A DNA stretch of 64,000 nt. It comes from Blasia pusilla (Eukaryota). The notes under the pieces were generated by a model. That model saw only the letters and a list, made by a program, of their open reading frames with translations, searched no databases and was not told where the DNA came from. The translations under genes and the position numbers were made by a program. Where the stretch lies: assembly GCA_050084515.1 (NCBI GenBank), contig CM114271.1:35960001-36024000 (forward strand), written 5' to 3'. Shown piece after piece: positions 1 to 64,000 of the stretch. Within the stretch, counting starts at the first letter, position 1; the number at the start of each line of letters is the position of its first letter.

Positions 1-3000
1 CACTACACATGTAATAAACAATCTCCAAGGAGGGGAAAAAGAAATTTTAAAAAGAAAAAAAGTTGGCAACAAGCTAACCCAAAAACCAATTTAACATGCG
101 GCACGACTAACATCTTGAAACAAATCCGACAAAAATTCTAGAGGTTGGTTAAATGTGAATGGAAAATTGAATGAGTGGTTTAGTGCATGCAATCCGACAT
201 ACCAAGTCAAAACATATTAGATTGCCAACCACCACACCACCCAATAAATAAAAGTCACTTTGGGATATGACTAGGTCATAATGTCGATGAGGGGGTACTT
301 GTGCAATAGAAGGTAGGTCATATAGTTGCTCTTGCCTAACGATCTATCCTACAATACACGCCACTCATGCTATTTCCTCTATAATTATATCATAGAATGT
401 CATTTGTTCTTCATTACATGCTCATTAGAGAATGTATATATCATTTGCATCAACATGCTTATGATATATAAGAGGATTCGCAACAAGCCAAGCATGCACT
501 TATGTACTCATACATGAATACGGAAGAGCTCAAATCTTCTTGATATGTGTCAGAAAAGAACAAGTTTTCTTTCTCATTTGGTTATTAATGAACCTTTTCA
601 TTATGGGATAGGATTAATATGTATTTTTTTATATAAGCTTATTTCAAAGTTTTTAATATGCTTGCACTCATATATACCCTAGTAGGTATTAAGGTTAGAT
701 TTTTTTTTAAAAACAAGAGATCTCTTGAACTTTTCCTACTTTGTGGCTGAATGTGGGTCCTATGCGTAAAACTTGTAGGATCCACATCCAACAAGACAAG
801 GAATAATGCACTTAGGATTGTACATATAAAACTAATCTTGGCTAGATTTGTTTTCTATTGAGGGTAGATGAAAAGGAAAAAGACATCATGGATCTTAGTT
901 ACTAATCTAAATTTTATGCATGTGGATAAAATCTTATGGTCATACATGAAACTTGGACAAAAAATTGTTAACTAAAAATTAAAATAAAAAAATTTGTTGG
1001 AAAAAATGATGGAAATTTATTTTGGAGTTGTAAAACTCCAAATATATACTAAAAAACTTATAAATATATGATAAGGTAATAGACTTTGTTATCATAAATC
1101 ATTCTAATCTCTTAAGAGATTTGGTTTTTGACACTTTAAACCAATTTTTTTTCTTCATGCAATTCATGAAGAATTATTTTTGAACTATGGATGAAAAAAT
1201 CCAACGATGAGAAAAAGGAGAAAAGCCACAAACAAACCAAGAGGGGAAGAAGGCGATAAATGGAAAAAGGAATGCAAAGATAATTTGTAACCAGCCAAAT
1301 GAAATAGTAAAAAAAAAGACAATGAGAATGGCTGAACAAACAATGTGACAAATTGCATGAAGCAAATCTTACAAAACACAAAAGATTGTTCAAAAGTTTA
1401 TTGACATTAAGATGAATAACTGCAACCACTTCATCTCAACATGTCAATGCTTGTGTTGTTGTAATACAATTAGCACATCTTGTTAATAATAAGTAGTGAA
1501 AACGAAGAGAGAAGGACATAAAGAAGGGTTGGGCAAGTTAATGATTCTTGAGGGAATTGTGAGCACCATCTTTTGAGGAAACTATCAAAATATATTTATA
1601 ATTGCATAAAAATATCCATGGTGAAATAAATAAATCCATCATTTGCATTCTCACTACATAACTTAACTCCTTAATACTTGTTGCTATATCAACTAATTAA
1701 CTTTTGGATATGCAACTCAAACATCAAGTCAAAACATGTATGATTAGTTATTGCCATATCACCTAATAGAATAAAATCACCTCAAGATATAATAAGATCA
1801 ACTTATCACCTGCTATTTGCATTTGTTGTTGAAGTAAAGGTAGAATATATAGTTGCTTTTCCCCAATAGTATGTCATGAAGTAGGAACCATTAATATTAT
1901 TGCTTCTTTGATCCGAATATGTTTTGTTGTTCTTTCCCCTCCCTATATATGCATATTGAATAATATGGGGACCATTTGCATTGCTAAGCTCCCCACATAC
2001 ATAACCATACACATCTAGAAGTAAACGAAAACGAATTATGAGGCATCGCGAATGATAAAATGGAAGAAGAGGATTTACATTAAGCCATGCACATAATCAT
2101 GTACCCACGTTAACGTATAGAAACTCCCAGCTCTACAAAGAATTGCATTCGTACAAGGAGGAACTTGCTTTTATAAACAATGAGAGTGAAATGTACACAC
2201 ATAGAATTAGAATATCTCATCAATCTCTACGAGTGGTTGCCCTAGAATGCATATATAGGTCTATCACCTTATCCTAGATGGTACCTATGCATATGCACAT
2301 ATGTTATCTAAACCTACAAAAATCACTTTATGACCCTATAATTCCAAATTTCACATATATGATGTAGATTGTGCATGAAGTGCCTTTGGGGTGAAATCAT
2401 TACATGAGTAATCTTAAGCTTGGGCATATAGCCACCATCCCCTCAAGCTCAAGTCAATATATATCCTTTACACCTAAATATAATACAAGGAAATCAAGCT
2501 TATCTCTAGATAATGTCTTGATGGATATGCTAGCTAATTTCTTATTCGTGTTCACATATGTAAGCTATATTTTACATGAAGACTTGCTCTCTCATAAATG
2601 AGAATGCACCTCAATGTGTTTTGTCCTTCAGTAAATTTTTTTTGAAAAATGAATGCTAGTGATATTACATGCATATATGATACTTGGTTCTCAACTTTAT
2701 AAGCCTATAATATTATTTGAAAAAATATTTTCAATACCAAATTGATTTATCTGTTGTTATGGTTGCTCTTCTATTTTCAACTTTCATTTGCTATGAGAAA
2801 GTTGTAGGTGGTTTCTTGGACGGCCAACTTATTACAACATCACTAAATCTAAAATACAAACCCAAAATCAGATCTTATGTCAAAACCCTTCATGCAAAAT
2901 CTACATCACTACGTGTGTGTAATTCCAAGGGATTAGACAAAAAGTGTTCTACAAACTTAATTATGAACATCATGTATATTATAAATTTTCTTGTTGTATC

Positions 3001-3229
3001 ACATTGATGTTTCTATAGTGATAACAATAATCAAATTACTAAATCAAGCACATAATTAAGATCTCTTATTGTGATAGCCAAATAGATTAAGTTCCTAACC
3101 ATAGCATATTACATTTTGGGATTATTTATCTAATTATCTTCATCCACTTTGAGCTCTACCCTTTGGTCCAATGGAATTAAGACTGGCTTGCATGATGTCA
3201 TGCCGAACTCAAAAGTTTTATCATTATAA

Positions 3230-4700
3230 TTCATTAGGATATTGGCATTAAAATAGCCATGTACAATCTCCTTGTTTGATTAACTCTATACAAAGAAATT
3301 AATAAAGCTTTGCCAAGTCTTTCAATGTAAATTTTTTTTCAAACTATGTTTTAATCATTTGTATTAGTTTCTTGTTGTAACTAGTCCCAATGAAGTGATC
3401 AACATAGTTGATGATTAAAATAAAATTTCCTTAAAAGATTAGTGAATAAATGAGTAATCTAAATTTTAAACTCAAAATTAAAGGATCTTTAGCAACTTCT
3501 TGATCCAAACCATATACTAAACTCTTGGAGCTTTTTTAGTCTATGAAGATGGATCCTTTCTTAATTTAAAGAAAGAAATATGAAAGAAAGCTTGAGCTTT
3601 GGTCCTTGAATTCACAAAGAATATTGTATGAGTGTGTATGATAACTTGGGTTTATGTGTGTATGAATGGTGATAACGATATATGTTATATAATGATGTGT
3701 ATACACATGATAATTTGCATACAAGAGAAGGATACTTTGGATACTTATATCTAAGGGTTGAACTCTAAATACTTTCTTCTCTAAATTTCCATTGAGAAAT
3801 ACATTATTGGAATATATTTGACAACTATTCCTACATTTTTTAGTTGTTAAACCCATAACGATTTTGATTATCACAATCTTGGTCGTAGGATTGAAAATCT
3901 ATAGTCCATACTTATACTATTATTAGTATTCCTTGGCTTCTAGCATGGCCTTGTATCTATTGATACTACCATTTGAATTTCAATTCTCCTTAAACATCAA
4001 TATGCATCCCATAACCTTTTTTCCTTATGGAAGATCAACCAATTAACTCCAAAGTTTGTTGCTTCTCCAAGGTTATGAGCTCTCTATAGCTTTAACTAAA
4101 TCTAGCTTTTGTATAGCCCTTCAAGATTGTTATGTACCTGAAAAATCTTCATTACATGCCCATCGTAAATAGTTAAGAATTTAACATCATGCATGAATCT
4201 ATATATTAGATGTCTTACCTTTTTTTTGCTATTTGAGTATGGGAGTCCATTGAGGACTATATAGAATCCTTTGCTTTATCATATTTTGAAATATCTAATA
4301 ATTGTTGAGTGTTCTATATCTTCCATGCAAAACTTCACTAACCTCACTTGATGAAATTGCTTATGATCTTAACCTTCCAAAACACGGACTTCAAGACTTT
4401 GAGAGCTTATCATTTCTCTTGATCCTCTACTAGTTTTATTGGATGATGTTGCTTGATCACTCCTTCATATATTTTGAATTGGCTCACTATGTAAATAATC
4501 TAAACCAATTGTAGTTTCTCAAAGTGTAAAAAAGTGCTTACTTGATGGACTATAACGCTAGAACCCTTAGAATCTACAACATAACTCCATAAGACATATC
4601 TTTGTGAGTTGTTGTCTAGCTTCTTGCACTTCTTACTTTGAATATGAGCAAAGCATATACGACCAAATATCTTCATGAATGTAAGATCCTTCTTGTTTCA
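3230..4700 (-). mobile_element. Highly degenerate Ty1/Copia pol remnant (RT to RNase H region)
   Basis: Minus-strand fragments NNVFLNGNLEKKVFRVQP (cf. Copia AFLNGDLEEEVYMxQP) and GSINRYKAMLEAK (cf. GxIxRYKARLVAK); many stops and frameshifts; boundaries approximate. Confidence 0.6.
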
Positions 4701-5203
4701 CTATTACATTCAATGAAAATTTATGAGTTTGGAGAGTTGTAGTGCACTCACTCATTACTTGCACACAACTCATAAACTACTCGCACATATGAGTTTTAAA
4801 CTAAAGAAAAGTGAGTCAATTGTGAGTCATACTCTCAAGTTTTTTAGCATTTTTTATACTCATAGAACAATTGTAAACTACACGTAATCAACTCGGTAGT
4901 TACTAACATAAGTGTGAGTACGGGAAGAGATGATGGACTTGCTAAGTACTCGAAACTAAGAAAATAAATTGAAATCAACCATTCTATTCAATGAATCATG
5001 CAAAAAATAGGCAACATGTCCAACTTCTTTCCATGTATTTATTCACATATAACTTCTTCCCTTACAAAATGGCAAGTTTGTAGAACTACCAACTTGTCAT
5101 ATGTTGTTGGTATGCTCTGAGATTGGCATGACATCATATAAATGGCACTACACCTACAATTTGTATAGATGCATGTACCTTGTCTACTCCTAAGTGAGAT
5201 TAG

Positions 5204-5300
5204 CAAGGTTGCAGATGGACAAAGTCCATATCCGTGGACTTATGTCCATCCTATGGAAAGACTTGTCCATGTGGGCTCCATCCATACGGACAAGTTCTTA
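5204..5300 (+). mobile_element. hAT-family terminus with subterminal TGGAC/GTCCA hairpins
   Basis: Starts CAAGGTTGCAGATGGACAAAGTCCA...CCATCCTATGGAAAGACTTGTCCATGTGG, nearly the same as the sequence at 30044-30146 upstream of the hAT transposase remnant. Confidence 0.5.
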
Positions 5301-8300
5301 TTAATTTATAAATGAATATATATTCATTTAAGTTCAAGTATTTTCATATTTCCAATATTTCAAATCTTATACTCATTTATCCGTTATAATATAAATTTAT
5401 GCAAGTTTTTCATTTAAAGAATTGATCAAATTTAAAACAGAGATCAAATTAAAAACATAAAATATTTCCAATTAAATACAAAATATTAATGCAAAGATGG
5501 TGATTCATTTGATTAAATTTTAGTTTATTAATCACGAATATTTAATAAAAATGAAAATTACTGGACTTGGGATATCCAATCAAATATAGGAGATAAAAAC
5601 GGAGTGCATGTAAGGACTTAATTAAGGGAGGCACTTATACACCAAACTATTGCAAAAAAAAGATATGCCTCATCTTAATTGGAATGCGAGCAAGTAAATC
5701 TAAACCAATGGCCTTAGGTTAAATTAGTGGATTGGCTTGACTTTAAATGCTCATCCGTACGTATGGGGTATGTTTTGGTAAGCTGAGAATGCAAATATGT
5801 TATGCCAAAATAATAACACTACATGCAAGGTAAACTTTTTCAAAGGTATATTGCAAAGTATGCTGATATAAATCTCGATAAAAAGCAAAGGATTAGGAAC
5901 CAAATCCAAGGATTTGTTTTTGCTCAATTTTTCTATTGAAATTTCTAAACTCCATTATACTTTGCGGTGGCATTTTATTCTCTTAAGTCAAGTTTCTCTC
6001 CGTATTCAAGCTCCATCAAAGCTTTGTTGAGAGTACATTGACAAATCAAGCCATTTTATAATTTCAGAATTTGTTATATATTGAGGGATTTATTTTAGTT
6101 TGTCACTCTTCCATACCTTTATCGTGATAAGGAGATGGAACACGAGAAGCAGATTTTAGTGACTAGATAGCCCATGCAAGTACAAGATTAAATTTTTACA
6201 GGAGTTTTAGAGTCTTAGTCATGGTAATTTAATAGAAATCGGAGAAGCTGTAGGTATTCTTATGGGAATTTTTGGAATTGAGTCATTTATTATTTAATAG
6301 TTCTAATGTTTAGATTTTTTTTTATTATCTATATTTTTTAAAAAATCCAATTTGGTTGATTATGACTTAAGATCTTGATGATTCATTGAAATTTCCTCTC
6401 TAGTTTTGCTAGAGGAGTTGACTTCTATCAATTTCTTCCTATTCTCCGTTATCGCATGATATTCACTAAATTGTTAAATGTCTTTACAATGCTTATAAGT
6501 AGATTTTCAGGGGAAATTTCCCTATGTGTTAGGCTATAGCGAAGTGGTGTTTATTGGGTTTTATATTCTGTAATTTCCCATGCCATGCATAAAGATAAAT
6601 TTTGGTGATGAGAAAGAATAAATGGAAATACTAGTAAGAAAAATTGTAAAAATATAAATGAGCATTTTTCCCATAAATATATTAAAACAAACTTTAATTT
6701 TCTCATAAAGAAAGAAAAATAGCTAGTTTCCTTTCCCCCCTCTAAGGTCTCCTACACAGGAGAAATTTCAAGAAAAAGTATATACCATTAAAAGCTAATC
6801 CTTTGTTACAATTTTCTCTTATGGTCCAAAAATGTCTTTTTCATCTTTTCGTTTTCAAATACTACAAGCCTTCCTATGGTTTCTATTAATTTTACTTCAC
6901 ATGAGAATATTTAATATTAATATATGACACTGCTTCATTAGTGTAGATAAAAAGAAAGTTGATCACTTTATGTTTAGGAGCTACAAAGCATTTTTACGTC
7001 AAAGATTATAGTTAAGAATTTTTTAAAGGCATCAGAAAGATTGAATATGGGCTCCATTTTTCCAAGATTTAATGGTGTGACTTTGAAGGTTTTATCCGAT
7101 CAAATGGGCCCTTTCGGTAATATTATCCTAAAATTTCATATCACCCCCCCAGAAAATCTCTCTTGATGTTACTTTGGTCTCATACATATATTAACACATT
7201 AAATTTTTGAGAAAAAATGATTATTCTGATTTAGTGTACTATGGCAACTATCCACCTACCTACTTAAAAAAAATCCACTTGAAGGATAATTTATTAATGT
7301 GAATATAAAATTTTAAGAAGGAAAGATCAATTCATCCATATTTTCACAAAATGAGCGGATTTAATAATTTTTTCAAGTTAGAAAATTTAAGATAATTAAA
7401 TAATGGAAATTTAGAATTGATAATTATTATGGCCCCAAATATAGTTATATTTTAAATTTATTTTTTTGTTATGCCACAACACCCCTTTCATCGGATGCAG
7501 CACAAAAAAAAGATATATACAGCCAACACTACAATTGAGTCTAAAAATATAATTCTTTATGATTTTTAGCACTTTAGCAAGAGACAAATGCTTTAATGAA
7601 GGGGTAAAGAAGATGCCTTAATTAAGGGATAGCAAAAAGGCCGTCCATAAACTTTATTACAAGTTCTTGATAACATGGGAATGTAGATTTACTATTGAAT
7701 TGTTTTATTTAAAAATATTTAAAAGTAAAAAATTTTCCAACCAATTTTTTTTGGCCTTTCATGATTTTCTAAAATTTGTAGAAAACTCTAATTCCATATT
7801 CCATGAAATTTCAGTTTTTAAAAATAATTCTTCTCAAATATATTTATTTTGAGAATTTTTTTTACAATGTGAGATTTGACCCACGTACTCCTCGTCCTTT
7901 TCTTTTATTCATTTCATATTCCCCCTGAATTGATCCCTTATCTATATCTATAACACTATGGGAGAATGCACTCTTGATTTCCAATCATCTATTCTTTGAT
8001 ACCTAGCCTTCTTAACCAATGGGATCACTCGACAGTGGTTTAAGCGGTATGAGAATAGTTTTGGTTAGGTCACTAGTCAAACTTCTATGGTTATGATGGA
8101 TGATCTAAATTACCCATCATTAACTTGAGTATCACATGAGCATCCACTAATATGTTTTATTAAAATAGTAAAGTAAAATATCTATTACCTTCTCACCTTA
8201 ATTAGATCCATGTGAAGATTAGAGTGGAAGGGATAGAGTCCTTCCTAATGCTAAGGTTATCACACTTATTATTGCACACGAAAGATATGCTGGGTTCCAT

Positions 8301-8878
8301 AGATAGCCTAAGATAGGTAATTTATGGACATTAGTTACTATGGAGTTGGTAGGAGATAGGGTAAACCCAAATGAAGTTCACCCTTAGATATGAGACAATT
8401 GACCGTGGGATCTGCAATATATTGTAGCAAAGCTATGTTGGTTTGTTGATCTTCGATTCTATTATATTAAGAGTGTGCTAATATTAATTTAGACACTACA
8501 TATTTATCTTTAATTTTTTTCATTCAAATCTCTTTGTTGGATGCATAATGTGCACGTCGAATGTATCTAAGCCACATTGGGAGTGAATATTGTGCCACAA
8601 CATTGGAGAAATAGAGTTTATACCTAAAAGTATACTTTATATCACAAGATGAAGCATGTTACTTTTTAATAATAACATAAATTGAAGATGGACATGTCAA
8701 AATTTTCATGTACAAAGGTTTTCACATTCATAAGATAGATGGATCTTAGACATATATTGGTAATAGTCGATGTATATGGTTAGCGATGTATATTTGCATG
8801 ACAAAGAGATAAAAAAGAATTCGCCAAAAGAATTTTATGAATTGAGTACTACGACCAAATATCAATACCTTGGATAAT

Positions 8879-8998
8879 CTATGTTGAGAAAACTTCTTCC
8901 ATATACATTTTAGCCCACCATAGTCTTATTACTGTCTTCTTACTAGGTCTGAAGTGAATTGTCTTACTTAGTTTGTTCACAAACACCACAATTCCTTG
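8879..8998 (-). mobile_element. Ty3/Gypsy integrase fragment
   Basis: GIVVFVNKLSKTIHFRPSKKTV...AKMYMEEVF resembles the Gypsy integrase motif ILVVVDRLSKMAHFIP...AxLFxxEVF. Confidence 0.5.
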
Positions 8999-9008
8999 AA
9001 GATATGTA

Positions 9009-9046
9009 GAGGTGAGGTGAGGTGAGGAGAGGAGAGGAGAGGAGAG
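9009..9046. repeat. Pentanucleotide microsatellite (GAGGT)n(GAGGA)n
   Basis: Directly visible tandem repeat. Confidence 0.85.
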
Positions 9047-9419
9047 ATGGAGGAGAGATGGAGTACGCATGAGAGAAGGGGGCAAGCAAGTAGCAGAGAG
9101 AGAAGAGGGGGCATAGGGCTTTTTTCAATTTGACAATTCTTTTAGGTGCTGGATTTATTTCCTTCTCCACGATCATAGTTTTTTTATTTTTATTTTTGAA
9201 CAAATTTAGGAAAAGATAGGATTTTTCAGCATTCAATTATTTACAATTTTTTCTTACCCTTCAAGTTTAAAAGTGTGAAAATATCCCAACTTCTTATGAA
9301 AATCTTTATGATTTTTTAGGCATGTAATACTAATTTGGCATATTTTTTTAACAAATATTTTTTTTGAGATATGGATACTAATATAATATTAATTATTCAT
9401 ACTAATTCATGACATATTA

Positions 9420-10050
9420 GGTATAGGAACATATATACCTCAATTTCAACTCTATTTTGAATGAGAACTCCATATATATCCAACTGAAATTTTGAAGGCG
9501 TGCTTGCCTTATGGGCTATCTTTGCATTTTTTGTGTTTGAAAATTGATGCACCAATTATGCTCTTACAAAACACGAATGGGTCACAAGGACAAGAAAATA
9601 GAACTAGATTAATGTTGATTCACGGATTTATGCAACATTGTATAGATGCTTTATCATCATAGGGAAGTCTATTAGTGATCAATTTTTTATTCCATGTATT
9701 CCATTGATCGTACCCGAATTTGGTTTGCCATTTGATCTACGTAGATTTCAACTCCCTATTTGTCCAACTTTTGATATGATTGTTAATAGGTCTCTAGATC
9801 AAACTTTGCAAAAAATACGAATTTACTTGCCTACTCCTATATTCTCTCATGGTCAATTGTATGTAGTATTATCTACATTACAAAAGAGGAATTCCATCCA
9901 CATTACAATTAGAGTGATAAATATTCAAATAAGGAAGGTGACTACATGCAAAATATAGTGTATAAAGAAAAACTTGGCTGAAATAAAACATTTGCCCATT
10001 TTTATATCATTCCCTTTTTATACTCATGCATCCCACACACATTTGACTAG
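9420..10050 (+). mobile_element. Helitron 3' fragment (Pif1 helicase C-terminus plus CTAG end)
   Basis: IYPTE...LKIDAPIMLLQN...FQLPICPTFDMIVNRSLDQTL...IFSHGQLYVVLS; colinear with the reverse complement of 54231-54895; degenerate terminal hairpin then CTAG at 10047-10050. Confidence 0.75.
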
Positions 10051-10054
10051 AAGT

Positions 10055-10515
10055 ATAGATAATGGGAATGTTTTCTAAAGATTTAAGGCATATACATATA
10101 CATACTATTAACGGAAAATCTTATTATCTTCGGTGATGATTTTTGGAAAGTCTCGCTCATGGACTATCAAAGGGTCGAGCAAGTGAAGTTGATTAAGCTT
10201 ACAAAAATCTGAGAGTTCAAAATTTGGAAGATAACACACGTGTTCATCAACAAAATTTTGTAAATTAGTGAGCAGAGGTGGAAGAAGATTAGGTACCTTT
10301 ATACATTGATTTAGGGGATGGTTTTATATGACTTCAATAGGACATGATACAAAGTATAGAAAAAGTGTGATTTTGTTTACATCATATATGGAAATGATAT
10401 TGAAATATTTCAAAACATCAACTTCTTGAGGGATCCAAATATGTCGACATCAAGAAATAAAGATGTGTATGAGATAAATGAAAAATCCATGTCTCAATTT
10501 TATGGAGAGGTTATT
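10055..10515 (+). mobile_element. Helitron helicase middle-exon fragment
   Basis: GGAAAATCTTATTATCTTCGGTGATGATTTTTGG... matches the GKLMVFGGDFRQ region and following sequence of the Helitron at 54985-55485 (reverse complement). Confidence 0.6.
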
Positions 10516-12099
10516 GTATTTTCTAATTTGTGTAAAATTAGTTGAAGAGTTGGAATATTGAAAATAAAAATGTAAAGAAAACATGTTTTAGGACTGTCAA
10601 ATATATATTATGTACATTAGCATACTTATCTTAGTGTTAACTCAATTCCAAACAAGGGATAAGTCATCGTATCTACAAAAAATCTAAGGTACTTGTTTTC
10701 TTTCTAGTGATCAAGCCTAATTTTTCATCGCTTATGGTTGAAGACTGATGCACAAGCATGCTCTTATGGAACATGAATGGCTTGAAGGGACAAGCAAATG
10801 CCATGATTGGTGATTCGTGAATTTGTATGATAGGTGATAGATGTCAAAATCATGATAGGGGAGAATATTACAAATGGAGTTTTTATTCCAAGGATTCTAT
10901 TGATTGTGCTTGAATTAGGTTAACCTTTTGATTTTCTCAAGGCCACTTATATGTAGCATCATATGGGTCGGACAAAGAAGTTCAATCCATACTATGAATG
11001 GAGGTGATATACATTTAAACAAAGAATGTGATCCCCTACATAATGTCGAATATTAACAGATCATTGAATGAAATAAAAATGTTTGTTGTATTTGAAAACT
11101 TGTTATTAATCAACATTGAAAATAAGTTTCATAACTATCCATTTATGTCATTTTTCCAAAATAACTTTAAATTTCCAAATTAAATGGTTTACTCTTAAGT
11201 CGTGCATGACATGACCTTACGGGAATAATATTTTTGGGAACACAATGTAACAAGAGAGGTGATGATGAAGAAGACTCAATTTTATAGTTGTTTTCTTGAA
11301 GGGAATCGCTTCATCCCAAGCGATGAAGCGATCATAATGTTTGACACTTTCCTTATTGATTGTGTTCCTCTTCCTCCCTCGGGAAGTAGATTGTCTTCAG
11401 TTGCTAAGCTCTTATACTTTAGACAAAATTTTAGGGTTATGATGCAGACTCAACAAGGAGGAATCCCACTACAAGTGATGTTCATTTAGGTGCCCTAAAC
11501 AATGTGATCCGAGTTTGCAGAGGTTGACGTACCGCGGATTGTGCGGAGGTAGATAGGCGACTAGAGGGAGGTCCAATATGGGAAGGGATATTTTCATCCA
11601 TTTGTTGATATTAACCAAAAATCTTGACATGCTCTTTGCATTGATCCACACCACATCTCCCATAGTGATGTATTTTTGTTTTTATTGCATTTTTACATCT
11701 CAAGTCTTATTGGGGTTTCTCTTCAGAGGTGAATGTTCTATATGGAACTCCCTTTTTCATCCCTCTCATCTCACACATCATCCCCTTACCCTTCTAGTCC
11801 CCTTCCATCCTCTTAACATTTTTATTTTTTTATTTTTTGTCAATTCTTGACTCATTGTCTTTACCATCCATTCCTCTTTAAATAAACCTTTGTTTCCATC
11901 CATTTAGATCCCATTTTCTCCCATTCACTCCTTCCATCCTCAATTTCCTCCTTGATGTTACTGATTGTGTTTGGGAGGGGATTTGGGTTTAGAAGTCTTA
12001 AGTCAAGAAGGTAGTGGAGAGAACATTATCGTGAATGATTATCGTGGACAAGAAGAGAATCTAGCATCATAATTGCTAGTCCAAAGGAGGAGATATGAG

Positions 12100-14800
12100 A
12101 GATATTGGTGGGGGTTTCCTCTCGAGTTTGATAGAGAGAGGGGGGTAGATTATGTCTTATTGGTGAGTTACATTCATGCCTTGACCCACACATGATCCTT
12201 GCTTGGGACCTTGTGGATAATCTAGTTGAAATACAAAATATCCTTATTGTCTCAAATTGTTCACCTATTCACAAATTCAAAACCATAGAGGGGCTAAGCA
12301 TCATGACTTTGATAGATTCGGATGGGTGGTTCATCTAGTGAACCATGGATGTTGTATGGTGTTTCCCATAACATCACTCCCTCGTCAATCATGGGAAGGG
12401 TTGGGGTCCCCACCTTGGCATCATTCTTACTCTCTTTGAGACCCATTTTCCAGGTTTGAAGTTATTCCATAGGATCCCCTATGCTATTTGGAATGACCTC
12501 CATCCTACTTTCCTTCTAATCCTAGCTAGGATCATAATTGACCCTATGGATAAGCTTTCATGTTATCTTTACTTCTCTTTCCATGCTATACCCGTCGTGG
12601 GAAGGCCAACCATAGACTTAGAGGTTGTCCCCCAATTTTGGCATTTTCGAGGGTTCGATTTGATTAGGAGTCTAATCAGAGCAAGTTTGTGGATACACTA
12701 GAGATAACACTTCTTTTGGTTTCCTTTTAGAGAATTTGTAGCAACCAGGTTGCAACAATGTAGGACACGCTTGTGAGTATTGGCAAGCTCCACGCGCTCT
12801 TTGCCTTATGGGCATGGCGCCTCTGATAGTTGTTACTATCAATGCCATCTAAAGGCTATATCCTTCCTCAATTTTTTCCTTCTAGGTTTTTCATATGACT
12901 TCCATCCTAATACGACAATTTGGCTTGATTGGTCCATCTTTACACTAGCACTTAAAAATTTGAGTTGGATTTTTAGAGACTTGTTTTGTATGACGTACAA
13001 ACACCTTCATGATTTCTATCCTCGTGAGGACTCCGCTAGTGGCTTTTGCGAGTTGCTCTAGGTTGCCTCTCACCTAGCTTAAGGGAGAGTTCTGGCAATA
13101 GTGGCCAAAGTATTAGGGGTGGGAAGACCTTTGGCATTGTCAAAGGATGGTGGAGGGATTTGTTTGACAACCATAGGCAAGGTGCTCTTAAGGTTGGTGA
13201 GTCACACCATCACTTTGGTGAGGCTTTCCAACCACACACAAGTTAACATAAATTTTGAGTTGCTACTCCAGTCAATTAGGAGGGTCTATTTCAATAGTCA
13301 TCCTAAGTGGATAATTCTCCAAGTGGAGAATAACTACAACTTAATATCATGAGTGGCTATCTGCATAGAGTTGAGGAACACGAGTAGGCCCATTATGAGC
13401 CTCATTTCCTTTGTGTAGGCTTTCAATGGGCCCATTAGGCCATCAATTTCCACTATAGTCAGCTTGATGAGGAGGTCCCAATTTTTGAATTTGTCATCGG
13501 TACTCGTCACGGTGATCCCTTGGATGTTGCACTTTTTCTTTGGCTCATTATCGAGTGGTTCTCTCTTTGGTGGAGGATTTTCAAGGTTATATTTTGATTC
13601 TCCTCAATGGTAGATGATACTTATGCATATTTTTGGCCTTGGAGATCTAGTTGTAGATGCATTTGATCACCTTACTACTTAGTTGGCACATGTCAATGTA
13701 GCGATGAATGTGGGAAAGTGCAAGTCATGGTCTCCATCAAGCTTAGCTACTAGATAATGTTCATTTACTTCACATATTCATTACACAAGTTGGATGGTCT
13801 ATTCCTCTTTGGAGTCCTACTTGAGAGCCAAGATTTTGTCTCGAGTTTCATGGTGTCAACCCTTATCAAGGATTTGCTCCACATTCATGATCTCACGAGT
13901 GCTCATGTGTAGGGGCTTGCCCCCTCATCTCAATTTCCCATATCACACGATATGTAACGATGGTGGGCCTACCCCCACTATCGGTAGTTAGTTCGACCTA
14001 CGTAATGTGATTTGCGCCAGAGTTTGGATTCTCTTGATGTGCATTTGGGAAGCATACGTCCAATTGGGGGTGAGAGGATTGCCACTCACGATATGCAGGA
14101 TATCACATTTTTCATTTTTTGTGAAAGTGGCTTCCACGTGTAGAGAGAGCTGCACTATTCCATGCGGAATTCCCTTATTTGAGTTGATCTTTATATGACG
14201 CGAGAGGCTATGGTGGTGGCGACTAATATTGTAGTGACAAATCATAAGCGGGAGTCGGTATGGGTACATATGGTAGCAAGAGGGATATTGCTACAAAGAG
14301 GACGATGATGGCGACAAAGAAGACCCATCTTTATAGTTGATTTCACGAGGGACATTGATTCGCCCCCTTAGCCATGGAGATGGATAACGTTATAGGGAAA
14401 TGTTTGACTCATTCTTCTCGGATTGCCCTCATAATCTCTTGGGAAATGGATTGTCCTTAACTACCGCGATTTTTTATAGGTAGGAGGTCTCCATAACTTT
14501 ATAGGGTGCCTCGAAAGCCCAAGCCAATGGGCTTTTGAGGCTAGCTCAAGCCGTGGGAGAATCCCTAGCTAGAGGTCCTCTTTTTCGTAGTCATATTTCC
14601 AAAGCCATAGTTGATATTATCTACGGTGTTGAATTTAGTTTGTGGGGGCTTGTCCCTTTTCTCTTTCACCTTGGTCGGGCGAGGCATTCTAGACTCCTTG
14701 AGTCCCCCCGTTTTTAAACTTTGGATGAGTTCCCATCACCCTTTTTTCTCATTTATCTATACTATTATGGGAGAGTGCCTTCTTGATTTGCAAATATCCC
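12100..14800 (+). mobile_element. Degenerate non-LTR retrotransposon, CRE-like (RT plus restriction-like endonuclease)
   Basis: LSKDGGGICLTTIGKVLLRLVS (cf. LxKxxGGIRPIAVGExLxRLVS), GTRHGDPL (GTRQGDPL), SMVDDT, then C-terminal THD...ESGFHV.RE, PLAME and FYR*EVSITL*GA (FYRQRVSIALQRA-like); 5' boundary uncertain. Confidence 0.6.
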
Positions 14801-14814
14801 TCGGTTGGACATGT

Positions 14815-15000
14815 GGCAATTGAGCAGCAAGAAAATGTTTCCCATCTTACGGGCAGCAAGAAAAAAATTTGAATTTGTGTGCAGCATCATTAATTCCTTC
14901 CCTTCACGGCAATTGGGCAGCAAGAAAATGTTTCACATCTTACGGGCAACAAGAAAAAAATTTGAATTTGTGTGCAACATCATTAGTCCCTTCCCTTCAC
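14815..15000. repeat. Tandem duplication, 2 x 93 bp
   Basis: GGCAATTG(A/G)GCAGCAAGAAAATG...CCTTCCCTTCAC at 14815-14907 and 14908-15000; it explains the repeated peptide in ORF 14805-15290. Confidence 0.9.
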
Positions 15001-16949
15001 AGACTATACAATCACAAAAATTCTTCAAATCTTTTATTTATTTATTTCTTGTGCATCACACAGGCACCTTACTAGTTTTATTAAGTGTCACTTATGCTGT
15101 TTTCGAGGTTGGTAAAGTTAACCATTTAGTATGGCAGGTAGGTATTCTAATGTATCCGTTGATTGTACTAGTGAGAATGTCCGTGCGTTGCACCGACATC
15201 AAAATTTACCATAATAAATACACAAAGGCTTCTCCTTGTGTGAAAGATGAGGCTCTGCCCATATGCCCCGGCCCACCCAGACCTAGCTGAGTGCGTTCAC
15301 ACCCTGCCTATCTTTTGCGCATGCGCATGACGCAGTTGCTCCTTTTTGATATGTCCGTCTCTCGACCATCTTAGAGATGAGCCAAGACTTTATTGGCGGG
15401 GGATAGATTACCTCCCTCTTGTCGTCCGTAAAGAGAAATATAAAATATGTATACAAAGGATGGGGAACCCATCACGATACAAATGAGGGGGCAAGGAGAG
15501 CCAAAAAGGAAGACCTCAAGAGGCCAGAATCGGCCCCAAGCAGAAAGAAGGGGGCCTTCCCCCTTAACGACCAGAATCACCAACAGCAGATACAGTATCA
15601 ACAACATCTACAGAACTATGATTACTACTAAGTGGGCCTCTAGCATTAGCCTCTCCAACCGCCTTAGCCCGCCGCAGAAGCCCATCTGCTTGGGCGCGCT
15701 GCAAAAGAGATGCGGGGAGAGGTGGAAATAAGCGCAGCGCCTATCATTGGCACGACTATTTTCATATGATGTAGGTACCATGATCCAATGTCGCTCCCCA
15801 CACTCCCAAATCACCAAGTGTTAGTTCAACATGCGGAGACGTGGGTGGAGTCAGTTGTTAGAAGGGTGAGGTGATGATGTCCAATGTCGCACTGCCATAA
15901 AGGAGAGGAAATACACTAGTGCAGGAAGCATTGTCGGCAAAGGTGAAGAACTCATAGTTTGATCGTACCAAGCAGCGGGTGGAATTGATCTTCCACGGTG
16001 CTCACACATAACTCGACATGAGGACTCGCACAGTCCTGCGGCCGGTGCACTTTGATACAATTGTGACGTGGATTTGCTAACCGGTATCCGGACTTGAGCA
16101 ATCTCACCCTTCAAGATGTACATGTGTCCGCATGACTCTAGATTGAGAGCCCGATACAATCATCGTGGGAACAGTCGCCTTGAGGTTGCCGGGCTCTAGA
16201 CGAAGAACGAGAGAGAGAGAGAGAAGCAATCCTAAATGCGCCGGGTAAGGGAAGGGGGCGTAATACTCGAACTAGGAGCCGAGATCGTGGGTTCAAAAAC
16301 TCTGGCCGTTGTGTCCCATCAGAGGAGAGAACAATTGGCAATTAGGCGCATATGATTGAACAGCATTGCCGATAGAGCCGAGTGAAAACTTGTGAATGCC
16401 AGGTTAATTAGCCCTTCTTCCAACCGGAAACGACACTAAATTGCTGCAGAACCTTGGGGGCCTCTAGGTCGACATCCGATTCACAGGGAGATTCGAATTC
16501 ACAATAATGAGCGTGACGGGGCTATAGTGCTGAACAATCACTTCCCATTTTCGAATCTGAGACGCTTGAACTGAACCCACTCCCCTGCACAAGGCCCTCA
16601 CGAAGAAGAAGGAAAGGGAAGAAAGCGTAGGGACGGGAACAAAGACTCATGCTCGAATCTAACGCAAACGTTGCAGCAAAATAATTGCAGCGAGGATTGT
16701 AAAACACCCGGGAATTACCAGATAGTCCTTCCCGGCCTGGGGCTGCGATTAGAATTTACTTGCCTCCCTCCTCGGCTAGAGTAGCTGATATCACAACTCT
16801 TCTCCACCTCCACTCGCTGTGACTCCAGTCATTTCCAGCCCCTCCTTTCACTCCACCTCCAATGTTGGAATAGTAGCTCTGCTCCTAGTAGATTTATCAG
16901 CTCGAAGGCGAACAGGTGTGTGGCTGGCTCGAGACGACCTGATTTAGCA

Positions 16950-17145
16950 CAGGCACGTGTCTCTACACCGAGCACCAAAATCAAATCAAATCACACATCT
17001 ATACTACCAACCAATCAAAGAGGGAACGAGTCAGCAAATTAGCCACCTAGCAAATAAGCCACGAACAAGCCAAAAGTGGAATGCCTTAAAATGGCTGAAT
17101 TTTACGTGAGGCTTCACTTTACGTGAGGCTTCACTTCTTATAGTA
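16950..17145. promoter_or_regulatory. Putative (possibly bidirectional) promoter with G-box, CCAAT and duplicated ACGTG elements
   Basis: CACGTG at 16954-16959, CCAAT at 17011, 17-bp direct repeat TTTACGTGAGGCTTCAC x2 at 17101-17134 followed by TTATAG; lies between two stretches of non-TE, gene-like sequence. Confidence 0.3.
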
Positions 17146-17505
17146 ACCCCCCATATCTCAGTAATAGAATAGATTTCCGATGCGGGCGATACACGAGAAC
17201 CCTAGTCGGACGGTGTTATGCAGGAAACCTTCGTCCCATCGGCGGAAGATTACATTTGTTTGCATTTTTTCGGGGCCCGGCATCGACGGCATTGCTAGGC
17301 GAGGTGCTTATTTTTGTACTAAAATCGCGTTCCAGCTGCGCGCGAATCGCGGCTTGCGTGAATGATCTGGTTTCATCTCCTGGAAATATGGCAAGTGCCA
17401 CAGGTTTCGGTATTTGGAGTAAAGAAGAGTGGCGACCAACAGGAAAGGCCGAAATATGCGATCACTGATGTTGGGGAGCAAGTGAAGTGTTGCAAAGTCG
17501 GCTGC

Positions 17506-17820
17506 TCTGCGGGCCCCTGTTTTGGCTGTGCTTTGATTTCGTCCTCCGTGTTTGGAGATGTAAACTTTTAAAGCCCCAGCGCTGGTAGTAATTTGAAGTG
17601 GGTCAGAATCAGCCTGTTGCCCTGCCTGAGTCTGAACAGTCGGAGAGAGATGTTGTTTTTATTCGGTTGTCAAATTAATGTCGTTGAATGATTTCGTCGG
17701 TCGGAGAATTGCTTGCATTTTATAATCCATGGTTTGGTGTTTGTTCATGGATCTTCCTAGAGTCTTACAACCTAGTTCATAGAATCCAAAACGTAATGAA
17801 CTCCGAGTTTGGTTCGGGAC
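17506..17820. repeat. Copy 1 of a duplicated ~315 bp non-coding structured module
   Basis: Aligns by eye along its whole length with 18188-18504 (roughly 80% identity); stems are preserved by compensatory changes. Confidence 0.85.
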
Positions 17821-18187
17821 ACTCTGACGATCGCTTTCTAGCTGTCACCATCGCGGGGAAGTCCAGAGCCTTTGAAGCGTTCTCACATATTACCTTTTTG
17901 GGTGTACTCACCAAATCATGGGGACTATTCCGCTTCGTTTCTCCCACTGATGTGTGAAAAGAGAGTCTCAAGCGTTTTGTGAGAGCTCCAAGCATCACGA
18001 GTCTGCCAGAACTTTAGTTTTCCTTCTGAAGGAAAAATCCATAGTGATGTGAGGTTACCGTTTGACTATAGAGGGAATTTGAGGGAAATACAGGACATGA
18101 TTAAAAGAAGATGGGGAAACCCATCGGAAGTTCAAGGATGTAGGACTCAGAGAGGCGGGGAGGGTATTGTGCTGCTGAGACTGTGTA

Positions 18188-18504
18188 TCTGCTGGTCCGT
18201 GTTCTGGCTCTGCTTGTGATTTCGTCCTCCGTGGTTGGAAATGTAAACTTTATTCACGGCCGAGCGCTGGTAGTCATTTGATGTGGGTCGGAATCAGCCT
18301 GCTGCCTTGCCTGAGTCCGATCAGTTGGAGAGACCTGTTTTTGTCGGTTGTCAAATTGATGTCGTTGAATGTTTTCGTCGGTTGGGAAATAATTGCTTGC
18401 ATTTCATAATCCATGGTTGGGTGGGTTTGCGTGGTTCTGCCTAGAGTCTTTCATCCTAGTCCATAGAATCCTAAACGTAATGTGCACCGAATTTGGTTCG
18501 TGAC
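18188..18504. repeat. Copy 2 of the duplicated ~315 bp non-coding structured module
   Basis: Direct paralog of 17506-17820. Confidence 0.85.
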
Positions 18505-20234
18505 GTTTCTTGTGAGTTGTCCACGAAGGGAAGGGTGACATTTGTGTACCTTCTTTCCGTATTGTCAACCATCGTTTTCATTTGCATTAAGCGTATTTAA
18601 ACTCACTGGCCATCACAATGCTGGCCAAAACAGACGACGAAATTGTCTTCACCCGTCATTTACCTCCACGTAAAGTTGGAACTTGTCTGGTGTACAGGGG
18701 GTCGACTAATACAAAAAAATCATCCTCTGTGAGCAGTATACATTTTTCTGGAGGGAGATGGAGGTAGGAAAGTCGTTCGTTCCCGGAACGCGTAGCACTT
18801 TTTTCGTCATCACAAGGCTAAGATGAAGTAAGGTATTTTTGCTGCCTTTGGCTACTAGAAAAATTGTAGGGACATAGGCGAAGGTCACATACGTGCGGGT
18901 GTGCAACTCCTGTTCTTGCCGCTGATGAGGTTGGAAAGACTTACTTTCATACGATTTCCTATGGGACGTGAATTGGACGCACTCTGCTACCACCTTATGA
19001 GGTCGATCACTTTGGCTTGTCCTTAAACTGTTGAGATGAACTGCAATCCAAAGGTATGGCTGTGACGAAATGATCGAGGGATTTTCAAGTGAATCTGCAG
19101 AAACTTCGAGACTCTAGGGAGGTGGTTATGATGATCTCTGAACTTAACACGAATTGTATGTACGTGTTCTCTGGTACCGGCGGTGCCGATCACACTGGAA
19201 GTTGAAGGTCATGAACAGTTTTCGATAATGGCAACTTCAACGGGGCCGTCAACATTCGAGATGAGCATCGAAAGATGAAGATCCATGCCCCTCCATTGAG
19301 TCTGACAGAGCAGGGTTTCAGACAAATAAGAATGAGTAACCCGCTATTCAGGCGATTTTTAGGGCAACTTCATTTTGTTCATGAGGATTCAGGGTCAGGA
19401 TCAATTGGATTCGTTCCTTGCAGCACGCGTTCGGCGCATGAACATGGAGAAACATTAACAAACGCGAAGGTCTTCACAAGTTAGTTTTGGCCACGAGAGC
19501 GTGCCTGAGGACGCGAAAACGTCTGTGGTGATGGCTCTAGAAGCCCATGATGCTTTCTTGGACGAAGTTAAACAATTTCTCAGTATCGTGAATGAACAAG
19601 AGAGAGCCTTCACGAGCTCGTTCAGTCTGCACGAGCTCTTGAAAGAGTGAGAAGAACTAGGTGAAGTCAAAGGCGTCGTTTGGTACTGGTAACCAACTAG
19701 GTGTAGCTATCCACTTTGTAGAGCTTCGGCAAAAATCAACCCGAGCGAAGGTGGAGGCACGGAGGGAGCGTTCATTCCAGATCTACACTTTACAAATCAT
19801 TGTGTCAGCACACGGACAATTATTACAGCTGAAGATCATTTCATCGCCCCGCGGTGATGGTTGGATTTCATGTGCTCGCCGCATTCATGATCTGTAGCTC
19901 TTTCAAGGAAGACCACCAGCCAAGTTCCGAATCAGGCAACCAGCCGATGCAGTGACATTGCAGTCTAGGATTGGGCTGCGCAGATACAGTTATGGTGTCT
20001 GTATTCTAAATTGTGCTGCCCTAAACCTTCCTGAATGATGATAAACCGCAATCTAATCTAAAATCTATGACTGTCCAAAGTGAGCCTGGATTGATGCGAA
20101 CAGTCGCGAACGTTTCCATGGCTGGAGTACCATGTTTCCTGTTTGTAAGGAACCATGTGCGAGCCATAGGTCGACTTGCGAGGGCGGCATATCGTATAGA
20201 GTCTTGTGGATCGTAGTTCGATTTGTACCAAATT

Positions 20235-20296
20235 CTAGTCTCGGGAGGTGGGATTCTGCCGCTTCCATGTCCCAGAATCCCACCTCCCGAGACTAG
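20235..20296. repeat. Perfect 24-bp inverted repeat, 14-nt loop
   Basis: CTAGTCTCGGGAGGTGGGATTCTG (20235-20258) / CAGAATCCCACCTCCCGAGACTAG (20273-20296). Confidence 0.95.
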
Positions 20297-20853
20297 TCGA
20301 GGTACGGAAACTTAGTCGGACAATCCCAGCGTAAACAAGAATATGTTACTGCCTTACACCAGCAGCATTCCCGAGTGGGCATCTGCTATCTCTGGCGAGC
20401 TGACTTAATTCAGCACAGCGATGTATGGCGGGTCTTCTTCCCTGTCCAGACCGACCGTGAGTGCCGATGAACCTAGAAAACACCCCGCAGTTCTAGACAC
20501 GAAAGAAGCTCTTGCTTTGGGGCGGTTCCAAACTTCCCGAATATGGAGCAGCAGGGTGGCCATCCATGAACGACGCTGCGGGTACGCGGTCAGCGGCTAC
20601 AGGACCAGGCTAACGGCAGCAGTGCCCCACAATTATCCACCCAACGAGGTCCGTAGGTATTCCCGGTTCGTTGATCGTCCACGTCCAACTGGGAAGTCGG
20701 AGGCGAGGTCTTGTCTGTCCGTGTACTTTGTGGGATAGTGAAAGAGGAGAGAGCAGTGTATAGCAGTAGCAGATGTGTCTTATCCTCTCTCGCGACTTCG
20801 CCACTCTCGTCGAGGATTAAACGCTTATCCCAAGTGTGTTGGCACAAGCGGCC

Positions 20854-21720
20854 ATGGCGACTACCTCCTGGCCCGAGAGGCTTGCCACTCAACCGCTCGG
20901 ACTTTCGTCCTCATCGCTTAGCAGGAAATCGTCATCGGCGGATGCCAAGCGCGTGTTCTGTGCCCCTGCAGCGCGAGAATTCAAGAATGCCAGTTCTGTT
21001 GTGAGAGCCAGTTTGGCGAAGGATGCTGGCAGAGTCGCAGCGTCGGGACTAGCAGCATTTGGGTTGTCCGCGTTGTTGCAATTCTCGCCTATTTCGGCTC
21101 CCCCTGCCAATGCCAACGAGTCGACTATCTTGCAATTCGGGCCTCCGAAGGAAGGATATGTGTTAGATGATGCGAGCGTGTTGAACCGTGTCACGAAGTC
21201 AGAGCTGAAGAGTCTCTTAAAGGAAGCAGAGGAAAAAGATGGTTACCACATTAACATGATCACCCTGCGCAAGCTGACCTCTAAAGCTGATGCCTTCGAA
21301 TTTGCCGACCAGGTGTTGGAGAAGTGGTACCCGACGATCGAAGAAGGCGACAAGAAGGGTATTGTGCTGCTTGTGACCACCCAGAAGGAAGGAGCAGTCA
21401 CCGGTGGACCTGCATTTGTGAAAGCTGTGGGTGACGAAGTACTGGAAGCCGTGACCGCTGAAAATCTGCCGGTTCTGGCCGTGGATGAGAAGTACAACGA
21501 GGCTTTCAGCAGCACTGCGAAGCGACTGATCGACGCCATTAGAGGTCTACCCGATGCTGGTGGTCCGAAATTCCAAGAGACCAAGAGGGAGTCAAACTTC
21601 AAAACGAAAGAGGAAACCGCTGAGAAGCGGGGACAGTTCTCACTTGTCGTCGGAGGCCTTTTGGTGATCGCATTTGTGGTTCCCATGGCCCAATACTATG
21701 CGTATGTCTCCAAGAAGTGA
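20854..21720 (+). CDS. TLP18.3: Thylakoid lumen TPM-domain protein (TLP18.3/Psb32, UPF0603 At1g54780-like), 288 aa, single exon
   Basis: First ATG at 20854 (GCCATGG). Ser/Ala/Arg-rich transit peptide, then a hydrophobic lumen signal ending A-N-A. TPM domain VLDDASVLNRVTK...RKLTSKADAFEFADQVLEKWYP...GIVLLVTTQKEGAVTGGP; conserved RESNFKTKEET; C-terminal TM helix VVGGLLVIAFVVPMAQYYAY. Confidence 0.95.
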   Translation: MATTSWPERLATQPLGLSSSSLSRKSSSADAKRVFCAPAAREFKNASSVVRASLAKDAGRVAASGLAAFGLSALLQFSPISAPPANANESTILQFGPPKEGYVLDDASVLNRVTKSELKSLLKEAEEKDGYHINMITLRKLTSKADAFEFADQVLEKWYPTIEEGDKKGIVLLVTTQKEGAVTGGPAFVKAVGDEVLEAVTAENLPVLAVDEKYNEAFSSTAKRLIDAIRGLPDAGGPKFQETKRESNFKTKEETAEKRGQFSLVVGGLLVIAFVVPMAQYYAYVSKK

Positions 21721-22218
21721 AGGAATGATGTAAAGTTTTCGTCATGTAATTGATGCTGTATTTTTGACGCAAAAACTCTGCTCTGTGTTTTGTAGAAGGT
21801 TTAATCCTTTATGTACCATTTTCTCCAATTAGCTTGTTTGATCCATTCCCCTGGGATTCTTCCCTTTGTACTTGATCTGTCGAATGATCTCATAAATAAG
21901 GAAATCCCTTACCCATCTGCTTCGATTTCCAATTTTCCACTGCCCTTGAATGAATGTGTGTGCTGGCTCCCTCCCCTCCCCTCCCCTCCCCTCCCTTACC
22001 GTTAGGTACCATCAAGGTGCAAGGTGTTTTGGAATTATTGATCCTCTCCAGATTCTCACTTTGGATATACCTCCATTGGTCAAAAGGGGCAGCAGCATTC
22101 CGCTGGGTGAAGATATTTTTATTCCTCTAAGATAACAGTGAATTCAGGTAAAGAAGTAGTGGGTCGATTCTCTTCAACCGTAGTATCCATGATACAACGG
22201 TTGAAGAGGACTTGGACG

Positions 22219-22331
22219 AAAGAACATAGGGATCCGGTACAAGTCTGTAGAATTGTAGACATGGAATTGTAGTCTACGGACGGATTGTTAAGAACAATTC
22301 TACAGACTCGTACCGGATCCCTATGTTCTTT
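22219..22331. repeat. 38-bp inverted repeat (1 mismatch), 37-nt loop
   Basis: AAAGAACATAGGGATCCGGTACAAGTCTGTAGAATTGT (22219-22256) / ACAATTCTACAGACTCGTACCGGATCCCTATGTTCTTT (22294-22331). Confidence 0.95.
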
Positions 22332-23074
22332 ACGTTTCACATGATTAATGAGACATTGTTCCGTTCTCACTTGAACGACGCTTTGTCATTTCATTACTGT
22401 TGCTTCGTCCGCTCTAGGTTCAAATTCTGGTGCTATCGAATGTTTAATCGAAAAGATGCCCTATCAACACTGTAGCACAGCTCTCTGCATCACTCGGGAT
22501 TATAGGCTAAGCTTAGGATCAGTGACTAGTTGCTGCTACCAAGGATTTTGGAATGAAGTTGCTGGCATTGAAGAAATGAGTTACGAACCTCACCATGCTA
22601 TTCATCTTTGTCTTTGCTAGCATGTCCTCTGTTGCGGACCTTTTCGAGTGGATTCAGCTTCCTGGACTCTTTTCTCGCTCTTTTCTGTCACCCTTACCGT
22701 TACTCCAATTCAAAACATTTAGGCTTAGTATTTGACTTACGCATGGTTCCCATCTCGAAGCAACAGTGTATTACAATTCTGCGTGTCTGTCTAGATTTAC
22801 ACGAAGGGATTTGTAGGAAGTGAAGAAGAAGTTGAAAAGAGTTTGCAACAAAACAGGAAGGTTTGGTGGAGATATCACTATCGGTTTCTGCACAGATTTT
22901 CAAGAGTGTGACAGTCCACCAATTCATAAAAGTGTGAGTGTTTCGATGAAATTCAGTTACTTCAGATTGCTCTGTGTAAGTCGGAGTCATTCATTAACGA
23001 AGACTAGGAGTCATCCTTTGCTACAAGATTTGTTTCTGTTACTCGGAGTGATCTATTACTGAAGATTTGTGTCC

Positions 23075-23146
23075 TTGGAATCAGGTTCTTATTCAAAAAT
23101 AGTTTTTTTTTTTTTTTTTTTTTTGGTTTGAAGAACCTGATTCCAA
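23075..23146. repeat. Perfect 16-bp inverted repeat enclosing a T22 tract
   Basis: TTGGAATCAGGTTCTT / AAGAACCTGATTCCAA with poly-T at 23103-23124. Confidence 0.9.
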
Positions 23147-23946
23147 CGAAGTTTTCTATTCTTCAGAAGGGTAGTCGGGTGTTCAACTTCTTAGCATTCC
23201 TGTATTTCTAGGTAAGGAAGAAAGCAACAGTGCTCTTTGATGCTCCATTCTAATATCGTTGTTAGCCATCTTTTTGATCTTATGTCAATGCCCTAAATGC
23301 ACAACACATTTTCGCCAGAATCTACTCGTCAATCTGCGTCGGCCTTGTTCAATCCGATCTGTCATTGTTGCCTCCCTTTGAATCATCAGCCGCATAGAAG
23401 TATTCATGGTGTTTCCGGTCAAAAAACAGGAAGAAGTTGGCCATACTGGCACGCAAGAGAGTGAGTTTGCATGCAGCAAAGGATGACCAATTCAAAGGAG
23501 ATCGTCTGAAGCAGCTTTAACCACATTTCCACTGCTATCGGTTACGAGGGTTTCAACTACGCTTTTTCCTTCAGCTCTCTCCCGGCCCGGAGGGTAAGCC
23601 CGAAACCGGCACATCTCGGGAACTTTGAGCTCCTTTTGGATGTGATCTCGAAGTGTCGACCAGCGGTGGACAAGAGGGAACTCTGACTTTACAATCGAGA
23701 AATTCATTCGTATTCACAGATCTGCATATCGTCGAAAGCGTTACCTCGCCTGGAGTTGGATCCCGGTCTGCACGAACCAAACGAAACGATCCGAGCTGTG
23801 AGAAATCGGATTAGAGAGCGATGGAAACTCAACTTGGTACCCGCTGCGCAGCGACAGGTTTCAAAGTAACAAGACCAAACATCCCACACCTTTGAGGCTT
23901 TTACGGTATTTACTTCAAAGGTTTATGTCGTCTCAATTGCAAGCTC

Positions 23947-24018
23947 GGGCATTTGGTCTAGTGGTATGATTCTCGCTTCGGGTGCGAGAGGCCGGGAGTT
24001 CGATTCTCCCAATGCCCC
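23947..24018 (+). tRNA. trnP-CGG: tRNA-Pro (anticodon CGG), nuclear, intronless
   Basis: Full cloverleaf: acceptor GGGCATT/AATGCCC, anticodon stem CTCGC/GCGAG with CGG at 23979-23981, T arm GGGAG-TTCGATT-CTCCC; A and B boxes intact; upstream CAA at 23940-23942 as in plant tRNA genes. Confidence 0.96.
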
Positions 24019-24610
24019 AGACAGTCAGTCTTTGATCGTGTGTAGGCAGGAGAGGCAAGCACACCTTCCTTTGCACTTGGACCTGGCTATCCCAAATCGA
24101 GATCGGTTGTTTTCTCCCCGGCGGGCACTGATGCAATCCTCCCTTTTCTGAAAGTCAAACCGATAGAAGTAGAACCCTAAATCGATTTAGTATTCTACTT
24201 CTATCGGAGAGAAATTGGTTTAGTTCCACCTTTTTACACATGTCGCCATTTGTCTGACTAGTTCTTTTATGCTTCTCCAGTGCATTGAGCCAAAAGGCCC
24301 CCCTCTGGCCTTCCTCGTGCTTCGCCCTCTTGGTTCTACATATATATATAATTAATGTTCTCATCCTAGCTTCTACAATGGTAGTGCTTTACCCTAGTTG
24401 CTTACAACTAGGAAAAAGCACTATAACGCCTTTCCTTAATGTTCTCCTCTTGTATTTCTAGTCAAAACCTATTTGGTCTTATTATGTGTAGTCCTACACA
24501 TAGTCAGAATACTTGATTTGTCTTATCTGTTAGGTGCCACTAAGATCTATGTTATTTGTAGATGTGTTGTTGCTTTGTCACATGGGAATTTCTTGTTGTT
24601 TCATCCTTCA

Positions 24611-24748
24611 AGATCCGGTGTCACTTGACACATGGATTTGGTGTGACTTGAAGCCGCCAAATCCAGATTCGATGCCATTTGATGCCCACAAATCTGATGG
24701 CACTTGACACATGCAGATTCAATGTCACTTGACACTTGCGGATCTAAT
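24611..24748. repeat. Degenerate ~22-24 bp minisatellite
   Basis: About 6 diverged units of GAT(C/T)xxTGTCACTTGACACATG. Confidence 0.65.
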
Positions 24749-25443
24749 GTTCGTTGATATCTCCGAATCAATTAATATACTAGTTCTACAATAATTCAAA
24801 AAATATTCACAACATCTCCCAAAATATTCTTGAGTCTTGCAAACCAAGCCCATTATTAATTGATGAATGACCCTAACATGGCCATTTAAAGATCTCCAAA
24901 TAAATGGTAGCAACCTTCTCTAGATCTTGCATCCCCAATAATGAAATATCTGTGGGAAATGTCTGATAATATCCATGAATAGTCAGTACCGGTAATAACT
25001 CATGATACTATTGGACCAACCTTGTCATATGACGTAATGAAACTTTTCGTGTAATCGCATCTCTCTTGAAATTCAAATATTATTGGACTTATATGCCCAC
25101 CTAAAACACTACATCCAACATGATACTCATCCCTCCAAAGAGATCTAACACTCTCGTACCCTCTTCTTGACACTATCATATGATGGGTGTGGTATCCAAG
25201 GAGGCCAATGTCACGATTTGAGTAGCATAATTATAACCTGGTTTTTTTCATGCTCTAGAAGAAACTTATGGCTCCAAGCCTGCCTCACAAGATTTTCTAC
25301 GCTTCCCTATTTATCAACACTCATATCCCACAATGATGAAGAGGTAGTAACACCTTGGGAAGAGACACCCACAATGATATGTCTCTCCATATGACTATCA
25401 TCTATAACATGTCAAAGTTTCAATATTTATGTTCCAAAATTTT

Positions 25444-26150
25444 TCATGGTAGTGAGAGGAGTAGTTGCTTGGAAAAGATGATCAAGACTTCAAAAGTCAT
25501 TTGACTTTGAAGTATGGTTTTTTTTCATGGTCTTTTAAGTAAAGAATACAAATGGGCAATTGGATGTATCCCAAATATTCAGGGATTTATTAAAAAAAAT
25601 TTGAAAAGTTATGTGAAGAATCTTAATTGGCCATACTAATATTTTGACTGCAAATAAAAATAAGAATTTTTTTTTCTTATTTTTGTTCTTAATCACTTTT
25701 TCAAAACTCAATTTGTTCTAAAAATTAGATCATGACATGTTCATTTATAGCTTGAAACCGTTTAAAATTAGTCATGGTAGTGAGAGTTCAAAGTTGTTTA
25801 ATAAAAAGACTTGAAGTGTCATTCAATTTTGACATATGATTCTTTCTTCATGGTCTTTTAAATGAAGAATAAAAGTTGATCGTTGGATGGATTTGAAACT
25901 TGAAGAGATTTATAAAAAATGTGAGAAATCTTACGAACTATCTTGATTTTTCATATTCATATCTCGAATGTGAATAGAAATAAGAATGTAATAATTAAAA
26001 TTAAAACTCATTTTTCATAACTCAGTTTGCACTAAAACAAAATGCTCCATAATGGTGACATATAAATAGCATGAAAAACTTTCAATATTTTTTCTTCTAA
26101 ATTAGTTATGGTAATGAGAACACAAAGTTTTTTGATAAAGAAGATCAATA
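25444..26150. repeat. Diverged ~330 bp tandem repeat, about 2.2 units
   Basis: Units start TCATGGTAGTGAGAG near 25444, 25773 and 26106; the first two share TCATGGTCTTTTAA..AAGAATA. Confidence 0.7.
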
Positions 26151-26638
26151 AATGAAGCGTCATCTGAGATGTATGACAAGATAGTATTGAGACTTTAGAG
26201 GGATCTTATACTTCCCTATTTGTAGAGATCATATATGACTTACTCTTAGGATGTGACCTACGAGTGTAGGTCACCCTTCCCTTTCTAAGCAGTGACAACC
26301 TTAGAGAGGTTGATCTTCCCATCCTTTTCATGCAATCACTTGGGCCTATAGGGTTGGAGGTTAGTTGCCATTTGAGTAGTAGTTGGTCTTATGAAAGGAC
26401 TGTATGTGTAGTTGTTAGGGAGTTAGAACCTTATATACTCTAGAGTTTTAGTGTTTTTTTGTATATAGATCATCCATGGAGATGCCGGCGTTGAGAGGAA
26501 GGAGGGTAGACCTCGGATGAAGCTAATTTAGAGCTCATCTTCCTTAGACCACACCCATGTTGGGAATGCATGATACAATAAAACTTGCATATATTGATTT
26601 TGGATTTTCTCTTGAAGAGAGGGCTAGGATTGATCCGT

Positions 26639-26967
26639 GATCATACATATTAAGAGTTCACTATAGACTATCTCTTGCTGCTATCTCAGTGTATATCATC
26701 GAATGGATGACCTATGGCATGTCTAACACCACCTCTCATTAGGATTCCTTAGGGAAAATGGCTATGCTCCAAAAATATATAGAATAGATACTAAGTTATT
26801 ATGATCGGAGATCATACATATTAAGAGTTCATTGTAGTCTATCTCTTACTACTATCTTAGTGTGTATCATCGAGTGGAGGGCATATTACATATCTAATAC
26901 TACCTCTCACCAAGATTCCTTAGGGAAGATGGATATGCTCCAAAAATATATAGAATAGATACTAAGT
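26639..26967. repeat. Tandem duplication, 2 x ~171 bp
   Basis: GATCATACATATTAAGAGTTCA...CTCCAAAAATATATAGAATAGATACTAAGT repeated at 26639 and 26810. Confidence 0.9.
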
Positions 26968-27219
26968 GATTATAGATATAGACTTGTGTTAATAACATAA
27001 TTGACAAGAAGGTGACTAACAATGGGGCTACTTGAGCTCTCGACCTTTTGGCTCTTAGAATCCTAGAGATATGTGTTATGGTAGGTAAGGATGGATAACT
27101 TTTTGGAGTAAGAGGGACCTAACCACCAACTAGGAGGGTGATTGGAGATATTTTGGTACACAATCGCCTATATGTTGAAATATCGTGAGTAAGTATGGTA
27201 TCTTGTGTTTAACTGTTTG

Positions 27220-29030
27220 TATTTGGTGACAAATATATGTTATGGAGCGATGTGTATGCAAATGAAACCAACTATAAGTTGGATGATACGATGGATAAAA
27301 TCAAATCAAGATTGGTTCAATAATGTTTTTCTTATATGAAAGGTTTTGATTACTAGAAGAATTTTGCCCCTATTGTAGGGATAAAAAATATTTGAATTGT
27401 TCTAGATGTGGCAGAAATAAGACGTTGGCATATATACTAATATGATATGAAGTATGCATTTTTGGACATGAGTCTCAAGGAGGAGGCATTGATGTATGTA
27501 TCTCAACCATCAAATTTGAGATATCTAGAGTACAAGAGAAAGTATGTTTCCCAAGATTTAGTCGAATACTCAAGTTGAATATTTGATATGGATTTTTTAG
27601 GAATTTAACATAAAATTAATCGAGCATTATTTGGGTTGAAGCAAACATGTACAGTATGATATTGATGAATATATGAATACATTCTTCAAAGAACATGGCC
27701 TCACTATGAGTCTCTAAAAGGCAAAATTTTACGTCCTTTGCAAAGATGGGATGTACATTTTAATTTTCCTTAAACTTCATGCATGTGGATGTCATTGATT
27801 TCATCATCACAAGAGATCATCATAAGAAAATAGAGGAAATAAAGGAAGTATTGAAATTTAAGTTTTAAGTTTTAGATTGAGATCTTTTGCATTACTTCAT
27901 TAGGCTCAAAATCTAGCAACAGTTAGATTTTAATTTTCTTTCTCGGAAAAAGACTAAGTATGCTAGAGAAATCTTGTAGGTATTTGGGATAAATGAGTGT
28001 AAGGAAGTGGTCTCACATATGGAGGTAAATTCAAAACTTTCAACAGAGGATGTTTCACCATTAGTTGATGAAAATATGTATAAAAGACTAGTGGACAATT
28101 TGATATTCTTGTGGGACACACAATCAGATGTTAGACTTGTTGTGAATGTATTAAGTAGGTTTTCAACTAAGCATGGGTGACAATCAATGGAGAGTAGGCT
28201 TGGGATGCATGTATTGAAGAACATCAAAGGCATTATTGACTACATCACCAATGAAGATAAAAAAAAAGGAGATTTTGCAACTTGGATTGGGCGCGAGACT
28301 TAGATTTCCAGAGATCTATTTTTGATTAGTGCTTCTTAGAAGGATTAGATGTTGTATCGATGGTCAGTAAGAAGCAACATATAGTGGCCATTTCTTCTAC
28401 CGAGACTAAGTACAATGCAGTTATGCTTTGTGTAAATTAGTTTCAAATTTTTTGAGGTGAATACTTGAGGATATATGAAAAGAGGCATAAAAAAAATGCT
28501 ATGTAATGTGGTGCGACAATCAAAGGTGTATTACCATCGCTCGTAACCTTGTATTTCATGCTTTTACCAAACACATAAAGAATCTTTATTAGAGATCCAA
28601 TATACTTTTTTTCCATGAGCTCATTAAGAGAGAGGTCTTAGAGTTAGTCTATTGTCCAATTGAAGATAAATGTGTAGAAATCTTTATCAAATCTTTGAGT
28701 TGAGATCAACTTCGAGGACATTTGAAGGGTCTTAACATCGATCTAAGACAATATTCTATCTTAGAGAGGATATTGAGGGGTGTGTTGGATATTCAACACC
28801 CACTTTTTGTTTTGCACCTATTATTTTGAAGGATCCCCTTGTATGAGAAGAAGCCTACTAGACATCGTCGTCCCAACGTATTCATAGGTCCGACATCAGA
28901 GGAGTTATGGTTGTATGACGTAGGTGGTTTACATATTATAGTGTTATTAAGATGGTCTAAACCTATTATGCATCACATGTGCACCATGATCCACAATAGG
29001 GTACGGATAAATGGGAAAATTTTCTATAAA
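27220..29030 (+). mobile_element. Old Ty1/Copia remnant (RT-RNase H, PPT, partial 3' LTR), same family as element B
   Basis: Degenerate RT/RNase H (VSPLVDENMYKRLVDNLIFL, VSKKQHIVAISSTETKY, WCDNQ); purine tract then LTR start TGTTGGATATTCAACACCCAC at 28783, homologous to the element B LTR start. Confidence 0.8.
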
Positions 29031-30043
29031 TAGAATTGAAGTAGAGTGGGCTCACAAAAGACTCTCAAATGGTTTGCGAAATGTGGGTATACAAGTATGA
29101 ACTTACAAAGCAGTAGACCACGTGAAAGATTGACTTGCAAAATGATTGTGATGCTTCTCTCATCCCTACTAGCTAGTGAATTTGATCTTTCTTGAATCTC
29201 TTGAATATATGAAAAAAAATCGCCACATCATTTACCAAGTAAATGGAGACTAATAAATGACCAAAATTGTCATCCATGGATTTTTTCAACGATGAAAATA
29301 TAGTACATGCATATATAAAGTGAAGAGTATATGGGCTGGTTGAAGCCAAACACAATGATCTTATTATCAAAGATAGATTTATGAACCAAAAAAATTCCCT
29401 ACCTACTTGATGTATGTCCTTTGGGGTTTCCTACTAATGTTATACCTTGTGCAACTAATTACTTAGTCCCATCTAACTAATATAGGAAAAGTGGTTCTTT
29501 CATTAACGTATGCATGGCACGAGCACTAGTGGTGTCTATTCTAGAGACCTCACCTACCACATCTGCCAAATGTGGTATGTGCACCAGGGCTCGGTCAGTA
29601 CCAACATTTTTGTAAAGGTTGTCGGCAGAAATCAGAAATTTCCAAGAGAGAACAAAAGGGATCAAGAGAGAAACCTGAAGGGAATACTGAAATCTCAAAA
29701 ACTAGGCTCTCTTTTAGAAATTTGTCGGCTATTTTGCCAAGTTGGCGTGTAGTTTCTCAGAGGGCTTTCCAAGTACATTGTCCAGAAAATAGGGATTTCT
29801 TAGAAGGGGTCAAGTACTGTTGAGGCGTGATACCTAGCAAGATGCTTAGGGTCACATTGTCATAGCTCACAAGATGCAAGGAAACGGGAGAGAAATGTAG
29901 AGTTACGAAGTTGCACTATTGCAACTTGCGGGTAGTGAGGGTAGTATGTCAAACTCTCCTTTCTCTTGCCTCATTATTCTTTGCAAGTTCGTTTCCCTTG
30001 ATTCTCTTCCCTCCGATTCTTTGAAGTCCATATTTATCCAAAG

Positions 30044-32910
30044 CAAGGTTAATCGTTGCACGTGGACAAAGTCCATGGTTGCAGAGATATCCATGTCCTT
30101 AGACTTACATCCATCCTATGGAAGGGCTTGTCCATGTGGACCCCACCTTCCCCTTGTTTCTCCTTCCCCGCAGTTAGTTTCGTGTTCCATACTCTCCCAT
30201 TTCTTCCTCCCTCCACCTCCACCTCCACCTCCACTCCCTCTCCCTTCATTTATCCACTCACACTTGCCATGCCTTCCATCATGAACTATAAGTGTGGGTC
30301 CCACCTCTTGCAATCCATGTTTGTGGACATGTCTAGACTTTTCTTTCCATGTCAGTCCTAAGGACGGACTTGTCAGTTTTTGTGTAACCATGCTCTCAAG
30401 ACTCTGAACTTCCGAATTGGTTCGAGACTCCAAGTTTGACTATATGAGACTCTAGACTCCGCATTACGCATGTATTGTCACAACTCCGTCGAATTAGTTT
30501 CTCCGAAGTCCAAATTGCCATTGCTTATTTGAGGAATATTTATATGTGTTGCAAGACTGCAACATGTTAGATGTCATTACCTTGTTGCCATTGCTATAAA
30601 AGTTGTTGCAAGGTGTTTTTTGTGGCCATTGCTAAGGTGTTATGTGAGCCCATGAGGTGAAGGTGTTGTCGTGTGAGACCTGAAATCGTTCTTGGTGTTG
30701 TTATGGGAGACGTAAAATCCTTTGTAATAGTGTGGCTACGTGGTGTGGCCATAGGAGACTTGAAATCAGTGACTTGGGGCTGCATTGTTGCTATAAGATA
30801 ATTCCATGTGACTTTTTTAGCTGGGTTGTGGACTCCTTGAGTAGTTGAGTGCCAACTCTTAGACTCCCTTCCACACTTCAGACACATTCACCTTTTGATA
30901 TCAAGTGTCATAAGTCTCATGTCGTGCATCTTAGCTAGCTTACTCATCACTTTGTGAGTTTACTTTTTAAACCCTTTCTCATATATATATGGGATTCTAA
31001 TGATATAGGGGTTATACCCTTGAGTCTTTATATTTTTCCTAGGAGTCGTGGCTAGTATCTACATGACTATTTTTTGAATTTCAGTAAGTATTTAGCTTTA
31101 AAATACAATTGAGAGTCTTGAGACTTGAATGAATAACATACAAACCATCACTACCCTCTACATACAACCAAAATATATATGAGTTTATGATTCATAGCCA
31201 TGATTGCTAAGCACTTTAGATTATAGAAACTCATGCTCGGCTAGGCCTTGCAAAATTTTCCCTAGACCTTGTTACTTTTGAGTTTTGAGAAACCTCCCTA
31301 AGGGTTTTTTTGTTGCACAACCTACATTTGAGACTACAAACCTAGATTGGGGCATGCTTCAGATGCTTGAACTATTATTGTAATCCCATGTGGAGGATAT
31401 ATCAGCCAACCATGCATCTTGAGGTAAGAGACAAAAATCCCTGAAATATCTAGGGCTGAAAAAGAGGACTCAAAGTGAACTAGCCAATGAAACAAACTCA
31501 TGTGAGGAGAAAAATTCAACCTATGATCTTGCGGTTTCAAATCTTGAAGAGAACAACAGATTTTGGAAAGACTTTTGGTATCAAGCCTTTGATTGGATCA
31601 ACGTGTGTTTGCCACATCTATATTTTCACTTTTATAGATCATGGTAAATCTAAAGAACATAAAAAGTTAGTAACATAGTGGTAGAAGACCTCTTGAGAAA
31701 TCCATTGCTAGCACAAATCAAAACTGTGACTAGGATGTGGTCAATCTCTTTCGAAGAGCTTATTTCATGACAAAGTATTTGTTGCCTTTTTTCATTCCCT
31801 GGTCTCTTTACATTAACAAAATCAAGTTGTGTTTTGACAACAAAATCAATGTACGAGGACGACAAAGCTTTTGCGCATATGATAACATGTATTGGTTTGG
31901 TTCTACAAAGATTAATTTTAGATAGGGTTAGACTTAGTCCCTTTTATGGACTAATGGTGGATGAATGCAAAATAATTAATAGTAATAGTAATCTTGTGGC
32001 CATTGTCACTTAGATTGATGAAGTTCAAATGTTGACCTTGTTCTTAGGATTCATTGGAGTTGATCACAAGGATGTCGAGTCCATTTCAAAGTGTATTGTA
32101 TTCTCACTTAGGGAATGAGGCACCATGATTGGTTGTAGAAATGGGGTAAGTTCCCATTTGAAGAGGAATGTTAGGCCTTACATTACAAGTGTCCTTTGCT
32201 TGGCACACTTGACAAACCTTGTTGCTCTTGCTGCAACAAAGATTCCAAGGTGCAAGCACCTTAGCGATGAGGTACATGACATTTTGAATTATGTTGCTTA
32301 TTATTTCAAGAAAATTTCAAAGCAGAAGTCTAACATTCCTTCTTTATAGGAAGAGCTCAATGATTCTAGTAAAGTCATGAAACGATATCAGAAGGTGAGA
32401 TGGCTTAGCACATGGCAAGCGATGGCCTCTTTGTGTGATAGTTTAGAATAAAAAATGGTTTCCTTCTCTGATGTGAATCCCAAAGAAGATAATGGTGTAG
32501 CTTCTCTTCTTCTGAAGAGGTTGAAGTCCTTCAAAATGATTTACATCCTTTTTTTCTTGCCGACTTAACTTCATTCTATGGCCATGTTGAGTGAATTATT
32601 TCACATGGAAATTTTGGATATATGTACTAAAGTGCCTATTGTTTAGACTCAGGTAGTACATGTTAAAATGAACTATATATATGAAAGTGTAAATATGAAT
32701 GCCTATCTCATATCTTCATCTCCTTCCACATTATGGTCCTAATGATGGATACATGTAGCACTTGAAATTATAGATTAGGGGCTCCTTCTTTCATCCAATC
32801 CAAACGCAAAGGAATATCACAAGAAAATATTTAGAAGAAGCTAGTTTTTTTCAAAGGAATTTTGTTGAGGCTACATGTGTAGCTCTGCAAGAAAGGTTTG
32901 AAGAAAAATC
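30044..32910 (+). mobile_element. Degenerate hAT DNA transposon with ZNF862-like transposase pseudogene
   Basis: Terminus CAAGGTT..GTTGCACGTGGAC at 30044; transposase remnants at ~31700-32900: SPFYGLMVDE, TMIGCRNGV, SVLCLAHLTNL (CxAHRxNL), KVRWLS; 3' TIR not found. Confidence 0.75.
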
Positions 32911-35900
32911 CTCTTGAACTTGCCCAGGTAATTCTACCCCTTCATGGTAGTTTCTCAATGATATCATTACCTTTTGTAAATCTTGTAACATTTGAAAGTA
33001 TTTGTCTTCTTTAGGGTCTAACCCTTCTTACAAAGAGTATTCTACGTATGGATACTCTTTGTAGGAAGGGCTTTTGCACCTCCACCCAGCGGATGGGAAA
33101 AATGTGGTTCAATCCTAGCCAGAAGTAAAACCAAATTAAATCCCTCTCTATATTAGAGTCAAATTAAAAATTGAGACGGAAAGTGAGGAAAGAACATAGG
33201 AAAACAAGACACAAATAAAATAAAATAAAAACCAAAGGAGAAAAAATGTTTTCAGAAATTGAAAAAAGGAGATACTCCAAACCATATGCAGAAAAATTAT
33301 TCAAATCTAAATTCTTAGGAAGGAAACCGCTGGTCATGTATTAAAACTGGGAAAAAAGAAACTTGCCGGGGAAACCTGAATAGCATGCAAAATACTGTCG
33401 ACCCGGAGGCCGGAAGTGCAGTGCACGAAAAAATTGGGCAAAATGTGCACAGGAAGAAGTGCATTTATAATCGCTTCCATAAAGATAAAGGCTCGCTGGC
33501 ACTTCATTGTCCCCGTTTAATTCGATGGAAAACCCCCCTGATGAGGAATCATGGAGGATGATGCCACCAAACGAATGCACATGATGCAACTAATGTCTGT
33601 TTTAACTGCACACTCAGTGCAGAGCACACACTAAAAGATGAGCCCCCGACCGCCACCTTCCTCGTGAAGTGACGTGAACGATATGATCCACCAACTGCCG
33701 GCTTGTAATCGGCTACCTGTCCACAGTTCAAAGACACGACGTTGACCAATAAGAGCGTGCTGCTACACTTCGAACATGGGATTTTGATTACTTGCGTGCT
33801 AAGGTATCAAGAGTTGAAGGATGTCTGGCCTAGTACATTTCAATTCTCCAACAAAGGAAAAGAACACCCGATGTTCACAATACGTGGCAGGTATTCTTGA
33901 GTTGCACGTGGAATACCTAAGGTTCTGAAATATAGCATCCACCAATTCCAGGATCATAAAAGGAACAGCCATTGAACCCCACTATCCAAATTTCTACGTT
34001 GAACCCATTCTCGAACGTTTCTTAACTTATCATGACATGCACCATCAGGAGGCTTTTCAACATAAGCTGGCAATTTACCTTTCAACATCCCAATACCCGG
34101 CGTCCACCCCATTAGTCTTAGAGTGGAAAGCTTTAGAATGCGCAAGTACTACTTTCTTCAGGACATTTTGATTACCTTTGGGTGTCGAGTTCAAAGAGAG
34201 GGAGTAGGGGCCGGCTATTGGGAATTCAGCGGTCTGGATCTCTAAACTCGTAAAAAAATAACACGGCTAATTAATACTAATACGGTGGACACTATGGACA
34301 CTAACAGGGTGGAGTTCACATCCTTTCGTTAAAAAAATTCATGTCCGATTGTTTAAAAATTCATATCAGAGCTTGCAGGCTCTGCACTCGACTATTGTCG
34401 TAAACTAATGGGTTCTCATGGGCCGTAATTACTTGCGGTTGGGCTGAGTGGACTCGATCTTCTGAGGCACTAGAACCGACCATTCAGTGATCAAAAGACA
34501 GCATGAAACTCAGCTCCCAACAGCAGCTGCGGTTTTGAACATAAGCAATTAAGGACACATGCAACAGCGCAACCCAGATTGGGCGAGTAAGCGCTGCAGC
34601 AACCTCGACAATAGGATCCCCACTTCTGGTGGCATACGTTTGTGAAACTCGTGTAAGACGACAACAGTGACCATTTCAAATCTCCAATGAATGAGGAGAA
34701 CCATCGCAGCAGAAATATGTGTTCTTGCCGAAAGTAGTGTGAGGAGGAAAATTTCGCTAAACTCACCAGTGAACTAAAGAAGCGGTCTGTACGGATAATT
34801 ACAGAAATGACGGAAAGCAACTTGAGCCAACGGTGTGCTTTCATTCGGGAAAGCTTGAATTTCGTGTAATCGGAAGATTATGAAGCTAATCACCTCAAAT
34901 GTGTGTATCCCAAGAATTTCAACGTTTCCAGCAAAGCACAGAAAACCCAATTACGAGGCTACATCTCCGAGTCTCACTGATTATGAAAATGCTTTCAACA
35001 TCCCGTTGTGGTTCGTAAGCACAACCATGTTGTGCTATCTTTTAATATGGACAGGGACAGCGCAAAGACATAATCCTAAGAATTAATTAGATTGAGGAGC
35101 ACAGATCAATCTCGTATTTACAAAGATGAGGGGCAAGTGAATCGTCTCAAAGAGACGTCGTGTGGCAAGTGAAGTAGTCAAGCGACTCCTTCGTCCCCAA
35201 TCTCTCTTCTTTCGGGTCTATCCTCGCAAATCCTTGACAGTCACTACTTATTGAGTTCCATATCTTCTAGCTTCTAAAAAGCTTCGTGGTCCATTTTCCT
35301 ATTTCTCAGTAGCACGGGGTGGTCTTCCCGAAAGAAGAGGTAGGAAGCAGAAACAGAACAGCCTCGTCTTGAACCGGAGCTCCACAAGGCCTGACAGTGC
35401 ACCGTGACACGCCCCATTAATAGAAGTTCTGTGGTCTTCCCCACTCCGTAAGAATGTCGGAACACCTTTCACCCCACCCGTTGCATGTTGCCCAGCACCT
35501 ATTCAGCTTTTGGAGATCGACGATCGCAAAAGCAAGGAATTTGTGATATCATCTCTGACCACTACCACTACTCGTGTCGTGAAAAGTAGGAAAAGTAAAT
35601 TTGGGGGAAACCTAGATTAGCCAGCGTGAACTTCTCAGTTCGTTGCGTCAGAGTAATCAGATCTGATGTTGGTCCCGAGACTTCACTAATGTATGTCAGC
35701 AGTAGCTAAGCTTGTGATCCACCCTTTTAGCAAGACAGACGTAATCCCTGCCCGAAACGCCTTTCACTGTGTGCCAGTTAAAAGGCGTTACAAATCATTG
35801 GAGCCATGGACAAACTTCGAGCAGTTCATTTGAGATCAAATTCAGTGTATCCTTTCTGAAGATTTTTTCTCATAGTGCTCTGCCTGCATAATAGATTTTC

Positions 35901-36515
35901 CCGGAGCCAAAGAAAAAATCATGTTTTGAAGAATCATTGAGAGTTGACATTTCCTACCCTGTACTACTTGCATCTGCATGTAAAAGATAGATATTGAAAT
36001 CGCTCCTCCGCCAGAAAATGCTCAAGTCATCGAGTTGCACCGGATGCCTTCACTCCCTCCTACGAGTTCTTCTTTGCGAACCTTACCTCGTCATTTATCT
36101 ACAGCTAAACTCTGAAACTGTGAATATCATGCAAATGGATGCATGATATGATTCTTCACGTTCTGTATTAGCTCTACAATCTCCTCCTAAGGGTACAAGA
36201 TACATGCGTTCGGCTTGTAAAATTTTGAACTCCAGCGGTTCTAGATCTAATCCTCTATCCAAAAACTGCTCTTAACTCGCTCCACATCCAAAGACTGGAA
36301 AATTAATCGATCTAAAGCTACTTGTTACAAGAACTGCTCCCCTCTCATCATGAACCGATGGTTGGGATTTCTAAGAGAACTATACAATTCATTCATCCTG
36401 ATGGCCTTGGACACTACTGCTGCAGTTCAGCGTCAAATCGAAGGGATTGAAGGCCCACTTCATGTGGCCTCTCTAGATGTCCTCGTCGATCGCAAATCGT
36501 TGCTAGGAGCCTCAG

Positions 36516-37703
36516 CTACAATTCCTTACTGTCGAATGGTTCTGCAGCGTCGGACCACACTTTCCGCCAGTAACCCAAAGGTTTGCTGAAGAGTTTATCT
36601 GCAGTGCTGAAATTTATTTCTTCCATCTTATCCACAGCAAGAGGGTATAGATCCAATTGACTCGATGCTATCTTAATACCGAAAGTAGGGGCGAAAGGAA
36701 AGTCGGAGCCGAAGGTGATTTGATTGTTTGGGATGAATGCGACAGTGCTAGGCAACGCTGAAGGGCTCGAAGCCAGGGCCGTGTCCACGTAAAAGCTCTT
36801 GAGCTGCTCCATCGTGATCTCGAGATTCCTCCTCGACAGGAAGGTCAAAGCACCTGCCATACGATACGCAGCGAAGGGCATGAATCCTCCAGAATGAGAC
36901 AGAATGAACTTAATGTTGGGATAGCGCCCGATGACATCTTTGAGCACCAGATTGGCTGCTGCGCGGGTGGTGTCCAGAAGGAAGTCCATCACGAAATCAG
37001 GAACTCCAGTGTCTTCAACATGCTCCGGTTTTGGTGGTACTGGTATGCTATTGGGATGAACAAAGACCACAGCGTCACGCGCATTCAGCACCTCCATCAA
37101 TGGATCAAATTTCTTACTGCCCAGATACTCTCCCTCGGAGTTGGCGAGAAGCACCACACCGGCAGCTTTCAGGGTGTCCAGAGCATAGATCGCTTCCGCG
37201 ATGGAACCCTCCACGTCTGGGAGCGTAAGCGTGGCCCAGAACTGGAAACGCCCTGGATGAGTCAAGGCCAACATGTGGCCATACTCGTTCAGCTTGCGGG
37301 CGAGCTTCCGGCCTGCGTCCAAGGTTTCACCCTCCAAACGAGCACCGGGTGCGGAGATGGCGACAATAGCTGTTTCAATGTGCAAATCATCCATGAGATT
37401 CAGGTGCTCTGAAACATTCCATTTCGGGATAGGTCTCCCCCCCGAGCTCAAGCCCTTTTGCTTCAAAATGTCGTAGTAGAACGGAGGAATGAAGTGTGCA
37501 TGAGTGTCGATCCTCCTGTCTGGAACAAAGATCCCTCTCTGCGCCTGTTCAACAACATTAATGGCTGAAGGAGATGCAGGTGAAAGCACAAAGTGTCTGA
37601 TCAATGCGAGAAGCACCAAGGCTCGCGTGACATAACGCCAGGTCGCAATTCTCTTCGTATCCTTACTTGGTTTTGAAATCTGCTGAGAACTTCTGGAGTC
37701 CAT
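36516..37703 (-). CDS. Amidohydrolase-2 family metal-dependent decarboxylase (6-methylsalicylate decarboxylase / ACMSD-like), 395 aa, single exon
   Basis: First ATG at 37703 (the ORF-track start is GTG). Motifs RIDTHAH (HxH), VFVHP, DFLLDTTRAA, RYPNIKFILSHSGG, FYVDTA and FGSDFPF (catalytic Asp) are intact. ~55-aa N-terminal extension with a hydrophobic stretch; C-terminal tail ends DSKEL. Confidence 0.93.
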   Translation of the reverse strand: MDSRSSQQISKPSKDTKRIATWRYVTRALVLLALIRHFVLSPASPSAINVVEQAQRGIFVPDRRIDTHAHFIPPFYYDILKQKGLSSGGRPIPKWNVSEHLNLMDDLHIETAIVAISAPGARLEGETLDAGRKLARKLNEYGHMLALTHPGRFQFWATLTLPDVEGSIAEAIYALDTLKAAGVVLLANSEGEYLGSKKFDPLMEVLNARDAVVFVHPNSIPVPPKPEHVEDTGVPDFVMDFLLDTTRAAANLVLKDVIGRYPNIKFILSHSGGFMPFAAYRMAGALTFLSRRNLEITMEQLKSFYVDTALASSPSALPSTVAFIPNNQITFGSDFPFAPTFGIKIASSQLDLYPLAVDKMEEINFSTADKLFSKPLGYWRKVWSDAAEPFDSKEL

Positions 37704-38532
37704 TTGGAAACCTACACTCTTGTGAAGCTCACCACCGACAGCGTCCACGAAATCCGCTTCTTAAGTACTTAAGAGATCTACAGACCGGTACCGATGAAGA
37801 ATACGACTGACCTCTACAATAGCGCTCACCGGCTACAGATTCGCTTCCTCTCCTTGTCCAGATGACGCTCGATCGAGGGATATAAGTCCTTCCCAATGCT
37901 TGATCGTTTAAATGTAAAACGCTCAAGCACCTTCCAAGCGTGTGAATCAAAGAGTCACGTGGAGACTCCGGGTTTAGTCAACTTGAGGAATCAGTGAAGA
38001 TTGCACCGAAGAGAGACCTCAGCAGCAAGGACGGCGCGGGAGTGCTGTGACAGTTGGTGAGGTGACGCGGAGCTTAGCTGGTAAGCTCAACACCCTCCGC
38101 CTAAACAACGCGTTCACCTAGACTCATCGCTCACCACCAAAGCTATCGGTGGAGTCTAGATAAATGTTCGAGTAAGTTCTGAAATCCGATTCTAACACAG
38201 ATCAGATGACTTCTGCTCTGCTGAAGGTCAGGATGACTCGATCTGTTGGGTCCGCCAAGTCGTAGACACTCATCACTTGCGGTTGATTTACGCTAGGACA
38301 GGATATCTGTCGTAGGACCTGCAATCGCCAGTGAATCTTCCGAGAAACGCTCACATCGTCGGCCTTCACAAACACGAGCTTGGGTAGTCTACCCAAAGAC
38401 TCTCCACCTCGTGGTCGTTGACGAGGGCCCTGGCCCAGTGAATGGGGCCCAGTCTGGCATGGCTACGCAATTTCATTATTTATGCTATACGGCACAGAGC
38501 ATCTTTTCATTCTCAGCCTGTCCCCGTGTGGG

Positions 38533-38729
38533 TCCCCTGGTCTAGAGTCTGGACCATGCCGGCCAGCCCGCGGGCTGCCCGGCATGGTCCAGAGTAAAAC
38601 TTTCTCCGTTCCTGGCGGGCTGCGACGTTGCTCGTGTGATTGAGGGTGCCCATTTGCTCAACCCTTGCACATTCACGTGCTGTTTCGAGGAAGGGCCAGG
38701 GAGGCACCAGGTGTCTAGACTCTAGGGGA
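38533..38729. mobile_element. MITE-like element with imperfect TIRs and an internal 46-bp palindrome
   Basis: Left TCCCCT[GGTCT]AGAGTCTGGA vs reverse complement of right end TCCCCTAGAGTCTAGA; palindrome at 38548-38593; no TSD identified. Confidence 0.45.
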
Positions 38730-40591
38730 TGACTTTAGGAGACCGTTGACGAAATCACAGGTTTCCAATCGAATGGTTGCTCCCGACGTTTTTCCCGGAG
38801 CCGACCGGTGAAATGGGCGGCCATGCAAACGGCTACCGGTTTACAGTTACGACGTTTCGTTAAGATCGTCTAAACTAAACTGGTGTGCGGTCACTTGGAA
38901 AGAAGATACTAACACCAGTGGAGGGAGTTAAGAAAAAATATTGGGAGTAAAGAAAAATATTAGCACTCCATGGAGAGTAGGAGAAAAAAATGAAGAGGAA
39001 CGGAGAGAATGAAGGGATAAAGTATTACTAACAAGAGTAGAGAAAAAAAAGTAGGAGGGAGTGGAGAGAGTAGACAACTACTAATAGAGAGTGGGTTGAG
39101 TCCACATGTCTTCATTAAATTGGCTCACATCCTACACTTGAGAAGTTAAAGGGAATAACTTGCATTCTACAACTTTAGCATGGGGCCATCATATTATATG
39201 GTAGGAGGAGAAAGAGAACCTCTTAATATGGCCTTATGGTAGGATCCATAATAATTAAGATACTTATTAATTAATTTTTAATTAATATGGATTCCTCCCT
39301 TTAAAAGGTAAAAGTGAGCTAGTGGAATATCGTCACATAAGATGGGCCTAAAGACATATCACAATGTTCCAATTTAACATGCTTCCCTCGTTTGATGACA
39401 CGGATTTTATCATTTTGACATTTTCATCTCTTAAGTTCATCAACCCACCACACGTTTCTAACCATACTCCATTGCAATCTCGAGTCTAAGAATGGGCCAT
39501 AGTATGATAGTAGGACCACACTTTTTGTGGATGTATGATAACCTCAATGCAATATGGGTAAGGGTTAAGTGTGTAAAGACTTAATTTCTCACTGGTTGTG
39601 ACAAACACGCCATATTCTGTTACAAACTCAAGGCTAAAAAGGGCCGTACACTCCCATAGTTTGACGCTCCACACTTTTTGTGGATATATGATTACCTTTA
39701 TCCAACATGGGTTTTAAGTGCGTTGTAGACTTAGCCCCTCTTAATATCTTATACACACTTATTACACTAGTGAGAGTGCTTGTGCATAAGTACGTACCTT
39801 CTATGTTTTTTTACTTTACAACACCATTACATAAGTCCATGTAAATATTATTATCACATCTCCTCATGACTTTGATGTCTCCAAACTCTACTCTATGTAT
39901 CCTCTAACCATGGACGGTAATGGGGCTCCAATCTTGATAGAAATTTATATGGATGCTAGAGGAAGCCCAATCTTAGAGAAAAAAATGTCCATGCATACAT
40001 TGAATTTGCTCCTATCTTAATAAGCAGGGAATTAATATTTTCAAATGGATCTTTCTGTTATAAAAAAAAGTTTCTCTTGTTTGGGAGTAGACATACTAAG
40101 AATGGTAACCCTTCCCTCCTCCTATTATAATATAGAAGACCTATTGCAAGTACATTTTATGAAACAATGGAGGACGAACAAGAAAAATGGAACCATTGGG
40201 AGGCGATTAGGTAGCACTTTTTTCAAAGGGGGATGAAGAAGCCTAGTTTGCACTTCTATATACAATAGATTATAGTTAATAGGTTAATGAGGGATTTTGA
40301 AAATTTAATAATTTACAATTCTCTTCCTCAAAATGGTCTACGGACTCAATGGAGGCTTATCTCCGGCCTTATGCCCATAATGTACTTACAAGTTAGAAGC
40401 TCCAATGCAATCTCATTCTTACCTTAAATGAATTTTGTCATCCTTCGGGGGGCGGGGGTAATTTAATTGCATAACGTTCAATTGTCTAAGTTCAAGGGAG
40501 TAACGAGAAAAAAAGTCAAGAAATTTTTGCATTTGCATAATTCTGTAGAGTTACCATCATATGATATATATTAATAAAATAATTTTTGTCC

Positions 40592-40776
40592 AATTAAAGA
40601 ATCCTACTCTTTAGAGAATTTAAAGAGTAGGATTCTTCAATTATCATTTTTTGGTTGAGAATCTCTAATATTTCAACAAAAAAAACCAAGATTCTTGATC
40701 AAACATTAGAATTATCTAACCCTATATTGCATCACTGTGCCCTACTGCACCCTGATGCAATATAAGGTTAGATAAT
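40592..40776. repeat. Three adjacent inverted repeats
   Basis: 40592-40642 (22-bp arms, 1 mismatch), 40650-40703 (degenerate), 40711-40776 (24-bp arms, 1 mismatch; part of the element B LTR). Confidence 0.85.
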
Positions 40777-40778
40777 CC

Positions 40779-41096
40779 TGTGGAAAACTGCTAAACAAAC
40801 ATAATTGATGGAAAACGGCTTTCACACACACACACACACACCACCATGGAGAACAATATTTGCAATGAGAGAATGAGTGGAGGCTGATCCTCTTCTCAAT
40901 TATATAGGGTATGTACAAGAAACCTTAACCCTATCCTTAACTATAGTCTCGAGTTAGCCTAATTATGATTAACTAACCCTAGTTAAGATAACCGTGCTTA
41001 ACTGACTAACCAAGATTAAGCTTCCCTACTTCGTGTGAGTGCCAAATGTAGCAGTTTAGGTGTCTCATGAGCTTGATTGTAACTCAATCTTCAATA
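40779..41096 (-). repeat. 3' LTR of Copia A
   Basis: Direct repeat of 45684-45997 with about 28 substitutions and a (CA)n length difference by eye; adjacent to the PPT. Confidence 0.95.
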
Positions 41097-41099
41097 TTC

Positions 41100-44000
41100 C
41101 CCCTCAAGCTTATATCGATATCTCTAACGCCTAAATCCTTTCTAAACATCTCAAACTTATCTCTAGATAATGCCTTTGTAAAGATATCAACAATTTGGTA
41201 ATCCGTACCTATATACACAAGATCAATTTCTTCTGCAAGCACTTTCTCTCTGATAAAATGATAATGCACCTCAACATGCTTTGTACGAGCATGAAACACA
41301 GGGTTATTAGCAAGCTTGATGCTACTAATATTTTCTGCATATATTACACTAGGTCCTAAGTTACTAACACCAATCTCAACAAGTAATCGATAAAGCCACA
41401 CCGCTTCACATGCTGCATTGGTTGCTCCTCTGTACTCAGCCTCTGTTGAAGATAAAGCAAATGTGGGTTGCTTCTTTGAAGCCCAACTTATAGATGCGCT
41501 TCCCAAAGTAAATGAATAACCAGATGTGGAGTGTTGATCAGACATGCTTCTTGCCCAATTAGCATTTGTGAATCCTTGTAATTGAAAACTCGGAGAAGGT
41601 TCAAATTGAAGCCCAAATTGAATAGAGAATTTCACATACCGCATAATCCTCCTCACAGCAACAAGGTGAGGTTTTCGAGGTGCTTGCATAAACTAGCTCA
41701 CTAGGCCAACAACATAGCTCAAATCTCGTCTGGTTATACTTAGATAGATCAAACTTCCAACCATGCGCCTATACATATTAGAAACTGCAAGCAGCTCTCC
41801 TTCATCGACTCTTTGCTTTACACTCTGGTCTAACGGTATAGAGATTGGCTTACAAGCCGTCATACCATATTTTGAAAGCATATGAAGAGCATATTGTCGT
41901 TGTAGTAACCACATACTCTCTCCAACCTTGATTAACTCAATACCAAGGAAGTATTTGAGTTCTCCGAAGTCCTTCATATCAAATTCTCCTTGTAAATTAA
42001 GCTTGACTTGTTCTACCATTTCTTCAGTACTCCCAGTAATCAAGAGATCACCAACATACAACACAATGAGAACTGTGTGATCTTATCCTCTCAAGATATA
42101 TAACGAGGAGTCAGAATCACATATCTTAAAATCCAACTCTTGTAGGACGTATGTAATCTTGCTAAAAGAAGCTCTTGGAGCTTGTTTGAGCATGTATAGA
42201 GCTTTCTTCAACCTGTATACGGGAAATGGAAACTTGGGATGCTCGTATCCAGATGGTTAAGTCATATATACCTCCTCGTATAGATCTCCATTGAAGAAGG
42301 CATTCTTGACGTCCATGTGATGTAATCTCCACTTCTTACTTACTGCAACTGTAACCATTGTTCTCGTAGTCACCATCTTTGCAACACAGCTAAATTTTTC
42401 CTCATAATCGATATCATATTGTTGTGCATAGCCCTTAGCCACTAATCTCACTTTGTATCTGTTAATTGTACCATCTTGATTGCGCTTGATTTTGTAAATC
42501 CATTTGCAACCAATAGCTTCCTTACCGGAAGGTATATCAAGCAGCTCCCATGTTTGTTGATGTCTTAATAGAGCAAGCTCTTCCTCCATAGCTTCAATCC
42601 ATTTGACTTTACTTGCAGCTTCTTCAAAAAAACTCGGCTCCTGCTGTTGAAGGGTAGTCATCCTATATGCATGATATGTCGCAAGGAAACCTTCATTTCT
42701 GAATCTATGAACTTGATATGTAACTCTACTTGATCTACAAAGTTGTTGTTTAGAGGTAGATGCCTGTGACACCTCACTCGAGCTCTCACTAGTGTCAATA
42801 GACTGAATATGTACTCTTCCCGTCCATGGACTCACAAATTTAATTGATAAATCTAGGACCTCTCCTAATCTTGCACTAGTACTTGGGGAAGTTGAAGACA
42901 ATGTCTGTTGGTTTATAGTCATATTCTCCCCCTCAACAGACAAGTTTAAAGGTGGAATAGGCTCAGATGGAGCATACCATGACTTTAGCTGATCAAAGAC
43001 AACATCCCGACTAATAATAAGCTGCCTAGAAGATGGAATATAGCACTGATACCCCTTAGTTCCATCAGCATAGCCAATGAAGATACATCTTTCAGACTTG
43101 GGGTCTAATTTCTGACGTCTCTCTTAGAAGGAACATGAGCATAACAGATACAACCAAATACTTTCAAGAAAGAAAAATCAGGTTTACTTCATGTGAAGAC
43201 TTCAAATGGAGTTTTATCATGAACTCCTGCTGTTGGAGTTCGGTTGATTAAGAAGACTGCACATGCTATTGCCTCTACCCAATACACCTTAGGCATGTTC
43301 TTCTCATTCAACATGGCTCTTGCCGCTTCAGTAATATGTCAATTTTTCCTCTCAACCACTCCATTTTGTTGTGGAGTGTAACGGCAAGTCACTTGATGTT
43401 GGATGCCATTCTGACGTAAATAGTCATCAAACTCTATTGAAAGATACTCTCCTCCTCCATCACAACGCAATTTTAGAATGTGTTGTCTAGTCTGTTTCTT
43501 TACTAGAACTCTAAATGTTTGGAACACTGAGAATACCTCTGACTTGGCTTTCAAAAAGTATACCCATATATACCTAGAGAAGTCATAAGTATATGAAACA
43601 AAGTACTGGAAACCACTAAGGCTATGTTGTGATGCTGTCCACACATCACTGTGGATCAACTCCAATATCTTGGATGCTCTTCTACCTTGCTTTGGAAAAG
43701 GAAATCTAGCTTTTTTTCCAAATTGGCAAGCAGGACACACCTCTAACGTAGGAAGACTTGCTAATTTAGGGAGTCCCATTACTATATTAGATGATGAAAG
43801 ACTCTGTAATCTTTGAAGATTCATAGGTCCAATTCTTTTATGCCACACATTTAGATTTGTAACTTGTTGGCCGGTTTGACCATACATTGATGTTTGAATC
43901 TCTGGCATAGAAACATCTAATTTGAACATTCTGCTAGATCTAGTTCCTTTGGCTATCGTAGTCTGATCATTCATTATTTCAGTGAAACAACCATCTGCGT

Positions 44001-45270
44001 TAAACTTCATTTGATAACCCTGTTCTACTATCTGTCCTACAGAGATCAGATTTCTTGCAATGGTAGGAACATAGAGAACATTTCCAAGAGCACAAAGACC
44101 ATCTGATGCTATTGGAACTTTACCGGTATGCGTTATATGATGCAGAGTGTCATCTTATGTGAGCACAATTGTAGGATCTTTCACCGGCTCCAAACTACTG
44201 AACCATTTTGCTTGTGAGGTCATGTGATTTTATGCACCGGAGTTAATGTACCAATCTGTTGTCTAGTCTTTCTTGACCATTGCTCCCATATGATGAGTCA
44301 TGACCAAGACATGCTCCGTTTGTGAATGTTGCTGTTTTTGGTACTGCTCTTGATGTTGTTGCTCCACATAGTTTTGTTGTTGTAAGGCTCCTGTTCTCAT
44401 ATCTGCCTTCTTCTTGAAGCAAAACTTTGCATAGTCACCCTTTATCTCACAGTAATTGCAAGATCCAGGGACCCTCTGCTGTTGACCTCGACCCCAACGG
44501 TTTCCACCATCACCGCCATGTGATTGTGTCTGATACTAGTTCGTAGTTGATTGAGTGACGTTATATTGAGTGCCTCTTCCTCCATATGCTTGATATCCAC
44601 CACGACCACGGAAGTTTTTGCCATGACCCCTGCCTCTGTTTGATCCATAACTTGCAAATAGCGCACTCTCTTGCAGACTAGACGAGCTACCGCTGCCTAT
44701 TAGATGCATCTCTTCATTGATCAACAGAGGAACTAAATTTGAAAGGTTGGATACTTCTCTCTCACAGAGATATAGGTCTCAAAGGACTTGTAATCCTTTG
44801 GAAGGCCTTGAAGAGTGAATAAGATCAGATCATCATCTTCTACTGTTACTCCAATGCTATTCAACTGATCAACAATATGTCTGATACTCAAAATATAATC
44901 ATTGATCCTCTGCGATCCTTTCCTCACTTCGTTCAATTTCTGTTTCAATTGAAGCTTTCTGGCCTTTATAGATGTTTGGAACAGCTTTTCCAATGCATCC
45001 CAGGCCTCCTTCGGAATATCAACATCTTGGATTTGATCTATCATTGGCGAACTGATTGTTATTGAAATGTAGTGGATTACTTGCCTTGCGCGTTTGTTCC
45101 AAGCGCGAACATTCAAGTCTGTTGAGTCATCTTCTGGCTTGGCCTCATCACATGTGACAAGCTCCCATAGTTCTTGATCCATGAGAAATTGTTTCATGCG
45201 AAACTTCAAGACATTGTAATTATGCTTGTTTAGCTTCTCGTCTATGATTGCTGCTCATAAATACTCCATG
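41100..45270 (-). pseudogene. Copia A gag-pol polyprotein, disrupted
   Basis: Fragments for gag (LQGLPKDY), integrase (LIHSDVW, TPQQNGVVERKN), RT (GCKWIYKIK, YKVRLVAKGY, LYVGDLLI) and RNase H (SSTEAEY, NPVFHARTKH, DIFTKAL), separated by stops and frameshifts. Confidence 0.92.
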
Positions 45271-45683
45271 ATAAACGATTTCACTCACAAAAAATGCAAT
45301 TTAAGGTTTTCTATTGCTCCAATGGAAGCGTAGACCACTCTTTCACAAAAATTGATGTGAAATTTTCCAAAATTGATCAATTGTATGAAGGAACTAGTCG
45401 AAATTGGCCTATAGAGAGCAAACTACACAAATTTTCTTCACTAATTGCACTTTCCTACACTAAAATTGATGACGCAGGAGCTCAGAGTGTCAGAATCGAC
45501 CGAGAAAGCCCTAAAAAATGCCTCTAAAGTTTTATCACCATCAAAGCTCCACTTGAAATCTGCACCCATTGAGCTCTGAATAAAGTTTCCTTCTCCCAAA
45601 TTGAAAATTTTCCTTCTCTTGCCTCTCTTCTCTCTTCAAACACCAAGAATTTCAAGTGATGTTCTCCTCCCGCTGTGATACAA

Positions 45684-45997
45684 TGTGGAAAACTACTAAA
45701 CTAGTATAACTCGTGGAAAACGACTTTTACACACACACACATCACCATGGAGAACGAAATTTGCAATGAGAGAATGAGTGGAGGCTGGTCCTCTTCTCAA
45801 TTATATAGGGTATGTACGAGAAACCCTAACCCTATCCTTAACCATAATCTCGAGTTAGCCTAACTGCGATTAACTAACCCTAGTTAAGATAACCTTGCTT
45901 AACTGACTAATCAAGATTAAGCTTCCCTACTTCGTGTGAGTGCCAAATGTAGCAGTTCACGTGTCTCATGAGCTTGACTGTAATGCAAACTTCAATA
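45684..45997 (-). repeat. 5' LTR of Copia A
   Basis: Adjacent to the PBS; followed on the + strand by the TSD AATCC. Confidence 0.95.
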
Positions 45998-46002
45998 AAT
46001 CC

Positions 46003-49000
46003 TAGTAACGCTACTCCATAAACCACCTAGGTCATATTACTATGACTCCTCCGAAGGCTAAGTCGAAACCATCAATCTAGGCTTCTCCTCATTCAAGGGG
46101 GTCGATCAAATTAATGGTGCCGAGAGAAGTGGATGTTGAGAATTCAACAACCCCCCCTTAATATCCACTCTTGGGTGGACTAGTGTCTTGGACCGATGCC
46201 AAGACCATTCAGATGTCGTTGAAGCTAATCTCCGCTCAAGGCTTTGGTGAAGACTTTTGCACGGTTATCCTCTATTGGACAATAGACTAACTTCAAAACC
46301 TCTCTCTCGATCAACTTATGAACAAAATGATAGTGGATCTCTATGAGCTTTGTACAAGCATGAAACACAGGATTATCCGCTATGGAAATGTAACTCTGAT
46401 TGTCATACCACATTACAATAGCACTTTCTCGTGCTTCTCCTATGTCCTCCAATATCCATCACAACCATACTACTTCACAACAAGCATAACAAGCCCCCTT
46501 ATACTCTGCCTTGGTAGAAGAAAGAGCCACCGTAAGTTGCTTCTTGCTGACCCACGACACCACACCTAATCCTACCAAGAAATAATCTCCCAAAACTGAT
46601 ATCCAAGAATCTGAGTCTCCTGCCCAATCCGAGTGACAAAAGGCTGTAATTTCCATCCCTATTCCATAGGTGATGATGTAATCGATAGTGCCTTTGATAT
46701 ACTTCAACACACGCATACCTGCCTTCCAATGATTCTCACGAGGCTTAGTTGAGAAGCTACTCAACACTCCCATAGTAAAGCTAATGTTTGGTCTTGTGTT
46801 GCACAAAAATATCAAATTGCCCACAAGCTTTCTGTACAACTTTTCATCTACCAATGGTGAAACATCCTTCATTGAGAGGGTCAAATCTACATCCATTGGC
46901 CAGACCACTTCCTTACACTCGGTCATCCAGAATGCCTTCAAGATTTCTCTAACATACTTTTGCTGCGAGAGAAAAATAAAAATGTGACTGTTGCAAAATC
47001 TCCAACCCTATAAAGTAGTGCAAAAGATCTAAATCTGACATTTCAAACTCATATTTCAACACTTCCATCATTTCCTTTATTTTCTTATTATGGTCTCTTG
47101 TGATGATCAGATCATCCACATACAGAACTATTAACATATACATCCCATCTTTGCAAAACACATACAAATTTGCTTCTAACGGACTCTTGATGAGACCCTT
47201 CTCTCGAAATAATGTATCTATTCGTTGATACCATACCCTTGGGGCTTGCTTCAATCCATACAATGCTTGACGAAGCAAACACACTTTCTCTTATGATCCG
47301 AGTGTCTCAAAACCTGGTGGTTGAGATACATACACCTCCTCCTTGAGACTCCCATTCAGAAATGCAGACTTCACATTGTATTGGCATACATGCCGATGTC
47401 TTGTTCTTGCCACCGCTAGAATAATTTGAATGGTTTTCATCTTGCAGTAGGAGCAAAAGTCCCATAGTAATCAAAACCTTTGATATGTGAACATCCTTGT
47501 GCAACCAACCTCGCTTTGAGTTTATCCAATATACCGTCCGACTTGTACTTGGTCTTGTACACCCACTTGGTGCGTATTATCTTCCTACTCTTTGATTTCT
47601 CAACCAAAGTCCACGTTTCATTTCTTTGAATAATGTCCATCTCCATTTGCATGGCCTTTCTCCATTGAGGATGAGCAAGGGCCTCATCCAAGCATGATGG
47701 CTCTTTCACCTTCAAGACCTCTGTCATCAAGGCCATGTTGACGAGATGTGCGGAAGCTCTATTTTGCTCTTCTAGTCTCTTGGATCTCCTTGGATGTGTA
47801 ACAACTTCATCACTTGTTGGTGGATCCTTACCATCCAAGAGCTGCTTTATCCACTTAGGGTTTGAAGACCATAGTGGAAGAGCAAGCAACTCTTTGTAAT
47901 CATCACCAAATTCTTCTTCTTGATGATCCGGTGTAAACATTAATGGTGTGCTGTGGTGGTTCGTCTTTTCGTTTGATGATAATATGGACGGACCACTGAT
48001 ATCCGCCACTTGACAAGGCTATTCCTAGAATACCACATAACGACTCACAAGCATCTTCTTTGCCTCAGGACACCATAGGCGATAAGCTTTAAACTCATCA
48101 CTTTATCCCATAAAGATGCACTTCCTCCTCTTGGAATCGAACTTGGTCTTGGATGCTACAAGAATATGTACAAAGCACTCGCTACCAAAATTCCTGAAGT
48201 GTTGGACTGATGTTTCCTTACTTGAGTATGCTTGATAAGGAGTCATGCCTTGCATTGACTTGGTAGCACTTCTATTTAGAATATAAATGGCAGTATAAAC
48301 GACTTCAACCCAAAATCCTTTTGTTAAACCTTTTGCTTTCATCATACATCTTGCCATATCCACCATTGTACGCTTTCGATGCTCAACAACACCATTTTTT
48401 TGTGGTGTATGTGCCGTGGTTAACTGTCGCTTGATTCCATGCTCCCCCAAATATTTGTTGAATTCTATTAATAAGAATTCTCCTCCTCGTTTCTCTACGA
48501 AGCTTCTCTACATTCTTTCCTGTCTCATTCTCAACCAGCTTGTGCTATACTTTAAATTTTATAAAAGCACTTGCCTTACCACGAAGGAAATACACCCACA
48601 TCTTCCTACTATAATCGTTGACAACTAAAAAGAAATACGACGAACTACCTAATGCCAATGTTCTCATTCTACCACATAGGTTAGCATATATAAACTCTAG
48701 AGGAGCCTTTGCTCTATTTCTGGACTCTTGTGGAAATGGTTTTCGGTATTGCTTGCCTATCATACAAGCTTCATATATATCCGATACTCCAAAAATTGTT
48801 GGTAAATCAGCAACCATGCATGATTTCTGCATCTGACTCAATAAGGGAAAGCTAGGTCATCAAAATCTTTCATGCCACAACTTACTGCTACCAAGATCTG
48901 TACCTACACTTGTCGTGAAAGCATATAACTTGTAGATGTTTCCGCACCGTATACCTTCACCCGTTACTTTCCTATTGACATCCTTAATGACTACTCCAGA

Positions 49001-50640
49001 TTTCTTGAAATGAACTTCTAAGTTGCGATCATATAATATTGCTACTGAAAGCAAATTCCGCTTCAACTCTGGTATGTACCGTACATCAGTTAACTTCTTT
49101 TCATCTCCTTTTTATGAGACGAAGGAAAATTTTCCTTTTCCTTCTACAAGGCACTTTGCATTATTCCCAACAATAATAACGATGGGCTCTTGCAAAGGCT
49201 GTAAGGAGCTATACTAATGCTTATGATTGGTCATATGCCTAGATGCTCCACTATTGAGCACCCATGCATCTTCACTCTTTGACTTAGTGGAATTTTTTTC
49301 CTGTGTACAAAACTCTTCGATTGCTATCTAAGCATCTATCTCATATTCTCCTAGTTCTACAGAATTTCCATACTCCTTCTTAGGTCTTAAATAACCCTTC
49401 TTCTCATCCTGACTCCTCTTTCTACAATCTTTGATAAGATGACCTAGCTTACCACAATAAAAATATTTGAAGGCATTCCTTGGAAATTTCTTCGTTACAT
49501 TTGAACTGTAATCTTGATTTCTACCTCTCTGTACTTTGGCAGTAAATACTACATCATTTCCCTCTCTTGCTTTGAAGCGCATTTCCACATCTACCAACAT
49601 TGTACTAAATTGTTCAAAAGTATGCGGCGTGGATCTTACTTGAGTATCCAATGCAATGATCAAACGGTCATACCTCGAAGGCAAAATCCTTATGCATCGA
49701 CCGCCAAATCTTCGCTAGACTTTGTAATTCCTATGGACGCCATCTGATTTTGAAGATTCTTGATCTTTGTCAAATATTGCCGTCCAACGGACCAAAATTT
49801 TGCGGGCCTTGAGCATGTGCCTGCCCGCCTTAGCGCGCACTTGCCCGCCCTATCGCGCACTTGCCCGCCCTAGCCCGTGCCCAATCAGCCCTGAGCCCGC
49901 GCCTGCCCGCACCTTCCCGCCTGGAGCTCGTGCCTGCCCGTCTTGAGCCCTCACCTTCCCGTCTTGAGCCCACACCTGCCCGCTCGGAGCCCGCCCTACG
50001 AGCCATGCAACAGGTGCGGGCTCCGTGAGCCCAGGTCTATATGGCGGGCCCGGGTGCGGTCTGGGCATGTCCGAGGATATGTCCGTTTCCGTGCAATCTT
50101 GACGCCAACAATACAACAAGATCGATATCACCAGATGAAGATGAACATGCAGAACTCAAAGTAGCTTGTGGATTCGAATCGACCCCTGTAGCCATCTCCC
50201 AGATCGCAAATGACTTGAGGACAGTTCTCATTTTGAACTTCCATGATGTATAGTGAGACCCATCTTACTTTCCTTCACCCAACAGAGGATGGGGAGCACA
50301 AACTGATGAAGAAGAAGCCATCTCGCAAGAATTTGTGCGAACATACTAGATCGCCAGATACAAAATACCAGAGAGTCTACAACTCTGATACCATGTGAGA
50401 AAACACAATGTGATGAAATCAGTGAAATGTTTCACAAATCTTGGAGTTACAAAGTGGCCTAGTCTGTCTATGCCCTCACAGAAGAGCTTAGATGGAACTT
50501 GAACATAGAGATAACTCGACGTACGAGAATGCGCTACCACAGCGGCTTCCGATTATTTTACTACTCGAGAAACTAGGGTTTTTTACCCATTTTTCTTTAT
50601 TTCTATTTATGCCGAGATGACATAGCATGTGCCACCTCAG
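46003..50640 (-). mobile_element. Ty1/Copia element B (different family); 3' LTR split by element A, 5' LTR truncated
   Basis: PPT at ~46151-46158 next to the LTR end ...TTCAACA (46149); the LTR continues at ~40700-40778 on the far side of element A. RH/RT/IN/PR/gag fragments (FYCGKLGHLIKDC, AWVLNSGASRHMT, LYVDDLII); PBS TGGTATCAGAG at 50383-50393; 5' LTR remnant 50394-~50640. Confidence 0.9.
49779..50101 (-). mobile_element. GC-rich non-autonomous hAT-like fragment inserted in the Copia B gag
   Basis: Abrupt GC-rich block of (T)GCCCG repeats interrupting gag; minus-strand start CAAGATTGCACGGAAACGGAC resembles the termini at 5204 and 30044. Confidence 0.6.
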
Positions 50641-53031
50641 CAATATGTCAATTCTTCCTCTTAGCGTCTCCATTTTGTTGTGGAGTGAAACGACAAGTTA
50701 GTTGACATTGGATGCCATTTTGACGTAAATAGTCATCAAACTTTATTGAAAGATACTCTTCTCCTCCATCACAATGTAATTTTAGAACGTGTTCTCTAGT
50801 CTGCTTTTCTAGTTCAACTTTTAATGTTTGGAACATTGAAAATACTTCTCACTTGGCTTTAAGAAAGTACACCCACATATACCTAGAGAAGTCATTAATA
50901 AATAAAATAAAGTACTAAAAATCACTAAGGCTATGTTGTGATGTTGTCCATACATCACTGTGAATCAACTCCAATATCTTGGATGCTTTTCTACCTTGCT
51001 TTGGAAATGGAAATCTAGTTTATTTTCCAAATTGGCAAGCAAGGCATACCTCTAACATAGTAGGACTCACTAATTTATGAAATCTTATTACTATATTAGA
51101 TGAGGAAAGACTCTGTAATCTTTGAAGATTTATATGCCCAATTCTCTTATGCCACACATTTAGATCTGTGACTTGTTGGCCACTTTGACCATATATTGTT
51201 GTTTGAATCTCTGGCATAGAAACATCTAATTTGAACATTCTTCCAGATCTAATTCCTTTGGCTATCATAGTGTGGTCATCCATTATTTCAATGAAAAAAC
51301 TATCTATGTTAAACTTCACTTGATAATCCTATTCTACTATCTGTTCTATAAAGATTAAGTTTCTTGCAATGGTAGAAAAATAGAGAAGATTTCCAAGAGC
51401 ACAAAGACCATATGATGCTATTAGAACTTCACCAGTATATGTGATATGATGTTGAGTATCATCTTCTATGAGCACTATTGCACGATCTTTCACCAACTTT
51501 ATACTACTGAACCATTTAGCTTGTGAGGTCATATGATTTGATGCACCAGAGTCGATGTATCAATATGATGTCGAGTCTTTCTTGACCATTTCTCCCATAT
51601 GATGAGTCGTGACCAAGAGGTGCTCAATTTATAAATGTTGTTGTTGTTCTTGATACTGCCCTTGGTGTTGTTGCTCCACATAATTTTGTTGCCGTAAGGT
51701 TCCCGTTCTCATATGTGCCTTCTTCTTGAAGCAAAACCTTTGAATAGTGACCCTTTATCCCAAAGTAATTGGAAGATCCAGAGACCCTCTGTTGTTGATC
51801 TCGATCCCAATGGTTTCTTCCATCACCAACTTGTGATTGTGTCTAGTAATGACTCAAAATTTATAGTAGATCAAGTGGCGTTATATTGAGTGCCTCTTCC
51901 TCCATGCTTGATACCCGCCATGACTACAGAAGCTTCTACCACGACCTCTGCCTCCGTTTGATCCATTTTTGCAAATTGCCCACTCTCTTGCATACTAGAA
52001 TAGTTATTACTACCTACTAGGTGCAGCTTCTCACTGATTTACATTGGGACTAACTCTTGAAAAGTTGGATACTTCTCTCTCAAAGAGATAGAAGTCTCAA
52101 AGGACTTGTAATCCTTTGGAAGGCCTTGAAGAGTGAACAAAGTCATGTCATCATCTTCTACTGTCATTCCAATGCTATTCAACTTATTAATAATATGTCT
52201 GACACTCAAAATATAGTCATTGATGCTCTGAGATCCTTTCCTCACTTCATTCAATTAATGTTTCAATTGAAGCTTTTTGGCCTTTGAAAATATCTAGAAA
52301 AACTTTTCCAATGCATCCTAGGACTCTTTCAGAGTATCAACATCTTGAATATGATCTATAATTGGAAAACTAATCGTTATTGAAATATAGTGGACTACTT
52401 GCGTTGCGCGTTTGTTCCAAGGGCGAAAATTCAAGTCTGTTGAGTCATCTTCTAGCTTGGCCTCATCAATTGTAACAAGCTCCTATAGTTCTTGACCCAT
52501 GAGAAATTGTTTCATTCGAAATTCCAGACATTATAGTTTTTCTTGTCTAGCTCCTCGCCTGTGATTCCTGTTGAGGACTACTCCATGAAGAACAATTTTA
52601 CTCAAAAAAATGTAATGTCAAGCTCTTCATTGCTCCAAACTGAAATTTTACCTTCTCTTGCCTCTCTACTCTGCTCAAACATAAAAAAATTTAAGTGATG
52701 TTCTCCCATCACTTTAATACCATGTAGAAAAATGTTAAGGAAGCATAAGTGGTGGAAAACGACTCTCACACTCACACACCACCATGGAAAAAAAAATTTT
52801 GCAATAAGAGAATGAGTGGAGAGTGGTCCCCTTCTCAATTCTATACAAGAAATCCTAACATACCCTGATCCTAATCATAGTCTTGAGTTAGACTTAGTGT
52901 GATTAACTAATCCTAGTTAAGATAACCGTGCTTAATTGACTAACCAAGATTAAGTTTCCGTACTTTGTGTGAGTACCAAATTTTAGGAGTTAGGGTGTTG
53001 GATGAGCTTGATTGTGACTCAATCTTCAACA
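50640..53031 (-). mobile_element. Ty1/Copia element C: 5' half of a second, more decayed copy of family A
   Basis: LTR 52723-53031 (TG...CA) homologous to the A LTRs; degenerate PBS 52711-52722; gag, PR and integrase colinear with 43330-45680; ends inside integrase just after QQNGDAKRKN. Confidence 0.92.
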
Positions 53032-54230
53032 TGCCATAGGCGAGCTTGGATGAAATCATCTTTGGCTAAGGCACTAGTGGCTATTATGGATTTGCAATAA
53101 TTGGATTGTACAAGTCCAAAGGTGGGTTGAGAATTTGGCAACTTCCAAGCTGGTTTTAATTACCGTACCGTATGAAAATCATCCTTCATGTCGTGAACCT
53201 TCATGCTCCTACGTATTTCACTTGCTAGGTTTTGCACGCCGAATGCTATTCGTTGACTGATTGCTAGTCATAATCCCTTACAATGGAATTAGTAGACATA
53301 AAATGAATGCTATTTATACACCAACGACTATTCATAGCCCAACACCTATTCACAACACGACTACTATTTACAAACCACTAACTATTCAGATGCCTGCTTC
53401 AATCCTCCATTCCAATTTCATAAGTTTTTTATAAGAATAAACCTTCATGAAATGTTGTCAACTTTTGAGTTGTCTTAATGACCGCACTATGTGAAAGAAG
53501 TTTGTCATGTGATGAACATCCATGATTATTTCTAAAGCAAAAACTATACATAGCACGACTATTATCTACGATTAGGCAACAACCTCTACGCCAATAACTT
53601 CTTGGTGATCGGCAGCTATTTCCGCACAGAGCGAAGTCTATTCGGAGTTTGATTTGTAATTAGAAAGGTAATGAGCTTTGTCTAAATCTTCGCAGAGGAT
53701 TGTACATCAACTTACAATACAAAGAGTGAAATCTTTGTTAAAGAAAGTGGCAAGATATCTACCAATTGCCCATGAGTATAGTAGTAGCTAACAATACAAT
53801 AACTTGGATCATATACTAAAACTTTGCTTTTTAGGCATCATCGTGACTCTTTGGTAAGAATTTACACTGATGTTATAGTCACCCATGTCAAAGGGAATTC
53901 AAAATTGGTTTTCCATTCCGTATCTAAATCAACCAACGTGGCAAGATGTAATAACTCTTGTTGCTAAAACATTGTTGCTCAAAGGGTTCTGGTTGATCTC
54001 CACTAATACATGCCCTTGCATCGAATCAAACACAACAACTAAGTTTTTACCCGCTCATAGCTAATTCATCTCCTATTCCTTGGTAGCCACATGCTTCTAT
54101 TTCAAAATAGTGTCCTTCCTCTCTCTCGTTTCCCGCCATTGTTGACAATACACTTCAACTCTTGTCCATAAATTGCAATGTAGTGGAAAACGCTTAGGGG
54201 AACCTTAATCGGACTGTCTGGTAAGTATTA

Positions 54231-57200
54231 CTAGTAAGGTGCCAGTGCGATGCACGGGTGTAAGAGGGAATACGAAAGATGCAAATAGGCAAGAAGGAAT
54301 CAATTTTTTTGATCTGATTTTGAAATATTTATTTTATCCAAATATTTTTTTATACACTACATTCCGTATATAGTCACCTTCCTTATTTGAATGTTCATCT
54401 CTTCCAATTGTAATGTGGATAGAACTTCTCTTCCCTACTCTAGATAATGCTACATATAATTGGCCATGAGAAAATACTGGAGTAGGCAAGTAAATGCCCA
54501 ACTTTTGCAAAGTTTGACCTTCGGACTTATTGATAGTCATAGCAAAAGCCGGTCGAATAAGGAATTGAAACTACGTAAATCAAATGGCAAACGTGAATCT
54601 GATGCAATCAATGGGATACGTGGAACAAAAATTTGATCTCCAATATTCTTCCCTGTGATAATTTCAGCATCTATGCAATGTTGCATAAATCCACGAACCA
54701 CCAATCTTGTCCCGTTTGCTTATCCATGTGCTCCATTCATGTTTTGTAACAGCATGATTGGTGCCCCAATCTTCAAACACAATCGGTACGGAGGAAGTCC
54801 TGAAGGCAAGCATGTGTTCAAAAATTCAGTTGGATATATATGAGTCATCCCCTCATTTGGAATAGAGTCCACACTGAGGTAAACTTGCTCCTATACACAA
54901 AATATAATGAGTTTGTAAGAAAAGATAATATTAATATCCAAACTTGTAATTGAATAACTCTTTTATAAAAGTTAAATGGATTACCTCTCTTGGAAACCGT
55001 GACATTACGCTTGCATTTATGTCATCTACATCTTGATTTCTCATAGTCAAAATTGCCATATCTCTCAAGAAATCAATGTCATTGAATTTGGATGGAAAAT
55101 TCCCATATATCAAATCAATAAGATCACATATCTTATTACTTTTGGTAACAATTTCAGATGGTAATTGTATAAAGTCTTCTCCCAAATGTGGATGCAAAGG
55201 TACATGACCCTCTCCCACTTCTAATAACCAATCAACAAAAGCTTATTGTTCACTACGCAAGTGACCTTCCAACCTCTTAACTCACATGTTTGTAGACAAC
55301 TTCGAATTCATGACCTTTACATTAGACCAAAGAGATGACGTCTTTATGGTGGCTTGGATGATTTGCGGCCGATCCCCATGACAAACAATGGGCAACACTT
55401 GACGAAAATCACCACCAAATACCATAAGTTTTCCACCAAATGGTAATTGTCGGTGTTCATTAGAAAAAAAACTCCCATAATATCTTGTAAAGTTTGATTT
55501 ACAGCCTCAAATGCGTGACGATGAGCCATAGGAGCTTTGTCCCATATAATGAGCATTGCATCACGGATTAAACGCTCTCCATCTCTATTAACCGATAAAC
55601 TACAATAAGAAAAGGGGAGTAAATTAGAACTTGTGCCACCAAAATTGGAGCAAATTAAAATTGTGCATCACCTGAATTGGCACTTTCTTGCAAGTAGAGC
55701 TCTCATGAAGATTGATGGGGATTTTGAATCGCAAATGTGCAGTACGTCCTCCATCTAACAATAGAGTAGCTATTCCTGATGACGACAAAACCAAAGCTAT
55801 ACCTCTTGCACTCCTTACACTTGCAAGAAGAAGATTATATAAAAATGTTTTTCCCATTCCATGTGGGCCATCGATGAAAATTTGTTTTGGAGATGGTGGA
55901 GCATCCAAGCATATTTTATCAAGCTCATCATGTATAGCATCCCAAATAATACGTTGTCCTTCATTTAGACATACTTCTCCCAATTGCACTTGCTCAAATA
56001 GTTCTTCCATATCATACAATAGCTCTTGTTCTTCCAAATATGAATTTGATTGAAGTCGTTGGAAGTCAGGTTGGGGCATGTCTGGAAAGTCAGAAAGTCT
56101 TTTTTCTTGATCTTGTAAATAATAATGGACTTCCAACAATGCAGTATTAACCATAACATCTTCAACGGGAAGATTATGAATTCCACTTTTCTACAAAATA
56201 GGATGATAACCCGAAATTGTTTAAATTGTTGAATGCTCAATAGAAGATACTATTAGGAATAAAAAAATGATGCAAGGATATTAATAGATTCTTACCAGAC
56301 GTCGTTCATATAAGAGATCTTCTACCATTGGAACCAAGAATTGACTCCAAAGTGTTGCAGTTGAGCAGTGTGTTGTACGATAGAATAATTGCAAATAGGC
56401 GACGAAGTGAAGAACCTGTACGAATTGTAGAAGCTTCTTCAAAGCAAAAGAACACTTCCCTATCATCCTCAAGAAGTCCCAATTGGATAGAAGCCTCCTT
56501 GAATATTGGACATAATATCCCATTAATAGTTCTCAAACATTCATACGTAGTTGCTCCTCGAACATGATGGAGAAGTAATCTCAACCAATGACGTTCTCCT
56601 TCACCTATGAGGAATTAAACTAAATGAGTTTATCCCAACATATAGATATATCATTTTAGAGGTGGAATATAAAAGAAATTATATACAAAGAATTTGTGAG
56701 CATTTACCAGGATGAATAAGGTATGAGCGACCAATAGGATGGCCACAACCAATTTTTTTTTTGTACCCTACGAATCCATCTCTTGTTACTCCAACGATAA
56801 TAAGAAGGAAAATCTATGTATAGATATTTTCGAGCACTGGAGTCGGATAGATTGGTTGCAAACCATTGGGTCAATATTGTCTCTCTTTTTTGTTGCAAAA
56901 TATCTCCAAGAGCGTCAACATCATTGAAGTAGATAAATTGTTGTTCCGGAAAATGGACTGCTAGTCGTACGATACTTGGAAGTTAAGCATGTTGACTAAA
57001 CTTAAAGAGATGCCAACATGCCTCCGAAGAAGATATATATCTGGAATAATGAGAATTCCAAATATTTGAGTAAGGACAATCACATGAAGTTGAGAAATAA
57101 AATATAATGCATCAGAGAAGTCAATCCATAAAATCATACCTCGCATCAAGATATGACGTTGTCTCGTAAATAACTTCGATTACATTGGATGTATCCATAT

Positions 57201-60200
57201 CCTTTGACAAATTAAATGACACACCATTAGATCCTTTATAAACATATTTGTATAAGTACTTGACATCAGAAACACTACTTGTAATCTCCAAATTAATGTG
57301 ACAATCAAATAGGGTGCATAACATCGGATTGTAAGGTACAACCCAATGATTATCCAATGAATGTTCGCTCTTAATTATCGCCCTTCCATTCTCCAATCTA
57401 CAAAAATACAATCTCAATCGTAATTAATCATGAATGAATATGTTAGAAGGAATCATGAATTCATATGCCTTAAAATAAAAGGGTCCTTACCTACGATATA
57501 TCGGATAACCATTTTTTGTTTCGGTAGTGTTGGCCGCAAAAGCCTTAGGATAGCCTTTTGTACATTTTTTTTTTCCTTGTCCATACACGGAGCATTTGGA
57601 TTTAATGGTCCATATGGCCCGTGAACCATGCAATTAGCAACGATAGAATATAACCTTGGATGGATAGATTGATCAGGGATTTCAGCTGAAATGATACGAT
57701 CATAATCAATTGTGGTGCGTGGTTTATCCTCACGACCTAAAATAATAAGGACATGCACATGCGGTAATCCTCTTTTTTGGAATTCCACCACATGGATGTA
57801 TCCTACAACTCGGCCTAATATCTGCTTCTTGATGATAAGTTGTAAAAACTCCTTCTTTTTCTTCTAAAAAACCGGCATGACCAAATCTGGTCGGTCTGCG
57901 GCTGATTGGCCAGGTAATAGAGCTGATGTAATCTCCTCCCACTTTGGATTGCATGTCATGGTTAAGAAGTAGTCAGGCTTCCAAAAATGTTGTACAATTT
58001 CCATTGCATCCTGATATAATTGATGCATATGACGTGGCCCTCCAGTAAAATAAGAAGGTAATATAATGCATTTTCCAAGCCTTCGGCTATCCGCATCTTG
58101 TCGATGCATGGCATCCCTTACACCTTGATATAATTCAACCCTCAACTCCTTCTGATTTAAGCGCACCCATGATAATCGTTGCATTTCCAGAGTGGCATAG
58201 AGGTCAACCATATATTCTTGAGTAAGTCGACGAAGCTACAATAAGTAATTGTCATCTTCTCCTCCAACCCGCGCTTGAAGTCGAAAACATGCAAATTGCA
58301 ATGCCGTAATACATTTTGTTCTTCTTTCCTCAACAATATCCCCATAAACTCTGTCCTCATCCATGCAATCATCTGAATTCTCTACAACCTTCAATTCGCC
58401 CAAAGGGTAATCCAGGATGCCAACCTGGTTCACCATAGATAAATAAAAAAACAAAGTATAAGGAAATATATGCTTCGTTGAGGTCGGATATACGTTTGAC
58501 TCCTCCTCCATAGTCGTAAAATTATATCACGATGCTCAACGTGTTCACTTCCATCACCTGGAAAAATAACAGCAACTTCAAAAGCAATTGGTAAGTTATA
58601 ACGCTTTGCATCAAGACCTCTCTTACTTGCCTTGAGGATAATCTGCATATTAAGATCACTTGCTTCATATGCCATATGACAAAATATCTTCACATATGGA
58701 TTGCATTCATGTAGCATGTCTTGGAGACCTTTCAAAATATCCATATTTAGATTAGAAGATGTAGACATAACTCTAGCACGATTTTCCAATTCATTTGTAG
58801 TATCATGGATGTATAGTTGAGCAAAATGGGGATGTCTCCCTATATCAGGATGTAAAGGTCCAATGGAATGATAGATCCCACCTTGGACCCTAAAGTGTCC
58901 ACTACCACCATTTTTTTGTTTACATGTACCCCAGTAGATGCAAGTTGAAGTGCCGAATTATAAGCTCGAGCATGTGTAAGAAAATGAACGCTTCTAGGAC
59001 CAACACCCGAAATCAAGGATTTCAGAAATGGAGGAGATGATCTCAAGAGAGGTAAGTATATTCTTCCATGGCCACAACACATTCCATATGGTGAGTCACC
59101 AAACTTAGTACCTTTGACCACTTCACATTTCCAATACAAAGCACGGCAATGAGGGACATATCTCTGTCATAGAACCTAATGTATGACGACCGCTGGTATG
59201 ATTCAAACTCCTTTGTAATTGCAACTTCCGAATATCACTTTCTTGAAAATTTGGCCTCCTTGCAAGATTGGGTAATGTATTTAATCTTACAACTCTATCA
59301 AGGGTAGACGACGCACAAATTATAGAAGCATTTGGTACATTGGCACGTTGTGGAGATAACAAAACTCCATTAGGAGACATGGCATCTACTCTTGACCTTG
59401 ATTCATCCCCGAGTTGGGCAAAAGTTAACGAATTGTTGAAAACTTCATCTTGAACAGGAATAGGAAGAGTGGTTGATGAATTGTTGACAACTTCATCTTG
59501 AACTCGAATAGGAAGAGCGGTTGACAATTTTTTGACAACTTCATCTTGAATTGGAATAGGAGGAGTGGTAGGTAACTCAACTTGTGGTGGCCCAATCGTG
59601 GATGTTTTCTCGATAACTTCATGAAATGCATTGTCAACTAACTCGAGTCTTGGCAATATATACATATAGTCCGTCGATTGTTTGCTCACTTCTTGATTTT
59701 CTTCTACTATTATTCCATCCTCATTGGAAGGCCTGAGAAAATATGTCAAAATGTGGATAAGAATAAATACAAATCAAATATGGAGTAAATCAAGTAGTTA
59801 TGAAGTGAATCAAATATAAAAAGTTAGATGTAAGTACCTATTCAATGGAATAGGTGCAATACTCTTAGGCTGAACTTGACCATTAAGCCCTTTCCTTCTT
59901 TTTCTATACAGTAATTCCTCTTTTTTTCTTTGGGAGCTTCCATTCTATCAGCTCGAATAGCACGCTTTCATTTTTGGGCTTCGCCACGTAGAACCTTCCA
60001 AAAGTCACGTATATTGACAGGATTCAATGGGATTGGAAGTTTGGAACAACACATGAATGTTAAAAGCTTATGAAATCAAATGAAAAGTCAATATTTTGTG
60101 GGGTGGGAAATTGGACATGCTAAATGAGCGTCGATGTAGTAAACTTACGTTGGAGATGTTTCAGGTCGGAGTTCATCTTCAAGATGTGTTTGTTGTGCTA

Positions 60201-60560
60201 AGATTTCCTTGCGACGGACACGCCTTTTTTGTTGTGCATTTGCATGCATCAATTTTTGGAAGTCACGCAAATCCGTAGGATTTGATGGAAGAGGAAGTCT
60301 GTGCAACAATTGGGTTTATTGCATGAGAAAAATATATTTTCGAGAAAATGGTATGTAAGGCATCATCATTGAAATGGAAATAACGTGCTTACTTCCCTAC
60401 CCTAAGCAAAGGTTCTTACATCGGGGAGGTATTCTTCGATACTTCAATATGTCTTCCCGAACTTTGTTGCGAAATTGGCATATTTGTAATAATACCAAGT
60501 GGCCGTCTGTCCCTGTTTAGTGACGATCCGCCAACATTCACCATCTACATGATACACAAC
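54231..60560 (-). mobile_element. Helitron with intron-containing RepHel pseudogene; 5' end not located
   Basis: 3' end: hairpin CCCGTGC-ATC-GCACTGG (54242-54258) then CTAG (54231-54234) followed by T. Rep motifs FLTMTCNPKW, VEFQKRGLPHVH, KYLYKYVYKG. Pif1 helicase motifs GPHGMGKT, GGRTAH, IIWDKAPM, GDFRQ, MTINKSEGQTL, FSHGQLYVALSRV. N-terminal CCGHG; GT-AG introns (e.g. 54891-54984). Confidence 0.95.
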
Positions 60561-61325
60561 AGAAGTATTGAGAATTGAAATAAAATGACCAAAAGAATAA
60601 AGAATAAAAAGAAAAGAGAAGAAAAGAAAACAGGAGAGAAGAGAAGGGAAATTAGTAGGGGCAATTATTCATTTCGAATTTGATTTTCTGTAAAAATTAT
60701 AAATTGAATGAAAAAAATAGAGAGAAAATGAAATCTGTAGAATAAAATTTAGGGAAAGAAAAGAATTTAGGGAAGAAGAGTAAGGGGGAAGATTTTCATT
60801 ATTTATTTTAATTTTCTCTAAAATTTTAAATAAATTGGAAAAAATGGACTAATTTAAAGTGGGAAGAGGGAAAAATCCTTAAAAAAAAGTTGTGGGAACG
60901 AATGAGAAAAAATTGATGGGAATAGGAGGAATAAATTGGGAAAAAGGAAAAAAAGGGAGAAAATTACATTAAATTTTTTTTAAAAAAGGAAATTTAAAAA
61001 AAAGCCAGGTTTGGTAGGCCGAACCTGGCCCTAACCTAGCCCTCCCAACCCTAGGCCTAAACCGAGCCCCCGCATCCTAATCACACTGCCTTTGAATCCT
61101 AGGGTCAGATTTGAACCCTTCTCCCATCTAACGGCCAGGCAAAACACGCCGTTAGATGGTTAATCTGACGGCTTAAGGTCTAAGCCGTCAAATCCCTCCC
61201 CCCTCCACTTTTACCCCTACCCAATCGTCCAACCCTTTCTCCCTCACTCCCTCTCTCATTCCCTGCTATGGTCGCACAACGCTCGCGCTGCTTGTCCGGC
61301 CGCCCTCCCCTAATCCTCGTGTGCG

Positions 61326-62075
61326 CTCGAGCCCTCAGGCGACCCCTCTCCCAATCCGTGCTCTACTCATGCGCTCGAGCGCGCCCCTCCTCCCGGCTCA
61401 TGCGCACTTGAGCGCACGGATCATCATGGTGCGACCCAAGCCTCCACCATCTTGATGTGGAAACATCTCCTCTGAGAATCATCGCCTTTGAGACTCGATT
61501 TGCACTTGGATTTTTACATTGAAGGTCAATTTTGGCTGTGCAGTTGGGCTCTCGGGGTTTCGTGACAGTCAAGCTTATCCCCCAACGGTTCTGCTCTACG
61601 GTGTTCTTGACGGTCGATTTCTTCCCCTAACTTTTTGGCTCTCGGGTTATCTTGCTAGGCTCTCTTGCTAGTCGTTCGACTATTGGGTTATTTTTACAGT
61701 CGGACTCTCGAGCCTTTAGGCGCCCCCTCTCCTAGTCCATGCTCTACTCATGCGCTTGAGCGCGACCCTCTTCCCGGCCTGTGCGCACGGATCATCATGG
61801 TGCGACCCAAGCCTACACCAACTCGGTGCTTGAACATCTCCCCTAAGAATCGTCTTTTGAGACTCGATCTGCACTTAGATTATTACATTGAAGGTCAGTT
61901 TTGGCTGTGCAGTTGGGCTCTCGGGGTTTCGTGACAGTCACGCTCATCCCCGAGCGGTTCTGCTCTACGGTGTTCTTGACGGTTGATTTCTTTCCCTAAC
62001 TTTTCGGCTCTCGGGTTATCTTGCTAGGCTCTCTTGCTAGTCGTTCGACTGTGGGGTATTTTTGATAGTCGAGCT
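61326..62075. repeat. Tandem duplication, 2 x ~380 bp, followed by short TTTTGACAGTCGGG-type repeats to ~62350
   Basis: Units start CTCGAGCC at 61326 and 61707 and are highly similar throughout. Confidence 0.9.
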
Positions 62076-62698
62076 CTCTTGCTAGTTGTTTGACTATGGT
62101 GCTTTTGACAATTGGGCTCTCACAACATTGCAGATTGGGTCTCAGGGATTTTTTTTACAGTCGGACTTTCACGACATTGCAGATTGGGTCTCGAGGATTT
62201 TTTTACAGTCGGGCTTCGGATCCCTTGAAGTTTGGCTACTGAGTCGCTTTTGATGGCTGGGCTCGTTTGATAGTACACTCTTTCAGGTCTCCGTAGTTTT
62301 TTGACAGTTGGGCTACAGACCCCTAGCAATTCGACTATGGTGTCTCTTTTGACAGCCATGCTGTTATTTGACAGTAAAGAATTTTGGCATAGCAGCTTGG
62401 CTCTCAGGTATTGTTGATTGTCGTGATCATTTTGGAAGCGCCCAGAGCTTCTCTGAAGCTATTTTCTCTCCGAGATTTACCTGTCTATAACATATGTACA
62501 CCTGGGAAAGTAGGGGCAAAATGAGTGCAGTTAGTACTTGAGCTGAGTACTAAAAGAGGGGCAGGCAGAGACATTCATATTTTCTCAAAACTCTCAAAGT
62601 CGCTTTCATTTCAAAGTAAGCAATACATGACTGTCTGATCTACTCTACTCCTGATCGGCATACTCACCCTCTCATAGATCCCAAATTCAGATATGGAT

Positions 62699-63280
62699 CT
62701 AAATATTCACTACAACTTCTTTTCCCTTCTGCCCTTTATGTGGCGATTTCTTCGTGCACTGTGGATCATCCCTACGTCTGGTAGGCACACCGGGAGTTAC
62801 CGAGGACCTTCCCTTTGATGGTGAGCTTTGCTGATTTCGGTGCCGGGTCATTTTCCGCTTCTTAGCAGAGGATCCCTCCTCGGTATGTTCCCTTTCTATG
62901 CGGGGCCTCCTTATGCGATAGGGAGGAGTTCCTTCCTCCTCTACATCGTCTATTCCCTCTCCTCCAACCGGCTTCGGATTGTACCCTTTGTCTGAATCCG
63001 CAGGGTGGACTCTAGCATGCATGGAGTCCTTTATTGCATACTCAAAGCCCGGAGCATGCATGGGGGTGAGTGGCTCTCCCCAAGTAGGACTATCACGGTG
63101 CAACTTGTTCCATTTGCTCAAGCGCATACAGTCCCCTTGAGATATTGGAGACCATTATGTACTCTCCAATGCTTGGAGATCCGATGACTTTACACCGTAA
63201 TGTTTTTTCGAGCTCGTTACCTTGGACACACTCTTTCCTTTCCCTTGTGTTGAATTTTTTGCTGTGATTCTTGTTGCCAT
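62699..63280 (-). pseudogene. Low-complexity, basic/acidic TE-associated ORF with one in-frame stop
   Basis: ORFs 63155-63478 and 62699-63127 share a frame and are separated by a single TAA; ATG at 63280 (MATRITAK); NLS-like AKKRKMTRHR; no recognisable domain. Confidence 0.35.
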
Positions 63281-64000
63281 CTCTAGGTAGTTTCCGTTCT
63301 GCACCTTTGCTGTTTTGGATGTTGCAGATGTCGGAAGATGGTTAGAATGTGAGGAGCTCTGGAGGTGCTGGAGCGAACGTCGAATGTGGAGCAAGCCTCT
63401 CGAAAAGCCGTTAAAGTTGATGTAGATATCGAGCAGGGTCGGGGACGTCAAGAACGCCGGAGCTGATCTTGAGATCACATCAAGGGCCGCTTAATCCGGG
63501 CAGACTGAGCCTGAATCAAACGCCTCTCTTCGGGAGTACCTGTCAAATAGAATGTCCAGAAACCCAGCTTCTGGTTAGCTTGCTATGTTCATCCGCAACT
63601 ACATAGAGCTCAGTACTTTAGTTCATAGAGCTCAAAGCAATGTAGATTCGTAAAGCAGAGACATGTCTTACTCTATCTAGCAATAAATGAAGTTCAGCGT
63701 GTATGAATGACGCATTAGAGCTTGGTGAATGAATGAGTTCACTTTACCTCAGCAGCCGTTGTGAGAAAAATGGGGAGTGTGTAATTAGTAAGAGGGAATA
63801 AATAAGGGTCAAGTTTGAATTCACAACCCTCGCACTCACAACTTCTCGACAAATGAGAAGCCAATCTCATCAGACGACGCTGGTTTGAAGGATCCAAACC
63901 GTCAAGGACAAAAGGACAGAAATTTGAAACAAAAGTTGCGGCCTAAAATGAAACCCTAAGTCCGTTGCATGTGCTAGGTCGGCTTCAGACGCACGAAAAT

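Follow-up and report, generated by a model that had tools for sequence, protein, structure and literature searches.

The window analyzed here, a 64-kb stretch of Blasia pusilla DNA taken as a whole, carries on its minus strand an intact, intron-free gene for a protein of the Amidohydrolase_2 family. The features of this gene are, in window positions:

36516..37703, minus strand: complete coding sequence, 395 aa plus stop, intron-free (open reading frame from ATG to stop; RNA reads without splice joints).
35883..37869, minus strand: approximate main transcript (stranded RNA-seq; 5′ ends at ~37836-37869, main 3′ end at ~35883).
37575..37631, minus strand: N-terminal hydrophobic segment, residues 25-43 (VTRALVLLALIRHFVLSPA), a predicted signal peptide or type II signal anchor (hydrophobicity; modeled helix).
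36579..37517, minus strand: catalytic (beta/alpha)8-barrel domain, residues 63-375 (Pfam; pLDDT mostly >90; Foldseek match to 2f6k with a TM of 0.93 on the target).
37494..37508, minus strand: D66-T-H68-A-H70, HxH motif predicted to bind metal, where strand 1 ends (invariant in 52 sequences).
37056..37058, minus strand: H216 (VHPN), predicted third metal ligand (invariant in 52 sequences).
36894..36896, minus strand: H270 (SHSGG), predicted catalytic histidine (invariant in 52 sequences).
36702..36704, minus strand: D334 (GSDFP) on strand 8, predicted to bind the metal and donate a proton (invariant in 52 sequences).
36519..36530, minus strand: C-terminal SKEL, a degenerate version of the ER-retrieval-like HDEL/HEEL ends (by comparison with the closest relatives).

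Three stranded RNA-seq runs with the same species label covered the gene at a sense-strand depth of ~40-88 over 35.9-37.85 kb, against 0-7.5 on the opposite strand (for a minus-strand gene, the first mate was assigned to the plus strand), and no splice joints were reported in these runs between 35300 and 38900. The 3′ UTR is ~630 nt long, and the 166 nt upstream of the start codon, up to the mapped 5′ ends, contain no ATG. Same-strand coverage goes on below 35883 at a weaker level. The window and the RNA runs differ at a single coding position, 37062, where the change is synonymous (F214). An intact, intronless amidohydrolase-2 gene with all metal and catalytic motifs had been described in an earlier note on this DNA, and the open reading frame, the Pfam match, an alignment of 52 sequences and the RNA-seq agree on this description.

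A tblastn search of the 395-aa protein against the 64-kb window returned no second copy. Pfam domains were matched in 16 of the 116 window ORFs of at least 80 aa, namely in the gene itself, in a TPM gene and in transposon domains, and in none of the 148 short ORFs examined out of the 241 with 55-79 aa. The plant sequence that flanks the gene contains the TPM/TLP18.3 gene, copia elements and a Helitron. Pfam on the ORFs of the window, a search that short exons could escape, found no PKS, reductase or P450. We consider it very likely that the gene is real and expressed and that its product is a secretory-pathway enzyme with a decarboxylase fold.

Pfam Amidohydro_2 (PF04909) matches residues 65-342 of the protein (E 1.1e-24, 88.1 bits against a cut-off of 26.4), and a search of NCBIfam matched no family. 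The protein was modeled with AF2 at a pLDDT of 89.6 and a pTM of 0.83. In the 52-sequence alignment D66, H68, H70, H216, R247, H270 and D334 are invariant, along with other residues; a check of the positions of these residues confirmed them, and the mononuclear metal-site pattern (HxH on strand 1, His on strand 5/6, Asp on strand 8 and the catalytic His) is kept in full. The roles given to HxH, H216, H270 and D334 are those we take them to have by analogy with ACMSD-family structures.

A sequence search of the PDB returned 2f6k as the best match (E 7e-34), followed by LigW, IDCase, gamma-resorcylate decarboxylase, ACMSD and 2,3-DHB decarboxylase. Foldseek gave an order that echoes this one, with 2f6k (E 6e-23) first and decarboxylases of the PF04909 family after it. 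The 2f6k protein ('Amidohydrolase II' LpR24, from structural genomics) resembles ours at a TM of 0.93 on the target and 28% identity, and the printed alignment has the HxH, HPN, H-(A/S)-G-(A/G)-F and GSD-(I/F)-P motifs in both; however, it is only ~307 aa long and has neither the N-terminal leader nor the C-terminal extension. Since 2f6k has no known substrate, no function can be transferred from it. The barrel and the position of the metal site are also shared with gamma-resorcylate decarboxylase (2dvt), LigW (4icm/4l6d), IDCase (4hk5), ACMSD (2wm1), 2,3-DHB decarboxylase (6m53) and the Trichosporon salicylate decarboxylase (6jqx/8h41). Foldseek aligns these characterized ACMSD-superfamily decarboxylases with E-values of 1e-15 to 1e-17 and a TM of 0.70-0.79 on the target, but they are only 17-22% identical to our protein (sequence E 8e-17 to 2.5e-5) and belong to a different subfamily, so substrate binding is not transferable residue by residue. 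As part of our best explanation, the product would be a divalent-metal-dependent non-oxidative decarboxylase in the ACMSD/PatG-like branch of Amidohydrolase_2.

The earlier note had put the gene in the subfamily of the fungal decarboxylases PatG and YanB. What stood is that relatives carry the name: '6-methylsalicylate decarboxylase' is the automatic name of M. polymorpha relatives, of JGI bacterial ones and of one from Aspergillus, and the automatic names of relatives point to EC 4.1.1.52. The Aspergillus nanangensis protein P0255, with the same name in UniRef, is 37% identical over 306 aa (E 2e-64), and the nearest ESM Atlas cluster, from Ascomycota, is also so named. The subfamily assignment itself is one by automatic names, as the kinship was judged on automatically named relatives. 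PatG and YanB (EC 4.1.1.52) and the orsellinate decarboxylases have PF04909 in common with our protein, and the substrates of the fungal PatG/YanB class are 6-substituted salicylic acids, to which lunularic acid would belong on chemical grounds. A gene of the PatG/YanB type would be expected to cluster with the PKS that makes its substrate; no PKS domain was found among the window ORFs searched. Unlike the fungal PatG-type enzymes, our protein comes from a plant and bears secretory signals, and bacterial homologs, at 46-50% identity, are closer to it.

Liverwort names were carried by 22 of the 120 homologs listed; no other plants were named among them, and the rest were bacterial or unnamed. 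Across two lists of matches (120 + 120) no non-liverwort plant name was found. Among the matches listed, the nearest homologs are 58-71% identical, come from five liverwort species and lie on megabase contigs. In a tree whose root is not fixed, the 35 liverwort-type rows are all united in a single clade (99% support) apart from 38 bacterial rows and one yeast row, and this clade splits into at least six paralogous subclades. M. polymorpha has at least seven members. The window gene falls in clade VI, where it groups with subclade VIb at 80% SH-aLRT. In a more careful tree the branching inside clade VI is a trichotomy (AU p 0.40), and the gene may group either with the HDEL group or with the group of Mapoly0070s0012, the nearest M. 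polymorpha homolog (58% identity, clade VIa). No M. polymorpha protein was found in the HDEL-type group VIb, either in the matches listed or in the tree. The homologs, their single clade and the RNA coverage of the window gene place the family, expressed, in liverworts. That a microbial-type decarboxylase gene sits in a plant was a second point of the earlier note, which considered a liverwort as a possible host; Pfam, the PDB search, the homolog names, the tree and Foldseek bear out an ACMSD-superfamily decarboxylase gene in a plant that is a liverwort.

With the liverwort rows monophyletic and bacteria as their nearest outside relatives, the sequences indicate that this is a horizontally acquired bacterial gene. 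The family most likely derives from one such gene, which then multiplied into at least six subclades, and our best explanation includes its presence in liverworts since before the Marchantiopsida-Jungermanniopsida split. The main texts of two HGT papers (PMC9667741 and PMC12890914) do not mention the decarboxylase family. With the family alignment, 79 bacterial loci were collected, and the neighborhood was examined in 32 of them. Meta-cleavage or aromatic hydroxylase genes were among the four nearest ORFs at nine of these 32 loci, or at ten if a weak tautomerase match is included; the neighbors comprise extradiol dioxygenase, DmpG/DmpF-type and flavin hydroxylase genes. This aromatic-catabolic context fits phenolic-acid decarboxylation.

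Most bacterial homologs start at the HxH motif, without a hydrophobic leader; such a leader is found in 34 of the 35 liverwort proteins. In the window protein the hydrophobic segment was modeled as a helix over residues 16-40, and because the hydrophobic stretch 25-43 is preceded by a charged N-region of 24 residues, an uncleaved signal anchor is equally possible. In P0003-P0006, which are relatives, the N-regions are short and ASA- or SAS-type sites occur. A transit peptide was judged less likely, since the closest relatives combine classical short signal peptides with HDEL or HEEL ends. In subclade VIb, the window protein included, five of the six rows end in -EL (HDEL in P0003, HEEL in P0004 and P0006, HSEL in P0002, SKEL in the window protein), and the sixth ends in HEEL plus three residues. 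The classical C-terminal pattern for ER retrieval is [KRHQSA]-[DENQ]-E-L, which the HDEL and HEEL relatives match and from which SKEL (window) and HSEL (P0002) depart. The earlier note had also suggested that the gene might fit a membrane-bound activity in its localization. Given the HDEL-like C-termini of the closest relatives, 'membrane-bound' is better read as a signal peptide or anchor together with an ER-retrieval-like C-terminus, and so as ER or secretory lumen. A microsomal location is thus predicted from the two ends of the protein.

N-glycosylation sequons average 3.2 per protein in the liverwort family against 0.6 in bacteria, a contrast that may partly mirror amino-acid composition. 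Within the family, clades I-IV have 2-7 sequons and no -EL end, and clades V and VI have 0-2. [quoted passage not shown]

Liverworts are marked out chemically by lunularic acid, lunularin and the marchantin-type bisbibenzyls; for the loss of the carboxyl group an enzyme activity has been known since 1974, but no gene. The enzyme of 1974 is said to have been bound and to have been solubilized with detergent, behavior that a microsomal or lumenal protein would show, and its activity was reportedly measured in whole thalli. The organism was Conocephalum conicum (Pryce & Linton 1974, Phytochemistry 13:2497, as cited in PMC12095976). The citing paper, on Radula and from 2024, still cites only the 1974 enzyme work and invokes an unknown "orchestrated" decarboxylation (PMC12095976). 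No gene is assigned to lunularic acid decarboxylase in the literature searched. The Conocephalum activity, known without a sequence, is like our candidate in pointing to a liverwort enzyme and a 6-substituted salicylic acid; the tie between the two consists of chemistry, taxon and predicted compartment, and nothing further. For the conversion of lunularic acid to lunularin, whose enzyme has never been cloned, this family is a good though unproven candidate. For a substrate among the bibenzyl-type salicylic acids we would give the enzyme slightly less than an even chance, and that the window paralog itself is the lunularic acid decarboxylase seems rather doubtful.

Three PF04909 genes of Marchantia, Mp3g24770, Mp4g10160 and Mp4g05510, are among 136 MpERF13-dependent oil-body-cell genes, with log2FC values of +3.7/-7.3, +2.8/-3.8 and +3.6/-3.1, respectively (PMC7708844 Supplementary Data 1), in a regulon defined in one species and one experiment. 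The same list includes PAL, type III PKS, MpMYB02, P450s and a dirigent gene (PMC7708844). Two of the three paralogs were placed in our tree, Mp3g24770 (Mapoly0183s0009) in clade III and Mp4g10160 (Mapoly0011s0002) in clade IV; Mp4g05510 (Mapoly0087s0039) lies outside this placement. Both placed paralogs resemble the window protein in belonging to the liverwort clade and having N-terminal leaders, but they are only ~50% identical to it, have no -EL end and carry 5-7 sequons. Mapoly0070s0012 is absent from the 136-gene list. In the literature searched we found no functional characterization of the three genes, and the only family identifier in literature text was Mp7g01790, which appears without functional comment in a table of the MpKAN paper. 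No family member was found in one MarpolBase Expression supplementary file. At the level of the family, the oil-body co-regulation supports a link to bibenzyls.

We propose that a single bacterial phenolic-acid decarboxylase gene was captured and given a signal peptide in a liverwort ancestor. After entry into the plant the family would have gained the N-terminal signal peptide or anchor, and the subclade of the window gene would further have acquired its C-terminal H/KDEL-like end; with both, its place of action is expected to be the ER or secretory lumen and not the cytosol. By analogy with the enzyme class, H68, H70, H216 and D334 would hold a metal to which a salicylate-type substrate binds through its ortho-hydroxyl and carboxylate; C1 would be protonated with the help of D334 and H270, and CO2 would leave. 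Liverwort bibenzyl acids, lunularic acid or a derivative of it, would be the likeliest substrates. In this account the intact gene, its expression, the fold, the conserved residues, the phylogeny and the motifs at both ends are shown by the present data, and the reaction, the substrate and the localization are inferred. In its full form, the proposal has lumenal enzymes of the ER and the oil body carrying out the decarboxylations of bibenzyl, bisbibenzyl and bibenzyl-cannabinoid chemistry, with the window gene encoding the ER-resident enzyme of 1974, and we regard this whole as unlikely to be right in every part. As the synthesis of lunularic acid is presumably cytosolic, an enzyme in the lumen would depend on transport of its substrate. 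As to bibenzyls in general, the liverwort-only plant names among the matches listed parallel bibenzyl chemistry; against them stands the absence of a pathway gene cluster from the 64-kb window.

If the proposal is true, the family clearly exemplifies the recruitment of a bacterial gene into plant specialized metabolism, and if the window gene does encode the 1974 enzyme, horizontal transfer supplied a defining step of liverwort-specific chemistry. The predicted lumenal reaction, if true, would change the picture of pathway compartments and transporters, and the enzyme would be a useful part for making bibenzyls and bibenzyl cannabinoids in heterologous hosts. The list of candidates is short and testable, being one family that is liverwort-only among the plant matches listed, with at least seven M. 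polymorpha members, three of them in the oil-body program.

A different division of labor within the family is a possibility that we entertain tentatively. Decarboxylases for bibenzyl acids would still come from the family, but the one for lunularic acid or the marchantin pathway would be an oil-body paralog of clade III or IV, such as Mp3g24770, and the clade VI gene would act on another phenolic acid or have another role, for example detoxification or turnover in ordinary thallus cells. The positions of Mapoly0183s0009 in clade III and Mapoly0011s0002 in clade IV, and the absence of the clade VIa member Mapoly0070s0012 from the regulon, argue for this division and weigh against a bibenzyl substrate for the window gene. 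The higher sequon counts of clades I-IV, without an -EL end, would likewise fit secreted or oil-body-lumen proteins; the low counts are those of clades V and VI. In the other direction point the 1974 activity, reportedly from whole thalli, and the single species and experiment behind the regulon. Lunularic acid accumulates in Mpabcg1 and Mpmyb02 mutants, in which the oil-body program is disturbed, as if later steps needed that program (PMC13545645). The same paper reports lunularic acid as undetected in oil bodies, so that an enzyme outside the oil body could be the one that meets it.

The protein might instead decarboxylate simple hydroxybenzoic or other small aromatic acids, in an ancestral catabolic role unrelated to bibenzyls, which we think quite improbable; a family acting on such unrelated acids would be a case of ordinary ancient gene transfer. 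The extradiol dioxygenase, DmpG/DmpF-type and flavin hydroxylase genes that adjoin homologs at 9-10 of the 32 bacterial loci are consistent with this role, as are the lack of a known substrate for 2f6k, the closest solved structure, and the lack of neighboring pathway genes in the window. However, plant members are liverwort-only in the two match lists, the family has expanded in liverworts and acquired secretory targeting, and in oil-body cells three members share their regulation with phenylpropanoid, polyketide and P450 genes.

Another Amidohydrolase_2 activity, for example that of a hydratase like LigJ, a lactonase like LigI or a hydrolase, is very unlikely. PF04909 includes hydratases and lactonases, and LigJ and a meta-cleavage-compound hydrolase do occur among the PDB matches, but only as weak ones (E 1e-6 to 1e-3); the best characterized matches are all decarboxylases, with E-values at least ten orders of magnitude better, neither the catalytic His nor any part of the H-x-H/H/D metal set is missing, and EC 4.1.1.52 is where the relatives' automatic names lead. 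The lack of introns and the bacterial nature of the nearest non-plant relatives might suggest that bacterial DNA contaminates the assembly or that the gene is a recent insertion and dead, which we reject as next to impossible, given correct-strand transcription with UTRs in three RNA-seq runs, plant sequence on both flanks, a GC/GC3 of 0.51/0.57 beside 0.54/0.60 in the neighboring plant ORF, 58-71% identity to genes on megabase contigs of five liverwort species, and a eukaryote-type leader.

The gene is a single long open reading frame (36516..37703, minus strand, 395 aa) in the window ORF scan, and residues 65-342 of its product match PF04909 (Amidohydro_2) in Pfam at 88.1 bits, where the cut-off is 26.4 (E 1.1e-24). 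The residues D66, H68, H70, W95, H216, D240, D244, T245, R247, H270, R281 and D334 do not vary among 52 aligned liverwort and bacterial homologues. From the solved structures of the family we take H68, H70, H216 and D334, by analogy, to be the metal ligands and H270 to be the catalytic histidine. The description in the earlier note of an intact amidohydrolase-2 gene with metal and catalytic motifs therefore holds. A confident AlphaFold2 model built from the same alignment (pLDDT 89.6, pTM 0.83) has a barrel and an N-terminal helix at residues 16-40. The closest sequence in the PDB is 2f6k (E 7e-34), whose own function is not assigned, followed by 5-carboxyvanillate, isoorotate and gamma-resorcylate decarboxylases, ACMSD and 2,3-dihydroxybenzoate decarboxylase. 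Foldseek with the model also placed 2f6k first (TM 0.93 on the target), then the same decarboxylases together with Trichosporon salicylate decarboxylase.

Liverwort names are attached to 22 of the 120 best homologues listed: five from Marchantia paleacea, two from M. polymorpha, three from Riccia fluitans and six each from R. sorocarpa and Calypogeia fissa. The best of them are 58-71% identical to the window protein; the other named homologues are bacterial, at 45-52% identity, and none of the 120 is named from any other plant. These matches settle the host as a liverwort, which had earlier been assumed conditionally. Another search, started from three divergent members of the liverwort family, brought in further liverwort proteins and a single yeast protein (Candida metapsilosis), again with no non-liverwort plant among the matches listed. 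The wider family is large: an exhaustive profile-free search gives 6728 representatives at E <= 1e-3, of which 691 reach E <= 1e-30. In a quick 74-row IQ-TREE phylogeny, from which P0016, P0017, P0024, P0025, P0125, P0127, P0188, P0217, P0224 and P0226 were omitted as fragments or near-duplicates, all 35 liverwort-type rows (27 named, seven unnamed transcript-like and the window protein) form one clade with 99% support. This clade covers both Marchantiopsida and a leafy liverwort, so the family is older than their split. With the other named relatives being bacterial, the idea of a microbial-type gene in a plant is borne out; the tree is not rooted, and we infer both the bacterium-to-plant direction of transfer and the donor. 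GC and GC3 of the coding sequence (0.51 and 0.57) are similar to those of the adjoining plant ORF (0.54 and 0.60). The Candida protein (P0142, 310 aa, no leader) sits on a long branch among actinobacterial and other bacterial rows, which suggests a separate transfer of the same decarboxylase family into yeasts.

The liverwort clade divides into at least six groups in the 74-row tree, and the window protein belongs to clade VI with 98% support. Clade VIa includes M. paleacea 000246, M. polymorpha Mapoly0070s0012 and several Riccia genes, and VIb includes the homologues P0002 and P0004, M. paleacea 010424, and Riccia 012978 and 012774. Grouping of the window protein with VIb received just 80% support in the quick tree; a careful 24-row tree gave a trichotomy at this point, and the AU test did not reject the grouping (p 0.40). 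Sequence identity, at 65-71% to VIb vs. 58-62% to VIa, favours a position nearer VIb. M. polymorpha has at least seven family members, with none in VIb among the matches listed in the two homologue searches. In M. paleacea, Mapa_010424 and Mapa_010425 (P0003 and P0023) follow one another by locus tag on a 960,618-bp contig and set clade VIb beside clade IV; judged by locus names alone, the family is partly in tandem. The Riccia sorocarpa tags 003040-003093, which share a contig, suggest a local array there too, likewise by name alone.

In most bacterial homologues the protein starts with the HxH motif, which falls in the first 3-15 residues; a hydrophobic N-terminal leader is present in 34 of the 35 liverwort proteins, the exception being P0133, with an aberrant N-terminus. 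Leaders in clades I-V are short and resemble classical signal peptides, and those of clade VI are longer. The hydrophobic stretch of the window protein, residues 25-43, follows a charged N-region of 24 residues and could act either as a cleaved signal peptide or as a type II anchor. Counting the window protein with VIb, the six VIb-type C-termini read SKEL (window protein), HSEL, HDEL, HEEL, HEEL and HEEL plus three residues. HDEL and HEEL are ER-retrieval signals, and SKEL looks like a degenerate form of them. N-glycosylation sequons average 3.2 in the liverwort proteins vs. 0.6 in 32 bacterial ones (Mann-Whitney p 4e-9), a contrast to which amino-acid composition may contribute; they number 2-7 in clades I-IV and 0-2 in V-VI. 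Taken together, leaders, C-termini and sequons lead us to read the window protein as a predicted ER or secretory-lumen enzyme. Pryce and Linton are said to have described the lunularic acid decarboxylase activity, in 1974, as "bound", and a lumenal enzyme would co-sediment with membranes and come off with detergent. The main shift from the earlier note concerns the membrane-bound localisation: the leader at 25-43 may be a type II anchor, and the HDEL/HEEL ends of VIb point instead to the ER or secretory lumen. An enzyme type already known thus occurs in a new setting, in a family that was probably acquired by horizontal transfer, is limited to liverworts among the plants in the matches listed, has expanded there and is predicted to be redirected to the secretory pathway. 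Leaders of the twin-arginine type (RRxFL...) occur in many bacterial homologues (P0037, P0039, P0081, P0222, P0241 and others), so the family already has exported or periplasmic versions in bacteria.

For the bacterial relatives, 32 of 79 loci, hand-picked for taxonomic spread, were examined with the four nearest ORFs at each. Nine of the 32 have extradiol dioxygenase, DmpG/DmpF-type aldolase/dehydrogenase, flavin aromatic hydroxylase, FAA hydrolase or intradiol dioxygenase domains nearby, and a tenth has a weak tautomerase match. TetR, MarR and LysR regulators are frequent across these loci, and a PKS occurs at one. The pattern fits an ancestral function in decarboxylating hydroxy-aromatic acids before ring cleavage. 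The automatic name 6-methylsalicylate decarboxylase is attached to M. polymorpha proteins, to JGI bacterial homologues and to the nearest ESM Atlas cluster by language-model features, which is from Ascomycota. It is also the UniRef automatic name of an Aspergillus nanangensis protein with 37% identity to the window protein over 306 residues (E 2e-64). Through these automatic labels the window protein is putatively akin to PatG-type enzymes, the fungal 6-methylsalicylate decarboxylases.

Was the family also connected with bibenzyl chemistry? Literature searches, including name variants, found no molecular identity for lunularic acid decarboxylase in the papers covered. With about 19,000 genes in M. 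polymorpha, a list of 136 would be expected to hold, roughly, 0.05 members of a family of at least seven. PMC7708844 defines an oil-body regulon of 136 genes that are up in MpERF13 gain-of-function and down in the knockout, which has no oil bodies; three are PF04909 genes, far above chance for a family of this size. Their values (gain-of-function/knockout) in its Supplementary Data 1 are:

Mapoly0183s0009/Mp3g24770, +3.70/-7.27
Mapoly0087s0039/Mp4g05510, +3.64/-3.14
Mapoly0011s0002/Mp4g10160, +2.80/-3.81

By exact look-up, Mapoly0183s0009 is P0211 of clade III and Mapoly0011s0002 is P0122 of clade IV. The same list includes PAL, a chalcone/stilbene-synthase-family gene, MpMYB02, several P450s and a dirigent gene (PMC7708844). 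The paper also reports that signal-peptide cargo expressed in oil-body cells reaches the oil-body lumen, and the methods describe an SP-mRFP-HDEL construct. PMC12095976, alone among the papers covered in naming lunularic acid decarboxylase, cites Pryce & Linton 1974 and argues that decarboxylation in Radula must be enzymatic. The family is a strong candidate for the decarboxylation steps of the marchantin pathway, and for steps in oil bodies the evidence points first to clades III and IV. Mapoly0070s0012, of clade VIa, is absent from the 136-gene list (PMC7708844), which makes the oil-body evidence neutral to mildly negative for clade VI. According to PMC13545645, lunularic acid is not lowered in Mpabcg1 and is in fact raised, as earlier in Mpmyb02, and it had not been detected in oil bodies. 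The lunularic acid decarboxylase proposed in the earlier note is now plausible on more than chemistry, at the level of the family and not of the window gene. That the window paralogue is itself this enzyme we consider unlikely; that it acts on some bibenzyl-type acid comes close to an even chance, if slightly short of it.

The gene shows no sign of a biosynthetic cluster around it. Across the window, 16 of 116 stop-to-stop ORFs of at least 80 aa have Pfam matches: the window gene, the TPM/TLP18.3 gene, copia-type pieces at 41-51 kb and Helitron/PIF1 pieces at 55-58 kb. Shorter ORFs (55-79 aa) gave none in the 148 scanned of 241, covering 12-41 kb and beyond 59.5 kb; such scans could overlook genes built of short exons. 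The features are:

14787-15287, plus strand: open frame of 167 aa without a Pfam match, within the GC-rich block
20821-21717, plus strand: TLP18.3-type gene, a single 299-aa frame with a TPM-phosphatase domain (E 4e-18)
41087-51328, minus strand: a tandem-oriented pair of degraded copia-type LTR retrotransposon bodies, with Gag, integrase, SH3-like and RVT_2 pieces over several frames
55347-58235, minus strand: Helitron remnant, with Helitron_like_N and PIF1 helicase domains broken over several frames

The TLP18.3-type gene, which the earlier note mentions, lies where the window is richest in GC (12-24 kb, GC 0.42-0.51), and the 167-aa frame may be part of an unrecognised gene.

Three raw-read RNA-seq runs under the same species label were mapped onto 35300-38900. 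Depth is ~40-88 over 35.9-37.85 kb with the first mate on the plus strand and 0-7.5 in the opposite orientation, which for usual stranded libraries means minus-strand RNA. No splice joints were reported over 35300-38900 in the three runs, so the transcript is unspliced, in agreement with the intronless gene noticed at first reading. The ends of the molecules gather at 37836/37869 on the 5' side and at 35883 on the 3' side, giving a message of ~2 kb with a 3' UTR of ~630 nt, and the 166 nt 5' of the start codon contain no other ATG. Compared with the window, the RNA individuals carry changes at several UTR positions and a synonymous one at 37062 (F214). Base 36274, in the 3' UTR, is missing in all three runs and in contig X1, and fixed differences lie at 35919, 35994, 36132, 36264 and 36382; these reflect either strain polymorphism or a small assembly error. 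Minus-strand RNA also persists past the main 3' end, over 35300-35900, at a depth of 13-50 with its peak in run X19, either as read-through or alternative polyadenylation or as a separate transcript that lacks a recognisable ORF. One 886-nt contig of run X1, at a depth of 830, matches the window gene only at 37473-37514 (42 bases) and is unlike it beyond, and the gene's own contigs break at the same place, which suggests a transcribed host paralogue or a divergent allele sharing the stretch near the HxH motif.

Follow-up and report, generated by a model that had tools for sequence, protein, structure and literature searches.

Our comparisons suggest that the most likely site of action of P0001, a 395-residue decarboxylase-like protein encoded in the window (the whole 64-kb stretch of DNA analyzed here), is the endomembrane system and not the cytosol. 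With moderate confidence in the explanation as a whole, we posit that P0001 is a bacterial-type aromatic-acid decarboxylase that is metal-dependent and non-oxidative, with a substrate assigned by inference, and that its targeting signals were inherited from the ancestors of a liverwort family and are not peculiar to this protein. The proposal draws on an N-terminal signal found throughout the family, N-glycosylation sequons confined to liverwort sequences, and the HxEL ends of the closest orthologs, which together would place the barrel in the endomembrane lumen and suggest that one subgroup, clade A, is retained in the ER. That P0001 itself enters the ER lumen has good support, failed entry being the less likely outcome, and we infer its translocation and topology. 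An earlier note had proposed that the enzyme was retargeted to the ER/secretory pathway by acquired signals; this agrees with the hydrophobic N-terminal extension of all 32 liverwort-clade sequences, the HDEL, HEEL, and HSEL tails of orthologs, the liverwort-specific sequon columns, and an mRNA start at the first AUG, although the acquisition appears to have taken place in the ancestor of the liverwort family and not in the P0001 gene itself.

In the proposed mechanism, the ancestor of the liverwort family would have gained an N-terminal ER signal sequence on a bacterial-type decarboxylase, and the ancestor of a subgroup would have further gained a C-terminal helix and an HxEL retrieval tail. 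The basic n-region and the hydrophobic segment would engage the translocon of the ER such that the N-terminus stays on the cytosolic side, an orientation that the net charge of +5 of the n-region fits and that would place the barrel and the tail in the ER lumen. The K/HDEL receptor in the Golgi would then recognize the free, flexible xxEL terminus and the enzyme would be returned to the ER.

Gene, transcript, and catalytic core

Table 1. Features of the P0001 gene and protein, with positions in the window and residues in P0001 numbering.
Feature	Position	Strand	Remarks
Whole CDS of the Amidohydro_2 decarboxylase-like protein P0001	36516..37703	minus	Intronless; 395 codons (37703..36519) and stop codon (36516-36518); ORF and translation, Pfam, RNA-seq
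5' UTR	37704..37870	minus	Transcript 5' ends near 37836 and 37869; weak cover up to about 38250
n-region, residues 1-27, MDSRSSQQISKPSKDTKRIATWRYVTR	37623..37703	minus	Long, basic, net charge +5
Hydrophobic segment, residues 28-40, ALVLLALIRHFVL	37584..37622	minus	Apolar core of 8 aa, then R35-H36
c-region and linker, residues 41-63, SPASPSAINVVEQAQRGIFVPDR	37515..37583	minus	Proline-rich where orthologs carry A-x-A cleavage motifs
Catalytic (beta/alpha)8 barrel, residues 64-372	36588..37514	minus	Pfam, solved-structure matches, AF2, Foldseek
HxH of the barrel (H68, H70)	37494-37502	minus	
N-glycosylation sequon N96-V-S	37410..37418	minus	Column holds a sequon in 12/32 liverwort and 0/89 bacterial-like sequences
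N-glycosylation sequon N364-F-S	36606..36614	minus	P0002 has NYS at the equivalent place
C-terminal tail, residues 373-395, SKPLGYWRKVWSDAAEPFDSKEL	36519..36587	minus	23 aa; conserved helix KPLxxWRxVW, then flexible spacer
Terminal tetrapeptide SKEL	36519..36530	minus	Degenerate counterpart of HDEL/HEEL/HSEL in orthologs

The gene is transcribed (table 1). In three stranded RNA-seq runs that bear the same species label, cover is unbroken between 35900 and about 37900, and almost all of it has the orientation that libraries of this kind conventionally give for minus-strand RNA. No splice joints lie over P0001 and the signal is unbroken across the ATG, so the mRNA appears to be unspliced here. 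In run X8, 7 and 6 molecules end at 37836 and 37869, respectively, about 130–170 nt upstream of the ATG. No ATG occurs between 37704 and 38126, the P0001 start is the first AUG, and its context, CCAAATGG, is strong. The next methionine, M104, is located beyond H68 and H70, so an AUG start past the hydrophobic segment would remove the metal site. Initiation downstream of that segment, which the earlier note named as an outcome that would speak against retargeting, is ruled out for AUG starts, since the catalytic HxH is lost with every AUG further downstream. The sole difference between RNA and assembly within the CDS is synonymous (37062, Phe214 codon). Beyond the stop codon, RNA cover continues for at least 600 nt (35900–36515) at a depth equal to or above that of the CDS, which would mean that the 3' UTR is long or that there is a second transcript. 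Between the RNA-seq strain and the assembly there are five substitutions (35919–36382) and a 1-nt deletion at 36274, all within 35900–36515. About 850 nt upstream of the ATG, outside the RNA cover, we observed a palindrome with 23-nt arms that are 96% complementary and no loop (38548–38593).

P0001 matches the Pfam Amidohydro_2 model (PF04909) over residues 65–342 with 88.1 bits against a cut-off of 26.4 (E 1.1e-24), and has no match among NCBIfam profiles. The best solved structure by sequence is 2f6k (E 7e-34, residues 64–360), followed by 5-carboxyvanillate, uracil-5-carboxylate, gamma-resorcylate, ACMSD, and 2,3-dihydroxybenzoate decarboxylases. An AF2 model built on a 34-row alignment has a mean pLDDT of 86.7, with most of the barrel above 90, and the top Foldseek matches of this model are 2f6k, LigW, gamma-resorcylate decarboxylase, IDCase, and ACMSD (E 1e-14 to 2e-21), 2f6k being the best fold match (TM 0.92 on target). 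Residues D66, H68, H216, D244, H270, and D334 are invariant in the 34-row alignment A1, so the catalytic core of P0001 looks intact, and H70 is conserved in at least 90% of the rows; we take these seven residues (D66, H68, H70, H216, D244, H270, and D334) to be the metal ligands. P0001 contains no cysteine, and a tblastn search found no second copy of the gene within the 64-kb window.

Two sets of known proteins frame this assignment. The structural-genomics target 2f6k of Lactobacillus plantarum and bacterial proteins named “amidohydrolase family / 6-methylsalicylate decarboxylase” share with P0001 the barrel, the HxH motif, and the His and Asp columns; most of them start 2–14 aa before HxH and stop at the barrel end, and none ends in EL, whereas P0001 is longer by 63 aa at its N-terminal end and by 23 aa at its C-terminal end. 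The name 6-methylsalicylate decarboxylase is only a source annotation on Marchantia and metagenome homologs of P0001. The ACMSD-group decarboxylases (5-carboxyvanillate, gamma-resorcylate, 2,3-dihydroxybenzoate, and salicylate decarboxylases, IDCase, and ACMSD) are non-oxidative ortho-hydroxybenzoate decarboxylases that share the Pfam family and fold of P0001; however, they have just 16–22% identity to it in fold alignments. They are known as cytosolic enzymes, and we know of no secretory form. The features that the earlier note had read from the ORF, namely KPSKDTKR, a hydrophobic segment, NVS and NFS sequons, and a tail ending in DSKEL, are all found in the sequence, and its approximate lengths for the extension (55 aa) and the tail (20 aa) become 63 and 23 aa.

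Family relationships and the N-terminal extension

The nearest relatives of P0001 are liverwort proteins of 335–428 aa with 46–71% identity (Marchantia paleacea, M. polymorpha, Riccia, and Calypogeia), and the next are bacterial proteins of about 305–320 aa with 46–52% identity over the barrel. In a quick maximum-likelihood tree of 121 sequences and 304 barrel columns, from which extension and tail were left out and which has a midpoint root only, a branch with an SH-aLRT support of 99 separates 32 sequences from 89 prokaryote-like sequences. The 32-member clade consists of P0001, 22 sequences with a liverwort source name, and nine without an organism name. Within it, P0001 and P0002–P0006 form clade A (support 91), the sister of which is clade B, composed of P0007, P0008, and a Riccia expansion; the others are clade C (P0009, P0010, P0012, P0014, and P0018), clade D (P0019–P0024, P0026, P0029, P0035, and P0040), clade E (P0030 and P0032), and P0077. 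A profile search with 17 liverwort sequences revealed no new member of clades A–C and added just one Calypogeia protein and one Riccia fragment, and a protein search with the tail region only (residues 336–395) found P0002 alone. In clade D, P0019–P0024, P0026, and P0029 have short classic signal peptides, 5–7 sequons, and no tail and look like secreted glycoproteins from their sequences; P0019 and P0022 are among the clade D paralogs with Pro-rich linkers after the signal.

The extension is a property of the family. All 32 liverwort-clade sequences have 27–111 aa before HxH that include a hydrophobic segment (best 11-aa Kyte-Doolittle mean of at least 2.2), which answers the check on orthologs proposed in the earlier note, whereas 81 of the 89 prokaryote-like sequences have at most 14 aa there; the sequences in these counts, as in those for sequons and tails below, are related and do not represent independent events. 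The earlier note's premise that microbial members start just before the HxH motif is mostly right. However, four prokaryote-like sequences, P0037, P0039, P0041, and P0081, start with Tat-like RR (RRxF) signals and make up half of the eight with longer N-termini. Of these, P0041 branches first on the bacterial side of the tree. Given these Tat-like relatives, the liverwort signal could descend from a bacterial export signal instead of being new.

Within clade A, the extensions vary in sequence and keep their pattern. In the orthologs of P0001 a short n-region is followed by 12–14 apolar residues, often a proline, and then a small-x-small motif (ASA|, AASA|, AVSA|, or ANA|), and in all five nearest orthologs a site of this type that passes the (-3,-1) rule is located just after the h-region. 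This pattern is the anatomy of a cleaved signal peptide. The extension of P0001, which precedes R64 of RIDTHAH, departs from it. Positions 37540–37703 hold the codons of residues 1–54, in which KPSKDTKR occupies residues 11–18 and YVTRALVLLALIRHFVLSPA residues 24–43. The apolar core, ALVLLALI, is followed by R35-H36 and then FVL. By the simple rule, no signal-peptidase site is found in the 16 residues after the core, and every candidate site has a proline within -3 to +1.

These departures bear on the question of whether the segment of P0001 is an uncleaved signal anchor, as the earlier note had it, in which case the protein would be of type II, held in the membrane with the barrel and the xxEL tail on the luminal side. 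We consider this alternative rather unlikely. The long (27 aa), strongly basic n-region, with a net charge of +5 versus +1 over the 15 residues that follow the core, speaks for it, as do the missing cleavage site, with prolines at -3, -2, or +1 of every candidate, and the AF2 model, in which residues 16–40 form one continuous helix (pLDDT about 56–79). Residues 41–49, in the linker, have low pLDDT. Anchors would also have a precedent in the family: P0010, with 22 apolar residues, and P0015–P0017, with 15 apolar residues after N-terminal regions of 41–66 aa, have summed energies near or below zero and look like true signal anchors. However, the longest apolar run of P0001 is 8 aa, where about 18–20 are needed to span the bilayer, and any 19-aa window over the core contains R27, R35, and H36. 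The best such window has an energy of +6.54 kcal/mol, versus -2.5 to +0.3 for the anchor-like paralogs, on an approximate, additive hydrophobicity scale with no position weights, which makes these energies rough; the 12- and 19-residue hydrophobicity windows of P0001 are the worst or near-worst in the family. The 12–14-residue h-regions and AxA-type sites of the five nearest orthologs likewise resemble cleaved signals.

C-terminal tail, sequons, and proposed retention

The tail of P0001 lies beyond the point where bacterial homologs end. AF2 predicts a helix at residues 373–385, and the last 10-residue block has a mean pLDDT of 54, so the tetrapeptide should be accessible if the model is correct. 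The helix, KPLxxWRxVW, is common to clade A, clade B (P0007 and P0008), and clade C (P0009 and P0010; degenerate in Calypogeia). HDEL is a standard plant retrieval signal. Clade A sequences end in SKEL (P0001) and, in the five relatives, in HSEL, HDEL, HEEL, HEEL, and HEEL followed by YTC, which answers the earlier note's proposed check on xxEL tails in orthologs; P0009 of clade C ends in HTEL. The HEELYTC end belongs to P0005 of Riccia fluitans, where HEEL is three residues short of the annotated end, which means either that the gene model is faulty or that the retrieval signal is masked. A terminal EL is found in 6/34 liverwort versus 0/137 bacterial-like sequences.

The PROSITE pattern [KRHQSA]-[DENQ]-E-L, as quoted in the available text of Raykhel et al. 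(2007; PMC2140024), is matched by 3/34 liverwort sequences, all from clade A (HDEL, HEEL, and HEEL). SKEL misses the pattern because of K at -3, in line with the earlier note's description of it as non-canonical. In the human-cell experiments described in that text, AKxEL reporters accepted every residue except Pro at -3, S worked less well at -4 than K, R, or H did, ASDEL gave more Golgi signal, and a HEEL protein was ER-resident (PMC2140024). HDEL and HEEL are termed canonical signals of FKBP proteins in the portion of a second study that was available (PMC8248988). P0001 can be compared with soluble K/HDEL-retrieved ER residents, with which it shares an N-terminal hydrophobic signal and a flexible C-terminus of the form x-x-E-L, the orthologs carrying canonical HDEL or HEEL; it differs from them in a tetrapeptide that is off the PROSITE pattern, in having no rule-conforming cleavage site, and in its cargo, a bacterial-type decarboxylase and not a folding factor.

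The state of the tetrapeptide raises the alternative that P0001 enters the ER and is not retained, SKEL having decayed, and is passed on, its destination being the apoplast, the vacuole, or the oil body of oil-body cells; this route is presumed for tail-less paralogs with a signal peptide. We regard such onward export as unlikely. The missed pattern and the weakness of S at -4 in human cells (PMC2140024, available text) are consistent with it, as are the relatives: P0007 and P0008 of clade B keep the tail helix and yet end in AHSS, and clade D members have classic signal peptides, 2–7 sequons, and no tail. In contrast, P0001 keeps the terminal E-L, as do five other sequences, while the spacer before it varies freely, which points to selection on the terminus, and the tolerance of AKxEL reporters for all residues other than Pro at -3 also speaks against onward export.

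Sequons support a luminal location for the family more than for P0001. Core sequons in liverwort sequences number 87, versus 56.6 expected from shuffles, whereas the bacterial-like sequences have 29 versus 57.1 expected. At the column of residue 256 (NVT before GRYPN), 25/32 liverwort and 0/89 bacterial-like sequences have a sequon. P0001 reads DVI here and has lost the most conserved sequon of the liverwort family. Its only sequons are N96 (NVS) and N364 (NFS), a number at chance level (2 observed versus 1.25 expected from shuffles), and we rejected them as stand-alone evidence.

Four features are weaker in P0001 than in its orthologs: the h-region, the cleavage site, the tetrapeptide, and the NVT sequon. 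These weakened signals suggest that the signal may stay uncleaved, as a type II-like anchor, and that retrieval by SKEL may be inefficient. The same weakening would be expected if extension and tail were relics or had been put to another use, such as a transit peptide, a peripheral membrane helix, or oligomerization, in a cytosolic or organellar enzyme. The n-region of P0001 is rich in Ser and Lys/Arg, and P0001 has the longest end branch of clade A (0.18 vs. 0.056–0.13), both of which would suit that reading; we nevertheless judge it very improbable, given that the family conserves the hydrophobic core and the small-residue motif and not the n-region, that ortholog n-regions are short with acidic residues, that no alternative start drops the extension, and that P0001 retains the terminal EL. 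The transit-peptide version was rejected, since conservation does not extend beyond the hydrophobic core and the small-residue motif. We therefore continue to favor a location of P0001 inside the endomembrane system, through signals that it would have inherited from the ancestors of the liverwort family.

Candidate function and genomic surroundings

Titles of the Foldseek matches associate the fold group of P0001 with ortho-hydroxybenzoic acid decarboxylation. As a 6-substituted salicylic acid, lunularic acid belongs to the substrate class of ACMSD-type enzymes. The lunularic acid decarboxylase activity that Pryce and Linton described in 1974 from Conocephalum conicum is said to have been particle-bound. 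We speculate, by analogy and with considerable doubt, that the lunularic acid (bibenzyl/stilbene acid) decarboxylase, long missing, is this liverwort-wide family of bacterial origin, the members of which would be spread along the secretory route, with the HxEL clade retained in the ER and others anchored, secreted, or in oil bodies. The likeness to the Conocephalum conicum activity is that of a liverwort enzyme decarboxylating a stilbene acid (PMC12095976, available text). For lunularic acid decarboxylation in liverwort, the available text of this 2024 Radula paper cites only the enzyme preparation of Pryce and Linton (1974) (PMC12095976). Our literature search, with subscription journals and supplements outside its scope, found no cloned lunularic acid decarboxylase and no gene tied to the Conocephalum conicum activity. 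A Marchantia homolog annotated as 6-methylsalicylate decarboxylase is a mere table row in the accessible part of a KANADI study (PMC9311212).

The enzyme family and both targeting signals are textbook knowledge when taken singly. What appears new is a bacterial-type ACMSD-group decarboxylase with secretory signals in every liverwort copy examined and with an HDEL clade, a combination that our literature search did not find; among open papers, the search returned no account of a bacterial-type ACMSD-group decarboxylase family in liverworts. The family would be a clean example of a putatively horizontally acquired soluble enzyme that was given eukaryotic sorting signals and then diversified by compartment, and it provides a concrete candidate gene family for a decarboxylase acting on lunularic acid and related bibenzyl acids. 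If our interpretation is true, a step of bibenzyl/bisbibenzyl metabolism (marchantin or perrottetinene-type), or a damage-activated separation of enzyme and substrate, would be located in the endomembrane system and not in the cytosol.

We did not identify biosynthetic neighbors (polyketide synthase, reductase, or P450) by Pfam in 23 of the 33 stop-to-stop ORFs of at least 110 aa in the window, a set that misses spliced genes. On the plus strand, the G+C-richest part of the window contains a 299-aa open frame with a TPM (phosphatase-like) domain (20821–21720). On the minus strand, broken ORFs of copia-type LTR retrotransposons (gag, integrase, RVT_2, and SH3-like) occur in two sets at 41693–48507, which suggests nested or tandem elements, and ORFs with a Helitron-like N-terminal domain and a PIF1-like helicase at 55624–58235 probably represent a Helitron transposon.
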